IMG/VR virus record: IMGVR_UViG_3300045738_002385
Span: 1-60,239 of that record
Direction: 5' to 3' (one strand)
Source: a virus
Taxonomy: Duplodnaviria > Caudoviricetes
Length of the DNA stretch: 60,239 nt
Under the pieces are notes generated by a model, which worked only from the letters and a program-made list of their open reading frames with translations, searched no databases and had not been told where the DNA came from. Within the stretch, counting starts at the first letter, position 1, and each line of letters starts with the position of its first letter. The position numbers were made by a program, and so were the translations under genes. Shown piece after piece: positions 1 to 60,239 of this stretch.

Positions 1-127
<127 letters not shown>

Positions 128-148
128 CATGGAAAGACTGATGAGCTT

Positions 149-322
149 ATGAGTGGCAACTATTATGATGATGAGTGCTGTGGTGATGAGTACTGTGGCC
201 CTAGCAAGTACGGGCGTGAGGTGAAGCGGTGCCGTGTGTGTGACCGTGAGGTGGAGATGAGCACAGACCATGGTGTGTGTGACTCGTGTGCATCAGACAT
301 GGAGCGTGGTGTGCAGTGGTAG
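149..322 (+). CDS. Small Cys-rich zinc-finger-like early protein (57 aa)
   Basis: Manual translation, not in the ORF track: MSGNYYDDECCGDEYCGPSKYGREVKRCRVCDREVEMSTDHGVCDSCASDMERGVQW, with two CxxC pairs. Confidence 0.6.
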   Translation: MSGNYYDDECCGDEYCGPSKYGREVKRCRVCDREVEMSTDHGVCDSCASDMERGVQW

Positions 323-351
323 AATTTAAGCTGGTGAAATTGGTGTGTCTT

Positions 352-368
352 GTGGCACGCGGGGTGCT
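352..368 (+). promoter_or_regulatory. sigma54-like -24/-12 site
   Basis: TGGCAC-N5-GTGCT (353-368) against consensus TGGCAC-N5-TTGCW. Confidence 0.35.
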
Positions 369-395
369 GCGCCCGCGCCATATTGGCACACCTCT

Positions 396-410
396 ATTGT
401 GAATAACTTT
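396..410. promoter_or_regulatory. 15-bp repeated element containing a DnaA-box-like 9-mer (copy 1)
   Basis: ATTGTGAATAACTTT, identical to 635-649; TGTGAATAA is the reverse complement of TTATTCACA (consensus TTATNCACA). Confidence 0.55.
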
Positions 411-433
411 CATTGATTGTGCCACATTGTCTC

Positions 434-462
434 TTGACATATGGGTGTTTATGTGTTATATT
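434..462 (+). promoter_or_regulatory. sigma70-type early promoter
   Basis: TTGACA (434-439), 17-nt spacer, TGn plus TATATT (457-462); ATG at 468 suggests a leaderless mRNA. Confidence 0.75.
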
Positions 463-467
463 AAGGT

Positions 468-635
468 ATGTTAAACAAAGAAAGCATCTTCAGAGTAACC
501 CTAACCAAGGGGCCACAGACATCCATCATGCCCATCAAGGCAATGGACGCGAGCCATGCGTCACGCATCGCAGCCAACATGGGCTTGGGCCTTGTGGTCA
601 AAGTAGAGTTCGCCTGTGAACAAAGTGACAGCTAA
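468..635 (+). CDS. Small hypothetical early protein (55 aa)
   Basis: Manual translation MLNKESIFRVTLTKGPQ...FACEQSDS; starts just after the promoter. Confidence 0.6.
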   Translation: MLNKESIFRVTLTKGPQTSIMPIKAMDASHASRIAANMGLGLVVKVEFACEQSDS

Positions 636-649
636 TTGTGAATAACTTT
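635..649. promoter_or_regulatory. 15-bp repeated element containing a DnaA-box-like 9-mer (copy 2)
   Basis: ATTGTGAATAACTTT, identical to 396-410. Confidence 0.55.
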
Positions 650-662
650 ATGAAAAAACCGC

Positions 663-691
663 TTGACTTTTAGTGAAATCCGTGGTATATT
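663..691 (+). promoter_or_regulatory. sigma70-type early promoter
   Basis: TTGACT (663-668), 17-nt spacer, TGn plus TATATT (686-691); ATG at 698. Confidence 0.75.
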
Positions 692-697
692 ATAACA

Positions 698-1099
698 ATG
701 AAAGAGAGAAAAGAGATTATGAAAAAAGCAACTAACCTAAAACTCGGAGCCGTTTACATCAATGGCATTACTGGCACACCTTGCCGCCTTATCACTATCG
801 TACCTTGCGAGGGCGTTTGGATGGAAACATTCGACGGCCAAGGCTACGGCGAAACCGTCAAGTTTGAGGATGTGTTTTATGCAGATTCGGATGAGGTACA
901 AGATTACCTCGATGACCTTGCTGTTTGGAAGAATAGCGAAACCGCTCCGGCTTACAAAGATGATGGTTTTCAGTTACCACCACCGCCCGAAGTCATTCAC
1001 GTTCGAGGCTTTGTTGCCGAAGATGATGAGTGGTATGTCGGATGCGATACCGTTACTGGCCCAGATGGTAATGATTACCCAATCAAGGACAGGGATTAG
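698..1099 (+). CDS. Hypothetical acidic early protein
   Basis: 133-aa ORF directly after the promoter; alternative start at 719 in the AGATTATG context shared with 1179 and 1363. Confidence 0.75.
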   Translation: MKERKEIMKKATNLKLGAVYINGITGTPCRLITIVPCEGVWMETFDGQGYGETVKFEDVFYADSDEVQDYLDDLAVWKNSETAPAYKDDGFQLPPPPEVIHVRGFVAEDDEWYVGCDTVTGPDGNDYPIKDRD

Positions 1100-1178
1100 C
1101 ATTCCTACCGTTGCCCTGAAAACCTACGCTTGAGACACAGCGTGATGATTAAGGGCAACAAACAATTTATATAAGATT

Positions 1179-1358
1179 ATGAAAAACAAACTACCTGTGA
1201 TTGGAAAACTCCAAGACATCAACGAAGAATTCAACAAGGCGTTTGCTGACGAAGTGATGATGCCAATGGTCAAGTTCGCTGTGACAATTTTATTTGTTGC
1301 TGTGATTTTAGATTATGGATTTCAACTCATTGAAGCAATCGACATTTTGACCCTATAA
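1179..1358 (+). CDS. Small membrane protein (59 aa)
   Basis: Manual translation MKNKLPVIGKLQDINEEFNKAFADEVMMPMVKFAVTILFVAVILDYGFQLIEAIDILTL, with one hydrophobic segment. Confidence 0.65.
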   Translation: MKNKLPVIGKLQDINEEFNKAFADEVMMPMVKFAVTILFVAVILDYGFQLIEAIDILTL

Positions 1359-1362
1359 GATT

Positions 1363-1641
1363 ATGACAAAGATACTACCACCACGGAGAGAGCGACAATT
1401 CGACGAAACCATTTGCCTACAACGCGACAGCCTCGACCTGTACGTTGACGGCAAGCGTACTGCCAGCGAGCCTATTAACTCTGACGGCATGGAGAAACTT
1501 AAGAGCATGGTGTTTGACGAGTTGAACTCTGGCACTCTCTACCAGATTAAGATTCGCAACAGCGTACAATGGGAATCTGTGCCGACCAAGTTCGAAGCCG
1601 AAGGCTACTGGCAAGGGCTACTCTCCAAGGCGCAAGCCTAA
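1363..1641 (+). CDS. Hypothetical protein
   Basis: 92-aa ORF packed 4 nt after the previous stop; AAGATTATG start context. Confidence 0.7.
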   Translation: MTKILPPRRERQFDETICLQRDSLDLYVDGKRTASEPINSDGMEKLKSMVFDELNSGTLYQIKIRNSVQWESVPTKFEAEGYWQGLLSKAQA

Positions 1642-1702
1642 AGGAGCACCCCAAGGAGCACCCCCAAGGAGCACCCCCAAGGAGGAGGCCCAAGGAGGAG
1701 GC
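1641..1702. repeat. Short tandem repeats (12-13 bp)
   Basis: AAGGAGCACCCC(C) three times, then AAGGAGGAGGC(CC) twice. Confidence 0.85.
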
Positions 1703-1740
1703 GTGTCCGTGTTCGAGTTCGCGGGCACGTCTTTTTCTGC

Positions 1741-1757
1741 TTGGCACGAGAGCTGCA
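1741..1757 (+). promoter_or_regulatory. sigma54-like -24/-12 site
   Basis: TTGGCACGAGAGCTGCA against consensus YTGGCACGRNNNTTGCW, one mismatch. Confidence 0.45.
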
Positions 1758-1966
1758 CCACCCCAAAAGCGGCCTTGGGGTTGGGTGTGGCCCTATTTTT
1801 GAATTGTTTGGGTGTTGACAACTCAGGAAGCGGAGGTGGGGGTTAAATGCGAGTCTCCACAAGAAAATAGTGTTATTCATATGTCTATTACTATTATATA
1901 GGATAAGGGGGGGGTGCCTATTAATAAATATTAATGAATAAAAAAACATTAAAATAAAACGCGGGT

Positions 1967-1986
1967 AAAAATACCCCGAAGGGGTG
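1967..1986 (-). terminator. Intrinsic terminator for the glycosyltransferase gene
   Basis: Minus strand CACCCCTTCGGGGTATTTTT: short GC hairpin with a TTC(G) loop, then a T tract. Confidence 0.55.
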
Positions 1987-2042
1987 CACTAATTTAGGTG
2001 CTTTTAATATACCTCTTCTGTTATGCATGTAACAATCTAATG

Positions 2043-2819
2043 TTATTTTTTCCACTTTTCTCTCCAAGACAACATTCCTTGGTATGTTTCTTTTTTTGGA
2101 TCTAGGTATTTCATATGCAAAATATATGGGTCCGGAGTTTGCCAATAGTTTGGCGGCCGAACGTTCCACCTAGGGTCTAGAAAGTTTGTTTTGATATTTA
2201 TATCTTCCCAAGAAGGACGAACAAGTTGCGCGCATTTGCCGTTATCCCAATTTGATACTTCTTTATGGAATAATATGACATTAAGGCAGCCTTGGTCTGT
2301 ATTGGGGACGCAGCACTCTAATTGGTAAAGCTTCTCCGCTGCTAAAAATAGCTTTTTGATGTTTTCTTTTCTTTTATATACCAAAAATCCAGTATTAAAC
2401 CATGGCGCTAGCCCGTAATATTGCGGGTTATCCCAATCGGCGTCCATTTCTCTTGCTCCTTGTATGTCATATTTTTCGTCATAAGCTTCTAGGGGGTCTC
2501 TTAGTATCTCTGTGTCTGCATCTATGAAAATATTTATATCATAGGGGAATAAATTGTTGGCAAAGAACTTGCATCTTGAATCTGTAGGGTCATTTTTACT
2601 TGACTTGAATTTTTGGGGTATTTCTACTAAGCTTACATCTAGACTAGAGAAGTTTTTGAATAGGGATTTTTCGGTGCATATTGTGATAGGAAGTTTATTT
2701 ACCTTTCGGAGTGTGCTTATGCTGTATTTGCACATATCAACGTAGTCTCCGGGGCTGTGGTCCCATGTTTGTCCTTGTTTTCTTTCTTTCTTGATTACAT
2801 ATATAATTCCTGCATCCAT
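2043..2819 (-). CDS. Glycosyltransferase, GT-A fold, GT8-like
   Basis: IFIDADT (DxD motif), FNTGFLV, DQGCLN, WN and ILH motifs typical of GT8 enzymes. Confidence 0.8.
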   Translation of the reverse strand: MDAGIIYVIKKERKQGQTWDHSPGDYVDMCKYSISTLRKVNKLPITICTEKSLFKNFSSLDVSLVEIPQKFKSSKNDPTDSRCKFFANNLFPYDINIFIDADTEILRDPLEAYDEKYDIQGAREMDADWDNPQYYGLAPWFNTGFLVYKRKENIKKLFLAAEKLYQLECCVPNTDQGCLNVILFHKEVSNWDNGKCAQLVRPSWEDINIKTNFLDPRWNVRPPNYWQTPDPYILHMKYLDPKKETYQGMLSWREKWKK

Positions 2820-2845
2820 AATTCCTTTGTTATTCTACTTATTAT

Positions 2846-2851
2846 GTGTAA
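2846..2851 (+). promoter_or_regulatory. GTGTAA putative late-promoter element (first of about 16 copies; see findings)
   Basis: The same hexamer lies 10-40 nt upstream of many gene starts in the window. Confidence 0.65.
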
Positions 2852-2857
2852 ATTTAG

Positions 2858-3658
2858 GTGATGAGTCAAAATAAAAGGAGCTCCTCTCGAGCTAAAGAAA
2901 AAGAAGAGGTCAGAAATCAGATTGATGAAGAACTTCTCCCACAAGTTGAAGACAATCCAAATCCGATCAAGAGACAAATAAAAATAAAACAATTCCCTTG
3001 GACAGATAAACAAAGGGAGTTTTTTAAGTTAGCCCTTGATTTAGATGTTAGAGTTGTTTTTGTTAAAGGCCCAGCAGGAACCGCTAAGACACTTTTGTCG
3101 GTTTATTGTGCTTTACAACTTCTTAACAGGAAGCTTATTTCTGATGTTATGTATTTAAGGTCTGCTGTAGAGAGCAGCGCACATAGCTTGGGCTACCTGC
3201 CCGGTAGCGCAGAGGACAAATTAAGATTTTATAATTTACCTTTTCTCGATAAGCTAGATGAACTGCTGGCTGAAACCAGAGTAGGAAAGCTCGAAGAAGA
3301 GGGGCGCATCTCCATGTTCCCTGTTAACTTTGCGCGTGGCATGAATTGGAAATCTAAGTGCATTATCTTTGATGAGGCGCAAAATTCCACTGAAAAAGAA
3401 ATTACTACTGTTTTGACCAGAATGGGAAAACACAGTAGATGCTTCGTTTTAGCAGACCCTATGCAAACTGACATTAAAAATGAAAAAATATCAGGAGGAT
3501 TCGAAAGCATGTTTAGCATTTTCTCAGACCAAGAGAGCAGAGATCACGGGATCCATACATTTGAGTTCTCTGAAGAAGATATAATGAGGTCAAAATTAGT
3601 GAAGTTTTTAATAACTAAGCTAAACAATCACTATGCTACTCCCAGCGAAAAAGTGTAA
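2858..3658 (+). CDS. phoH: PhoH-like ATPase
   Basis: Walker A GPAGTAKT, plus LGYLPG, RG and IIFDEAQN...LTRMG...DPMQTD motifs. Confidence 0.92.
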   Translation: MMSQNKRSSSRAKEKEEVRNQIDEELLPQVEDNPNPIKRQIKIKQFPWTDKQREFFKLALDLDVRVVFVKGPAGTAKTLLSVYCALQLLNRKLISDVMYLRSAVESSAHSLGYLPGSAEDKLRFYNLPFLDKLDELLAETRVGKLEEEGRISMFPVNFARGMNWKSKCIIFDEAQNSTEKEITTVLTRMGKHSRCFVLADPMQTDIKNEKISGGFESMFSIFSDQESRDHGIHTFEFSEEDIMRSKLVKFLITKLNNHYATPSEKV

Positions 3659-3669
3659 TGTAAATAGTT

Positions 3670-3816
3670 ATGAATATATGGAAAAAATTTAGGCATTGGT
3701 TATGTAATGTTGGGTTGTGCAATCTAGACAAGTGTCAGTGCGAATGTCACAGCGATATACCTAATGACTGCAAAAATCCAAAATGTGTATGTAAAAAAAG
3801 CGAAATGGATAAATAA
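3670..3816 (+). CDS. Small Cys-rich metallothionein-like protein (48 aa)
   Basis: Manual translation MNIWKKFRHWLCNVGLCNLDKCQCECHSDIPNDCKNPKCVCKKSEMDK (8 Cys); GTGTAA at 3653-3658; fills the gap between two genes. Confidence 0.6.
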   Translation: MNIWKKFRHWLCNVGLCNLDKCQCECHSDIPNDCKNPKCVCKKSEMDK

Positions 3817-3827
3817 GGCAAAATATC

Positions 3828-5135
3828 ATGGACGGAGAAAAACCAGTATTACCAGCCTGCAGTGGGCTGTCCTTCACGCGCCAGCGGCGCGCGAAGCTCA
3901 AGGACTGGCAAGAGTCTGGGAGCGGAGGTGCCGAGGCGATTCGCCGCCTTACACTCGCCTGTAGAACGTTGACCGCCGCCATGAAGGTCAAGAACGAAGG
4001 CGGCAAGCCCTACCTTACTAAGGCCATTGCTGACGTCGCACTTAACCAAATGATGGATACGGCGGAGAAGCACTTCGGGCAGTGGGGGTATCAGGTGGAA
4101 TTCAAACCACATATAAAGAACGGATATTCGTTGCTAATTGACATGGAGAAAAAAAGCCTCCTTGTCGGGGGCGCAGCTAGCAAAATAAACGATGTATTAA
4201 ACCCACCGGTGGAAAAACCGGGATGGCAAGATCCCAAGCCGTTTACGATGAGCCCCCCCATTGGCGGCGGGCTTGACGGACCACTCGGCTCAGAGTCCCT
4301 GAAATTCAAAAATTCGGATTGGGGGAGACAGTGTGACTACGCGACTCGGATAAGGCTAAATAAATTTATATTAGAGATGCGGGCAAGGAACAGGCTCCCT
4401 GAGTTTTTAGAAGTACAGACAAGAGTATTCTATGTAGATAAAATGCCGTTTTACACGGACGAGGAAGGCAAAGTGCATACATATACTGGTATGACAATAG
4501 ATCTCACCACCGACAAGGAGGGAAAGCTGGTCCCGACATACGTGATGGGCCCCGTGGTGAAATTACCCGATGGAAGCGGCTATGAGCAAACGGCCTTGCA
4601 CACAATTGAGTGGACAGTAATTCGGAATCCGGCTCACATATCGGACAAGGACCTCTTCGATTGGGAGATCCTATATGGAAAAGATTTTGCGAATGCGATT
4701 AATGCGCTCCCCCCTTCGGTTACGGAACAGCTACAACGCGACAATTTTTATCGGCCGGACATCTTTAAAACCGATCCGAAGGGTAACCCCGAAAATTATT
4801 ACGATCCTTCCGCCCTTAGACTACCGGACCCCTTTACAGGCGAATCAACTAGTGGAGCAGGCAAGACTGGCTGTAACCAGATAAAACTGGAGCCCATGTT
4901 TAAGAATTATGAAAAATGGAAAAATACACCTTGGGAGAATTATTTGAACCCAAATATAAGACCGCACAAACCGTACAAGAAGACAGGCTGCCTCAGCAGG
5001 GACAACCGAGAGGTCGCTTCTAGGGGAATTAGTAATCCGGAAGGACGTCCATTACTTCGTCCTGACACAAATTTTTCAGTAGACTCGGCAAAAATGAAGG
5101 CTTTGACGGATTCTGAATCTCAGAGAGTGGGTTAG
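3828..5135 (+). CDS. Hypothetical protein
   Basis: 435-aa ORF with no recognised motif. Confidence 0.75.
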   Translation: MDGEKPVLPACSGLSFTRQRRAKLKDWQESGSGGAEAIRRLTLACRTLTAAMKVKNEGGKPYLTKAIADVALNQMMDTAEKHFGQWGYQVEFKPHIKNGYSLLIDMEKKSLLVGGAASKINDVLNPPVEKPGWQDPKPFTMSPPIGGGLDGPLGSESLKFKNSDWGRQCDYATRIRLNKFILEMRARNRLPEFLEVQTRVFYVDKMPFYTDEEGKVHTYTGMTIDLTTDKEGKLVPTYVMGPVVKLPDGSGYEQTALHTIEWTVIRNPAHISDKDLFDWEILYGKDFANAINALPPSVTEQLQRDNFYRPDIFKTDPKGNPENYYDPSALRLPDPFTGESTSGAGKTGCNQIKLEPMFKNYEKWKNTPWENYLNPNIRPHKPYKKTGCLSRDNREVASRGISNPEGRPLLRPDTNFSVDSAKMKALTDSESQRVG

Positions 5136-5314
5136 TTAACCTTGTCTATGGCGCTGTATATTTTACGGGCGTTATAATTTATGTCTACTGCCGATTGCCA
5201 AAGATCATTCTTCCCGCATGATTGTTGGCATTTATTTATTATAAGAAGTGAATCATTTCCTATTTTTTTTGCTAGCTTTTTTATTTCTAGTGCGTTTTGG
5301 TTTTGTTCTTTCAC
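5132..5314 (-). CDS. Hypothetical protein
   Basis: 60-aa ORF overlapping the end of the upstream minus-strand gene. Confidence 0.5.
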   Translation of the reverse strand: MKEQNQNALEIKKLAKKIGNDSLLIINKCQQSCGKNDLWQSAVDINYNARKIYSAIDKVN

Positions 5315-5711
5315 TTTTGCGACCTTTCTTCATCTTGGTTGGTAGTTCTTTTTCTTTTTCTAGGAGACCTATTTTATATACTTCTCCTTTTTTGTATTTT
5401 CTTCTTTCTAGCTTTCTCCACTTGCAATGGTTGTAGAGAAACCTACTTAAGGTATTTGCAAATTTTGCAATCTCTTTCTCTGTGGCGTCCCAAAAAAAGG
5501 CGTGAGCGAATTCATGTATCGAAGTATTTAGTTCTGATTGTTTTGTAAGATAGGGATTAATATGTATCTTGGGTTTCTCTTCCTTCGGATCCGCACAGGT
5601 TCCGTCTGCTTCTCCGTAGTGCCTAGTGTTCGGTTTGTGGAAAAGTACTTCATATTTTATATCTTTATTATTTTTAAATATGAAGCGTCTTTTTTTTCTT
5701 GCTTTAGGCAT
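5253..5711 (-). CDS. Putative zincin metallopeptidase-like protein
   Basis: TSIHEFAHAF (HExxH) followed by a Glu; GAGGAGG and ATGTAA upstream on the minus strand. Confidence 0.65.
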   Translation of the reverse strand: MPKARKKRRFIFKNNKDIKYEVLFHKPNTRHYGEADGTCADPKEEKPKIHINPYLTKQSELNTSIHEFAHAFFWDATEKEIAKFANTLSRFLYNHCKWRKLERRKYKKGEVYKIGLLEKEKELPTKMKKGRKSERTKPKRTRNKKASKKNRK

Positions 5712-5802
5712 AACCTATGCGCCCTCCTCATAAGATATTACATTCAAAAGTTATAGAAGTACCATAAAATGTGTAAAAAAATGGAATTTAGCCATTTTCC
5801 CC

Positions 5803-6156
5803 ATGATTATTACTATGAAACTTTATTGTCCAAAATGTGGCGTTGCTACGGCGTATACCCTAAAAAGGCCTAATTTCTGCGCTGAATGTGGAAGGCCCTT
5901 CGGTAAGGTGGAAGTAGACCAACCGGATCAAGAAGAGGGGGTCGCCGAGGAAAGCGTGCGAACGAGGCTAAACCTCAAGTCGCTTCAGGTTGAGATAGAA
6001 GCAGGAGAGTACAAAGGGACCAAGATAGAAGAGGTCGCAGGGACCCTAAGCGGAGGAAAAAGGCAAAAAACAAAACAAACAGGTAACGTCAACCAAGAAG
6101 CAGCAATGGAGCAATTTAAAAAAGAAGCTGGATCAATAAAGGAAAAAAACAAGTAA
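5803..6156 (+). CDS. Zinc-ribbon protein
   Basis: YCPKCG...NFCAECG; GTGTAA at 5771-5776. Confidence 0.75.
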   Translation: MIITMKLYCPKCGVATAYTLKRPNFCAECGRPFGKVEVDQPDQEEGVAEESVRTRLNLKSLQVEIEAGEYKGTKIEEVAGTLSGGKRQKTKQTGNVNQEAAMEQFKKEAGSIKEKNK

Positions 6157-6160
6157 AAAT

Positions 6161-6856
6161 ATGCAAAAGAAAAAAAGCCCCAAAAAGCCGAGCTTCGAAG
6201 AGAGCATAGACAGCATAAACATAGAGATAATCAAGAGAAGAGGTAAATGGAATTTAACCATATTAGCTTGGATGGATTTTGAGGACGTTGCCCAAATACT
6301 AAGGATTCATATCTATAAAAAATGGCATCTTTATGATCATTCTAAACCTCTTGCTCCTTGGATAAATAGAATAATATCAAATCAAATAAAAAATTTAATA
6401 AGGAATAATTATGGAAATTATTGCAGACCATGTTTGAAGTGCGCAGCCGCAGAGGGGGTAGAGCTTTGTTCCATCTACGGGAAACAAGACTCGAGCTGCC
6501 CCCTTTATTCAAACTGGGAAAAAACTAAAAAAAGCGCACATGACGCAAAGCTGCCGCTATCTCTAGAAGACCATGCACAAGAGGTATTCAATCAGCCCTC
6601 AGACTCTCTAGACCTAGAAAAAGCTGGGGAAAAATTGCATGCCGAAATGAAAAACCACTTAAGACCCATAGAGTGGACGGTGTACAAACACCTTTACGTA
6701 TTAAATAAAGACGAACAAGAGCTAGCAAAAGTAATGGGATATAAAACTACAGAAAAAAATAGGGCCCCGGGATACAAACAAATAAAGAATCTTAAAAAGT
6801 CGATAATAAAAAAAGTAAAAAGAGTACTAGATAAAGGTGAAATAGATTTATTTTAA
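6161..6856 (+). CDS. Phage RNA polymerase sigma factor (sigma70 family) with a Cys-rich insert
   Basis: Region 2-like DFEDVAQ...YD..KPLAPWINRIISNQIKNLIR; region 4-like helix-turn-helix at the C-terminus; CRPCLKC...C...C insert. Confidence 0.8.
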   Translation: MQKKKSPKKPSFEESIDSINIEIIKRRGKWNLTILAWMDFEDVAQILRIHIYKKWHLYDHSKPLAPWINRIISNQIKNLIRNNYGNYCRPCLKCAAAEGVELCSIYGKQDSSCPLYSNWEKTKKSAHDAKLPLSLEDHAQEVFNQPSDSLDLEKAGEKLHAEMKNHLRPIEWTVYKHLYVLNKDEQELAKVMGYKTTEKNRAPGYKQIKNLKKSIIKKVKRVLDKGEIDLF

Positions 6857-7939
6857 ATGGATATTATTCTTACAGAAGAACAAAAGCAAAAAGTTCTAGA
6901 TAAGTGGAACGCGACACCAAGCGACCCGCCTTCTCTATTAGAGCTAATAAACGCAGCCTTTCCAGACGAAGACGTAGACGGGAGAAGCAAGGAAGGAAAA
7001 GCGGTTAAAGAATTCTTGTCTACTAGAGAGATCAAAGCTAGGGGTGCCCACGAATACCAAGCAAAGAAAAAAATAGAGCTCACAGAAGAACAGGAGGAGT
7101 ACATAACAAACAACGCAGGGACAATGAAGGCTAATGAGTTATCAAGAATAATATTCAAAAATGACAAACTAACACCACTTAGCCAAGAAACAAGAACGGT
7201 AAACGAATTCCTAAAGACTATAGACACGACGACATACCAAGACACCAGAGAAATCCCCATCGGCGAATATAAACCCCCAAAGACTTTTGAGAAAACTATT
7301 TTTAAAATAAATAAATATATTCACGACAAAATAGACAAAAACAGACTTACCCCCAAAAGGAAAAGGGATATTCATGCAGTAACTGGCTATCTTGAAACTT
7401 ATCGTTTTATTCACCAGATGAATACGTATGACGACAGAACAGATAGAGGTCTGTTCGAAAGTAGCTTTGTTAGGTATACGAATGATAAATGCGACTTGTC
7501 CCAAGAAGAGGTTGATCAATATATAGTTTTGTCTACTGAAGTGGTAATTGCATCCAGCATCCAAAGAAGAATAGGCAGGCTAAGCGAGCTATTAGACGTA
7601 ACGGCAGATGATAATGACGGGAGGAGAATGTCCATGAGCCTAGTAGATGCAATAGGTAATTCTCAAACAGAATATAACCAATGCGTTAATAGACAACAAA
7701 AACTATTAGAAAGTTTAAAAGAAAAAAGAAGCGACAAACTAAAAAAACAAATTCGGGACAATGCAAGCATTTTAAATCTAGTGGAAATGTGGAAAGACGA
7801 AGAGTCTAGGAAAAAGCTTATAAAGCTTGCCGAAATGAGAAGGCAGGTTCTAGAAAAAGAAGTAGATAATCTCACCTCCATGGATGAACTAAAAGCCAAA
7901 ATATTAGGCTTGTCAAGAGAAGAGGTCATAGATGGTTAA
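6857..7939 (+). CDS. Hypothetical protein, possibly terminase small subunit
   Basis: 360-aa helical/coiled-coil ORF two genes upstream of the large terminase; function inferred from position only. Confidence 0.45.
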   Translation: MDIILTEEQKQKVLDKWNATPSDPPSLLELINAAFPDEDVDGRSKEGKAVKEFLSTREIKARGAHEYQAKKKIELTEEQEEYITNNAGTMKANELSRIIFKNDKLTPLSQETRTVNEFLKTIDTTTYQDTREIPIGEYKPPKTFEKTIFKINKYIHDKIDKNRLTPKRKRDIHAVTGYLETYRFIHQMNTYDDRTDRGLFESSFVRYTNDKCDLSQEEVDQYIVLSTEVVIASSIQRRIGRLSELLDVTADDNDGRRMSMSLVDAIGNSQTEYNQCVNRQQKLLESLKEKRSDKLKKQIRDNASILNLVEMWKDEESRKKLIKLAEMRRQVLEKEVDNLTSMDELKAKILGLSREEVIDG

Positions 7940-8873
7940 CTGTAAAATTTGCGAAAAAGAATTTGATTTAGATAAACAGCTTCACTCCCACCTAAGGGCT
8001 CACAAGCTGAGAATGGCTGAATATTACCAGACCCATTTTCCTCGGTACGATGTATACGATAAAAAGATTATTAAATTCAAAAACAAAAAACAGTATTTTG
8101 AATCGGACTTTAATTCAAGAACCAACTTGCGCCTATGGTTAAAATCAATTACAGAAGAAGAAGCAAAAGAATACTGCTCAAAGCTACTGTCAGACAGAAA
8201 AGAGCAGAAGGAGCTAATATACTCCCCCACACAAGTAGAATTAAGATCTTTAACCTCCCCACCGATGCAATATTTTAATGAGGTTTTTGGGTGGGATGGA
8301 TATTATAAATTATGCAGCTCATTAGGATACAAAAATAAACACAAAATTTTTAACGACATTGTCTCTGGGGCAGAATATGATAAACCAGAATACGTTATAT
8401 ATGTTGACACAAGAGAACAAAAACCGCTTAAATTCGAAAAAAGAAAAATACAAGTAAAAAAACTAGACTACGGAGACTATACATTCAGCGACAGCAGGGC
8501 AACATGTAATTGTTATATAGAAAGAAAATCTTTATCAGACTTTATAGGAACAATGAGTGCGGGATACGAAAGGTTCAATAACGAAATAAAAAGAGCAACG
8601 GAAAACGAAGCATACCTAATTGTCCTCGTAGAGGAAACCCTTTCTAAGGCTACAAGTTTTCAGTTCTTGCCTTACATATCAAAGAAAATAAAAGCTACCC
8701 CAGAATTTATCTTTCATAGAGTAAGGGCCCTAATCCAAAAATATCCTAATATTCAATTTTTGTTTGTAAACGGAAGGAAAGAGTCTTCTAGGGTAATGGA
8801 AAGAATTTTCACAAGCGGATGCGTACACAGACAAGCAGACCTTCAACTGGCCTACGATTTAAAGAAGCTATAA
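7932..8873 (+). CDS. C2H2 zinc finger plus ERCC4/XPF-type nuclease
   Basis: CKIC...HLRAH at the N-terminus; VDTREQ, GDY and IERKSLSDF nuclease motifs. Confidence 0.85.
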   Translation: MVNCKICEKEFDLDKQLHSHLRAHKLRMAEYYQTHFPRYDVYDKKIIKFKNKKQYFESDFNSRTNLRLWLKSITEEEAKEYCSKLLSDRKEQKELIYSPTQVELRSLTSPPMQYFNEVFGWDGYYKLCSSLGYKNKHKIFNDIVSGAEYDKPEYVIYVDTREQKPLKFEKRKIQVKKLDYGDYTFSDSRATCNCYIERKSLSDFIGTMSAGYERFNNEIKRATENEAYLIVLVEETLSKATSFQFLPYISKKIKATPEFIFHRVRALIQKYPNIQFLFVNGRKESSRVMERIFTSGCVHRQADLQLAYDLKKL

Positions 8874-8874
8874 C

Positions 8875-10695
8875 ATGTGGTATACTCCAGAAAAATATAA
8901 AAAGGAACTCCCCGACATTCATAAGGAGCTGCTTTCCATGAAGGGCGAACTGCAAAGCAAGGAAGCTAAGATCTCTTTGGCTAAGTTTCTAAGGGCAAAT
9001 TTAGGGCTAACAACAGAGCTTATTTCTGGAATAAAATTAGCACCCTACCAAGAGATTACTCTAAAAGGATTCATGAATAGGAATTTTTCCATGTGCGTGT
9101 GGGGACGTGGTTGTGGTAAAACTTTTATTGCAAGTGTATTTTGCTTCCTTCAATGCATATTCGAACCGGGCACAAAGATACTTATTGCTGGGCCGACGTT
9201 TAGAACTGCGAGGTTTATTTTCAATAACCTAGAGAATATAGTAGACTCAAAAGGTGCAGAGCTATTGGCTCAAGCTTTTGGGGCAAAATCAAAAAGAAAT
9301 GACCAATACGAATGGAAAATCAATGGAGGAACTATAACGGCCATCCCTTTAAACGGAGAAAAGATTCGTGGTTTTCGCGCTAATGTTCTGGTTCTGGACG
9401 AGTACCTATTATTACCAGAGGATCTTATCAATACAGTTCTTATGCCGTTTCTTGTCGCTCCACAGAATATGAAAGAAAGATTAGCCATAAGAGAAGTGGA
9501 AGACAGGATGATAAAAGAAGGGGCCATGAAAGAAGAAGACAGAATGGAATTTGAAAACAATTCAAAAATGATAGCCCTTTCGTCCGCATCATACACCTTC
9601 GAAAACCTTTACAGAACATACAGGGAGTGGGAAGCCAATATACAAAGCACAAAACATAAAGGAAATGCAACTTACTTTATTTCCCAGATGGGATACGAAG
9701 CCCTTCCCAAGGAAATGATCGACCCAATAATCATAGAAGAAGCCCTGTCTGGTGGAATCTCAAGCGCCTCTTTCCAGCGAGAATATTGCGCTCAGTTTAC
9801 TGATGGGTCAGACAGCTATTTTAGTGCGAAGAAGATGCACGAATGCACTATACCAGACGGAGAAAGCCCAACGATAAAAATAAACGGAGACAAAGGCCAA
9901 AAATATATAGTAGGAATTGACCCTAGCTTTAGTAACAGCCCATCATCTGACTTTTTTGCGATGTCTGTGTTGGAGCTCGATGATGAAACCCAGCAGTCTA
10001 CCCTTGTTCACAGCTACGCCGTTGCTGGTGGCGATCTTAAAGATCATATAAAATATTTTACCTACATCATGAATAGCTTCAATGTTGAAATGGTTATTAT
10101 AGATAATGCTGGTTATCAATTTTTAGATAGCTGTAATGAGTCCCCAGAGTTCAAGAAGAAGATAAGCCTCTTTGATTTCAATAGCGAGGATGAAGGGCAA
10201 GACTACGAAAAGATGCTGAGGCACGCAAGAAGAAAATACAACAAACAAAACGGGACAATAGCATTCAAGCAGGTTTTCACAACCAGTTTTATACGCATGG
10301 CAAACGAACACCTACAGGCCAACATAGATCACAAAAGGGTATGGTTTGCCTCAAGGGCGACAGCCAATAGCTCGGCATTCGAAAAAATATCCAACCAATC
10401 CTTGTCGTTCAGATTACCTCCAGAAGAATCGATTTTGGACCATATAGAGAACCAAGACAACTTAATATATCAAACAAAAAAACAATGCGCACTAGTAGAA
10501 GTGAAAAGCACAGCCAAGGGCAGCCAGACATTTGATCTTCCGCTACACCTTAAGAGAAGCACTTCCGCAAGCAAGGCCAGAAAAGATAACTATACTACTC
10601 TTATGTTGGCAAACTGGGCGGTGAAATCATATTATGATATGATGTCAACACCAGTCGAATCAGGGGACACTTTTAATCCCATCATGATTAATTAA
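8875..10695 (+). CDS. terL: Terminase large subunit
   Basis: Walker A GRGCGKT, IRGFRANVLVLDE (Walker B), SSA coupling motif, FQREYCAQF, GIDP and DNY RNase H-like nuclease motifs. Confidence 0.93.
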   Translation: MWYTPEKYKKELPDIHKELLSMKGELQSKEAKISLAKFLRANLGLTTELISGIKLAPYQEITLKGFMNRNFSMCVWGRGCGKTFIASVFCFLQCIFEPGTKILIAGPTFRTARFIFNNLENIVDSKGAELLAQAFGAKSKRNDQYEWKINGGTITAIPLNGEKIRGFRANVLVLDEYLLLPEDLINTVLMPFLVAPQNMKERLAIREVEDRMIKEGAMKEEDRMEFENNSKMIALSSASYTFENLYRTYREWEANIQSTKHKGNATYFISQMGYEALPKEMIDPIIIEEALSGGISSASFQREYCAQFTDGSDSYFSAKKMHECTIPDGESPTIKINGDKGQKYIVGIDPSFSNSPSSDFFAMSVLELDDETQQSTLVHSYAVAGGDLKDHIKYFTYIMNSFNVEMVIIDNAGYQFLDSCNESPEFKKKISLFDFNSEDEGQDYEKMLRHARRKYNKQNGTIAFKQVFTTSFIRMANEHLQANIDHKRVWFASRATANSSAFEKISNQSLSFRLPPEESILDHIENQDNLIYQTKKQCALVEVKSTAKGSQTFDLPLHLKRSTSASKARKDNYTTLMLANWAVKSYYDMMSTPVESGDTFNPIMIN

Positions 10696-10712
10696 AGTGT
10701 AATTTATCTAAA

Positions 10713-12725
10713 ATGAAGGAAAAAGGAACAAAAACAACGAACGCGTCCAAAAGGGCAGCTCCGAGCAAAATGGCTCCGAGAAAGAAGGTTCAAGAGGCTA
10801 TTGCAAGCTCCCCTCCATTAATGACGGGGGAGTATGAATCTACCGCGAGCACGACGAGTACGCGCAGCAGAAGAAACAGGGCGGGCTCAATACACAGGAC
10901 GGATCGGTTCAAGAATATAGAAGACGGTTTGGTTCCATTTCATTATTCTTCAGGGGCAGAAAACAAATCTAATCTAAATGTCAGAGACGCAGTCATGCTC
11001 TGTCAAAAAGCTTATTATAATTTTGCTATTTTTAGAAACACCATAGATCTTATGACGGAGTTTTCCATAAGCTCAATATACTACAGGGGTGCAAGCAAAA
11101 AATCTCGTGATTTTTTCGAGAGCTATTTCAAGAAGATAAACATATGGGCATTACAAGATCAATTTTTTAGAGAATATTATAGATCTGGAAACGTTTTTTT
11201 ATATAGGCTTGACGCGAACCTAAGAAGGAAGGACGTTAACAAAATTACAAAAACCTTTGGTGGAACATCCTCCGCAAGGGTATTACTTCCCTCCAGATAC
11301 ATTGTCTTAAACCCAGCAGATATTCAAATTGCAGGTTCTGCAAGTTTTGCTACAGGAAACTACTACAAGGTCCTGAGCGATTACGAACTAGAGAGACTAA
11401 GGAGCCCAAGGACGGAAGAGGATGAACAAATTTTACAAAACCTAGATCCAGAGATAAGAGAGAAAATTCAAACAAAGGGAAACAGCCTAGTCCTACTCCC
11501 CCTTGGTACTGACAAAATTACTGCCGTCTTCTATAAGAAGCAAGACTACGAGCCCTTTGCAATACCAATGGGGTACCCAGTTTTAGCAGATATAAACTGG
11601 AAAGAGGAAATGAAAAAGATGGACATGGCCATAACAAGAACCACCCAACAGGCCATACTCTTGGTTACTATGGGTGCAGAGCCAGACAAGGGGGGAGTAA
11701 ACCAAAAGAACCTTCAAGCCATGCAAAACCTTTTCCAAAACGAGTCCGTGGGGAGAGTTTTAATTGCAGACTATACAACCAAGGCTGAATTTGTTATTCC
11801 CGACATTGCTTCTATTCTTGACCCAAAGAAGTACGAAGTAGTGAACAGCGATATACAAATTGGGCTGAATAACATATTTGTTGGTACCGGAGAAAGATTT
11901 GCAAACCAAAACATAAAAGTAGAAATTTTCATAGGAAGACTGAGGCAGGCGAGACAGGCGTTTATAAACGATTTCCTGTTACCAGAGATCAAAAGAATTT
12001 CCAAACAGCTCGGTTTTAAAAATTTCCCCAGACCTGAGTTTGAAAGGATATCCCTAAAAGATGATACAAATATATCTAGAATTTATAATAGACTTATAGA
12101 GATTGGTGTTCTTACTCCAGAAGAGGGCGTAACAGCTATTGAAACGGGCAAACTTCCGGACTCGGACGACTCAGTAGCCAACCAAACGGCGTACAAGAAA
12201 ATGAGAGATAAGGGTCTTTATGAACCTGTAACGGGTGGGCCTTATACCCAGATTAAGCTCGGGAAGATGAGTGCGGCGACAAAAGAAACCAACTTTCAAC
12301 CCGGCCAAACAAGCAAGGACTCGGGAAGACCGTCAGGGACAAAGTCTCCACAGACAACCAAAAAAGTTAGCCCCGTCGGTCAGGGACAAAAGAGTGCCCC
12401 AGCTAAGTCGGTGGCAACATTTAGTCTTTCAAAGGTAACAGACAATTTAATACTAGCTAGTTCATTAAACAAGCTTGTCGAAGCGGAATTAAGGAAAAAG
12501 AATAAAATTAAAAGGCTTAATAAGAATCAAAAGGAAGTTGCAGAGGGCATTGCTTCGGTTATAGTCGCTAACGAAGACCCAAAGAATTGGAAAAAGAAAG
12601 TAAGCGCTTACGTTGCCAAGCCCGTAGATACAAATCCCGACAGGATAGACAAGATCCAAGGTATAGCTTTAGAGCACCAAGTGGATCAATATCTGGCCAG
12701 CATTCTTTATGTAAGCAAAACATAA
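10713..12725 (+). CDS. Portal protein
   Basis: Directly after terL; FRNTIDLMTEF, REYYRSGNVF and KKQDYEPFAIP portal-like segments; GTGTAA at 10697. Confidence 0.8.
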   Translation: MKEKGTKTTNASKRAAPSKMAPRKKVQEAIASSPPLMTGEYESTASTTSTRSRRNRAGSIHRTDRFKNIEDGLVPFHYSSGAENKSNLNVRDAVMLCQKAYYNFAIFRNTIDLMTEFSISSIYYRGASKKSRDFFESYFKKINIWALQDQFFREYYRSGNVFLYRLDANLRRKDVNKITKTFGGTSSARVLLPSRYIVLNPADIQIAGSASFATGNYYKVLSDYELERLRSPRTEEDEQILQNLDPEIREKIQTKGNSLVLLPLGTDKITAVFYKKQDYEPFAIPMGYPVLADINWKEEMKKMDMAITRTTQQAILLVTMGAEPDKGGVNQKNLQAMQNLFQNESVGRVLIADYTTKAEFVIPDIASILDPKKYEVVNSDIQIGLNNIFVGTGERFANQNIKVEIFIGRLRQARQAFINDFLLPEIKRISKQLGFKNFPRPEFERISLKDDTNISRIYNRLIEIGVLTPEEGVTAIETGKLPDSDDSVANQTAYKKMRDKGLYEPVTGGPYTQIKLGKMSAATKETNFQPGQTSKDSGRPSGTKSPQTTKKVSPVGQGQKSAPAKSVATFSLSKVTDNLILASSLNKLVEAELRKKNKIKRLNKNQKEVAEGIASVIVANEDPKNWKKKVSAYVAKPVDTNPDRIDKIQGIALEHQVDQYLASILYVSKT

Positions 12726-12734
12726 AGGATAACA

Positions 12735-15700
12735 ATGGCCAAGAAGACAAAAATATCCTATAACGTACAAGACCTTCTCATAGGGAACCCTCTGGATATA
12801 TACGAGAATCCGTTGTTCTATGGTGATCTTTTAAACCCCCTAACCAAGGGTTTAATTTTCTGGCTTGATGCCGACGACGAGTCTACTTACTACGACGCGA
12901 TGGAGCCGGGAGAAACGGGCTCGTACATTATGAAGGACAAGGCTGTGGGCGGGTATATATGGGCCTATGCCCCAAACGGTGATCCTCTCAAAATAAAAAA
13001 AAGAGCCATAAATAACAAACCTGCCCTGTCCCTGAACGGGGTTGATCATTGGTTATTTATGAAGCTTAAATTCCCCTCCGAGAATTGGCCCGGTACGGGG
13101 TCTCCGCCGACGGACGGGTACGAAGTCGATTCGGGGCATACAATTTTTGTCGTTGCTCAACCGGGGTGGAGGAATGACGGCGATTATGGTAACCCGTCTG
13201 ATGCTGGACTAATAAGTATTTCTGACAACGGCGTGTCCGCCTCGGGCGCGGTCGTCGACGGCAATGCCCTCTACAAAAGGGCAATAACTCAGCACTACAG
13301 CTCCTCATCCGGCTTAAGAACATATGCCTATTTCGGGAGCGGGTCCAAATACAGAAGGTGGGATTGGGCTGGAAACCCAAACAACAAACCTCACATTTAC
13401 GTGAGCAAGTACAACGGAGGAACTTCTCACAGCGGAACGGGCCTCTGGGTTGATGGGGTAGGGTCGAATTATGACAGCAATGTCCCCCAGAATACCAATA
13501 ATTGCCGATACCTTTTTCTCGGAAGAGTCAACCATTACTGGAAGGGGTACATTGCTGAAGTTTTAATTTTTAATACCCTTCTTAGCGGAGATGAAACGCG
13601 AACCATAGAAAACTATTTAGCAAACAAATGGGGTATTATGTCTTATTTACCTGATGGCGGCAGTAGCTCTGGCGTTCCCTTTGGGGAATCGGGTAGCCAT
13701 TGGAATCCGCAACAAAGCAAGGGCTCGTGGATGGAAGTGCCAAAGAGATTAAATAGAGTACAAGACTTTAAATATAGCTTTAGCCAAGAAAGACAAGAGA
13801 TAGGCGTCATCGGGCCGAGACACGGCCTTTCATACGAAAATTTTCGTGGGGATTCATCAAGGGAACATAAGAAGCCAACAGTCGTAGAGTGCAATTTTAG
13901 CTATAAGCTTGACGGCGGACAAAACGAGAAAAGACTTGGATTTAATGTCCGGGACCAAATTGGAGAAAGTATGTTCGTTGATTCAGATCTGGACCCAGTT
14001 CTATCCGATGCTACGCAAGGAATTCATTCGAAACCGACTCCGTCTTTTGTGGCGGATATTCTCCACAACGCAGGGTATTACGATAGCAGAAATCTATATC
14101 TAATAACCAACAACAAAGAAGAAGACATTCATCAACACATAGAAGGCTACCCCAACTACGTCACTGGTATAAATCAGATAAGCGGAATCGCAGACCCAGA
14201 AGCCGTGGACTACAGCGTCATGTGCCTTCAGGATTGTCATATCAATAATTATACTGTTAGTTTCGGCGTGGGGGAAGTTCCAAGCGCAAGCGTAAGCATG
14301 ACTGCAAACAACGCATCTTTTTATTCTTCCGGAAGCGGATACGCAGTACCTAGGTTTAACAAAAAACGTAACCTTGTAGAATCAACAAACAAGAAACTAG
14401 TAATACCAAAACATTTTGTAGAAACAAATGAAGAACTCCAGAGGCCACTCGAAGTTTTTGAGCCGGGAGAAATAAGCGTCTCGATACAAAAGATACACAA
14501 ACACCGGGAAGAAAAGGGTCACAGAAATCAAAAACCTATGTATCTTTTTGAAGGTCCCCAAGCGGAGGTAGACATGTGGGTAGAGCAGGGAGGAACAGCC
14601 TCCTATCATGTGAACAGCCAGCAGCCGCCAAAAACGTCTATTCAATTTACTTGTAACACGTCTTCCTCAGCTCATTATATGTCTAGATCTATCCTCACCG
14701 TAGGCAAGACTTACAGGGCGTCAGGATGGATATGGCTTGGCACCGCATGCCCAAATTTAAAACAGATTTGGATAAACAACAACGCCACATGGTATGACCT
14801 TAATATTATAATGGAAGCTCATGATGGATGGGTATATTTTGAATCGGAATTTTTGGCATATGACCCAAAGATATATTTACATGGGCGTGACGCAAGCGGT
14901 GGCCTTTTCTTTACAACCTCTGCGCAAGATTTATTTTACCTTGGAGGCCTTGAGGTGGATGAAGTCGTTGGTCCAGATTTTTATAGCGATCCTGTACATA
15001 CGTTTGTAATAGACGATTTTTATACTTCAGATTGGGGGATAGTGTCTGATCCGGGAGATCACGGATGGACAAATATTCGAATGTTTTTTGATTATGGGGG
15101 TGATCCTGCATGGGTCGATATGGGGGCTACCACGTCGAATGATTCCCATTATATATATCAAGATTTTACCGAGATTACCGTTGGCAAAAAATATAAAATC
15201 AAAGGTAGCGTTTATATACCTTCTGCAAACCCAACATGTGATAGTGTCGTTATTGAACAAGGCACTAACAACTCCGTTGACGGTGGCGGTAACATAGTAG
15301 CTCACCTCAGCGCGGGAATTACTAATGAGTGGGTAGACTTCGATGTAAATTTCACCGCCGAGGTTGAGGACAGTCCACAAAGAATGTACTTCTATGGACT
15401 ACCGAATGATAAGGATGACTACAGGTGGGCGGGCGGTGGAGCGGGCAGCTATGATTTCTTTAGACTTGGAAATATTGCAATATCAGAAGTAAAACCAACT
15501 TTTTTCAACGACTCCGTACAATCATTTTCAATAGACCTAAATCTAAACAGAAAAACAACCCATCACTACCTTGGCGATATGCGCCCAGACGATACTCCCG
15601 TTCAGCTTCCGGTAAAAATAAAGGTTGATCTTTCTATATTGACAACAGGTCACAAAGAGGGATCCCTTGTTGACGTTTTTTTAGATGATGCAGACTACAA

Positions 15701-16040
15701 CATAACGCTGTTGGCCAAGAAAGAAGCTAAGGGAGGTGTGTCAGCGTTAATTATGGAGTATGGGCTTTCAGGCTGCAAGCTGGACAACGTTTCAGAAAAT
15801 GGATCCATTGGAACCAACAAGATCACGGACTTGTCATTTAGCACCCAAATAAGCGAGACTATCCCGTCGTTAGCTTTTGGCAGTAGACAAGGAGGCAGGG
15901 AAGGCTTGTTTGTTAGCGGGACGATCATGGAGATGCGCTGGGACGTATATGATGACGCGGCTTTTTCTGATCGCATTATCGCTTATGAAGATTACGCTGA
16001 TCAAGAGGATGTCGTTTATAGCTCAAACCCCATATTTTAA
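12735..16040 (+). CDS. Tail-tube paralog with inserted LamG-like and carbohydrate-binding-like domains
   Basis: Segments align by eye with 57663-59033 (RLNRVQDFKYSF vs RLHRIQDVSYSF; GLFVSG vs GLFMSG); LIFWLDADD...GYIAEVLIFN...ENYLANKWG LamG-like insert. Confidence 0.7.
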   Translation: MAKKTKISYNVQDLLIGNPLDIYENPLFYGDLLNPLTKGLIFWLDADDESTYYDAMEPGETGSYIMKDKAVGGYIWAYAPNGDPLKIKKRAINNKPALSLNGVDHWLFMKLKFPSENWPGTGSPPTDGYEVDSGHTIFVVAQPGWRNDGDYGNPSDAGLISISDNGVSASGAVVDGNALYKRAITQHYSSSSGLRTYAYFGSGSKYRRWDWAGNPNNKPHIYVSKYNGGTSHSGTGLWVDGVGSNYDSNVPQNTNNCRYLFLGRVNHYWKGYIAEVLIFNTLLSGDETRTIENYLANKWGIMSYLPDGGSSSGVPFGESGSHWNPQQSKGSWMEVPKRLNRVQDFKYSFSQERQEIGVIGPRHGLSYENFRGDSSREHKKPTVVECNFSYKLDGGQNEKRLGFNVRDQIGESMFVDSDLDPVLSDATQGIHSKPTPSFVADILHNAGYYDSRNLYLITNNKEEDIHQHIEGYPNYVTGINQISGIADPEAVDYSVMCLQDCHINNYTVSFGVGEVPSASVSMTANNASFYSSGSGYAVPRFNKKRNLVESTNKKLVIPKHFVETNEELQRPLEVFEPGEISVSIQKIHKHREEKGHRNQKPMYLFEGPQAEVDMWVEQGGTASYHVNSQQPPKTSIQFTCNTSSSAHYMSRSILTVGKTYRASGWIWLGTACPNLKQIWINNNATWYDLNIIMEAHDGWVYFESEFLAYDPKIYLHGRDASGGLFFTTSAQDLFYLGGLEVDEVVGPDFYSDPVHTFVIDDFYTSDWGIVSDPGDHGWTNIRMFFDYGGDPAWVDMGATTSNDSHYIYQDFTEITVGKKYKIKGSVYIPSANPTCDSVVIEQGTNNSVDGGGNIVAHLSAGITNEWVDFDVNFTAEVEDSPQRMYFYGLPNDKDDYRWAGGGAGSYDFFRLGNIAISEVKPTFFNDSVQSFSIDLNLNRKTTHHYLGDMRPDDTPVQLPVKIKVDLSILTTGHKEGSLVDVFLDDADYNITLLAKKEAKGGVSALIMEYGLSGCKLDNVSENGSIGTNKITDLSFSTQISETIPSLAFGSRQGGREGLFVSGTIMEMRWDVYDDAAFSDRIIAYEDYADQEDVVYSSNPIF

Positions 16041-16061
16041 TGTGTAATGTAGGATAGGACT

Positions 16062-17780
16062 ATGGCAAATATAAGGTTAAGGGACTTAAATCCAGCAAAA
16101 TTTCTAAACGATCTAGAGGTTGATAACGCAGTCAGAATAAACACCACTTTGTCGGAGGGGGCGCAATTAAAGGTTGAAGCGGATTCTGGTAACGCTTATG
16201 CGGCGCTGTTCAAAAAAGGCACTGCGGGGTATTGGTTTGCAGATGGCGCGATGTATTTTAATAGCGTCAACGGCATGTATATGGTGAACCAGAGTAGCTA
16301 CTTGCGCCTTGGGGCAAATAACGCCGAGATAATGAGGATGCAAAGTGGCAAAGTCGGCATAGGCACGGGGGGGGTCGTACCAACAGAAATTTTAACATTA
16401 AATTCATCTTCTAATACTAGACTTGTAGTGCAGGAAGCTGGTGCTGACAAAGGCTCGATAGGGGCTGGAGGAAGTGGTCTTTATATTCGCAATCTAGCGG
16501 GATCTATTTTATTTAGAAATATTGCCGATGCGACCACTATGAAGATTTTTGACAACGGGCATATAACTTTTGGATCGAACAATAATGTAGGATCCCAAAA
16601 CCATAGCTTTAATCCCGGTGCAAGCTATCCCCAAGATAGATGCAGCATTGCGTTGCACGCCCCCGCGATGGCGGGGGGCAAAAAAAATTGGTGCATGAGA
16701 ACGCTCCCACTTAGCGGCAGTACTTCTTATTCCTATCTTCAATTTAGACCACTCAATGATGATGGTACTGATCATGGGGATGGCACGTTTTTCTTTAATC
16801 ACCTTTTTAGTGATATAGTATTTAAATCTTCGAGTGGTTATCATTGTCAGCTTGATGTCGAATCTGTATCGGGCGAAGCATCGGTTAGGCTGCGCGGCAA
16901 GACTGCAGGAGGAGGGGCTGACTGGAACCTCCATGCTGATGATCAGGTCAATCTGTTTAGGATATGGCGGAACGGAGAAAACAGCTCGCCAAACTTATCC
17001 TTGAGGTCAACAGGAGTTTCCGGGCCCGGAGGAATAGGAATAGGAACCAATACTCTTGACGGAGGAGGAGTCACTTGGAAAACAAAAGCCAGAATACTTA
17101 AGATAGTAGGGGACAGCGATTCAGGCAGCCATTCGGTTGGTGATGAACAGGCAGGAGCGGGTATTGTTTTGTATGATACTGACGAAGGAAACACCACGAG
17201 GTCTTGGGCGATCTATCAGGAAGGCCTACTGTATAACAGTAAGCTAGCTTTCCAATTCGGGTGGATGCCGACCTCCGCTACGAAGATGAATTATTATGGC
17301 ACTTGGGCCTACAAGGGCGGAGTGCAGCAGACCGCTTGGATGCATTGGGGTACAACGGCGGGTAATAGTACAACCACCAACTATTTGCATATTAAAACCA
17401 ATTTAAAAAGATCAGATAACGATATGTTCCGTTTTCATTTCGAAGGTTATGCTTATGGTAATCGTAACATAATTGATTCTATTTGTGTCGGGTATATGTA
17501 TAGTGGGCACCCTAACTCATCTAACCCCATCACCACGAGAGTCATGAACAATGCCGGTACAGATGGCATCCATATAGCTACAGGCCTGTTCAACAACGGT
17601 ATGTATACAACATCCGTGTCAGATGGTGAATATTTGGTGGTTGTTTTTAAAATGCCGCCGGGCAGCAGATATTACTCCGGTTTCATAGGGACTGCTGTTA
17701 TGGCAGCGATGGCGGGTAAGGGTTATGAGGTTGTCCACAAAGACACCGCTGATGTGACGCATACGAACGAAGTCTGGTAA
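16062..17780 (+). CDS. Tail fibre-like virion protein
   Basis: GKVGIGT and GGIGIGT beta-rich fibre repeats; GTGTAA at 16042. Confidence 0.65.
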   Translation: MANIRLRDLNPAKFLNDLEVDNAVRINTTLSEGAQLKVEADSGNAYAALFKKGTAGYWFADGAMYFNSVNGMYMVNQSSYLRLGANNAEIMRMQSGKVGIGTGGVVPTEILTLNSSSNTRLVVQEAGADKGSIGAGGSGLYIRNLAGSILFRNIADATTMKIFDNGHITFGSNNNVGSQNHSFNPGASYPQDRCSIALHAPAMAGGKKNWCMRTLPLSGSTSYSYLQFRPLNDDGTDHGDGTFFFNHLFSDIVFKSSSGYHCQLDVESVSGEASVRLRGKTAGGGADWNLHADDQVNLFRIWRNGENSSPNLSLRSTGVSGPGGIGIGTNTLDGGGVTWKTKARILKIVGDSDSGSHSVGDEQAGAGIVLYDTDEGNTTRSWAIYQEGLLYNSKLAFQFGWMPTSATKMNYYGTWAYKGGVQQTAWMHWGTTAGNSTTTNYLHIKTNLKRSDNDMFRFHFEGYAYGNRNIIDSICVGYMYSGHPNSSNPITTRVMNNAGTDGIHIATGLFNNGMYTTSVSDGEYLVVVFKMPPGSRYYSGFIGTAVMAAMAGKGYEVVHKDTADVTHTNEVW

Positions 17781-17808
17781 TTAATTAGATTTATGAATTT
17801 TTTATTGT

Positions 17809-17814
17809 TATAAT
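17809..17814 (+). promoter_or_regulatory. Extended -10 sigma70-like promoter
   Basis: TGTTATAAT with ATG at 17821, suggesting a leaderless mRNA; heads the tubulin operon. Confidence 0.5.
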
Positions 17815-17820
17815 TATCAT

Positions 17821-18015
17821 ATGAACGAGAACATGCCAAAAATGAACGTAGAAGAAGCCTTTAATACTATTGTTAATCTAGTTAGGCAATCCAAGCTCAA
17901 CTGGGAAGAACACAGGGTGGTAGATGAGGCGGTAGACACTGTTTTGGAAGAATTAAATAAAAAAACAGAAACTCCAAAATTAGAAGTACCAAAGCCAAAA
18001 AAAGAAGACAAGTAA
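17821..18015 (+). CDS. Hypothetical protein (64 aa)
   Basis: ORF coupled by TAATG overlap to the tubulin-like gene. Confidence 0.7.
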   Translation: MNENMPKMNVEEAFNTIVNLVRQSKLNWEEHRVVDEAVDTVLEELNKKTETPKLEVPKPKKEDK

Positions 18016-19178
18016 TGGAAGAAGAAAAGCAAAATCAAGAAGAAAAAATTGGAGAGGATATAGCTTCCTATTGGCACGGAGAACCAGACATTTCCATGCC
18101 AGACATTCCAATGCCGTCTGCACCAAAGCTACCAGAAAAAAACAAAGACGAATGTGACGTAGCCTTTAAGTTTGCATTCGTAGGAGCAGGACAGGGTGGA
18201 TCAAGAATTGCAGAAGCCTTTTACAAGTTGGGTTATAGAAAACTCTCTGCTATTAATACGGCCCAGCAAGACCTTAACACGATTCGCTTGGACAACAAGC
18301 TTTGCATAGGCGAAGGTGGCGCAGGCAAAGATCCTGCGGTGGCAGAGAAATGTTATTCAGACAGAGAAGAGGATGTGCTTGATTTTATGTACGACTCTTT
18401 CGGCGAAGACATTGATAGAATTTTTATATGCGCTGGTGCAGGTGGAGGCTCTGGCGCAGGAACGCTTTGCCCTCTTGTCAGAACAGCTAGAGAAATGCAA
18501 ATTTCAATTAAGGCGCCCACTGATAAGGTAGGTGTTATTTTGGCTTTACCGAAACACTCAGAAGGAAAAAGGGTTAACGCAAACGCATACAATACGCTAG
18601 CAAAAGTTTGGCAGCTATTGGATGAGGGTTTGGTTTCTCCTTTAATTATTTTAGACAATGAAAAAATTAGTAAACTTTATCCCGGTCTGGCAGTTGGTCC
18701 ATTTTGGAAGACTGCCAATAGAAGTATTGCTGGCCTTTTTCATTTATTTAACCACACTGCGGTGAAAGACAGCAGCTACTCTGCTTTCGATTCTAATGAC
18801 TTTAAACAAATCTTGGATTCTGGTTTTATTTTGTTTGGGGCGTCTCCGGTAGAAAACTGGAAAGACCCATCGAGCATATCTAAAACAGTTAGAGAGAATT
18901 TAAGAAACAATGTTTTATGTGACGGGGTTGACTTGAGTAGTGGTAATTCAGCAGGGGTAGTAATGATTGGCGGCGAAGAAGTTTTAAACGAAGTTCCCCA
19001 AGATAGCCTAGACCGAGCTTTTGGTCAATTTTCAAGATTACTTAGAAAAGGCAGCGTGGTCCATAGGGGAATATATAGCAGTGACAAACCCAATTTGATT
19101 GTGTATACAGTTATCGGTGGATTAGGTCGCCCAGATCTTAAGCTGGAAGAGCTCAAGGAGCTTGGGGACCTTAATTAA
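18015..19178 (+). CDS. Tubulin/FtsZ-family GTPase (PhuZ/TubZ-like)
   Basis: GAGQGGSRIA, AINTAQQDL, GAGKDP, signature GAGGGSGAG, IILDN, T7-like FDSND. Confidence 0.9.
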   Translation: MEEEKQNQEEKIGEDIASYWHGEPDISMPDIPMPSAPKLPEKNKDECDVAFKFAFVGAGQGGSRIAEAFYKLGYRKLSAINTAQQDLNTIRLDNKLCIGEGGAGKDPAVAEKCYSDREEDVLDFMYDSFGEDIDRIFICAGAGGGSGAGTLCPLVRTAREMQISIKAPTDKVGVILALPKHSEGKRVNANAYNTLAKVWQLLDEGLVSPLIILDNEKISKLYPGLAVGPFWKTANRSIAGLFHLFNHTAVKDSSYSAFDSNDFKQILDSGFILFGASPVENWKDPSSISKTVRENLRNNVLCDGVDLSSGNSAGVVMIGGEEVLNEVPQDSLDRAFGQFSRLLRKGSVVHRGIYSSDKPNLIVYTVIGGLGRPDLKLEELKELGDLN

Positions 19179-19239
19179 GTTATAAAAATTTTTGATATTT
19201 TATGTCTTCCACTTATTATATAAACAAGGAATAAATATT

Positions 19240-19446
19240 ATGGCAGTAAAAAATGAAGTAAAACCGGGTTGGAAAACTACGGAATTTTGGTTAACCGTTG
19301 TGGTCGCGTTGGGATCTTTGCTCTGGGGAGCAGATATTCTCAATCCCGAGGCCGCTGGAACAGCTAATAAGGTCTTTGGCCTTATCGTTTCTGGTCTGGC
19401 TGCGGTTGGATACACAGTGTCTAGAGGTCTCGCCAAGAAGGGTTAA
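19240..19446 (+). CDS. Holin-like membrane protein
   Basis: MAVKNEVKPGWKTTEFWLT..., two hydrophobic segments and a basic C-terminus; AAGGA Shine-Dalgarno site. Confidence 0.6.
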   Translation: MAVKNEVKPGWKTTEFWLTVVVALGSLLWGADILNPEAAGTANKVFGLIVSGLAAVGYTVSRGLAKKG

Positions 19447-19452
19447 TCCAAA

Positions 19453-19692
19453 ATGGCTTGGCTGACGGCACTGATAAAAGCCGTCTTGGAGTGGGTGACG
19501 GCTGAAGTAAAGAAAGATACTAAGGCTAGTGACGCCGATGCTGTACCCCAAGACCTAAGGGATAGATGGCGAGATCGGATAAACAAACAGTTAGAAAAGC
19601 AAAACAAAAAGGATGAAAAGCCTAAAGATGAAAAACCTAAAGAAAAATCTGAAAAAGAAATTGACGAGGCCCGCGACGCTGCTCATCGTTAG
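19453..19692 (+). CDS. Possible inner spanin-like protein
   Basis: N-terminal amphipathic/hydrophobic helix and charged tail; overlaps the downstream lipoprotein gene. Confidence 0.4.
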   Translation: MAWLTALIKAVLEWVTAEVKKDTKASDADAVPQDLRDRWRDRINKQLEKQNKKDEKPKDEKPKEKSEKEIDEARDAAHR

Positions 19693-19882
19693 TTTAGCAT
19701 TCTTGCTCGCGGGGTGTGGAAGCACAAGAGTCGTTTTTGTTGATACCGGCGCAGACATGGTAAGAATTGGCCCCAATGTGACCGGAAAATGTTACATACT
19801 TAAAAATGGAGAATGGGTTTTAAGCAAAAACAAGGTAAAACTACCAGAAGGATGGTATGCTGGGGGAATCCCTAAAGAATAG
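19613..19882 (+). CDS. Lipoprotein, possible outer spanin
   Basis: Basic N-terminus, hydrophobic stretch and lipobox LLAGC; overlaps the previous ORF in another frame. Confidence 0.55.
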   Translation: MKSLKMKNLKKNLKKKLTRPATLLIVSLAFLLAGCGSTRVVFVDTGADMVRIGPNVTGKCYILKNGEWVLSKNKVKLPEGWYAGGIPKE

Positions 19883-19904
19883 CTTTTTATAAACCAATGT
19901 CCCC

Positions 19905-19942
19905 TGCACCCGTGTAACTTATTCTACGGGTGCATTTTTTTT
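19905..19942 (+). terminator. Intrinsic terminator overlapping a GTGTAA element
   Basis: TGCACCCGTG/TACGGGTGCA stem followed by T8. Confidence 0.75.
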
Positions 19943-19955
19943 GGAGGACAAAACT

Positions 19956-20714
19956 ATGAGCGAACAAAAAAGAACGAAAGAAGAGATTCAAGCAGAAATC
20001 GAATCTAAATCTGCAGAGACCCAACACAAGCTTGCAGAAGTAAAAAAGACCGAAGCTGAAACCAGAAAAATGGAAGCAGAGGCAAACAAAGCCGAATTAG
20101 AATTTGAAAAGGCTTGGCGCTCAAGACAAAAAGAGGGTGCCTCAGATGAGGAAAATTTTCTTTATAGATTTTCCAAAGACGTAAATCATAACTCTGTTGA
20201 GGCGTGCATGAACAAGCTGACACAGTGGCACCGCAAAGACCCAAAATGCGATATTGAGATTGTTTTTTCTTCTCCCGGCGGAAGCATTATTGATGGATTT
20301 GAATTGTTCGATTACATCCAGCACTTAAGGAACCAAGGCCACAAGGTAACCACTGGCTCTTTGGGTATGGCTGCGTCAATGGCTGGTATTTTGCTTCAAG
20401 CCGGAGACGTTAGGTGGATTGGTCATCAAGCATGGTTAATGATTCACCGCGCTGCTTTTGGGGCAATTGGAAAAACTTTCGAGATAGAAGACGAGGTAAA
20501 ATTAGTAAAAAGAATTGAACAAAGAATTGTGGATATTTTTGTCTCCAGAAGTAAGTTAACCAAACTCAAAATTAAAAGAAATTGGGACAGAAAAGACTGG
20601 TGGATAGACGCAGACGAATGCTTAGAATTAGGGCTGGTTGATGAAATTAGAGCCATGATGCCAGAACATGTTGACGCCCCCCGCTACAAGACTAAATCAA
20701 AAAAGAAAAAGTAA
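19956..20714 (+). CDS. clpP: ClpP-like serine protease with an N-terminal coiled coil
   Basis: SSPGGS, GMAASMA (catalytic Ser), MIHR (His), DWWIDADECLELGLVD; GGAGG Shine-Dalgarno site before the ATG at 19956. Confidence 0.88.
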   Translation: MSEQKRTKEEIQAEIESKSAETQHKLAEVKKTEAETRKMEAEANKAELEFEKAWRSRQKEGASDEENFLYRFSKDVNHNSVEACMNKLTQWHRKDPKCDIEIVFSSPGGSIIDGFELFDYIQHLRNQGHKVTTGSLGMAASMAGILLQAGDVRWIGHQAWLMIHRAAFGAIGKTFEIEDEVKLVKRIEQRIVDIFVSRSKLTKLKIKRNWDRKDWWIDADECLELGLVDEIRAMMPEHVDAPRYKTKSKKKK

Positions 20715-20734
20715 CCTAAAGCTTCATTTCTAAA

Positions 20735-20983
20735 ATGAAAAAAGGGAGAAAAAAACGCACAAGGGGCGTGCCTTCGTATAGAACGCCTTCGATTCCTAAC
20801 CATTTAAATATAACTTGGGGAAAAAGATACTCACTAAAAGATAGAACCCCAGTTGTTTTCTTGGTGGTTTTTCTCGCTTGTTTATTCGTTCTGTTGTCTT
20901 TTTTAAGTGTAAGCAAAAAAGATGAAGATTCTATCGACAATAAAGGAGAAGGGGTCCGGCCTATTAAAAAGGATATCAAATAA
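20735..20983 (+). CDS. Hypothetical membrane protein
   Basis: 82 aa with one hydrophobic segment. Confidence 0.55.
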   Translation: MKKGRKKRTRGVPSYRTPSIPNHLNITWGKRYSLKDRTPVVFLVVFLACLFVLLSFLSVSKKDEDSIDNKGEGVRPIKKDIK

Positions 20984-21317
20984 CACAACCTCTGTATACA
21001 TCATAATTGCAATAGTTTCTTTTTTTATGATGTGGGGATTTGCTAGAGAAGTAAGCCACGCAGCAGAAGTCTTAAAGGTCCAGCACGAAAAAACTATTTT
21101 ACTTTTTGAGATAGAAAAAAATAACATTCTTTCAAACAACAAAGACAAAGTAATAAACCTGCAGTTTACAATTTTATCAAAACAAGGAAAACAAATCAAA
21201 AACTCTGATGAAGTTCTTAAAATGCAAGAAGACCTCCTCAGAAAGCTTATACAAAGGCTAAGAGATTTGGGTGAGTGGCCCCCTTCCCCCATTGATCCTA
21301 GAAAATTTACAATTTAA
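20922..21317 (+). CDS. Membrane-anchored coiled-coil protein
   Basis: Transmembrane segment followed by a helical region. Confidence 0.65.
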   Translation: MKILSTIKEKGSGLLKRISNNTTSVYIIIAIVSFFMMWGFAREVSHAAEVLKVQHEKTILLFEIEKNNILSNNKDKVINLQFTILSKQGKQIKNSDEVLKMQEDLLRKLIQRLRDLGEWPPSPIDPRKFTI

Positions 21318-21344
21318 ATAACTTCAGAAAGAAAGGAGCACTTT

Positions 21345-21620
21345 TTGAAAACGAAAATATTATTTCCCGGTAAACATGTACATTGGTGGCTCGGTTGCGA
21401 AGATACCGAAGTGAAACTTGCAGTCGAACATAAGGGTAGTTTGTGGCTCGTGCCCATAGAAAAAAAGACCGCAAAGAAAACGCAAAAGCCCGCACAAAAA
21501 AACAACTCCCCTTCCGATAACGAAAGGGGTACGGGAAGGGGTACTACGCTTGTTTTATTTTTGGCTGGAGCACTTGGGGTTAGCTTAGCTTTTAATTTGG
21601 TATTCTATTTATTAAAATGA
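21345..21620 (+). CDS. Hypothetical membrane protein
   Basis: AAAGGAG Shine-Dalgarno site before a TTG start; C-terminal transmembrane segment. Confidence 0.6.
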   Translation: MKTKILFPGKHVHWWLGCEDTEVKLAVEHKGSLWLVPIEKKTAKKTQKPAQKNNSPSDNERGTGRGTTLVLFLAGALGVSLAFNLVFYLLK

Positions 21621-22144
21621 AAAAAAAAATATCATGGGTCTTTGCTATAGCCTTTCTTCTGGGGCCATTTTTTTCTGGATGTGGAATTTTCCATCCGGCG
21701 ATAAAAGATAGTGATGGATACTATACTGCGCACTTCAATTGTTGCGGGCCAATATCCATAGAGAAAGCTATTAACAGATACTACCATAACCAAGGAATAG
21801 TCTTTGTTAGAAATCCGGCTCCACGAAAAGAGGTCAGCAAGATAATTCAAGATAATGGACAAGCCTTTAAAAGCTTTTTAGCCCTTTTAGATAGGGACGC
21901 GGTTTGCTCTACGTGGTCATGGGAAATAAAAGCGGCGGTAAAAAAATATGGCTTTACTTTAGTAAACGCAGATGACTTTGAAAAGCTAGACCCATCAAAG
22001 GATATTGCTTTTGTTTTGGTCCGGGGAAAATTCCTTAGTAAGGCGTGGCATTGGATGTGTTATCCAGTAGACACGAACATAAAAACGTTTTTTGGTTCTG
22101 ACACTAAAATAGATAAAATTCTACTTTTAAAAAAGATTAATTAA
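21617..22144 (+). CDS. Lipoprotein with a C39-like cysteine peptidase domain
   Basis: Signal peptide ending FFSGC; NCCGPISI and WHW motifs. Confidence 0.55.
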   Translation: MKKKISWVFAIAFLLGPFFSGCGIFHPAIKDSDGYYTAHFNCCGPISIEKAINRYYHNQGIVFVRNPAPRKEVSKIIQDNGQAFKSFLALLDRDAVCSTWSWEIKAAVKKYGFTLVNADDFEKLDPSKDIAFVLVRGKFLSKAWHWMCYPVDTNIKTFFGSDTKIDKILLLKKIN

Positions 22145-22217
22145 TACTATAGCCCCTTTATCCCTATAATATATTGAATATATAGGTGTAAGCTTCGTAG
22201 AATAAGGCATAAGGTAG

Positions 22218-25200
22218 ATGGGCAAATTCGATTTTTTAAATTTACCCTTTTTGGGACATGGATACGACGGTCCAGAAAGGTTAACGTATGGTTATACTGG
22301 ACAGGCCGGGAAAGCCTGTGACGGGCTATACGCATACGCATCTGGCCCAATAACCGCGCAGCACACAGTCCCTTGGGGAACAATAGGAACTGTCAGAAGC
22401 ATCAAGGAACAGGTTCTTCAGGGGACAGGGCTATCTCCTTCTCTGGACGAGTTTTCTAATTCAGGAGAATTCTCATCTCTCCCTTTCGACTACGATATAG
22501 TTCTTGATTATAATCCTTTTTGGCTAGACCCCATGCCAAAACTGGGGTCATGGTATAGCTCTAAATGTGGACTGTTCGTTCCCACCACAGAGGATACCTA
22601 TACAGACATAACGGGAAATTGCTCAAAAATACCATCTATGACCGGGCAAGAAACCATGAATGATAGAAATGCATTAGGCTATCATCCTTGCTTCGATGAG
22701 ACAGATCTTTTTCCCCATCCTATAGGAAACTATAAAAACATAGCGGGGCCGTTTGCGTGCCATTCCTATGGACCACAATACGAAACTAACCCAATGATGA
22801 CCCTTGGTGGGGAATATCAACACGTATACGCAAAACATGCCCTAGGTAACGAATGTGCAGACAGTGGAACTTACGTAGAAAACATAGACGATTCTTATGT
22901 TTGGTTTTGGACTGGGGGACACAGAAAACAAGGCGTTGGATATGACCTCCCTCGGGAGTTAGCGTTTTTCCCAAGAAGTGGAGTAGACGCTGACGCATAT
23001 AAGATAAGGTTCGAATGGAACAGGTATGAAGCCAACCAGATTCCTCCTCAGGTTTTTAAAAACAATTTCATAACAGGAAACTACAGGCCTCCTCATAGAC
23101 AATATAACCAAGGGCAAAGCAGAAAAGGCTGCTGCGGATATCTTCATAAAATAGACACAATAACAACTGGATTTGTTATATATTCTGGAGACGCAAGTCT
23201 AGGGATAAACGGTGTCACTGGGGGATTCTTATACGATCATAACGAAAATAAAATAGACCCAAACCAACATTTAAAAGAAAAATTTCTTACCTCTGGAATA
23301 GACATACCATACCCACATGGTCATGGCTTAGGCAGGGTGGATGCTACTCAGTTTTTTTGTGGCTATTGTAACGCAGAAGATCCCGATGTTAAATTCAATG
23401 CACCTTGGGTAAACCCCTGCCACCCTCCGGAACACGATCGCTGTTGGCCGGACTGTATAGTCAATTACAGCAAGGCAACTGTAGATTATTATAAGTCGGG
23501 ATGTTACGTTGGGCAAACAAATTATTTAAATATAGCAAATGTTTTATGTATAGAGCCACCTCCTCCATCTCCGACTCCAACATCGACTCCAACTCCAACA
23601 ATTTCAATTACCCCGTCGGTTACGCCAACGAATACGCCATCAGCTACGCCATCAGTTACGCCGTCGGTTACGCCAACGAATACACCCACACCAACTAGGA
23701 CACCGTCCAATACGCCATCGAATACGCCAAGCAATACACCATCGGTAACACCCTCAAATACGCCGAGCAACACCCCAAGTAACACGCCAAGCAGGACGCC
23801 AAGCAACACGCCCACTTCGTCGAATACGCCGACGCCGACTAACACTCCGAGCAACACGCCGAGCCCGACGTATTGTCCTTGGAGCCCAACGCCGACGCCG
23901 ACTAATTCTCCGACAGTTTCAAATACGCCATCGGTTACGCCTTCTCCTAGTGTTCCGCCGATAGGTTTCTCTTCCAATTATTGGGATTGTATTCATTGTG
24001 TAGACGGAGCCCCGCTTATTTCGCATCACGCGACAGAATCAGGATGCCAAGACTGTGTTGATAATCCTCCTCCGGGAGCGGATGCTTTCGGCGATTGCAT
24101 AAATGTATATTGTACTACGGGCGTTAGCGGTTTCTGTGTTTCTCATGATGTTTATTGTCCTCCGGTTTCGCCTACCCCGACCCCTGCTATGCCGCACTGG
24201 GATTGCCTTTATTGCTTAGACGGGGAAGTAGTTAGTTCGTCTCATGCGACAGAAACGGGATGCCAAGCCTGTGTTGACAATGCCCCTCAAAACGCTGAGT
24301 ACGGTGATTGTGTGCAGGTGACCAGCGGCGTTACTCATGATTTTTATTGTCCACCTCCGGGAGCATCTCCAACGCCTACGCCGACACCGACGCCAAAGCC
24401 AACGTGCTATTCTCCCACCCCAACGGTGTCTGCTAGCCCAACTAACACGCCTACTAATACGCCATCACGTTCTGTGTCAAGTACGCCGACGAATACGCCC
24501 ACTAATACGCCGTCGAATACTCCCACTAATACGCCGTCGAATACGCCGAGTAACACCCCGTCTACCACACCAACTCAAACGCCAACTAGGACTCCACCAA
24601 ACACACCGAGTAATTCACCATCGAGTACGCCATCGAATACGCCATCGAAATCCACATCTCCTCCTCCCGGGGTGTCAGTTAGCGTTAGCGTATCTAATCC
24701 TCCTACGCCGACGCCAACAACACCTATATTTCCACCACCGCCATCTCCATCGAATTCTCCGTCAGTTACGCCAAGCTGTTCATTGTGTCCATGGAGCCCT
24801 ACGCCGACACCAACCCCGGCTACAACGCCTAGTAGGTGGAAGTGTGTTTGCAATATAGGATTGCAGGGTATTCTCCCTGACGGGACGGTTATTAAAGCTC
24901 CCGATACTTGGAGATGTATTCCTGAAAGCGTAGGTAATGGTGATGAAGAATATACCGTGAACACATATGATACGCAGGCAGAGTGTCTATCCCGATGTGA
25001 CTGCGTCTCCCCTACCCCAACGCCTAGCCCGACTACGACTCCAACTTCTTCGCCGAAACCAGCGTGTTATTCTCCGACGCCTTCGCCTACGCCGACTATA
25101 ACGCCAAGTAAAACTCCCCAGAACTCACCGTCCGTAACCGCTAGCTTGACGGGCACACCGAAGCCGCATCCTAGCAGAAGTCCCGGGGCTCCGCCATCTC

Positions 25201-28200
25201 CTACGGCATCTAGTTCTCCCACACCGACGCCGACAAATACCCCCGTGCTGTGCCCAACAAACACCCCAACCCCAACGCCACTAGTGCCTCCTCCAGCGGG
25301 GACCCCGGGAGTTACCCCTTCTAATACTCCATCGGTTACGCCAAGTCGTTCCGGTTCTTTTGGAAGTGGCGCGGGCGATATAGTTCATTATTATAGGGCT
25401 AGACCATGTAGCCAAAACCCACAAAAGTGGCCTTGCAGTGATGCATTTGTTCCGGGGTATAATCGAGGGAGCGCAGATTGTGGATGTATAGGGATTGTTG
25501 GGTATGGTGGTGACTGCGACCCCGGCGCAGTTGGTGAATGCTATGACAAAAATACAGGCATAAATCTCCCAAAACAACCAAGCACATTTGGACTTAGGGC
25601 TGGTGCGCAAAAATCCTACTGTGAACGCTCAACATCTGCGGGTGGGCTCGGTGGCTGCTGGAGAGAAAGAACCATTGCGGTCTTCTCGCCGGGGTCGAGC
25701 AAAACTTGGTGTTGGATTTTAAATACTTATATAGGGCAAAAAAAGAATCGAATTTGCCCACAACATCATCCACAGTACCCATCTTGCGGCGAGCCTTGGC
25801 CTAACACGTGTGGAAGAGCGTTATTCAGAACAAGCGAATATCTGTTTTATAAAATCGTTGATAATCAAAATAAATATTGCGGAAATCCAAGCGACTGTGG
25901 AATAGTGGTAAGCCCAAAGACTCTTATGGCTTCTAGCGATACAGTTTTACATATTCAATCTGATACAACGGATGGAAGCACGACCTTTAAGGATTCATCT
26001 TCATTTTCTCATGCAGTTAGCGCTGGCTCACAAGGCGGTACGCCACTTGTTCATCACTCAACCGACCAAAAACAACGGGGCGCTACTTCTATATATTTTG
26101 CTGGGTCTCGATTGCCATACCAACCCAACACGGACGTTTTGGTAGTTGCAAACACCCCCGACTTACAGATACGAAAAAAAGATTTTACTATTGAGTGCTT
26201 GTTCTATATTGAAAAATTCAGGACCGGCTACGATTACGGGCGCTGGGGAAGCGGTTGTGAAGGCGGTTGTTACAGCGGGCTTATAAGTAAATCAAAAGAC
26301 ACGGGCCAAGGGTATTGTGCATCGTACGACGGGTGGACTCTAGGCTACTATGGTTCTTCCTCTTCTAAAGCTACTACCGGAATGTACAAAGGGAATTTAA
26401 TATTTGGCTATTACGATAGCTACAACAGGTGCACAAACCCAGTCTACTCCAGTATTTTCACAGCGAACAATACCCTAGTAGAAAAACGGTGGTACCATGT
26501 GTCTGTCTCAAGAACAGGCGGCGTCACAAAAATGTATCTCGATGGAATTCTACAGGGACAGTTCAATGATACGTACGATTACGACGAAACAAATAGAATA
26601 ATGATAGGAAATCAACATGCTCAGAGTTTCTCGGGCACGAATGATTATCTTCACAATGGCTACATAGATGAAATAAAAATATCAATTTCTCAATGTGTTG
26701 CTGGCGGCGACATTAATTATGGCCATGGTCTTGCTATAGGAAGATTTTATTTTGATTGGGAGCCTGATTATTATCACAATGGATATATAGATGAAATAAA
26801 AATATCAACAGGCGGGCGAGGCGGCACTGGAGACCTTTTGTTTATCAAATCTGCCACAACGGATGGGAGCATAACCTTTACGGATTTATCGCCAAATTCT
26901 CATACAATTAACCGTGGTGGTGGTGTCCATCACAAGACCGTTCCCACTCTCATTGATTCTACTATATCTTTTGATGGATTCGGAGACTGGCTAAGTATTG
27001 CTGGTAGCCCGGCCACTAAAGATTGGGATTTTGGAAAAGGAGACTTTACTATTGAATGCATTTTTTATGTAAAAAAATTGGCAAATAATTTTCTGCCGGC
27101 TCCCGGCTCAGTTGGTCTTATTGCTTCGATGGGGGACGCGGCAGGGGTCACAGATAATGGCTGGTCTCTAGCGTACGACGAATCGGGTATGATTTACTTT
27201 GTTATTCATACAAACGAAACTACACAAGTACTTACTCTTTCCAAGAAGAACGCAATACAAGAGGGGAAGTGGTATCATGTTGCTGTTACAAGAGAAGGGG
27301 AGGAAGCATGCTTATGGTTGGAGAGCGATACCTTCTCCATAGATGAGGCGCACAGTGGTGTTGATTGGAAACCCGAGGATGGACAAAAAGTAGATTGTCA
27401 ATCGTGTTCAGGCGCTGCCACCCCAAACACCCCGTCCAGCATCACAGCGGGGGCTCTACCCGAAGAGCTGCCAACCGCTCGAGACGCAGTTCAATATTGC
27501 GGTTGCACCTATTTTAAGGAGAAATTGGCGGAGACGAAGCTCGGGGAATGGGTGCGCTCTGGCTCGAATATGGTGTGGAGAGATTTGGTCGGATATGTCA
27601 ATGTCGGAGGTCGTTGGCGTCCTCCCTCGCCGCTTGGCCGACCGAATCTTAACCCAATTACCAAAACCTTTTATACAGACATTGTTTATCATTGTGGATA
27701 TGGAAACGGATTTGATACGACAACTGGCTTTAGCTTGCCCGCCTCAGAAGGCGCATGTAATTGTGGCTCTGTGCATCAGTCTACTGCGTGGAACAATAAA
27801 TGTTTTCCAAAGCAAAACAGTGGTACAATTTTCAAAAACAAAGGAGACCCGATCGGCGTGGGAACAAAGCTTTACCATAGTAAGGATCCAAACGATCCGG
27901 AGCCAGCGCGCATAGGGAAAACCAACAAAGAACCATGGGGTAAGAACACAATACCAGCCTCAACTGTTTGTACATCATCAACCATAACATATGGAATAAA
28001 AAATAGTTCCTTGCCGGCCCCCGGAATAAGTCAATGGATTACAGCAGAATGGGTTCTGGAGGGTGGAACTTGGGTAGCTAAAATTATTGCAGCAGGAAAC
28101 TGCACGCCTCCCCCATCTCCACCCGCAGTGGGAACGACGCCGCCTCCCACAGCAAGCCCCACAGAGTGTTTAACAAGGACGCCAACACCGACCGTACCTG

Positions 28201-31200
28201 CATCGCCAACACCTACGCCATCTCCTTCTCCAACAAAATGTTCATGGAGTCCGACGCCAACGCCGACCAACTCCCCAACGCCCACCAAGACCCCGTTGCC
28301 AGATAAGCCGATCCCCGGCGTGCCTAGGGGTGGGGGCCCAAGCGATGGCCCCATCGTGTACCCATCGCCAACGGTGACGAAAACAACGACACCTAAGCCT
28401 ACATGCTATTCTCCGACTCCTTCGCCTACGCCGAAGCTTAGTGTGAGCGTTTCTCCCCCGATAAATACACCGAGTGTGACGCCTAGTAAAACGCCCCCCG
28501 CCACACCTAGTAACACGCCAACCAACAGTCCATCGAATACGCCATCGAAATCTATATCTCCGACGCCGGGTGTTACTCAATCGAACACGCCCACGAACAG
28601 CCCATCGAATACGCCGAGCAAGACGCCAGCGAGCACACCGTCGAATACCCCGACAAATACGCCAACTCCGACAATCTCAATTACGCCATCGGTTACGCCA
28701 TCGAATACGCCGAGTAAGACTCCACCGAATACGCCTAGTAATACGCCAACGAACAGTCCATCGAATACTCCTAGCAAGACGCCACCGAGTACGCCATCGA
28801 ACACGCCAACCAACAGTCCATCGAATACGCCATCGACATCTATACCTCCGACGCCGGGTGTTACTCAATCAAATACGCCATCGAATACGCCGTCGAATAC
28901 CCCTAGCAAGACGCCACCGAGCACGCCATCGAATACGCCCACGAACAGTCCATCGAATACTCCTAGCAAGACGCCACCGAGTACGCCATCGAATACGCCC
29001 ACACCATCTAGGACACCGTCCAATACGCCATCGAATACGCCAAGCAATACACCATCGGTAACACCCTCAAATACGCCGAGCAAGACTCCACCGAATACGC
29101 CTAGTAATACGCCAACAAACAGTCCGTCGGTAACGCTATCGAGGTCCATCCCTGCGACGCCGGGAGCATCTCCGTCGAATACTCCGTCGAATACTCCGTC
29201 GAATACGCCGAGCAAGACTCCACCGAGTACGCCTAGTAATACGCCAACGAACAGTTTGACTCCAACTCGGACCCCAACTCACACCCCAGCACCGACATTG
29301 ACTTCGACCCCGAGGGTTAGTGCTCCCCCGAGCACGTCTCCGCCTCCGACGCCAGCACCATCTTTACCAAGGTTTCCGCCTAAGCCCCAAAAGCCCGGAG
29401 TTACCACAGCTCTAGAGGTACATATTATTTTAGATGTTAAAGTTGGAGCACGGCAAGGTCAAGCGGTAAACCGAGCGGCCGCAAATTGGTGGGCTGTAGG
29501 TTTCCCATGGTTCTTTGATGATAATTTTTCTATGACCGAAGTAAATGTATTTGCTTGGGAAACGAATGAGACGACCGTAAAAGACCTAAAAGAAGAAGAT
29601 TGGGAAATGGACGAAGACGGAAACCCCATCAAAACTAAAAAGGTTCTTAAAAAATACAGTATTGGATACGACCAAGTTCCCGCTTGGGGTGAACCAAAAT
29701 TTGCTGGATGCCCCGGGTTTAGAGGCTTTGCATTCGATCCGGCAGGGTTAATAATAGATAATGTTATTATCAATTCAGAAGGCACCCGCACAGCAACAGA
29801 GTCCCCGGGGCTAGAACAAGGCTTTACATTTGGTAGCGGACGCGGGCGTCGGGGCGGAGGATCAACGGCAGCGAGCAGCTCATTGCAAGGCGCAATTAGT
29901 TTTAATGAGACAGCTGTCTTTCAGGGTATTCCCGCAGGTCTGGGCGACGGAATGGCAATGTCTTTAGATTGGCAAAAAACCGTAATGACTCCAGAGCTCA
30001 GAGGGCTGCTAAACAAAATAGATTCAGAAGGAGCATACGGTGGGGTTTATTCAAAATACGCGGGGTATGAAGGGCAGATAGAATATATGTGGGTGCCAAC
30101 ATTTGCCGAAGGCGTTAAGAACGTTGGCGGCTGGTTCTGGTATGCCATGAAAAAGGTTATAGAATCAGATTGTGGATGCACACTTGTTGGGGCAGGCGTA
30201 GATGGAATTAGCCATTTCTTAGGAATGGCGAGGTCAAAATTTGAATTAGAAGAATGGGCCCCAGAAGCGGTTAACATAATAAAAGCGACAGAAGTAACCA
30301 TAAAATACAATGAGAAAAAACTTGACACCGAACTCGAGGGGGCTGAAAACAATCAACAACGGCAAGTATTTTCTCCAGACGAATGCTGCGATAAAATGAC
30401 GGACGCGTGCGAAAAAGATTTATGCTATGATCCTATTTTGGCAAAACCATCCATGCTTGAGATAGACCACAAACCAATAGGAGACTACAGAGGATGGGCA
30501 TTATCAAAATTGTTCATAGACGGGGCAGGGGGGCCAGATGAAAATTGCGGAAGTGATCTATATCAATACGCCTGCAGAGACTTTAATATAGGCTATCAGA
30601 TAGGAGAAGATCAACCCATCTTTGAATACTATGATTATTTAGATCTTGATGGACCGGAGGGTGGTGAAATTGGCCAATATTGTCATAAAGGATATATACC
30701 AATTTTTGGAAACACAAATGGAGAGCTTGGCAGAATGGCTTGTGGACACAAGTTCATGGCTCCCGCCAGAAAAAGACAAGATAGACGGGACGACTCAATC
30801 AATATAGACATATTTGGAGTTGGAAAAGCTAATGAATGTGACTGGGAACCGTCTGTGATATTAAACCTAATGGGGGAGACGAAGGCAAGCGACGGGACAG
30901 ATAGCGTGGCACCCATTCCCCACTTATTCGTCGCGGAAACCGAGGGGCAGGTTTGTCACCCAACGGGATATAAAGACATAGAATGTCAATGCAATGAAGA
31001 CTATGAAGGTAGAGTGAGAAATACTTATCTTCCTTCCCCTCTTTGGAATGAATTTTTCTGTCCGGATTGGTTTTCTGATTTAGAAAAGATAGATAAATCT
31101 ATAACACAAACCCACGTTGTCCCATCTTTGGCTCCCCCAGACTCACAGAAATATTGTTATACTATCATTCGAGACGCAGACATACCTTTGGATGATGCAA

Positions 31201-32306
31201 GATTTGTAACAAACGTATACACCCTAGAAACGAATGATCAGGGTGGGCCAGAATATGATAAAAAATACATACATGACACATGCAGCACCAAACCCATAGA
31301 GGAAATCGAGGCGGTAATAGGTGATACAAATTATATAAATTATAATGTTGACTGTGAAGCGAGCGGAATAGTTGTACCCGGAAAGGGGGCAGGGCCAGAG
31401 AGCACAAGGGGGGACTGCCTAGAATTTAAATACAGCAGATTTAATAGAGGCTATTTAAAATACTCTATGCCCACGCAACCGTCTGACGCTCTAGAAACTA
31501 TAGTCACGGAAAGTGACTTTTGCGAATGTCCAGATATATATGGATACGGAGGAGACGGAGAAGACTGCGAGGACAAGCCCGTGACAAGAGATGACTTCAC
31601 TTGGTATAAAACAGAAGCAGAGATCAACATTAAGGGGGAAACGATTAAGCTAACAAGTCAAAAAGAAAAAACATGCATAGCATCCGACAGGTCTGCTCTA
31701 GAAAATTACCCAGATGATGATTCCTGCAAGGCTGTCTGCGGTGTTAGCGCGAAGAAAAAGGTATTAACCTATGATGTATATATTCCGATTTCCTTAACGG
31801 ACAAAAACGGAGACCCCGTTCCGGAGATGAGGGAAGAAAAGGGGCCGTTCTTTTATTATCTCATAGATGGAGACTACGGAGAAACAGGCTATTATTTTGA
31901 TGGGGGAGACAATAACCCAATGGAGGTCGAGGCTCCGGAAAAAATTGAATTCTACGCAGGAGAGTGTGTGGCATTTACTAAGACAACAAAATTATATACA
32001 TATGACCCTCAGGCCCTAGAAGACGGCGGGGAATATCCAGAAGTCACGACAACAACAGAGACGCATTACTTAAAAATACCAAAAGCACTAAATGCATATG
32101 ACATTAGGTTAACCGTTACCCAAGACCATTTGGACAAGGACCTAGTCTGTTGCTCACCCATAGGGTCAAACGTAAGCAGGACATGGCCATCAGAGGAAAT
32201 CCTAACGGCCCTAGGGCCATCTGGGGAAATAATAGGCGAAGCTCCAAGTTTCGTTTCGGAGACTTTGGTCGACAATACCACACCGTGTAGCGGGGATTGC
32301 CCATAA
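22218..32306 (+). CDS. Giant (3362 aa) mucin-like Pro/Thr/Ser-repeat protein with LamG and Cys-rich modules, probably a virion surface protein
   Basis: Long TPSN/TPTN repeat blocks; two LamG-like domains ([20 protein letters not shown]); many Cys; GTGTAA at 22186. Confidence 0.8.
23556..25350 (+). repeat. Coding repeat block 1 (12-nt TPSN-type units interleaved with Cys modules)
   Basis: AATACGCCATCG-type degenerate tandem repeats; boundaries approximate. Confidence 0.85.
28105..29400 (+). repeat. Coding repeat block 2 (TPSN/TPSK units with higher-order repeats)
   Basis: Repeated [24 protein letters not shown] units; boundaries approximate. Confidence 0.85.
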
Positions 32307-32372
32307 TGAGTAAAGTTTTCCACCATATAGGTTTTTCGTGTATTTTATAGTAACAATTGCCTTTTTTAAATC

Positions 32373-32870
32373 ATGTCAAAAATTACAGAAATAGATTTTA
32401 GCGAACAAATTTCTTCGGAGAAAGAAGAAAAAGAAACATCCCCAGCAGAAAAGCAAAAGGCAATTATAGAATTTTCTAAGAACATACTAGAGGCCTTGGA
32501 GTCTAAGGCCGAACAACACAACGAAGAGAACCCGGACAAAAAAGTAACCTTCGCACAACTTAAAAAAGTGTACGTTCGCGGGGCCGGAGATTGTCACGAC
32601 GCTGAGGACTCGGAATATGTTTGCGGAGAGTGGGCGATGGCAAGAGTAAACATGTTTCTTAGCATGAAGCTCGGGGATAAGCCAAATATAATTAATAAAG
32701 AAGTAAACATAAGATCCTTTGTTGATATTTCTGATTCATGGACTCCTTCTGAAAACAATTTCGCAAAGGCTAAAGAAGATATTGAAAAATATAAATTGAA
32801 TTATGAATATAATCACATAGAGGAACTTTATTTAGCTGAAGAAAAATCATCTTATATTGAATTTATTTAA
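32373..32870 (+). CDS. Hypothetical head-region protein
   Basis: LKKVYVRGAG...WAMARVNMFL motif, recalled from other viral proteins; GTGTAT at 32338. Confidence 0.7.
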   Translation: MSKITEIDFSEQISSEKEEKETSPAEKQKAIIEFSKNILEALESKAEQHNEENPDKKVTFAQLKKVYVRGAGDCHDAEDSEYVCGEWAMARVNMFLSMKLGDKPNIINKEVNIRSFVDISDSWTPSENNFAKAKEDIEKYKLNYEYNHIEELYLAEEKSSYIEFI

Positions 32871-32875
32871 AAGTT

Positions 32876-33190
32876 ATGTCTAATCGAATTATTTATAAAG
32901 ACACAGGAACTCCGAAACCTTGGGCAAGCGCGCATAGCTCAGGCGCGGGTCTGGTTATCTCTGCCCCCGGCGCAGGTCAACATATAGTGATTTGTGATAT
33001 CATGGCCGTTAGCGCGACCACCGTTAGCACAGTAGTTGCGGGCGGGGGAGACATTATAACTTATATGCCTGCTGGTGGCATTTCTAACTTAACAGCACCG
33101 ATTGCTGTTGGAGATAATAAAGCCGTTTACAATAGCGCAGGTAAAATAAGTATAACTTACTATATACAAAATAATAATAGATCGTTATAA
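32876..33190 (+). CDS. Small virion/decoration-like protein (paralog A)
   Basis: Shares the N-terminus (KDTGTxKPW) and C-terminus (YYIQxNNRSL) with the next gene. Confidence 0.7.
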   Translation: MSNRIIYKDTGTPKPWASAHSSGAGLVISAPGAGQHIVICDIMAVSATTVSTVVAGGGDIITYMPAGGISNLTAPIAVGDNKAVYNSAGKISITYYIQNNNRSL

Positions 33191-33195
33191 AGCCC

Positions 33196-33777
33196 ATGGC
33201 TAACCGTTTCCATTTTAAAGATACGGGAACCCGAAAACCTTGGTCAACCGTATCAATAAGCTCCGCTGGTAGTATTTTGCACCCTCTTAAGGACGGGCCT
33301 TCCGTAAGTGATTGCGTCACAATTTCGGCAGCAAATGGAAAATACGCATACCTCGGCACACACAACGGTAAAAAAACATTTATCCATATTGATACCAGCA
33401 ATTATTATATGTGGTATAATGGGTCTTCTAGGTGGTATATTAGTACATCCATAGGTAGTACTCCGGGGTCCGACTGGATAGGCTCGGCCACTACGAGCGC
33501 TTCATCCCCTTGGGATGTATCATGGAGCCCCACGGTTGTAGAGGAGGGGGCCGACAAGGATAAAGCTCATTATGTCATAACAGACATATCCGCTCAAGCA
33601 CAAACAGACTTAACTTTGGATAATGGGGAGGGCGGTTCAAAAATTCTCGTGTATATGCCGGCAGGATCAACACATTTTAAGGCTCCTATAGCCGTACCGG
33701 CAATTTCTGGTGTAAGTAGCAGTGCGGCATCTGTAATGATTAATTATTATATACAGGACAACAACAGATCATTATAA
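33196..33777 (+). CDS. Small virion/decoration-like protein (paralog B, with an inserted domain)
   Basis: Paralog of 32876-33190 with an extra internal Trp/Tyr-rich segment of about 90 aa. Confidence 0.7.
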   Translation: MANRFHFKDTGTRKPWSTVSISSAGSILHPLKDGPSVSDCVTISAANGKYAYLGTHNGKKTFIHIDTSNYYMWYNGSSRWYISTSIGSTPGSDWIGSATTSASSPWDVSWSPTVVEEGADKDKAHYVITDISAQAQTDLTLDNGEGGSKILVYMPAGSTHFKAPIAVPAISGVSSSAASVMINYYIQDNNRSL

Positions 33778-35270
33778 TGAAAGATTTTAAATATACAACT
33801 ATTTTTAGTAATTTAACAATCAGACCGCTAGTTGCAGAGGAGAAGGACAAGTACCTTGCTATAGCAAGCTTGATGGACGTAAGTCGGTTCGTCCCCGATT
33901 TAGACACGGATAAAAATATAGATCTTCTCCCCATCGCTTTTAACGCTTTTGTTGCTAATAGGATAAATAGGAATGGCGATGTAATTGATTCGTCAACCGC
34001 GATTGAAATATATAAAAATTTTGTAAACAAGCCTATAAATATAGAACATAATCGTGAGCGCGTCGTAGGGACGATCCTTGCTTCAAGCTTTACTGAATTT
34101 GGGACAGATCAACCGCTAGAGGAAGAGCAAATTAAAGACATGAAAGGCCCATTTAATGTCACCTTGGGCGGAGTAGTATGGAAAATAGTCAATAATGACC
34201 TAGCGGATATGATAGAGAACTCAAATGATCCCACGAGCAGGGACTACCAGAGGATATCCGCAAGCTGGGAGCTTGGATTTTCTGACTTTGAATTAGCAAT
34301 AGTTGAAAGAGGAGAGAAAAACATAGAAAATGCTGAAATTATATCAAATGAACAGCAAATAGAGTCCCTAAAAGAATATTTAAAAAGCTTTGGTGGCTCA
34401 GGAAAGCTGGAAGATGGAAGAAGCGTTTACCGTAAAGTCGTTAACGATATTGTCCCTCTCGGCATAGGCCTTACCGAATCGCCCGCAGCTGATGTGAAGG
34501 GCGTGGCGGTAAAAGGAGAAGAGCAATCAGAAAACGAAGAAAACAATGGAAAAAACATTTCACAAAGTGTAATAGTTAATGTAAATAAACTTGCAGAAAA
34601 TAGTACTATCATGAAAATTACAAGAATTCAAGACATAACGGATGATTCGCTGAAGACTCTTTCGGCTTCCGCTGTCGCAGACTTTATCGAAGAAGAACTT
34701 AAAAGAGCTTCCGAAGACTATTCTGCAGAGAAGGTCAAATACGATGAGCAACTCAAAGACGCGGACGACAAGCACGAAACTCTCTCCAAGGATCATGAGG
34801 AACTCAACGACAAACACAATACGCTTACGAAAGACATGCAGTCTCTTAAAGAGTCTCTGGACGAAATAGAAGTAGAAAACTCCAAGAGAGAAGCCCAAGA
34901 GGTCTTCAATCAAAGAATGGCTTCCATGGACGAAGAGTACGAACTTAGTGACGAAGATCGTAAGGTTATTGCCTCCGACCTAGAGAGTATGGAGGAAGAG
35001 AATTTCAAAACTTATTGGAACAAGATGATTATTCTTTTATCTAATAAGAACAAGAAAACAATAGAAGCCGCTAAAGCCAAATCCAAGACGGAAGAGGCCG
35101 AAGAGACTACCGAAGCAACCGAAACTAATGATACGGTTGTGGAAGTCGCCTTGGAAGATGCGGAAAAACAAGAAGAGATCTTGCCTGCCTCTACGGAAGC
35201 AAGCGCGCCAACTGTTTACGATAAGTATCGTGCCGCTTTTGGAATTGATCAATTCGACATCACAAATTAA
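33777..35270 (+). CDS. Prohead protease fused to a scaffold region
   Basis: NRNGDVID, KPINIEHNR and SASWELGF protease-like motifs; acidic coiled-coil C-terminal half; lies upstream of the capsid genes. Confidence 0.75.
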   Translation: MKDFKYTTIFSNLTIRPLVAEEKDKYLAIASLMDVSRFVPDLDTDKNIDLLPIAFNAFVANRINRNGDVIDSSTAIEIYKNFVNKPINIEHNRERVVGTILASSFTEFGTDQPLEEEQIKDMKGPFNVTLGGVVWKIVNNDLADMIENSNDPTSRDYQRISASWELGFSDFELAIVERGEKNIENAEIISNEQQIESLKEYLKSFGGSGKLEDGRSVYRKVVNDIVPLGIGLTESPAADVKGVAVKGEEQSENEENNGKNISQSVIVNVNKLAENSTIMKITRIQDITDDSLKTLSASAVADFIEEELKRASEDYSAEKVKYDEQLKDADDKHETLSKDHEELNDKHNTLTKDMQSLKESLDEIEVENSKREAQEVFNQRMASMDEEYELSDEDRKVIASDLESMEEENFKTYWNKMIILLSNKNKKTIEAAKAKSKTEEAEETTEATETNDTVVEVALEDAEKQEEILPASTEASAPTVYDKYRAAFGIDQFDITN

Positions 35271-35291
35271 TTTAAACAAGGAAAAAAAATT

Positions 35292-35855
35292 ATGCCAACA
35301 CTATTACCATTTAGAGATTATAGCGAACACAACGTTGTCAACCTCTTCGCAGTAAGTGGAAGCCTTCCCGTTAGTAAGGGAACGGTAGTACGTATCCTTG
35401 GAAATGGATGGAAAAATACAGATGAGCCTATCGAAATGATGGGGTCTCAGCACCTTGGTGCTTCGTATGCAAACACCGTTTCCGAAAGATATGGAGTTCC
35501 ATGTAAGATCGCGATCGCCCATACGGGCGCAGGCGGCTCTAAGCATGTTCCACTTGGCTTGACGCTTTACGGCGTTCAAGAGCTTGACGAAAACGGCGAG
35601 AAGCTACTTTACAACCCACGCAAGGCCGCCGAAATGGGCGTTGCCATTAGTGGACAAGCAGTACCTGTACTGACTAAAGGAATCGTTCTTTACAGCGGTG
35701 CCGTCCTAACATCTGATTCGCCAGTGGCGAACGTGGACGTGTACACTGCAAATAACGGTGAACTATCAACGACTTCAACCAATGCCACTAAGGTAGGCAA
35801 AACATTGGGATCGCTTGACGACAATAATCACGTACTGTTAAAGATCGAACTTTAA
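35292..35855 (+). CDS. Capsid decoration/stabilising protein
   Basis: Lies between the scaffold and major capsid genes; GQAVPVLTKG and C-terminal VGKTLG...LLKIEL; high-expression-type codon usage. Confidence 0.7.
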   Translation: MPTLLPFRDYSEHNVVNLFAVSGSLPVSKGTVVRILGNGWKNTDEPIEMMGSQHLGASYANTVSERYGVPCKIAIAHTGAGGSKHVPLGLTLYGVQELDENGEKLLYNPRKAAEMGVAISGQAVPVLTKGIVLYSGAVLTSDSPVANVDVYTANNGELSTTSTNATKVGKTLGSLDDNNHVLLKIEL

Positions 35856-35880
35856 CATTTAACTATAGGAACATTTTATT

Positions 35881-37026
35881 ATGAAGCTTAAACTAAAAAA
35901 CACTCCAGAGCAGGTTGAACTTATCAAAGCTATGGGGTCTAGAAATTCTACTGAAGCCCGAGAGGCTCAGGAAGCTTTCGCTGCTTTTATCGGACCTGTT
36001 GTTCAGCAAGTTATTCAACAAGCTGGCACCGCAAGTCTTATCTTTACGGATAATGAATACGATGAAGATGACAGCCCAAGCTATCCTTTGGATCTTTACT
36101 ACAGTGAGAATGCCGATCATATTACAGTTTGGTCACAGAACATCGCCGGTGGCTTGCCCACTAGTCATGTCGAAGGTATGGCAGAGATGAAAATCGCCAC
36201 CTACAGACTTGATACCGCTGTGACTTTCTTAAAGAAATATGCTCGTCGCGCTCGCTTGGACGTACTCGGTAAAACCATTGAGAGAATGGGACAAGAGGTT
36301 CTCCTCAAGCAGGAGAGAAACGCTTGGGCCGTTGTTCTTAAGGCTCTCGCCGAGGCACAAACCAATGGCGTCGTGCACACTATCGGTGGCATGGACGGAG
36401 ATCAATTCTCACCCTCTGACATTAACGCTCTTATGACTTTGGTCAAGAGAATTAATGGATCTTGGGCGGGAAACGGTAACGATGGAACTCCTTCTGATTT
36501 CAGCGCCAAAGGTCTAACCGACCTGTTCTTGAGCCCTGAAATGATGGAAGACGTTCGCGGGTTTGCTTACAATCCCGTAAACGATCTTGATGTGGGATCC
36601 AAAACAACTGGCCCAGTGACTCTTCCCGATAACGTTCGTAACGATATTTGGAGAAGCGCTGGAATGTCATCCCTGTATGGGGTCGTTCTTCACGAGATGC
36701 TTGAGTTTGGTGCTGGCAAAAAATACAATACTCTTTATAAGAGCTTTGTTGATGGCAGTGGTCTTACTCACAATGCACCTGCCGGGTCTGGCGGAACCAG
36801 AGACGGTACTTTGAACCTTTCGAACAACCAAGTCCTTGTTGGCTTGGATCTGAGTCGTGACTCCTTCATTCGCCCCGTCGCTCGTCATGCTGACAGCGGT
36901 TCGACGTTTGTGGCTGTTCCGGATGATCAGTTCGTAAGCCGTGCAGAAAGAATCGGATTCTACGGGTCTCTCGAAGAGGGTCGCGTATGTCTAGACTCCC
37001 GCGCAATTGTAGGAATACACATTTAA
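35881..37026 (+). CDS. Major capsid protein (HK97 fold)
   Basis: 381 aa; position after protease/scaffold and decoration genes; C-terminal IGFYGSLEEGRVCLDSRAIVG; strong terminator follows. Confidence 0.85.
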   Translation: MKLKLKNTPEQVELIKAMGSRNSTEAREAQEAFAAFIGPVVQQVIQQAGTASLIFTDNEYDEDDSPSYPLDLYYSENADHITVWSQNIAGGLPTSHVEGMAEMKIATYRLDTAVTFLKKYARRARLDVLGKTIERMGQEVLLKQERNAWAVVLKALAEAQTNGVVHTIGGMDGDQFSPSDINALMTLVKRINGSWAGNGNDGTPSDFSAKGLTDLFLSPEMMEDVRGFAYNPVNDLDVGSKTTGPVTLPDNVRNDIWRSAGMSSLYGVVLHEMLEFGAGKKYNTLYKSFVDGSGLTHNAPAGSGGTRDGTLNLSNNQVLVGLDLSRDSFIRPVARHADSGSTFVAVPDDQFVSRAERIGFYGSLEEGRVCLDSRAIVGIHI

Positions 37027-37048
37027 ATTATTTAATAATAATTAACAC

Positions 37049-37076
37049 AGGCCGAGATTTTCTCGGCCTTTTTTTT
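37049..37076 (+). terminator. Intrinsic terminator after the major capsid gene
   Basis: AGGCCGAGA-TTT-TCTCGGCCT followed by a T tract. Confidence 0.9.
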
Positions 37077-37136
37077 GTCTACGCATCTCAAAATAGGTGT
37101 AACGTACAACGTAAACAGCACAGGAAAGAATATACT

Positions 37137-38498
37137 ATGGCGCACCCTTATAGAAGAAAATTTTCAGAATACGAAGCACTAAAAGAAGGTGCTCTCGACA
37201 TCGGAGCAGATAACGGCAGACCAATAAGAATCAACCCCGACGGAAGTATTGAGGCGACAAGATTTATTGATACTACAGACAACCTTGAACTTTACGTAGA
37301 CAAGGGCGAAGTCAAAGCGAGATTCGGGATAGACTACTCCACAGAAGCAGAAGTCTCACTTAGTGGCGGGGGCACACTGTTCCGGTCTATGAGGGGAATG
37401 GTTTATTTCCTTAGGAATTCATTTTTTGTTTATGGATTTAGACTTTCTAGGTGGAGCACCACGATGCAAAGACGATTTGCCCACCTTTCAAGACCCATGA
37501 GAACCTCTGTCGCGAACGTTATGGCCAACGGAGGTAATTTCGTTTTTAGCTTTGAAAAAGATTCAAAAAATTGGGGAAGGGTCACTCAACACAGCTCGTT
37601 CTGCAAACCCTACAAAAACGCTATTTATTTAAGAGCTACTGATGCCATAAGAGAATGCAATGATATTATTGTCATCAAAACTGGACGCTTTAGGAGTGGT
37701 CCCGGCGGAGTTAGGAGCGGAATTTCAAATGAAACAATCGTTTGGGTTTCCCCGCACGAAGAGCTCGCATTTACAGGATTTACTCAAACCTCTGGGCAAC
37801 ACCATCACAGCGGTTCCGCTGGCCTTTCTCGATTTAGTGGAGCGGCTGGTCCGGGGTCTTGGTTCACAGGACAAGACGACGCAAGAAGCTTGCCTTGGAC
37901 TGGCTATAGCGGATGGATAGACACCACGGTGAGATCCAAGGTAAGCTACCTGTCTTCTAAGAACTACATTATTCCTAGTGGAACAGTACTGAAGGGTGGA
38001 GTGACTGTAGAAAAATACAATGCCTCTGGAACTATTTCTTCTGAAACAGCCCCGGCTAATTTGGTTGATACTGATTTTTATAACACTTACGCGACAACCG
38101 GTTGGGGAGCAGACACGCATACCGGGCAAAGCAAAGTGAGAATGTGGACAGGCAACGCTTGGAACGGAGTCATTCCACAAGATACACCATACAAGATTGA
38201 AGTATGGGCAGCCAATGGGGAATTGGTAGGCTTCCATGGGCAAATCGAAGCTGTTCCAACCGGAATGAGAGAGTTCGGAGGAGATACAGACGATTTTGAA
38301 ATTACGATTTCTGGGTCTGGTGAAGGTGTGTCCTTCTCGAGTCCTGCAGAAGCACAAAACATAGCAGGGGCCTTAGCAATGGTTGACTGCTATAGAAAAC
38401 TAGATAACTTATTGATACTGGCTGGCCATAGAACTAGCGGAGCTAATATGACTAAGTTCCACAAATTTATGACCAAAGTAATGACAGGAGTAATATAA
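37137..38498 (+). CDS. Hypothetical protein, probably virion
   Basis: Start moved to the ATG at 37137, after the terminator, GTGTAA (37097) and an AGGA site; rich in SG/TG. Confidence 0.7.
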   Translation: MAHPYRRKFSEYEALKEGALDIGADNGRPIRINPDGSIEATRFIDTTDNLELYVDKGEVKARFGIDYSTEAEVSLSGGGTLFRSMRGMVYFLRNSFFVYGFRLSRWSTTMQRRFAHLSRPMRTSVANVMANGGNFVFSFEKDSKNWGRVTQHSSFCKPYKNAIYLRATDAIRECNDIIVIKTGRFRSGPGGVRSGISNETIVWVSPHEELAFTGFTQTSGQHHHSGSAGLSRFSGAAGPGSWFTGQDDARSLPWTGYSGWIDTTVRSKVSYLSSKNYIIPSGTVLKGGVTVEKYNASGTISSETAPANLVDTDFYNTYATTGWGADTHTGQSKVRMWTGNAWNGVIPQDTPYKIEVWAANGELVGFHGQIEAVPTGMREFGGDTDDFEITISGSGEGVSFSSPAEAQNIAGALAMVDCYRKLDNLLILAGHRTSGANMTKFHKFMTKVMTGVI

Positions 38499-38499
38499 A

Positions 38500-39027
38500 A
38501 TGTTAACACCTTATCCAGCTAAAAAATTCTATTTTTTCGAATTTGAAGGAAGACTTGTTTTTAATGAGAATTCTCAAAATTTAATTGGCGTTGATGAAGA
38601 TCCTAGATTTAGGATAGAGCCAAACAAATTAAAGCATATTTTGAACTACTCTTTTGATCCAATTAGTTTAAACTTTGGATACACTAGGGACGAAGTTCTT
38701 GGACTCTTTTTGAAAAATTGTGATCTCACTAAAGCCGAAGCAGAAACAGAGTTTTTCATCATGATGAACAGGCCTCCGTATTCATACTTTAATGGACATA
38801 GCTATGCAGAGTATGCTTCTCAAACTTTCGACGCCTCTTATCAGTCGGAGTTGAGACAGCAATGGGAAACCATGGGGGTCAACGCCGTAGATGGGGAAGA
38901 TTTTCAAGGCAACCCCATAGTATATAAGAAAAAGAACTTTACTTTTTATTACGCAAGGGTCCAGCCCTTATTGAGGAATATGGCCGAGAATCTTGAAATG
39001 AGCGAATATGTAGTAATAGCACCATAG
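38500..39027 (+). CDS. Hypothetical protein
   Basis: 175-aa tightly packed ORF. Confidence 0.7.
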   Translation: MLTPYPAKKFYFFEFEGRLVFNENSQNLIGVDEDPRFRIEPNKLKHILNYSFDPISLNFGYTRDEVLGLFLKNCDLTKAEAETEFFIMMNRPPYSYFNGHSYAEYASQTFDASYQSELRQQWETMGVNAVDGEDFQGNPIVYKKKNFTFYYARVQPLLRNMAENLEMSEYVVIAP

Positions 39028-39036
39028 GATTTAATC

Positions 39037-40059
39037 ATGCCAGCTAATCTAAGAATTACAAAAGATAACTTCCGAATCAACTCGCAACTAGGTAAAAGAA
39101 ACCTGCCTAAGCTCAGTCTCGAGGCAATTTCGGTTAATGATAGAGCAAGGGGATCTTCTGATTACCTCAAGAATTCCTGTGTATCGGCGGATTATAACCA
39201 AGGCGTGGGATATAACTTAGCCAATGATAATATAGTTATTGCTTCAGGGCTAGGAACAAATGGATGCTTCGTTTCTAGTAACACTAGGTTAAATTTTAGG
39301 TTTACAAATCAAGTAGATGCCATAGAGTCTCTATTAATAAATAGCGATTTATATAAAGCTGGATTCATAGAATTAACCAGAAAAAATTGGATTGACGCTA
39401 TCGATGTTCTAGTGCTAGGCGCAGACACCAGCTTCTATTTTGGGGAGGGAACATGTTTGGTTACCGATAAGATTTATATACATAAGGGGTTGCTTGCTAA
39501 TTTTGGTTCTGTTTTTACTAGCCACGCCAATGTAACCAACTGGGTTATGGGGTTCGCCATGAGGTTCAACAGGGCGAGAAGAGCAGTGTGTGGGCTAAAG
39601 TGTGGGGAAATTAAATTTGTACCGCCTTCGGACACAAACCCAACAACCACCTATACGATAGTGGTTAAACCACATGAATGGCACGTGAACGGAAAGAAAC
39701 CAGAAACAAGATATAATAAAATTTATCCTGTGTCTATTGACGACCCAATAAAACTCAACTACTTGACCACAGAATACCAGATGCAACTTACCAACGATTA
39801 CCTAAACGGGCAATCCTTTGAATTCAGCATCGCTTCTGGAGAAGGAAAAAGCTTTGGCCTAGTGGCAAATGAAGCAGGATTTAATATGTGTGGATGTGAA
39901 TCGCGGCAGGATGTCGATAATTTGAATTCTCGCATGACCTACAGCGTCAATGGTTCAAAATACGACTCGTCAACAAGCACAACTACAGCCCTTAGTGAGT
40001 CCACAGAAAAAATTCCATGTATTAATTTTCCAGAGATTCACCAGATAAATATCTCTTAA
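39037..40059 (+). CDS. Hypothetical protein
   Basis: 340-aa ORF with an AGGA Shine-Dalgarno site. Confidence 0.7.
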   Translation: MPANLRITKDNFRINSQLGKRNLPKLSLEAISVNDRARGSSDYLKNSCVSADYNQGVGYNLANDNIVIASGLGTNGCFVSSNTRLNFRFTNQVDAIESLLINSDLYKAGFIELTRKNWIDAIDVLVLGADTSFYFGEGTCLVTDKIYIHKGLLANFGSVFTSHANVTNWVMGFAMRFNRARRAVCGLKCGEIKFVPPSDTNPTTTYTIVVKPHEWHVNGKKPETRYNKIYPVSIDDPIKLNYLTTEYQMQLTNDYLNGQSFEFSIASGEGKSFGLVANEAGFNMCGCESRQDVDNLNSRMTYSVNGSKYDSSTSTTTALSESTEKIPCINFPEIHQINIS

Positions 40060-40126
40060 TAAGTTGCAGTTACCTATTGTTTTTTTCGTGTAATAATTCC
40101 TGAATACACTAATTTAGGAAAATATT

Positions 40127-41752
40127 ATGTCAGGAATAAACAGCAAAATGGCAAACATCTGGGGCAACTGTATGGGGCCCTTCGAAACATATAGCCGAGG
40201 AGGCAAAGAAGGAGCCGGAACAGGAAGCCCACTAACCTACGAAGCGCAAGCGCGCGCAGGCATCCCCGCACATTTAGCCGGCCAGCCAAAAGAGCGGATT
40301 TTCGTCGTGGGTTTACCGGGTGGCCCCAGTGGAGGAATCTTTCCAATCAACAGTCTCGAGGAGAGCGCAAAAGAGGCGACTTTTGAACTGCCCACTATCC
40401 TTCCTCACCCCATGCCCAAAATGGGCCAAAACCTATGGGCCGGAGGTGGCGGATGTGTCCGGACCGGAACAGACGAGAGCGGCAGGGTTCGAAATGTACC
40501 CAAAAGCTCGACAACGCCAGCCAATCTACCAAGCCAAACGACCCAGAGGAATCAAAATCAATTAATAGTATGCTGCAGGGCGCCCTGTAACCTGAACCCA
40601 AATGGAAACGCCGGCCCATTACCCGCGAACAACAAGCGCGGATCTGCATCAAACTCAAAAAGTGACCCAAACAAAGGGTTCAGCAATGGCCGAGGCCACC
40701 CCGGCCAGATGCAAGATCCAGTGTCAGGGAAAATAACATTATTTGGCGGAAAAATTGGAATAGACCCCGGACTGAATCGTGAAGAAGTACAAGAGTTGGA
40801 AAGTCTGAAACTTTACAGCTCCATGGGTGACGAAGGGCAACGCGGAAAATTAGCAGCTGATTTTTCGGAGGCGAAATGGCAGTTATTCGGCGGGGCCAAA
40901 CAATTTAAGCAAAAATCTTCTGATATGTTGGAGATGGATGCCTACGCAGGCATTAAGAACTTCATAGAACAGAACGTTGACGAAGACAAAAGAAATGACG
41001 TTAAGATTTTAAATGCAGCCGGTGACTCCCCCGGCATGCGTTTTGCGATGGACAACATGCTGAGTGACAACAGTCCAGATGCGCGCGGCTTCTCGGTAGC
41101 TGCCGACACTATGGCCGGTGGCGCCCCAACCCCAACATGCGAGAATGCATGCGACTCCGTGTCTGTGAGCATGGATGGCGCACTAAGCGACTCCTTTAGT
41201 GCTCTTCCGGATGCAGTTCATGGAGGAGTGGTAAGCAAAAAGGTAAGTGGTTTATCTGCCAAAACCAAGGCGGATACGCTACCGGATTATACCAACCAGT
41301 CTGTGGCTGGACAAATGAGATTGTTGGATATAGAAAAGAGCGCAGACGACCAAACAAGCAATGATGGCGGTGGATACTTTCTCTTGTATGCCGATAATCC
41401 CCAGCAGGCCGGAGGTTACGGTGACCCGGAGATCAATGTCAAATATATTAATCCAGAAGGGGTAGAGAGCTCAGAAGTTCCAAGTTTTGAGATTGAAATG
41501 ATAAGTGACCCAAGTGCCGAGTGTTTTACCCAGACGATGAGCCCCAACAAAGATGTGGTGAGCGCAATGTACACTAACGCTAACCAAGACGGTCAGAACG
41601 TTGTGCAGATGAATGTAGAAACCACTTATTATGACGGAACCGTTGAATCAGAAGTGGTGACTGTTGCCCTTGACGGCTACGACCAAGTCCGCGCTTACGG
41701 TGCGAGCAACCTGCCGAAAATTGACCTAGCTGAACATATTGGTCTGGCCTAA
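40127..41752 (+). CDS. Hypothetical protein
   Basis: 541 aa, Gly/Pro-rich N-terminal half and acidic C-terminal half; GTGTAA at 40088. Confidence 0.7.
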   Translation: MSGINSKMANIWGNCMGPFETYSRGGKEGAGTGSPLTYEAQARAGIPAHLAGQPKERIFVVGLPGGPSGGIFPINSLEESAKEATFELPTILPHPMPKMGQNLWAGGGGCVRTGTDESGRVRNVPKSSTTPANLPSQTTQRNQNQLIVCCRAPCNLNPNGNAGPLPANNKRGSASNSKSDPNKGFSNGRGHPGQMQDPVSGKITLFGGKIGIDPGLNREEVQELESLKLYSSMGDEGQRGKLAADFSEAKWQLFGGAKQFKQKSSDMLEMDAYAGIKNFIEQNVDEDKRNDVKILNAAGDSPGMRFAMDNMLSDNSPDARGFSVAADTMAGGAPTPTCENACDSVSVSMDGALSDSFSALPDAVHGGVVSKKVSGLSAKTKADTLPDYTNQSVAGQMRLLDIEKSADDQTSNDGGGYFLLYADNPQQAGGYGDPEINVKYINPEGVESSEVPSFEIEMISDPSAECFTQTMSPNKDVVSAMYTNANQDGQNVVQMNVETTYYDGTVESEVVTVALDGYDQVRAYGASNLPKIDLAEHIGLA

Positions 41753-41766
41753 CCACTTTAAATATT

Positions 41767-43458
41767 ATGGGGTTAAAATGGGACACATTTCTTTTCTTCA
41801 TCGGGTGCAAATCTGAGACGCCCCTTGATCCAAATAGCCCGATAGCGCTCCGAAGGGCCGAGGCAATAGAAGAGCAGCATCAGATCGATCAGGAAAAGTT
41901 GAAGCAAGCGGAAAGGGAAGCAAAAGCGATGAGGCTAAGGAACGCCAAGTCTGCGGAGCGAGCTGCCCGCGCGGCCAGAAACGCCGCCGCGCGCGGCAAA
42001 AAGAAAAAGTCGCCAAACGCAAATAAACCAAAGAACGCCGAACAACTTCCTCAACGTCCGGTAAACCCGCCAAAAAGAAAGGGAAACCCCAACGCCGGTA
42101 AGCCACCAGACCCAAATCCAAAAGTATGCCCTCCCGCCGGAGCTCAGCCATTGAGTGGTCAAAGGTGCATGATCATTCCTCGCACCAATTTGCCGTTGCC
42201 CCCCGAAATAATGCCTGTTCCAATTGAACCTGCTGGCGGCGCGCCTCCAGCGCCGCAAATGTTTATAGACCCAAACACTGGGCTACCAGCGGGTCCTCAG
42301 GGTGTTAAAACCACTTATTATCCATTATCTACGATGCAGACGGCCCGGCAAAATGGGTTTATGGGAACCTCTGGTTTTACTCAAGGTTTAAAGAGCAAAA
42401 GACATGCCGTTGATCCTTATGGAGGAGCGGGGATTCCCAATGCAGTGATGAACTCAGAGAGTAGAAAGTATCTTAACTTCGTCAACAAAAGAAAATTCCC
42501 CGACCCAATAGGAGTGAGAAGTGCATTAAGACCATTAACCGCATCTCCAGAAAATCCTAACATTGGTTCACCATGGCCTAATATGCATCCAATGCTAATG
42601 CCATATTTTTCAACTTTTTCGGGCCTCCAAAATAATGGCCACCTGAAGGCTCAGTCTCAGTTTAAAAACGGGCAGTCAATGTTTTGGAATTTTATTTTAA
42701 ATTCCAGTGGCACTACGCAGGGAATAACCGTGGAGCAAAAAAATAGATTTAATCACCTTGTAACTGCATACGCGAATAATATTGGTGGACGCGCAGTCGT
42801 CGGAAACGGCCCCTTAACCGAATACCAAAAAAAACTTCTGGCAGTGAGCCTTATAGAGGCAAACCAACACATTTTTCTGCCACTCATTATTCACGGTAAG
42901 ACCTCTGTTTCGTGGCCAAACAAGGGTCAGAACAGATACCAAAATATGAATACGCCCTACGGCGCGAACTATGGAAGTATCGGAGAAAACGCAGCGGGAA
43001 TTCCTCACCCAGCCACCGGAAAGCCGGGATGGGTAGTCCCTTGGGACAGTGATGGCCTCGAGAAGTACGGTATTACCAATGCGCAGGTTTCCCTAATGAA
43101 CGGCGGAAGATACAATCAAAACCTGCCACCATGGAATGACGGAAATCAAATTTTGAATCGTCGAAATCCCGACGGTAGCCATATTGGCGTAATAAGGGTC
43201 GATACTCAGCGATTTGGGGGAGAAGAAGGCTCCAGATTTATAAACCACAAAGGTCTTATCGGTGAAAAAAATGGAGTTTCACCGAGCGGCGTGCCATTTA
43301 GTTTTAACACCGCCAGAATTTGGAGATATAACCCAACCGGTAACGGTGGCAACTCCGTCGTTCACGGACGCAACGGCAAGCCCCCAAAACACTGGGTAGA
43401 CCTTAATAACTATGTGGACCCCGCCCCCAACCCCTTGCGCCTTCCCGGTCTCAATTAA
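41767..43458 (+). CDS. Hypothetical basic Pro/Asn/Gly-rich protein
   Basis: 563-aa ORF with no recognised family. Confidence 0.7.
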   Translation: MGLKWDTFLFFIGCKSETPLDPNSPIALRRAEAIEEQHQIDQEKLKQAEREAKAMRLRNAKSAERAARAARNAAARGKKKKSPNANKPKNAEQLPQRPVNPPKRKGNPNAGKPPDPNPKVCPPAGAQPLSGQRCMIIPRTNLPLPPEIMPVPIEPAGGAPPAPQMFIDPNTGLPAGPQGVKTTYYPLSTMQTARQNGFMGTSGFTQGLKSKRHAVDPYGGAGIPNAVMNSESRKYLNFVNKRKFPDPIGVRSALRPLTASPENPNIGSPWPNMHPMLMPYFSTFSGLQNNGHLKAQSQFKNGQSMFWNFILNSSGTTQGITVEQKNRFNHLVTAYANNIGGRAVVGNGPLTEYQKKLLAVSLIEANQHIFLPLIIHGKTSVSWPNKGQNRYQNMNTPYGANYGSIGENAAGIPHPATGKPGWVVPWDSDGLEKYGITNAQVSLMNGGRYNQNLPPWNDGNQILNRRNPDGSHIGVIRVDTQRFGGEEGSRFINHKGLIGEKNGVSPSGVPFSFNTARIWRYNPTGNGGNSVVHGRNGKPPKHWVDLNNYVDPAPNPLRLPGLN

Positions 43459-43506
43459 TTTTTTAAACAGAAAGGCTCAAAAAGTATTTCCCAAGTAGAC
43501 GTAAGT

Positions 43507-43512
43507 GTGTAA
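43507..43512 (+). promoter_or_regulatory. GTGTAA element heading a non-coding transcript
   Basis: Same motif as before the late genes, but here followed by the ribozyme rather than an ORF. Confidence 0.6.
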
Positions 43513-43559
43513 TTTGGGATAGGATAAAGAGATTAATTCTCTTTTAAAAGTTGGCCGTA

Positions 43560-43789
43560 TCGGGTGAATTCGGTGAAACTCTTTGAGGTTGTTTTTTACG
43601 ACAGACCACGAAGACAATACCGAGCCAAGCCAGAAAGGGAAATAAGTTTTCTGGAAGGTGTAGAGACTAGGCAGTGAGTCCCAACAATAATCTGCCCACG
43701 AGCGCCCGACACAGTACGTGAAGATATAGTCCGAACTGCATGGTGACATGTAGAGGTCAGATAATTAAAAAACTGGCGATAACAAATTG
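43560..43789 (+). ncRNA. Group I intron ribozyme core (ORF-less, IA-like with P7.1)
   Basis: P3 TCGGGTG (43560-66)/CGCCCGA (43703-09); P4 TTCGGT/ACCGAG; P6a CCAGAAAG/TTTTCTGG; P7 GACTA (43665-69)/TAGTC (43727-31); S element AAGATATAGTCC; P7.1 GGCAG/CTGCC; P9 CTGCATG-GTGA-CATGTAG (GNRA loop); probable omega-G at 43789. Confidence 0.9.
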
Positions 43790-43880
43790 GACCATTGGAT
43801 AGGCGGGCAAACGTTATGGTGTGGTTCGACCCTCGTTCCCACTCGCTTACCCTAATCCTTTGTCGGCTGAGTCTAATTAG

Positions 43881-43913
43881 AAATAGAAGCAGATAATGCT
43901 TCTATTTTTTTTT
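43881..43913 (+). terminator. Intrinsic terminator closing the ribozyme transcript
   Basis: AAATAGAAGCA-GATAA-TGCTTCTATTT followed by a T tract. Confidence 0.85.
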
Positions 43914-43952
43914 GCTTTCGTGTAAGGCCAAACAAGGAAAAAGGCAAATATT

Positions 43953-44336
43953 ATGGCTGCAAAGAAAAAAAACATTAAAAAAACGTCAAAAGCTTCAAGA
44001 AAAAAAAGCTTAAAATCCCTTTCTCAAACCCACGGAAAAGAAGAGGGTGTAGAGCCAACGACGCTAGATCAGATATGGGGAGACTCTGGCATGGGGAAAT
44101 ATAAAACAATCGAAAAAGCCGAATACGAAGAAGGCTTAGATAACATGACGAAAAGCGACCTGCAGACTCACGCAACTAAAGTGGGGCTAATTCCCGTAGA
44201 CAATAGAGAAATCCTCAAGGGAAGACTCATGAGGGAATTTACAAAGCATGTAAATGGTTACCGAAAGCCAGCATCCAGAGCTAAGACAGAAAAGGTTTCC
44301 AGCGCAGTAAAAAAGATCCTCAGCGAAGGAAAATAG
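43953..44336 (+). CDS. Hypothetical basic protein
   Basis: 127 aa with Lys-rich ends; GTGTAA at 43920. Confidence 0.75.
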   Translation: MAAKKKNIKKTSKASRKKSLKSLSQTHGKEEGVEPTTLDQIWGDSGMGKYKTIEKAEYEEGLDNMTKSDLQTHATKVGLIPVDNREILKGRLMREFTKHVNGYRKPASRAKTEKVSSAVKKILSEGK

Positions 44337-44395
44337 ACAATCATCTAATCCTCTTAATTAATTAATTGTGTAATAACAATTGGGATATTGTTGTT

Positions 44396-44734
44396 ATGGC
44401 TACTAATTATAATTTAAATATTACAAGAGGATCAAATTTTTCTGTTAGATTAATTGCGAAAGACCAGCTTGGGTCAGTCATAGACCTCACTCCCTACCAA
44501 GTCAAAGGGATTATAAAGCATAGATATTCAGATAGCGATGCCTTATTGGACCTTAAGCCCTCTGGCGTAGAGGGCTATTTAACAAGTGGATTTATCGATG
44601 TAACTTTGTCGGGAGCGCAAACTACAGGTATGCCGATTTCTCAGGGGGTCTATGATATAGAAATTTCCTCTGGACATTACGTAGACAAACTTATTTATGG
44701 ATATGTCAATTTTTACCCAGAAGTTACTAACTAA
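44396..44734 (+). CDS. Small virion protein, BppU N-terminal-like
   Basis: YNLNITRGSNF...IDLT.Y...GVYDIEI...G.V.F.PEVT pattern; GTGTAA at 44368. Confidence 0.65.
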   Translation: MATNYNLNITRGSNFSVRLIAKDQLGSVIDLTPYQVKGIIKHRYSDSDALLDLKPSGVEGYLTSGFIDVTLSGAQTTGMPISQGVYDIEISSGHYVDKLIYGYVNFYPEVTN

Positions 44735-45678
44735 TGGCCGGAGTAGATGTTATTGTTGCCGGCCAAGTCTCTGCTTCGGCCGTTGTAGCTGGGGCAAAAA
44801 CTGCTAGCGTTATTGTCCCGGGTACCGTTCTGTACCCAGCTATAACCTCTGGGCAGGTCTTTGCTAATGTAATTGTTCCCGGGTCCTTTTCTGTTGATAC
44901 TAACCTTGCGGGCATTGGAGGAACAGAGTTAATGCAGGGCGCGGCGGGGGTAGACGGGGCAGACGGAGTAGATGGATCAATTAGCGGTGCTGTTGGATTA
45001 GATGGAGCCATTCAATACAAGAGCGGTAACCAGCTTCAGGGGGCAAAAGCATTTTTCTATGAAAGAGCAAATGACATACTCAGGTTTAGCGGCCAACAAT
45101 TGATAATAGAAGATGGGACCTTCAAGGTAAGTGGGAAAAACAGAGAGGTAGATGACTTTTTTAGTATAAGGCACAACGAAGACCAAATCCTGCGGGTAGA
45201 TACCGAAAACCAAAGAATACTTTTTGCCCCGGGGGCATCCTCACAATATTACATAGGAATAGGCGTTTCAGAACCAAAAGAGCGTCTGCACGTAGACGGC
45301 AACCTAATGGTTGAGGGTGCTGGATATTTTGAAGAACTGTATATTACTGGAAGCGAGGGTATTGACAAGATAGCTACCGAGAATCACGTTTCTGGGGCAA
45401 GCGGATATTTAGATAATAAAACAGATTTCATTTTTCTAAAAACAGAAGTTGAGACAGGGGCTCCATTTTATGGAGCAAAACAGCCCATTCCTTGGGACGT
45501 GAACTATACCCCTAGGGTCGTAAATACTATGGTTTCCCCGTCTGGGTTGAACTTCTTCCTTTCCTCCACGGAGGGTATAACTCAAACTGGTTGTTGGGTT
45601 CACTTTTCGTCAGATGTGGATTCTCGGGGGTTTTTCATAGAGAGTTTCGTTTCTTCGGAACATTGGCAAGAAAATTGA
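44734..45678 (+). CDS. Fibre-like virion protein with a short collagen-like stretch
   Basis: GAAGVDGADGVDG; YIGIGVSEPKERLHVDGN fibre motif. Confidence 0.65.
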   Translation: MAGVDVIVAGQVSASAVVAGAKTASVIVPGTVLYPAITSGQVFANVIVPGSFSVDTNLAGIGGTELMQGAAGVDGADGVDGSISGAVGLDGAIQYKSGNQLQGAKAFFYERANDILRFSGQQLIIEDGTFKVSGKNREVDDFFSIRHNEDQILRVDTENQRILFAPGASSQYYIGIGVSEPKERLHVDGNLMVEGAGYFEELYITGSEGIDKIATENHVSGASGYLDNKTDFIFLKTEVETGAPFYGAKQPIPWDVNYTPRVVNTMVSPSGLNFFLSSTEGITQTGCWVHFSSDVDSRGFFIESFVSSEHWQEN

Positions 45679-45740
45679 CACTTATTTTGCTGTATGTGTG
45701 TAAACTTTAATACAATTTTTATAAGAAATAAGGTATAATA

Positions 45741-48443
45741 ATGGCTTTTAAAAGAACTTTTTCCGCAGAACAATTAAAACTTAATGGACTTCTCCTTACG
45801 GGGAGTAGCGATGGCCTATTTTACGACGGGGTAGTCGTAGGCGCGACCGAGGCTTTAAACGTCGGAGGCAAGTTAGGCGAAATCTATAGCGGCAAGAAAG
45901 ATCAAGAGCTTCTTCTCAAAACCATTCATGGCGGGGCAAATATAACTATCACTAACGGTGATAATTTTATTACTATTGCCTCTAATATTCCTACAGATAC
46001 GGCTACTCAGCTTACTGCATTAAACACAGCCTCTGGATATTTACATAGCAGCGTACAGCTTGTCTCTGGTGATCTAGATGTCACGGAAGCTGCGATAAGC
46101 GTCCTTGAGACGGCTACGGGTTACATCGACAGCGAAGTCGTCGCAATCTCTGGTAGCGTTCAGTCAATTTCCGGTGATGTTGTTACTATAGGCGGGGACA
46201 TCAATACGATCAATTCAGATATAACAGTTCTAGAGATTGCGACGGGTGACATAAAGGTTGATTTGGGATATCTAGAAACTGCCTCTGGATACCTTCACAA
46301 TACTCTCATTGGGGTTTCTGATCATGTTGACGTCCATCATGGTGAAGTTGCGGTTATAGAAGATCTTTTACTTTCTACGACGGGAAGCTTGGGTCTTGTG
46401 TCTGGTCATGTAGATGCCCATCATACTGAAATTTCTACTAACGCATCAAATCTCGCAACCACAGGAACGACGCTACATGGCTACATAAATACTTTAAGCG
46501 GTGAATCTGTTCTTCTGCATGGTGTACAAACTGCTAAGGGGAATAAATATTTTGAGGATACTGTTTACGTGCAGAACTTGGTTGTCCAAGGGACAACGTC
46601 TACGTTTAGTACAGAAGCCATCGCCGTAGGGGGTACTTTCCTTAATTTAAATACTGGTACCGGGATGGCGTCTGGGGTTCAGACTCAATTCGCTGGTCTA
46701 GACATTAGTAGGCAAACTGGATCTGGTCAATTTCTTTACCCACATGCGCTGATTGTTTGGAATGAGGGTGCCTTCGAAGCAGGCATAGCCACCTCTTCTG
46801 ATGGAAAATCTTATGAGCCGGGAATAAAGCAAAAGGGCTGGCAAATCGGAATCACTGGCACGGGTCACGGAAATGTATTATACGATATAGCCACCACAGA
46901 CCTTACCGACGGTTTGAACGTCAATATCGGCTTGTTAAGTGGCGAGCTAGTTAAAACCGGAGTAAGTATAGACGGCAGAATAGAGGCCCTAGAAGACAGC
47001 CACCCGGTCACAGTCGCAGATATAGCGACGCTTGCAGCAGCCACAGGGCACCTTCACTCAGACCAACATGTTCTTTCGCAGGCAACCGGAGTACTCATTA
47101 CGAGCGTGCAGGTTGTTTCTGGAATAGCAAATTCTGCTGTACCACAGACTACTAGCGTTTTTGCTGGTCTAGGTCTTGACGGAGGAGGAGCGCTAGGCGG
47201 TGACTTAACCCTTAATGTAGGGGTCGGTTCTGGTTTATATGCTACATCAAACATTCTCAACATTAGCGGCCTTGGTGTTACTAATAACATGTTGGCTGGC
47301 TCAATCGCCGACACCAAATTAAACAAGATCACAACCTCGAAAAAGGTCGGCGGCCAATCGATAGACATTTCTTCCGCCATAGATGGAGCATCTATAACTT
47401 TAAATAATGATGATACTTTACTTGTTGGTGACAATGGAACGACAAAGAAAGTAAAAATTTCTCAACTTACAGATGGATTAATTACGGGTAAAGCTGACTC
47501 ATCTACGGTTGGTGTCGTTACGCTTAATTCCACACACTTCTCTGATAATGGAGTAGGCTTAATAAGTGCTGATGCCATAACTGTTCATGCTGATGCCGGA
47601 CTAACGGGAAGCACAAGCGTAAATCTTGGCGGCACATTAAAGCTTGGCGCAAATGTTGATGGATCTACCATCTCTGTAGACGGCGACGCACTCAGGGTTC
47701 AGCCCGGAGGAATTGGTAATTTGCAACTTGGAGTTAACTACGCTGGTTCCCCAAGTAAGGGTGGCGACGCAAACGCCACGGTGGGCGCACTGTCGCCGGC
47801 ACCGGGGCAACCGGGTGTTATGCCATTTACTTTTGATGGATCTGCGGATACAGATTTCGCTGTAGACGACACTGTTGTTAGGACTTTCGGCTTCCAAGAG
47901 ATTAATGGAAATAAGATGTTCCATGGGGACGTAATGATTTCTAATCTTAATGTAACGGGTTCATTTACAAGAATAGACGTAAACAACGTTACAATTGAAG
48001 ATAACCTTATTCTCCTTAATAGCGGAGAAGCGGGCGCAGGGGTAACCATGCGTACTGCTGGTATCCAAATTGATAGAGGATCACAGGCAGACGCATATAT
48101 CCTGTTCGACGAAGCAGCAGGCTCGAGAGACACTACGTTAGACAAGAAGTGGGTACTCGGAATAACTGGCGCTCCCCACGGGATACACGCCCTTATTACT
48201 GAAAGGGAATTTGAGACAAAGAAGGTCAATATCCCAAACAGCGCCGATGTGGTCGGAGTTACGTATGATAATGTTTATGGGGCAATACCTAATGTTGTAG
48301 CCTCTATATCAAACACCGGCCACCTAGAGGACTTCTTGGGTCACCAAGTGTCTGGTATGTCCACGACGGGATGTTGGATCCAGCTCACAGATCAGGTAAC
48401 GAGTCAAAATTATCAAGCTACGGTCTTTGTAAGCCTAGTCTAA
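45741..48443 (+). CDS. Tail or head fibre protein
   Basis: Coiled-coil stretch with periodic [ST]G; two NLxVxG...D/GxxLN...AGxxIxR modules; GTGTAA at 45698. Confidence 0.75.
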   Translation: MAFKRTFSAEQLKLNGLLLTGSSDGLFYDGVVVGATEALNVGGKLGEIYSGKKDQELLLKTIHGGANITITNGDNFITIASNIPTDTATQLTALNTASGYLHSSVQLVSGDLDVTEAAISVLETATGYIDSEVVAISGSVQSISGDVVTIGGDINTINSDITVLEIATGDIKVDLGYLETASGYLHNTLIGVSDHVDVHHGEVAVIEDLLLSTTGSLGLVSGHVDAHHTEISTNASNLATTGTTLHGYINTLSGESVLLHGVQTAKGNKYFEDTVYVQNLVVQGTTSTFSTEAIAVGGTFLNLNTGTGMASGVQTQFAGLDISRQTGSGQFLYPHALIVWNEGAFEAGIATSSDGKSYEPGIKQKGWQIGITGTGHGNVLYDIATTDLTDGLNVNIGLLSGELVKTGVSIDGRIEALEDSHPVTVADIATLAAATGHLHSDQHVLSQATGVLITSVQVVSGIANSAVPQTTSVFAGLGLDGGGALGGDLTLNVGVGSGLYATSNILNISGLGVTNNMLAGSIADTKLNKITTSKKVGGQSIDISSAIDGASITLNNDDTLLVGDNGTTKKVKISQLTDGLITGKADSSTVGVVTLNSTHFSDNGVGLISADAITVHADAGLTGSTSVNLGGTLKLGANVDGSTISVDGDALRVQPGGIGNLQLGVNYAGSPSKGGDANATVGALSPAPGQPGVMPFTFDGSADTDFAVDDTVVRTFGFQEINGNKMFHGDVMISNLNVTGSFTRIDVNNVTIEDNLILLNSGEAGAGVTMRTAGIQIDRGSQADAYILFDEAAGSRDTTLDKKWVLGITGAPHGIHALITEREFETKKVNIPNSADVVGVTYDNVYGAIPNVVASISNTGHLEDFLGHQVSGMSTTGCWIQLTDQVTSQNYQATVFVSLV

Positions 48444-48451
48444 TCTAAAAT

Positions 48452-48479
48452 AAAATCATCTTTTAGGGTGATTTTTTTT
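48452..48479 (+). terminator. Intrinsic terminator
   Basis: AAAATCATCT-TTT-AGGGTGATTTT followed by a T tract. Confidence 0.7.
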
Positions 48480-48510
48480 ATTTTGCTTTATTTTCTCCCT
48501 ATAATCTATT

Positions 48511-48921
48511 GTGATAAAGCGAGAACAGATCGATGAAGCTAAGCAAAAAATGGTTAATAAAATCTTAGCGGATATTAAGCTAAGCGAAATAGTTGTATTA
48601 ATCATAGAAAAAGCAGGAGAAAGAGCAGACAAGACCCTGCAGAACATGTCAGAAAAAGAGCTACTCAAGCTCATAAGGGGAGATCAACCACAACCCAAAG
48701 CCCCCGAATACAGAGGCAAATCGACTATAAGGGGCTCGATAAAAGGGTCAAAGAGAAAGAGCGTCGAGCCTGTTGCCAAAGAGGCCCCCGGCTTATTCTC
48801 CCCTATAAGTAAATATTTTAAAAATTTATTTAGTAAACTATCACCCCCAACGAAGAAAAAAGCCCCACCAAAGAAAAAAAGAAAAAGAAAAGGGTTTGTA
48901 ACAAAAGGGGAAAAAAATTGA
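48511..48921 (+). CDS. Hypothetical basic protein
   Basis: 136 aa, GTG start just after TATAAT (48500-48505). Confidence 0.6.
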   Translation: MIKREQIDEAKQKMVNKILADIKLSEIVVLIIEKAGERADKTLQNMSEKELLKLIRGDQPQPKAPEYRGKSTIRGSIKGSKRKSVEPVAKEAPGLFSPISKYFKNLFSKLSPPTKKKAPPKKKRKRKGFVTKGEKN

Positions 48922-48959
48922 ATCTTTCTGTAGTTTTCATAATAGTGTAACCAATATGT

Positions 48960-50744
48960 ATGGCCTACATTCCTCTAGACAAGAAGACTCTCAAGTCTGA
49001 AAACTTTAAGTTTTCCCACTATCTTACGGGAAACTCTGGGCTTTTTGTCGGTACAGTGGCCATACAGCAGCACCTCGATCAGCATCCATCTCCATTAGAT
49101 TCTCCTACACAGACCCTAGATGTAGCAGGGAATATTACGGGGTATACAGGGTACTTTAGGGAGCTAAATGTAGACCATACTGCATATATAGAGGATTTAT
49201 TCGCTCATACATTGACGGTTATGGGCACAAAAACCATTGTAAACACAACCGATCTCGCCGTAAGGGATAATGTAATTTCTTTAAACAGCGGAGAGCTGGG
49301 TAACGGAGTTTCATTAAGGTATGCGGGGATAGAAATTGACAGGGGGGCAGTCACCTCAAATGCTTTGATCTTATGGGATGAAGCTAAGGATTTGTGGACC
49401 ATGGGTTATTCTGGCAATATGTGCGACATCGCTTGCATAAGCCAAGTTCAAGCCGCTTCGGGCGAATACAACACAGCAGTAAATATAGGACCAGCCTTTG
49501 CAACTGGGATATATAGCGGAGAGGTTGGTAAAGAATTCAAATTCAAAAAAATCATGGCTGGTGACAATGTTACCATAACTGGCACAGATGACGTTATTGG
49601 TATTTCTGTCAGCGCGATTGGGGCAGGCCTTATTCCTGATACAAGAAAAGTTTCTGCAGGAAGCGGATTACAGCACGGGGGGCCGCTTACTTCTGACATC
49701 ACTGTAGATGTCGGTGACGGAAGTGGACTGTATGTAACAGATAATCATGTCCATGTCAGCGGCGGGGAAGGGGTATACGTTACGGAAGACGCTGTGCATA
49801 TTAGTGGCGGAAGCGGCATATGCGTTACCGGTGATGCTGTGCACGTCGATAAAAATGTTTTATTTAACTTAGGCATGATGAAGTCTGGCTGGGTGCCTAC
49901 CGGCGTATATGACAGTGGCGAATTTGGAATGATGGCTTTTGATTATCAATATTTATATCTGTGCGTTAAGGGGGGAGAGCAGGTCGTTGCTCCGATAACA
50001 GACTCTTCGTCGCTTCTTCATGTCGTTAGCGCGAGCGGGAGCGCGCATCACAGCACGGTCCAAAAGAAATTGGGGGTTTCTTCTATTAGTTTGGACGGGG
50101 ACGATTGGCTCGCTGTTGCAGACCATTCATCTCTAGACATGCAGGGCGGCGATTTTACTATGGAAACTTGGATATACCTAACGAGTATGCCAATAACAAC
50201 TTCGGTCTTGTTTACCAAAAGAAATACATGGAACGGAAATGCCCCCTTCGGCATACCTGTTGCGCCATACGAAATCTTCATCTATAACAATGGAGCAATA
50301 GGGTTGGCCATATCATGCAACGCTAATGACCCAACCCCGGGATGGCAATCGGGCAGTAATAGCGCGGCAGGGACAATCCAAGCCAATACATGGCATCACA
50401 TTGCTTTTGTAAGAACAAATAGCAATAACCGTTTTACTATTTATGTAAATGGTGCATACGCGATTCATGGTCAGGTTGCGGGCGCTGCGACTCAAAACAC
50501 AGCCCCATTGGTAATCGGCGCGGGTGCGGCAGACGGAACAAGACCATTAACCGGATTCATAGACGGAGTAAAAATAACAAAAGGGGCAGCGCTATATACG
50601 TCTACCTTTACGCCCCCATCTACCCTGTGGACCGAAAGCCTTGGTTTCGGATATAGTACCGTTCTATTGATTAACTCTAATGCGGAATACGTATTAGGGG
50701 ATGGTATATGGAGAAGAACAGCAATTTCAGAATGGGAATGTTAA
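48960..50744 (+). CDS. Fibre protein with a C-terminal LamG domain
   Basis: DFTMETWIY, TWHHIAFVR and GFIDGVKIT motifs; shares the fibre module with 45741; GTGTAA at 48945. Confidence 0.8.
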   Translation: MAYIPLDKKTLKSENFKFSHYLTGNSGLFVGTVAIQQHLDQHPSPLDSPTQTLDVAGNITGYTGYFRELNVDHTAYIEDLFAHTLTVMGTKTIVNTTDLAVRDNVISLNSGELGNGVSLRYAGIEIDRGAVTSNALILWDEAKDLWTMGYSGNMCDIACISQVQAASGEYNTAVNIGPAFATGIYSGEVGKEFKFKKIMAGDNVTITGTDDVIGISVSAIGAGLIPDTRKVSAGSGLQHGGPLTSDITVDVGDGSGLYVTDNHVHVSGGEGVYVTEDAVHISGGSGICVTGDAVHVDKNVLFNLGMMKSGWVPTGVYDSGEFGMMAFDYQYLYLCVKGGEQVVAPITDSSSLLHVVSASGSAHHSTVQKKLGVSSISLDGDDWLAVADHSSLDMQGGDFTMETWIYLTSMPITTSVLFTKRNTWNGNAPFGIPVAPYEIFIYNNGAIGLAISCNANDPTPGWQSGSNSAAGTIQANTWHHIAFVRTNSNNRFTIYVNGAYAIHGQVAGAATQNTAPLVIGAGAADGTRPLTGFIDGVKITKGAALYTSTFTPPSTLWTESLGFGYSTVLLINSNAEYVLGDGIWRRTAISEWEC

Positions 50745-50747
50745 GGC

Positions 50748-53700
50748 ATGGCATATTATAATTTATATTTAGTAAGAAGCGGATTTACTGGCTGGGAAGA
50801 TACCTGTAACACCGGAGTATCTTACTACGAAGGGAACTTCGGTATAGGCAAGTGGTTTCCAAGCGCAAAGCTTCACGTCGCTGATGAAAGCGGGGTATAT
50901 GCAGAGTTTCAAGATTCCACGCACTCGACAACAGAAAGTGAGTTTACGTCCTATATAAAATATGCAGACAAAAGCGGGTTGATGGTCGGCACTATTGGGT
51001 TCGAGGAAACCGGAAACAAAAATCTATACATTCATAGTTCCACGACTGGGGAAACAAGGTTTTTAATTGATGACAGTTTTGTAGCTTTATTTAATAACTC
51101 TGGAGAATTTGGGGTTAACATACAATCTCCCGAAGCAAAAATACACGTGGTGCAAGACAGCGCGACAAAACACGTTGCTGTCTTTGAGAGAACCGGAGCG
51201 CCGGATTCACCCCCAGATCTTATAATAACAAACGATGGTCGGGTTGGGATAAATGTTGGCTCCCCAGACTATACGCTTCACGTAAGTGGGCACGACAAAG
51301 CTTCTGTGGGCACGATCTATTCTGAAAGCTATGTCTATAAAAGCGGTATAGAAGATGCCGCTTTCAACGTCTCCATAGATTATGATGGCCCCACGTTTAG
51401 AAGTATAGATTTACCTACGGGTTACGTAACTCAATTTAACACAGTCAATGGTTCGGACGTAAACAAAAACAACGAAGTAAAAGCAACAACAGTAAGACTA
51501 TATGCTCCTAGCGGAAATGCGCCTATAGACTTTAGCGCTGGGATAAGGTTCTTGGGCAACGTGCCGACAGGAGTACCCTCCGGAAAAGTTGGGGTTGTTG
51601 CCTTCAATTCGTTTGGCCCAAGCGCGACTGATACTGTGGCTGTATACAGAGAAGAGGGGGTATCTCTCGTTGGAGAAACTGGTCCAGCTGGACCTCCCGG
51701 TACAGGTGATCCCGGGGATGGTTTTTCTAATAAAATAATAGGAGGGTTTTTCACCCTAAATCCTTGGCAGAGAGAAACTGTCTTTTATGATATACAGAGC
51801 GGAGAATATTCTGCAGATAGATTTGCGTACTTAAAATGCGATGGTAGCGGCAAGGTCACAAGCGAGGTAGTCTATCTCCCAGACTACACAATAGAACATA
51901 ACATAATAAGAGATCCAGACGCGCCCCCAACCGGGCTAAATCAATTGGCAGAGCAATGCTCTTTAGGAATAGAGTGTGTGCAGGGAAAAAATACAAAGGT
52001 CATGTTCACTAGCACCCCCTACACGGGGCAACATATAGAGGTGAGGCACTTTGGAGGGGCAACATCGTGCCATAGTGATAGGGCGTGGATTGATACAGGG
52101 AATAACTCCATCATTAGATACGGAGACGGGGAGAAAACATATTATGACTCAACATATACAGGAACAGATGAAAATAGAATTTTTGTTTCCCTGAACGGAG
52201 TAATACAACCCCCTGACTCTTATGAAGTAACCGGAAGCGGACTAACGTTCGGCGAAGCACCGTTCGAAGGAGCAAAAATAGAATTTAAATATTTTTCAGG
52301 CTCTAGCGGTTCTACAAATGATGTTTTTTATGGGGATGGACAGGGAACTGGATTCCATATGTCCGTTTCTATTCCTACTGGGTCTCAAAATGTTAATGGA
52401 GATCCATATTGGAATAGCGTTCGTTTACTTATCCAATCAGACACGTATGATGGAGATGGAAGCTTTCCAGATTCATCTCTACATAGTCAGGTAGTAACCC
52501 CAACTGGCGACACGCATCACAAGACAATTTTCAATGATACCGACCCATTCGGTAACGCAAATAAATCAGCCATATATTTTGATGGAAACAACGATTCGCT
52601 TATTGTGGAAACCCCTGTCGATGATAGTTTATCTTTCGACGAAAATGCATCATTTACTATCGAATGCTGGGTAAAAACCAACCAAGCGGCTCAAAGTGAA
52701 TATACTATATTATATCAAAGAAGGGCCGAAGCATACGTCCCCGAAGCCGGTGACAAATTCCATAGACTGATGTTTGGAAAAATAGGAGACAGCCCCGGCA
52801 AGATTTTCTTTGATCTTTCGATGTCTGATGGCAATAATGGGTTCACTAATCAAAGGATCTATTCAAATGATGTTTTGAACAATAACAGCTGGCATCATGT
52901 TGCTGCGGTTGTCGACCGAGACAATAGCGAAGCAAGGCTATACGTAGATGGAGAGTTTCAAGGAGGCGGTTCAATATCAGACAGCCTAGAATATCCAGTT
53001 GATATTGTTCTTGGCGAAGCGCAAGCGAGCCTTGGGGTAAGCTATCCCGAATTAGATTTTAAGCGTTATTTATATGATTTTCGCATAACAAACGTGGCTA
53101 GATATTCATCTAATTTTACTAGGCCTACCGAGACATTTCCCACAATACCCTTTGTGTCTCCAACTTGCTCAAATGGTATTTGCGAAACAAACTGCCCCGT
53201 TGTTATGTTGGATGGTCTTGTGCAGACCCCTAACATGGGCTACAATATAACCGGAGGAAGTGGCATAAATTTCTTTTCTCCGCCTTACTCTGGACAAAGG
53301 GTAGACGTAAGGAATTTAGGATTTCCTGAGATGAGCCTTCTCCCAGCTATTCAAACCGGGGTAAGCACCTGTACTGTAGACACTTTTGTGGGAAATGGAA
53401 TAGAGAGAGGATTTAGATTGTCTGGGCCATTTAGCGATTGTCTTTTGGTTTCCTTGAACGGAATTGTGCAAAGGGTAGACGAAGACTATGTCATTGCCCC
53501 CTGCGAATTGGATCCTTATGATTTCGTTTCTGTGCAGCATCCAATTGAAGGATACAACTCCATAGCTCTTCCGAAATCAGATTTCACACTTTCTTTTAAT
53601 GCTAAGTCAAATAAGTCTGGGTCGTATTCTGTCGCTTTTAGAAACGAGGCAATGGACGAAAGTTATATTGCTAATTATTATTTATCTGACACAGACGTGT

Positions 53701-54368
53701 GGCACAGAATAGTCATAAACTGTAATCCCATGTCTGGGATAAGGCCGAGTTGGAATTTTGACAGCGGAATAGGATTGAGGGTAGATTGGGTTTTGGGGGC
53801 TGGGTCAGGCTATAATGCCCCGGTCAACAACTCTTGGGTTACTGGTAATTATTTAACATTTTCTGGTTCTACAACCGTCGGTTGCGAAACAGAAGACATG
53901 GCGTGTGTAAATGGAATCTGTAGTGGGCACGTATTGAAGATTGCATCAGCGTATTTGTCGAAGGGAAGACTGTCGTACAATCTGTATACCCCCACAAGAT
54001 CTATAGGTGACGAGCTACATCTTTGCCAGAGGTATTATGAAAAACAAAACTTTTTGGAAGGTGAAACTGTGTCCTTGGCTCAGGCTTATAGCGACAATGC
54101 AGCGACAGGGGCAGCTTTAAAATACGAAGTAAAGAAAAGGACTTTCCCGGATATTGACGTCTCCCCGACTGGAGTATTTGGGGTGAGCAATGCCGATTAC
54201 TCTAGCGTAGATAATGTGTCTGAAATATTCTTCTCAAAAGCCTCTCTGAGCGCCGTATCTATAGGGGTGGTGGGAACAACTGGGGCGCTTTCTCAAGGAA
54301 ATTCGACAACAATATCGATGAAAACACCCAGCGGTTATATTGCAATCGACTCAGAATTTAAGGTGTAA
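50748..54368 (+). CDS. Large fibre/virion protein with a LamG domain
   Basis: GRVGINV repeats; VSLNGVIQ-type repeats; FTIECWVK...WHHVAAV LamG motifs; ELHLCQRYYE fibre motif. Confidence 0.8.
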   Translation: MAYYNLYLVRSGFTGWEDTCNTGVSYYEGNFGIGKWFPSAKLHVADESGVYAEFQDSTHSTTESEFTSYIKYADKSGLMVGTIGFEETGNKNLYIHSSTTGETRFLIDDSFVALFNNSGEFGVNIQSPEAKIHVVQDSATKHVAVFERTGAPDSPPDLIITNDGRVGINVGSPDYTLHVSGHDKASVGTIYSESYVYKSGIEDAAFNVSIDYDGPTFRSIDLPTGYVTQFNTVNGSDVNKNNEVKATTVRLYAPSGNAPIDFSAGIRFLGNVPTGVPSGKVGVVAFNSFGPSATDTVAVYREEGVSLVGETGPAGPPGTGDPGDGFSNKIIGGFFTLNPWQRETVFYDIQSGEYSADRFAYLKCDGSGKVTSEVVYLPDYTIEHNIIRDPDAPPTGLNQLAEQCSLGIECVQGKNTKVMFTSTPYTGQHIEVRHFGGATSCHSDRAWIDTGNNSIIRYGDGEKTYYDSTYTGTDENRIFVSLNGVIQPPDSYEVTGSGLTFGEAPFEGAKIEFKYFSGSSGSTNDVFYGDGQGTGFHMSVSIPTGSQNVNGDPYWNSVRLLIQSDTYDGDGSFPDSSLHSQVVTPTGDTHHKTIFNDTDPFGNANKSAIYFDGNNDSLIVETPVDDSLSFDENASFTIECWVKTNQAAQSEYTILYQRRAEAYVPEAGDKFHRLMFGKIGDSPGKIFFDLSMSDGNNGFTNQRIYSNDVLNNNSWHHVAAVVDRDNSEARLYVDGEFQGGGSISDSLEYPVDIVLGEAQASLGVSYPELDFKRYLYDFRITNVARYSSNFTRPTETFPTIPFVSPTCSNGICETNCPVVMLDGLVQTPNMGYNITGGSGINFFSPPYSGQRVDVRNLGFPEMSLLPAIQTGVSTCTVDTFVGNGIERGFRLSGPFSDCLLVSLNGIVQRVDEDYVIAPCELDPYDFVSVQHPIEGYNSIALPKSDFTLSFNAKSNKSGSYSVAFRNEAMDESYIANYYLSDTDVWHRIVINCNPMSGIRPSWNFDSGIGLRVDWVLGAGSGYNAPVNNSWVTGNYLTFSGSTTVGCETEDMACVNGICSGHVLKIASAYLSKGRLSYNLYTPTRSIGDELHLCQRYYEKQNFLEGETVSLAQAYSDNAATGAALKYEVKKRTFPDIDVSPTGVFGVSNADYSSVDNVSEIFFSKASLSAVSIGVVGTTGALSQGNSTTISMKTPSGYIAIDSEFKV

Positions 54369-54394
54369 TTACTAATATAATGTAGAGAAAAATC

Positions 54395-55093
54395 ATGGTA
54401 ACAAAAGGATACATACTTCACTCTGGCACAACCGTTAATTTTAATAGCGGCATGAACGCCTCTCAGATACAAGAGCAAATAGACTTGATGCCCAAAAGGC
54501 TAGGTGGAAACAGCTTAACGTTTAATTTTGATACCGGAACGTATACTCTGGAAGATGGGTTGATTTTTTCAGATTTTCATGGTGGAAGTTTGCATATTTT
54601 AGGTGACCAATCTGATAATGCTGCGACAATAGTAAAAGGGTCTGTGCTGGGGTTTGCTCCTTCTGGGCAGAGCTACCTTAGCTTAGATAACTTGCATTGC
54701 AAAACATATGTTTCTGCCCTAGCTATAAGTGGGGCGACTACTGGCTCAGCAGTTTCTGTGCGAAATTGTAGCCCCGTAACCGTGGAGGGCTGTTTGTCAG
54801 TAATGGGAACGGGCTCTGGATATGGGGTACGATACGAAAAATCATACGGTGATATAAAACACAATTATATAGTTAGTGGGCAATATGGAATATATAACGA
54901 AGGTGGACACATACACGTTCATAATAACAACTCGTCTGGAGACGCTACTGGTCAACTAGGAAGTGGAAATCCATACCCTTGGTATGGGATGTGGTCAGAT
55001 AAAGGTGGAATTATAAGCAAGCAATCAAGCTCCCTACATCCAAGTGGCATAACTGGAGAAGGCAATGGAAATGCTGGAGTATTTTGGAATTAA
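54395..55093 (+). CDS. Beta-helix (pectin lyase-like) virion protein
   Basis: IQEQID..P...GTYT followed by GIY/GVRY repeats; GTGTAA at 54363. Confidence 0.55.
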   Translation: MVTKGYILHSGTTVNFNSGMNASQIQEQIDLMPKRLGGNSLTFNFDTGTYTLEDGLIFSDFHGGSLHILGDQSDNAATIVKGSVLGFAPSGQSYLSLDNLHCKTYVSALAISGATTGSAVSVRNCSPVTVEGCLSVMGTGSGYGVRYEKSYGDIKHNYIVSGQYGIYNEGGHIHVHNNNSSGDATGQLGSGNPYPWYGMWSDKGGIISKQSSSLHPSGITGEGNGNAGVFWN

Positions 55094-55098
55094 TAAAA

Positions 55099-55590
55099 AT
55101 GAAAATAGTAGACATAGCAGATGAATTATTTAGAGAATTGGGAGAGCCAACAGACCTGTCTATTCCGGCCATGAGCTTTTGGTTAAGGACGAACATAGGC
55201 AAATTAAACAATTTAATTAATATAGAACTTACAATTGATGATATAACTAAGGAATTTTCTACTGATTTGACAGAAGAGCAAAAAGTTATTTTTAAGAAAA
55301 TATATTCTATTCATTATTATGACGTAAAAATAAGGTCCGTTCTTGGTGCCGCATCACAAGATTCAATTAGAGAAGTAACGTCTGATGGATCAAGGATAAG
55401 AAAGTTTAGCAAAAATGATTTATCTAAAACTTATATTTCGGCGAGAAGAGAAGAAACGGAAGACCTTAGTCAACTAATAAATTCATATAAAAGCACAAAA
55501 TCTGCACCGATACAGGTCGTCGGCGATGACACTGTCCCTGAAGCACAAAATCCTGATACAGAATACGTAAGGATAAAAGATAATCAATAA
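55099..55590 (+). CDS. Putative head-tail adaptor
   Basis: First of four neck-sized genes before the tail tube; function inferred from synteny. Confidence 0.55.
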   Translation: MKIVDIADELFRELGEPTDLSIPAMSFWLRTNIGKLNNLINIELTIDDITKEFSTDLTEEQKVIFKKIYSIHYYDVKIRSVLGAASQDSIREVTSDGSRIRKFSKNDLSKTYISARREETEDLSQLINSYKSTKSAPIQVVGDDTVPEAQNPDTEYVRIKDNQ

Positions 55591-55653
55591 TATGAAAACA
55601 AAAACAGACATACTAAGAAACAATATTAAAACCTTAAACAACTACGAAAATTA

Positions 55654-56097
55654 ATGCCCTCTCTCATATCCACTTCTGACATACCTGATTTTACAGGAGC
55701 TCTTGGAGATCATTTTGATACCTTCAAGAGGGAGATAGTGGTGTACAAAGAGCCTCAAAGAATTGTCAACACTGGCCCATTTGATAGCGTACTAGCTGGT
55801 TACGATGATAGTTCTATCGAAGATAATATAACCTATGTTCCTGTTTCTGGAGTCTTTGATGGGCTGGTGGTTTACGAAGACGAACAAGACACAAGATACA
55901 TAAACATACTTAACTCATCAGTTAGCAAGGGCGTCATAAAAATAAAGGTAGAAAAAGACGCAAGAGACTTTATAAAAAACGGAAAAACAGAAAGAATAGA
56001 AGTAGACGAAAAATCCTTCAATACTGTAAGTGATGACAAAATTCAAAATTACTTAGGGATGAACTATTATATATTCTACTTGGAGGCAACAGACTAA
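55654..56097 (+). CDS. Putative head-closure protein
   Basis: Synteny and size (147 aa, beta-rich). Confidence 0.5.
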   Translation: MPSLISTSDIPDFTGALGDHFDTFKREIVVYKEPQRIVNTGPFDSVLAGYDDSSIEDNITYVPVSGVFDGLVVYEDEQDTRYINILNSSVSKGVIKIKVEKDARDFIKNGKTERIEVDEKSFNTVSDDKIQNYLGMNYYIFYLEATD

Positions 56098-56732
56098 TGC
56101 TACGACCTATAATAAAAAAAGTAAAAGTTAGCAGAAGAGCATTGGAAAAGCTTGTCAAAAAAGGCGTAGGCAGGAGCTCAAGAATAAAAGATAAAGCCTA
56201 TGAGATAGCGATCAAAAGAGTGCGAAGGGCAAAGTCTCAAGCTGTCTCAAAGTTCAATAAACATCCGGTTACTCAAGAGATAGAGGAGGGCCCGAACGCT
56301 TTTAACAAAAGCAGAACAATAGTTGGTAGAGGAAATTTGTTTAGTTTCATTGGCTTTTTCGAAGGGTCAAGGCCAACTAATATAGTTAGAGAGTACCTAG
56401 AAAGCTCTTCCCGCGTATATAGAAATAGTAAATTTGTTAACTCTGTGGCAAGTCAATCTTTTAACTTTAGGGTGGAACTACCTTCGTTGGACAAAATAAA
56501 AAGATTCACCCCACTCCCTTGGGAGAGCGGAAGGAGTTGGGTCGTTGGTATAGAAAGGGGCATATCTGGAATAGGAAACTATATGTATGGAAGATTCTCA
56601 GACAGTAGATCAGGTTCAGCCATCCAATCAAAAAGCGATGGAGGCTTTGGCCTCTTCAAAAAGACTAGGTACATGAGCGAGATAATTGCCGAGTTCCGGG
56701 CAAAAGTAACAGGGAGAATGATAAGGAGATGA
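56097..56732 (+). CDS. Putative tail-completion/neck protein
   Basis: Basic 211-aa protein in the usual neck position. Confidence 0.5.
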   Translation: MLRPIIKKVKVSRRALEKLVKKGVGRSSRIKDKAYEIAIKRVRRAKSQAVSKFNKHPVTQEIEEGPNAFNKSRTIVGRGNLFSFIGFFEGSRPTNIVREYLESSSRVYRNSKFVNSVASQSFNFRVELPSLDKIKRFTPLPWESGRSWVVGIERGISGIGNYMYGRFSDSRSGSAIQSKSDGGFGLFKKTRYMSEIIAEFRAKVTGRMIRR

Positions 56733-57598
56733 AAGCTCAATACGACAATATAATAATGTCTAGCTTTTTTTTATGGTTTGACCATGAGCTTTTGAAGAGA
56801 GGAGAAGCCTTCACGAACCATGGATCAAAACTTTATAAGGTAGATAATCTTTATCAAGGATATCATACTTATGGCTCTCCTTTTCGTCAGTTTGTGGCTG
56901 ACTGCTCAATACCGAACGCCACTGTAATGAGCGGGGTCTATGTAGATAACGTTTTCAGAAAAAGGGCTGAGTCTCAATTTACAGGGATAAACTATGGGCA
57001 AGGGCAGGTATACTTTACAGAAGAGCAGGGTGCTAGCTCGGTCATAAGCGGAAATTACTCCGTAAAAGACTTTAATGTCTTCTTAACCAACGAAACAGAA
57101 GAAAAGTTACTATTTGAGACCCAGTATCAATTATCAAACAAAACAAACCTTAATCCCACAGGGCTTCCGCCGGGGACAAAAAGCTATCCTGCTATTTTCT
57201 TGAAGAACAATGGGAGTCAAAACGACCCGTTTTTCTTTGGTGGGGAGGATAAAACAACTTTTAATGTAAGGGCTGTGGCACTTTCGGACTCACAGTTCAA
57301 ATTGGATGCAGTTTCGTCTATATTTAGGGATCAAGCCAGAAGCTACATCCCCGTCTTCAGCGCCGCAGAGCAACCGTTCAGTAGTATCGGCGACTTTTCC
57401 AGCGCACCAACCTGTTTCGATTATGTGGCAGAATCAGCTGGGAAAATAGGTACTGAAAATGATATCTTTATTAGGGATGTTAGTGTAACTAAGATTGGAG
57501 GATTGTCGTACGCACAATTGACGAATTTAAACCCAAATGTATATAGTGCAGTGATAGACTTCGATTTAGAAGATATCAGAACCCCGAGAAGTACATAA
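56729..57598 (+). CDS. Putative tail terminator protein
   Basis: Immediately upstream of the tail tube; YPAIFL motif. Confidence 0.55.
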   Translation: MKAQYDNIIMSSFFLWFDHELLKRGEAFTNHGSKLYKVDNLYQGYHTYGSPFRQFVADCSIPNATVMSGVYVDNVFRKRAESQFTGINYGQGQVYFTEEQGASSVISGNYSVKDFNVFLTNETEEKLLFETQYQLSNKTNLNPTGLPPGTKSYPAIFLKNNGSQNDPFFFGGEDKTTFNVRAVALSDSQFKLDAVSSIFRDQARSYIPVFSAAEQPFSSIGDFSSAPTCFDYVAESAGKIGTENDIFIRDVSVTKIGGLSYAQLTNLNPNVYSAVIDFDLEDIRTPRST

Positions 57599-57662
57599 AA
57601 AATGATTTCTCATAAACAAAAAATAAATGTAATAATTATTGCAAAGTAAAGGATTTTTAACC

Positions 57663-59033
57663 ATGGCCAGAAATAGAGTATTTTATCAATCAGAAGCGTT
57701 GTATGTAGGACCAACCCCTGCTAGTGGATTCCACATGAGCTACGGGGCGCTCGGCGACGTTTATCACGGAGACCCCTCGCTTGGCCTAGGCCATAGAGGA
57801 CACATGAATTCCGCCCCATTGGGCATTGCGGCCGGCAATATCGACGGTTTTGAGGCCGGCGGTGGCGTGCTCGCAGGAGACTCGGTCGGCGGTTCCACGC
57901 TTGCCGGTTCTGGGTATCAATCCTTGGTCAGACGACTTCACAGAATTCAAGACGTTAGCTACAGTTTCAACATCACCAGACAAGACGTTAACCAGTTCGG
58001 CGAATTGGCCGCAATTGATCGCGTGGTTCTGGAATCGCCCACAGTATCATTGGACTTTTCTTATATTCTTGCCAATTTAGAAAACGAACATATGCTCGGG
58101 TTCCACGTTGAGAAATCGGGTGTGGCTGCGGGCATTGCCCCATTAACGGCGCTGTCCGGGTTCTTGACCAAGGTTACTGACGAAAGAAATTATTTTATCC
58201 AAACCGTTCCCGAGGGTGATGACGCCCTTGGCGATGCAGAGAATGTGACCCATAACGACAAAGTAACTTCAGCTGGAAGAACTTCCGTTATCGGAATTGG
58301 AAATGGATTTATGACCTCTTATACTCAAGAAGCTTCCGTGGGAGATTTCCCAACCGCTTCCGTGAGTATTGAAGGCCTGAACATGGCATTTGACATTGGC
58401 ACAAGCGGAAACCATATTCCCGCTGTTAACCCAGAAGACGGAACGAAACTTACTACTGTTGAATATGCTCTACCTAGTGGAGTTAGCCACACCACCGGAA
58501 TTGGCGTAAATGATAAACTAAGTGCGCTTCGTCCGGGAGATATCACGTTTGATGTCACCAGAGCGGGTGGAGCCTCCATCAACGGTACTTTGACGGGCCT
58601 CATGTTAAGTGATGCCAAGATCCAAAGTTACAGCTTGAGCTTCGACCTTGCTCGTGATCCGCTGCAGAAACTCGGAAGCCGGTACGCATTCTCTAGAGAG
58701 ATTACGTTCCCGGTCACAGTGACTTGCACGGTTGACGCAAACGTAGGCGACCTTTACAGTGGTAACCTAGCCGATGTTATCGATGACGACTCGAACATTA
58801 ACTACGACATAGCCATTTCCCTAAGGGGTCCCTTGGCCAGTTCGGATAGCCTTCCGGTTGCTCGTTTCGACCTCAGGAACTGCAAGATCGATAGTCAAGA
58901 GTATAGCTCTGACGTCGGCAGCAACAAGTCTGTGTCCTTGACCTTCAGTTCCCAAATCGGTGGAACGAAGCAAACCACGAAGGGCTTGTTCATGAGCGGT
59001 ATTCGCGGAGCCGGTAACGTCGCAGACTGGTAA
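57663..59033 (+). CDS. Major tail tube protein
   Basis: Start moved to the ATG at 57663 (AAAGGA site); two tube-like halves (IQDVSYSFNITRQDVNQFG and IQSYSLSFDLARDPLQKLG); terminator follows. Confidence 0.75.
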   Translation: MARNRVFYQSEALYVGPTPASGFHMSYGALGDVYHGDPSLGLGHRGHMNSAPLGIAAGNIDGFEAGGGVLAGDSVGGSTLAGSGYQSLVRRLHRIQDVSYSFNITRQDVNQFGELAAIDRVVLESPTVSLDFSYILANLENEHMLGFHVEKSGVAAGIAPLTALSGFLTKVTDERNYFIQTVPEGDDALGDAENVTHNDKVTSAGRTSVIGIGNGFMTSYTQEASVGDFPTASVSIEGLNMAFDIGTSGNHIPAVNPEDGTKLTTVEYALPSGVSHTTGIGVNDKLSALRPGDITFDVTRAGGASINGTLTGLMLSDAKIQSYSLSFDLARDPLQKLGSRYAFSREITFPVTVTCTVDANVGDLYSGNLADVIDDDSNINYDIAISLRGPLASSDSLPVARFDLRNCKIDSQEYSSDVGSNKSVSLTFSSQIGGTKQTTKGLFMSGIRGAGNVADW

Positions 59034-59065
59034 ACTACATATAAGCTTTTAAAAGTTAACAATCC

Positions 59066-59097
59066 AGCCCCCCCCCACAAAGGGGGGCTTTTTTTTT
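59066..59097 (+). terminator. Intrinsic terminator after the tail tube gene
   Basis: AGCCCCCC...GGGGGGCT followed by a T tract. Confidence 0.85.
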
Positions 59098-59144
59098 GTT
59101 CCCGTGTGGGTTTTGGGTGTAAAGGCTAATGAAGGTAAAAGGTT

Positions 59145-59384
59145 ATGGAAGAGGAAAAGGATAGAGGTAGAACCTCTGGCAATGTTTTTTTTGAATTTCA
59201 AATTCGAAGGAAAGTGACTAATCTTTATAAGAACTTTCTTTTCATTCTCGAAGACCTTCATTCTAGCGGAGAAATATCCGAAGAGATATATAAACGCAGC
59301 AGAAAAAGAATACTAGATTACGGAAACGACACCATCAGAGAACTAGAAGAAGACATTTCTAGTTTTGATATAAACCTAAAATAA
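59145..59384 (+). CDS. Hypothetical protein
   Basis: 79 aa; GTGTAA at 59117. Confidence 0.7.
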   Translation: MEEEKDRGRTSGNVFFEFQIRRKVTNLYKNFLFILEDLHSSGEISEEIYKRSRKRILDYGNDTIRELEEDISSFDINLK

Positions 59385-59387
59385 GAT

Positions 59388-60239
59388 ATGAAGAAACTAT
59401 TTGAATTTACTATACCAAGAAGAATAACCGAAATGGAAGAGATGGTTTCCAAGGGAGAAAATGGAGAAGAGATCACCACGAAGAAAGAAGTAGAGAAAGT
59501 AATAAACAGAACCGTCCTTATTAAAAAGCCAACGAGAAGACTCTTCGATGAAGGTGATTTATTTTTTGGCATTAAGCTCTCTGAAGGAATCAGGGCTGGC
59601 CTTTTGACTAGGCAGATGCTGTCTAAAAGATTTTCCAACGATGGGGGAATATTGGCCGATACAGATAAGGAAAGGTATGCTGATCTATATCTAAAAATGT
59701 TTGAGGTACAAAATAGAATAGAAAGAGTATCCTTAATCCCCGAGCCAGACAGAACAGAAAAAGAGAAATTAGATTTTACCTCTGCGATAAGAGAAGCTGC
59801 TCTCGTAAGAGAAGAAATCCAAAGCTTTGAGTTAGACCAAGCCGCATTATTTGACAATACCGCAGAGAACAGGGCAAGAAACAAAACCATATTGTGGTGG
59901 GTCCTTCACTTGTCTCATTTCGTAGAGAAGGACGGAAGCCATACCGAGATCTATGGAGAAGGCAGCTACGATCAAAGAGTAGAGAAATATGACGAACTTG
60001 AAGAAGAGGATGAAGATTTCTGGTTGGTCTTGTCAAAGAAGCTTATTTATTATGTTAGTTTTTGGTATGTGGGTAGAGCCACGACAGAAGAGGATTTCAA
60101 GAGGCTCCTTATGGAGTTTGAGAGAGACGACAAAACTCTAGATGAAGTAGCCGAAGAATTCGGGGAAAAAGAAAACGAGCCCGAAAAAGTCGAGGAGCCC
60201 GAGAAAGTCGAGGAGCCCGAGAAAGTCGAGGAGCCCGAA
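59388..60239 (+). CDS. Putative tail assembly chaperone (truncated at the window end)
   Basis: Open frame from the ATG at 59388 (MKKLFEFTIPRR...KKPTRR...AGLLTRQML) to the end of the window; absent from the ORF track because it has no stop. Confidence 0.65.
   Translation, partial: MKKLFEFTIPRRITEMEEMVSKGENGEEITTKKEVEKVINRTVLIKKPTRRLFDEGDLFFGIKLSEGIRAGLLTRQMLSKRFSNDGGILADTDKERYADLYLKMFEVQNRIERVSLIPEPDRTEKEKLDFTSAIREAALVREEIQSFELDQAALFDNTAENRARNKTILWWVLHLSHFVEKDGSHTEIYGEGSYDQRVEKYDELEEEDEDFWLVLSKKLIYYVSFWYVGRATTEEDFKRLLMEFERDDKTLDEVAEEFGEKENEPEKVEEPEKVEEPEKVEEPE
60177..60239 (+). repeat. 18-bp coding tandem repeat (EPEKVE)
   Basis: GAGCCCGA(A/G)AAAGTCGAG, 3.5 copies running off the end. Confidence 0.9.

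What the first reader, a model, noticed from the sequence alone, without database searches (positions are those of the whole stretch)
43507..43913. Stand-alone group I ribozyme gene with its own promoter and terminator and no host gene
Seen: a complete group I core (P3, P4, P6, P7, P7.1, P8, P9, exact AAGATATAGTCC S element) lies between the stop at 43458 and the start at 43953. It is bracketed by the phage GTGTAA motif (43507) and a strong terminator (43881-43913). It carries no homing endonuclease ORF, there is no ATG in the 5' flank, and the flanks do not rebuild a tRNA cloverleaf. Only about 45 nt precede P3. Known: phage group I introns normally interrupt CDSs or tRNAs. Inference: this is a dedicated late non-coding transcript of about 390 nt, maintained for its RNA function rather than as a parasite of a gene. 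The intact pairings argue against a decayed remnant.
Basis: partly seen in the sequence, partly recalled or inferred. Interest (0 to 1): 0.9.

Follow-up and report, generated by a model that had tools for sequence, protein, structure and literature searches.

The report
Circularly permuted group I ribozyme gene
This marine phage carries a real, expressed group I ribozyme that interrupts no gene and has its parts in a rearranged order, so it should cut its own transcript at its far end and may release a tiny RNA circle, an arrangement previously known only from engineered constructs.

Summary
The group I core is real: Rfam RF00028 gives 70.3 bits at 43484-43753. The window is an orphan marine phage contig, and no gene or tRNA is interrupted.

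The element belongs to a family. I found 37 distinct cores and aligned 27 full-length ones. In 27 of 31 full-length members it lies just upstream of one conserved lysine-rich gene.

The P1 hairpin in the Rfam alignment is not conserved. The conserved RNA starts at a guide strand, UUGGCC (43551-56), 5 nt before P3. That strand pairs with GGCU|GA (43865-70), downstream of P9, P9.1, an invariant omega-G (43789) and a 79-nt covarying hairpin. The U.G wobble at the predicted cut is kept in 27/27. This is a permuted intron-exon topology.

A -10-like box lies directly upstream in 30/35 members (GTGTAAT in the window).

RNA-library contigs from four studies cover only 43561-43868. Three of them end at 43865-43868, the predicted cut, and not at the terminator. 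All four still span the omega-G junction, so circle formation is not shown.

It missed the permutation, the cleavage, and the fact that 19/27 relatives use the element as a gene leader.

The parts
43507..43513 (+). Promoter-like motif GTGTAAT (-10-like, TGTAAT). The predicted transcription start is about 43519-43521.
   Evidence: GTGTAA occurs 21 times on the + strand and 2 times on the - strand. By my reading, 13 copies lie 45 nt or less upstream of starts of ORFs of at least 100 aa. Relatives have TATAAT (17/35 perfect, 13/35 with one mismatch) within 30 nt upstream of the guide strand, against 0 perfect and 9 with one mismatch in a control region. Function as a promoter is inferred.
43526..43544 (+). 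5' leader hairpin (P2-like), between the promoter motif and the guide strand
   Evidence: Present in the MFE and centroid folds. AAGAG/CUCUU is kept in L122. It is absent from most other relatives, where the -10 box lies about 8 nt before the guide strand.
43551..43556 (+). Internal guide strand UUGGCC (3'-type strand of P1), 5 nt before P3
   Evidence: It has the same 5-nt spacing to P3 as the guide strand GCCACU of the conventional relative L086, whose splice sites are confirmed by a continuous ORF. It pairs with 43865-43870; the centroid fold pairs 43553-56 with 43865-68.
43560..43753 (+). Catalytic core: P3 (43560-66/43703-09), P4-P6a (43570-43658), P7 (43665-69/43727-31), P7.1 (43670-96), P8 (43710-20), J8/7 with the S element (43721-32), P9 (43736-53)
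   Evidence: Rfam 70.3 bits. The J8/7-P9 segment is 94.6-97.1% identical over 35-37 nt to introns of a T4-like phage (anaerobic ribonucleotide reductase gene) and of Yersinia phage phiR1-37.
43756..43777 (+). P9.1 hairpin with the conserved loop AUAAUUAAAAAA
   Evidence: Four of its 5 pairs show changes on both sides (helix 11). The loop is invariant in 27/27.
43778..43789 (+). GAUAACAAAUUG, ending in the predicted omega-G (G43789); 3' splice site between 43789 and 43790
   Evidence: The G is invariant in 27/27 although the 2-5 nt before it vary. The segment is homologous to GAUAACAAUCUG| at the ORF-confirmed 3' splice site of L086. It also resembles the 3' end of the T4-like intron, GAACACAUUG| (my reading of the frame).
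43790..43868 (+). 'Exon': a 79-nt rod-like hairpin that ends in the P1 substrate strand GGCU. This is the predicted circle.
   Evidence: Its length is 75-79 nt in 27/27. All 14 of 14 stem pairs show compensatory changes. Median sequence identity to the window is only 41%. ARAGORN finds no tRNA when the exon is read as a circle.
43865..43870 (+). P1 substrate strand GGCU|GA; the predicted 5' splice (cleavage) site lies after U43868
   Evidence: G43553.U43868 is a wobble pair in 27/27. GGCU is present in 26/27 and was not required by the search pattern. L085 has UUUGCC/GGUAAA, which keeps the wobble. RNA contigs from three studies end at 43865, 43866 and 43868.
43869..43913 (+). 3' tail with an intrinsic terminator (stem 43879-43909, then a T-run); the predicted leaving fragment that would receive the added G
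   Evidence: Terminator scan. Conserved in L122. Not covered by any of the 4 RNA runs.
43920..43925 (+). Second GTGTAA motif, serving the downstream gene
   Evidence: conserved in L122.
43953..44336 (+). Downstream lysine-rich 127-aa gene, the family's constant neighbour
   Evidence: A homologue follows the ribozyme in 27 of 31 full-length members. No Pfam or PHROG family matches it.

Best explanation
The element is one member of a conserved family of naturally circularly permuted group I ribozymes found in marine phage contigs.

Transcription starts at a promoter of its own: GTGTAAT in the window, TATAAT in most relatives. The RNA therefore begins at, or shortly before, the internal guide strand UUGGCC.

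A complete IA2-type core follows (P3-P9 and P9.1), related to the T4 nrdD/sunY intron. After it come an invariant omega-G (G43789), a 79-nt hairpin, and then the P1 substrate strand GGCU|GA. That strand folds back onto the guide strand and places a U.G wobble (U43868.G43553) where a normal intron has its 5' splice site.

Predicted step 1: a free guanosine nucleotide attacks after U43868. This releases the 3' part of the transcript with the G attached. In the window that part is a 45-nt terminator tail. In 19 of 27 relatives it is the mRNA of the neighbouring lysine-rich gene.

Predicted step 2: the new 3'-OH of U43868 attacks after omega-G, guided by a short P10 (G43550-U43552 with G43790-C43792). 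This would close the hairpin into a 79-nt circle whose junction forms a GGCU loop, and it would free the ribozyme.

What is shown: the core, the family, the covariation, the permuted pairing, the promoter-box enrichment, and the presence of RNA. What is hinted: cleavage at U43868. What is only inferred: G addition, circle formation, and any benefit to the phage.
For: - Rfam RF00028, 70.3 bits.
- Family size: 43 loci carry the guide-strand-plus-P3 pattern and give 37 distinct cores. 31 are full length with a substrate strand, and 27 were aligned.
- Covariation: 60 pairs, 98.7% paired, 26 pairs with double changes, 0/500 shuffles as high; slid controls give 35-39% paired.
- P1: the U.G wobble is kept in 27/27, and GGCU, which the search did not require, is present in 26/27. 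The variant L085 has UUUGCC/GGUAAA, which keeps the wobble.
- The guide strand has the same 5-nt spacing to P3 as in the conventional relative L086. Joining L086 at the homologous 5' and 3' sites gives one ORF of 70+278 codons.
- Omega-G is invariant in 27/27.
- P10: 11 cells with changes on both sides against 5.1 +/- 1.6 in shuffles (0/500 as high); G-C and A-U alternate at two of its pairs. P10 is 6 bp in L085 and in L055 (my reading).
- Exon: length 75-79 nt in 27/27, and 14/14 stem pairs are compensated.
- -10 box: 17/35 perfect and 13/35 with one mismatch, modal gap 8 nt, against 0 perfect in the control region. L078 and L094 have an upstream ORF on the opposite strand.
- RNA: four metatranscriptome runs from four studies cover only 43561-43868 and none of 43300-43560 or 43869-44400. 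Three contigs end at 43865, 43866 and 43868. DNA runs hold the whole stretch.
- The centroid fold pairs 43553-56 with 43865-68.
Against: - No reaction was observed.
- All four RNA contigs run through the omega-G junction (43789/43790) and no back-splice joint was reported. Step 2 is therefore not quantitative, or does not occur. Assembled contigs are a poor way to see a 79-nt circle.
- Contig ends at 43865-68 could also arise from nuclease trimming back to the P1 helix, or from assembly-graph branching where strains differ. The window and L122 first differ at 43869.
- The guide strand was fixed by my metagenome search pattern, so P1 shows no covariation within the 27. Only L085 gives a compensatory case.
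- P10 forms 4 bp in only 13 of 27 by my count of the table. Its share of paired cells is not above shuffles (133/500 as high), and its exon nucleotides also pair within the exon stem.
- The exon sequence is poorly conserved (median 41%), which fits a structural arm as well as a functional circle.
- Rfam missed L025 at its gathering score.
Confidence: 0.65

Rival explanations
1. It is a stand-alone or leader ribozyme-like RNA whose 5'/3' closing helix is purely architectural. There is no cleavage at GGCU|GA. The RNA acts as an intact structured non-coding RNA of unknown role.
For: The covariation shows selection for the fold, not for a reaction. The exon evolves like a peripheral arm: its length and stem are kept while its sequence is free. 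RNA contigs run through omega-G. The contig ends at 43865-68 may be trimming or assembly effects.
Against: An invariant U.G wobble sits exactly where a splice site belongs, and it is kept in L085 despite a register change. Omega-G is invariant. The helix sits at the P1 position relative to P3, as in L086. Three of the three RNA contigs that reach this region stop at or before U43868, and none includes the stable terminator hairpin.
Confidence: 0.2
2. It is a conventional ORF-less group I intron lying in untranslated RNA between two genes. It would use the Rfam P1 (43489-43519, 5' splice site after U43496) and a 3' splice site after G43789 or further downstream. It would be a selfish insertion or a relic of one.
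For: The Rfam alignment covers model positions 1-253, including a P1 hairpin. The loop of that hairpin shares ACGUAAGU with the P1 loop of the T4-like nrdD intron.
Against: The would-be splice pair is U43496-A43512, not U.G. The hairpin is absent from the closest relative L122, where the GGG strand is missing, and from L015, L025 and the other members, whose -10 box lies about 8 nt before the guide strand. The promoter motif lies inside this hairpin. I saw no P10 for that guide strand. RNA contigs do not cover 43484-43560.
Confidence: 0.05
3. It is a decaying intron remnant with no function.
For: 18 of 21 syntenic relatives lack the element. L099 carries GGAU in place of GGCU.
Against: 26 pairs have compensatory changes. 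The core is more conserved than the neighbouring protein gene: median 73.5% against 58.7% nucleotide identity. RNA is present in four studies.
Confidence: 0.03

Closest known systems
T4 nrdD (sunY) group I intron and related phage IA2 introns
   Same: The core architecture is the same, including P7.1, no P2 between P1 and P3 in most members, and a remote 3'-terminal segment ending ...UUG|. The J8/7-P7-P9 segment is 94.6-97.1% identical over 35-37 nt. The conventional relatives L086 and L048 share the 17-nt P3-P4 word and have long open frames after their predicted 3' splice site; for L086 the joined ORF was also checked.
   Different: The element interrupts no gene and has no homing-endonuclease ORF. 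Its P1 substrate strand lies after omega-G instead of before the guide strand. Its promoter lies immediately before the guide strand.
Engineered permuted intron-exon (PIE) constructs for making circular RNA
   Same: The order of parts is the same: guide strand, core, omega-G, exon, 5' splice site. The predicted products are the same: an exon circle and two intron pieces. PIE is known to me from the literature; titles and abstracts were seen in the listings.
   Different: This one is natural, encoded by phages, and carries a 75-79-nt hairpin as its 'exon'. The permutation point is the P1 loop itself.
Natural circularly permuted group II introns (Roth et al. 2021, PMC8637638)
   Same: Both are stand-alone permuted self-splicing ribozymes that interrupt no ORF. 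The group II form makes small RNA circles of unknown function (abstract and passages read).
   Different: The ribozyme class and the chemistry differ. Those are bacterial and not tied to one neighbouring gene.
Back-spliced giant ND5-717 group I intron of mushroom-coral mitochondria (Chi et al. 2019, PMC6545197)
   Same: It is a natural group I precursor in permuted order that is resolved by back-splicing. I saw this as cited in a passage of PMC8637638 and in the title and abstract start in the listing.
   Different: There the permutation spans most of a mitochondrial genome and restores a coding mRNA. It is not a compact ribozyme gene.
GIR1 lariat-capping ribozyme
   Same: It is a group I-derived ribozyme without a conventional P1 that sits 5' of an mRNA and creates that mRNA's 5' end. 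I saw this in a passage of PMC8637638; the rest is recalled.
   Different: No match to any other Rfam model, GIR1 included, beyond chance-level hits at E up to 10. Here a normal P7, J8/7 and a U.G-containing P1 are kept, so ordinary guanosine attack is expected rather than branching.
c-di-GMP-controlled group I ribozyme in a Clostridioides difficile 5' leader
   Same: A group I ribozyme in a 5' untranslated leader whose cleavage site choice sets expression of the downstream gene. This is recalled; no call supports it.
   Different: That one is a conventional, non-permuted intron with a riboswitch. No aptamer is evident here.

Membership tests
Group I catalytic intron (Rfam RF00028) | Conserved core P3-P9, including the P7 G-binding helix and J8/7 | tested here: met
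   70.3 bits against a gathering score of 50. P7 and J8/7 are invariant, and the helices covary in 27 sequences.
Group I catalytic intron (Rfam RF00028) | P1 helix with a U.G wobble at the 5' splice site, formed with an internal guide strand next to the core | tested here: met
   Met only in permuted connectivity: UUGGCC (43551-56) pairs with GGCU|GA (43865-70), and the wobble is kept in 27/27. The conventional P1 drawn by Rfam has a U-A pair and is not conserved.
Group I catalytic intron (Rfam RF00028) | Omega-G at the 3' splice site, with P10 to the following nucleotides | tested here: inconclusive
   The G is invariant in 27/27 and homologous to the ORF-confirmed 3' splice site of L086. P10 has 2 bp in about 24/27 and 4 bp in 13/27 by my count, with weak to moderate covariation.
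Group I catalytic intron (Rfam RF00028) | Interrupts a host gene whose exons are ligated into a functional RNA | tested here: not met
   There is no interrupted ORF, tRNA or tmRNA. The upstream stop and downstream start are intact. The family lies between genes in all 31 full-length members.
Group I catalytic intron (Rfam RF00028) | Guanosine-dependent self-splicing activity | not testable with these tools
   The only hint is RNA contig ends at 43865-43868 in three studies.
Permuted intron-exon (PIE) topology | Order of parts: guide strand, core, omega-G, exon, 5' splice site, all in one transcript | tested here: met
   The order is seen in the window and in all 27 aligned members.
Permuted intron-exon (PIE) topology | Produces a covalently closed exon circle | tested here: inconclusive
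   No joint was reported, and all four RNA contigs span the omega-G junction. Contigs cannot exclude a 79-nt circle.
GIR1 lariat-capping ribozyme | GIR1-specific fold | tested here: not met
   An Rfam scan of 43400-44000 at E up to 10 lists only RF00028 plus chance-level hits; GIR1 is not among them.

The most novel reading that the evidence does not exclude
Marine phages encode a natural permuted intron-exon device. A promoter-driven group I ribozyme would do two things. First, it would cut itself off the mRNA of a conserved virion-module gene and leave that mRNA with a ribozyme-added guanosine nucleotide at its 5' end. That would be a protein-free way to make a fresh, possibly triphosphorylated, 5' end downstream of an inserted accessory gene module. 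Second, it would close its 75-79-nt hairpin into a dumbbell-shaped circular RNA. This would be the first compact natural circularly permuted group I ribozyme and the first ribozyme-made circular RNA of a bacteriophage.
Probability: 0.4. Interest if true: 0.92.

Novelty: new variant of a known kind. Interest (0 to 1): 0.86.

Why it matters
Group I ribozymes are textbook selfish introns. Apart from the lariat-capping ribozyme, they are not known as free-standing genes.

A conserved, expressed phage family in permuted order would show that nature arrived at the same permuted intron-exon design that laboratories use to make circular RNA. It would be the group I counterpart of the permuted group II introns described in 2021.

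It also gives a concrete and cheap experiment on whether bacteriophages make ribozyme-derived RNA circles, or use a ribozyme to set the 5' end of an mRNA.

The short natural versions (about 320 nt including the exon, with no P2) could be of practical interest as compact circularisation scaffolds.

Five full-text searches found no report of such an element. The library lacks most subscription-journal papers, so earlier publication cannot be excluded.

Tried and rejected
**tRNA or tmRNA host.** ARAGORN found nothing in the window. It also found nothing in the 20 exons I had parsed at that point, each read three times over as an unrolled circle. The GGUUCGA in the window exon does not form a T-arm by my reading.

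**Hidden protein-coding host.** The upstream ORF stops at 43458. The frame that stays open up to 43496 has no start codon, by my reading.

**Close relatives through the flanking proteins.** The 563-aa upstream protein has no homologue other than itself. The search for related loci with the 563-aa and the 127-aa proteins found nothing.

**Cultured phages.** Only the 35-37-nt J8/7-P9 word matched, in two phages / three records. Nothing matched 41767-45678.

**Scan with a 30-nt P7-P9 word.** It gave 3 unrelated intron loci. Two were Rfam hits. L004 appears to carry an ORF inside the intron, by my reading.

**Scan with the J6/7-P7 15-mer.** Six passed my loop filter and only L228 was a new family member. 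The other matches were not examined one by one.

**Scan with the variant S element.** It added one distant member (L244) and one chance hit (L245).

**Distant clade (L055, L078/L094, L112, L244).** I could not place omega-G and P10 confidently in L078 or L244. These four sequences were left out of alignment A2 because of large insertions. L092 had no S element and no substrate candidate and was dropped. L096, L117, L118, L119 and L124 were too short downstream and were dropped.

**Genome collection.** One hit, in an 18-kb contig of an uncultured Pseudomonadales MAG. It is too little to name a host.

**Protein families.** Pfam and PHROGs gave no family for the neighbouring proteins. The exceptions were phrog_1084 for the 112-aa protein and weak cement and SU10_MCP hits in relatives.

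**Parts of the laid stretch without RNA cover.** 43300-43560 and 43869-44400 had no cover in any of the 4 runs. I use this only as contrast with the covered ribozyme. The 5' end of the RNA could not be read from the contigs.

**Circle.** No joint was reported. This is no verdict either way.

Supplementary files of papers were not asked for.
Full report
**1.

The window is a 60,239-base virus record that CheckV estimates at 34% complete. Public runs that hold it are seawater or marine metagenomes.

Rfam gives one hit in the whole window: RF00028 at 43484-43753 (+), 70.3 bits against a gathering score of 50. ARAGORN finds no tRNA or tmRNA.

The J8/7-P7-P9 segment is 94.6-97.1% identical over 35-37 nt to two phage introns. 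One lies in the anaerobic ribonucleotide reductase gene of a T4-like phage. The other lies between the topoisomerase II / gyrase B gene halves of Yersinia phage phiR1-37. Both score as RF00028.

**2. The element sits at a fixed place in a family of phages.**

The 563-aa upstream protein is an orphan. The 112-aa protein two genes downstream (phrog_1084) has homologues, and a profile of them brought in 38 viral loci.

Twenty-one of these loci carry the pair of genes that follows the ribozyme in the window. Three of the 21 also carry a homologue of the ribozyme at the same place: L015, and L025/L026, which gave identical results in every search. The homologue is 77% identical over about 250 nt.

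The other 18 loci have an MCP-like gene followed within about 100 nt by the lysine-rich gene. None of them gives an Rfam hit.

**3. The conserved RNA begins and ends elsewhere than the Rfam alignment suggests.**

L015 and L025 have nothing resembling the Rfam P1 or a P2. Similarity to the window starts at UUGGCC (43551-56) and ends at UCGGCU(A/G)A (43863-70). In the window's closest relative L122, the strand that would pair with CCCAAGU is missing. The window's would-be splice pair is U-A. I therefore set the Rfam P1 aside. Its loop shares ACGUAAGU with the T4-like intron's P1 loop, and I cannot say whether that is a relic or chance.

**4. More members.**

A 17-nt P3-P4 word found 47 viral loci. 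Most are other group I introns. Six distinct ones belong to this family: the contigs of L015 and L025, plus L069, L055, L078 and L085.

A 22-letter pattern made of the guide strand plus P3-P4 found 35 metagenome loci. Together with the viral ones this gives 43 loci and 37 distinct cores. Thirty-one of them are long enough and have a substrate-strand candidate. I aligned 27 and left out four with large insertions.

**5. Structure.**

On the 27-sequence alignment, 60 pairs in 12 helices are 98.7% paired. Twenty-six pairs show changes on both sides, and 0 of 500 shuffles reach the observed values. Sliding the partners gives 35-39% paired. P6a, P7.1, P8, P9, P9.1 and the exon stem carry most of the compensatory changes. 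P4 and P7 are nearly invariant and so say nothing either way.

**6. The permutation.**

*The long-range P1.* UUGGCC pairs with GGCU(A/G)A, which lies after P9.1 and after a long hairpin. The pair G43553.U43868 is a wobble in 27/27. The guide strand was fixed by my pattern, so its invariance is by construction. The partner strand was not fixed, and it is GGCU in 26/27 (GGAU in L099).

*The one variant.* L085, found with the pattern that does not include the guide strand, has UUUGCC with GGUAAA. The register shifts by one and the U.G wobble is kept (my reading).

*Position relative to the core.* The guide strand lies 5 nt before P3. This is exactly where the guide strand GCCACU lies in the conventional relative L086. 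Joining L086 after its P1 strand AGUGGU and after GAUAACAAUCUG gives one open frame of 70+278 codons.

*Omega-G.* The homologous GAUAACAAAUUG in the window ends at G43789, which is invariant in 27/27 while the 2-5 nt before it vary.

*Order of parts.* The order is therefore guide strand, core, omega-G, a 75-79-nt 'exon', then the 5' splice site. This is the permuted intron-exon order.

*P10.* A short P10 is possible between the nucleotides just 5' of the wobble G and the first exon nucleotides (window GUU/GAC; L015 GAUU/GAUC; L025 AAUU/GAUU; L069 GAUU/GGUC). It forms 4 bp in 13/27 by my count of the table. Eleven cells have changes on both sides, against 5.1 +/- 1.6 in shuffles, but the share of paired cells is no better than in shuffles. 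L085 (AUGUUU/AAGCAU) and L055 (CACCUU/AAGGUG, offset by 2 nt) have 6-bp versions (my reading).

**7. The exon.**

Its length is 75-79 nt in 27/27. Its 14-bp closing stem has compensatory changes at 14/14 pairs. Its sequence is only 41% identical to the window at the median, against 73.5% for the core and 58.7% for the neighbouring gene.

If it is circularised, the junction GGCU would form a 4-nt loop on the C43864-G43790 pair, giving a dumbbell. It is not a permuted tRNA by ARAGORN.

**8. Own promoter.**

Within 30 nt upstream of the guide strand, 17 of 35 members have a perfect TATAAT and 13 have one mismatch, with a modal gap of 8 nt. A control region 70 nt further upstream has 0 perfect matches and 9 with one mismatch. 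In L078 and L094 the upstream ORF is on the other strand.

The window and L122 instead have GTGTAAT about 38 nt upstream, followed by a small hairpin. In the window GTGTAA occurs 21 times on the + strand and twice on the - strand. By my reading, 13 of the 21 lie 45 nt or less before the start of an ORF of at least 100 aa. The standard sigma-70 scan finds no two-hexamer promoter here. The promoter claim therefore rests on comparison, not on a tested start site.

**9. Two layouts.**

In 27 of 31 full-length members the next gene is the lysine-rich protein of 113-146 aa. In 19 of these 27 the ATG lies 2-35 nt after the predicted cut and there is no T-run in between, so the ribozyme is the leader of that mRNA. 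In 8 of the 27 (the window, L105, L106, L111, L113, L122, L125, L126) a T-run terminator and a further promoter-like box intervene. Only this sub-type is stand-alone.

**10. RNA.**

Six RNA-library runs hold part of the stretch, and I laid four of them, from four studies. Their contigs cover 43561-43868 only. There is nothing on 43300-43560 or 43869-44400, which argues against DNA carry-over.

Contigs end at 43865 (X18), 43866 (X16) and 43868 (X17). The fourth (X15) ends at 43817. None runs on into unlike sequence, and none includes the terminator hairpin. DNA runs hold the full stretch.

This is a hint for a 3' end at the predicted cleavage site. Trimming to the helix, or assembly-graph branching at a strain difference, could mimic it: the window and L122 first differ at 43869.

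All four contigs run through 43789/43790, and no joint was listed. The intermediate or uncut junction therefore exists, and the circle is unproven.

**11. Genomic setting.**

In the window, homologues of the portal-like, cement-like and MCP-like genes of the ribozyme-less relatives lie at 33777-37026. Five further ORFs (36987-43458) separate them from the ribozyme.

All 8 ribozyme loci with enough upstream sequence have a homologue of the first of these ORFs after the MCP-like gene, and 1.5-10 kb of variable genes before the ribozyme. The ribozyme thus marks the downstream edge of an accessory module that the 18 ribozyme-less relatives lack.

**12. Comparison and novelty.**

The core is an ordinary phage IA2 ribozyme. 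The connectivity, the own promoter and the absence of a host gene are not ordinary.

Five full-text searches listed permuted group II introns, engineered PIE systems and the coral mitochondrial back-splicing case. They listed no compact natural permuted group I ribozyme. In PMC8637638 I read the passages that mention group I. For the other papers I saw only the search listings.

**13. Verdict.**

The feature is real and is under selection for its fold. In this window it is a separate transcription unit. The best reading is a naturally permuted group I ribozyme that cuts after U43868 (confidence about 0.65) and may circularise its 79-nt hairpin (about 0.4). What it does for the phage is open. 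The link to one gene, and to the edge of an inserted module, points to forming an mRNA end. The stand-alone sub-type points to a role of the RNA itself.

Noticed in passing
window 2846-59117 (21 sites, e.g. 10697, 16042, 22186, 40088, 43920, 45698, 54363): GTGTAA occurs 21 times on the + strand and only 2 times on the - strand. By my reading, about 13 copies lie 12-43 nt upstream of ORF starts, often after an AT-rich stretch or a T-run. It is a candidate phage promoter element.
   Followed up: partly
window 36987-43458: Five ORFs with no Pfam or PHROG family (503, 175, 340, 541 and 563 aa) lie between the MCP-like gene and the ribozyme. The 18 ribozyme-less relatives lack this module, whereas all 8 ribozyme loci with enough upstream sequence carry a homologue of the first ORF plus variable genes.
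   Followed up: partly
L197 about 6040-6660: At least two consecutive group I-like units with similar flanks (repeated ...gctaacggta... and ...aaggtctattattta... segments) lie on one viral contig. This may be a tandem array of stand-alone ribozymes of another type.
   Followed up: no
window 43926-43931: GGCCAA, a perfect complement of the guide strand UUGGCC, lies just after the second GTGTAA and 22 nt before the downstream ATG. L122 has GGCAAA there, so it is probably chance.
   Followed up: partly
window 43489-43519: A hairpin whose loop shares ACGUAAGU with the P1 loop of the T4-like nrdD intron. It has a U-A pair at the would-be splice site and is not conserved in L122. It may be a relic of an unpermuted ancestor, or coincidence.
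   Followed up: partly
L099 about 1555-1562: One family member has GGAU instead of GGCU in the substrate strand, which breaks one P1 pair. It may be an inactive copy or a sequencing error.
   Followed up: no
L025 5260-5560: Rfam at its gathering score misses this clear homologue (nhmmer E 5.8e-41), although it scores L015 at 69.9 bits. Routine Rfam annotation will therefore under-count this family.
   Followed up: no
window 22218-32306: A single ORF of 3,362 aa on the + strand. It was not examined.
   Followed up: no
L246 1889-1910: The only hit of the family pattern among 185,579 species genomes is an 18-kb contig of an uncultured Pseudomonadales MAG. This could be a host hint or a mis-binned phage contig.
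   Followed up: no
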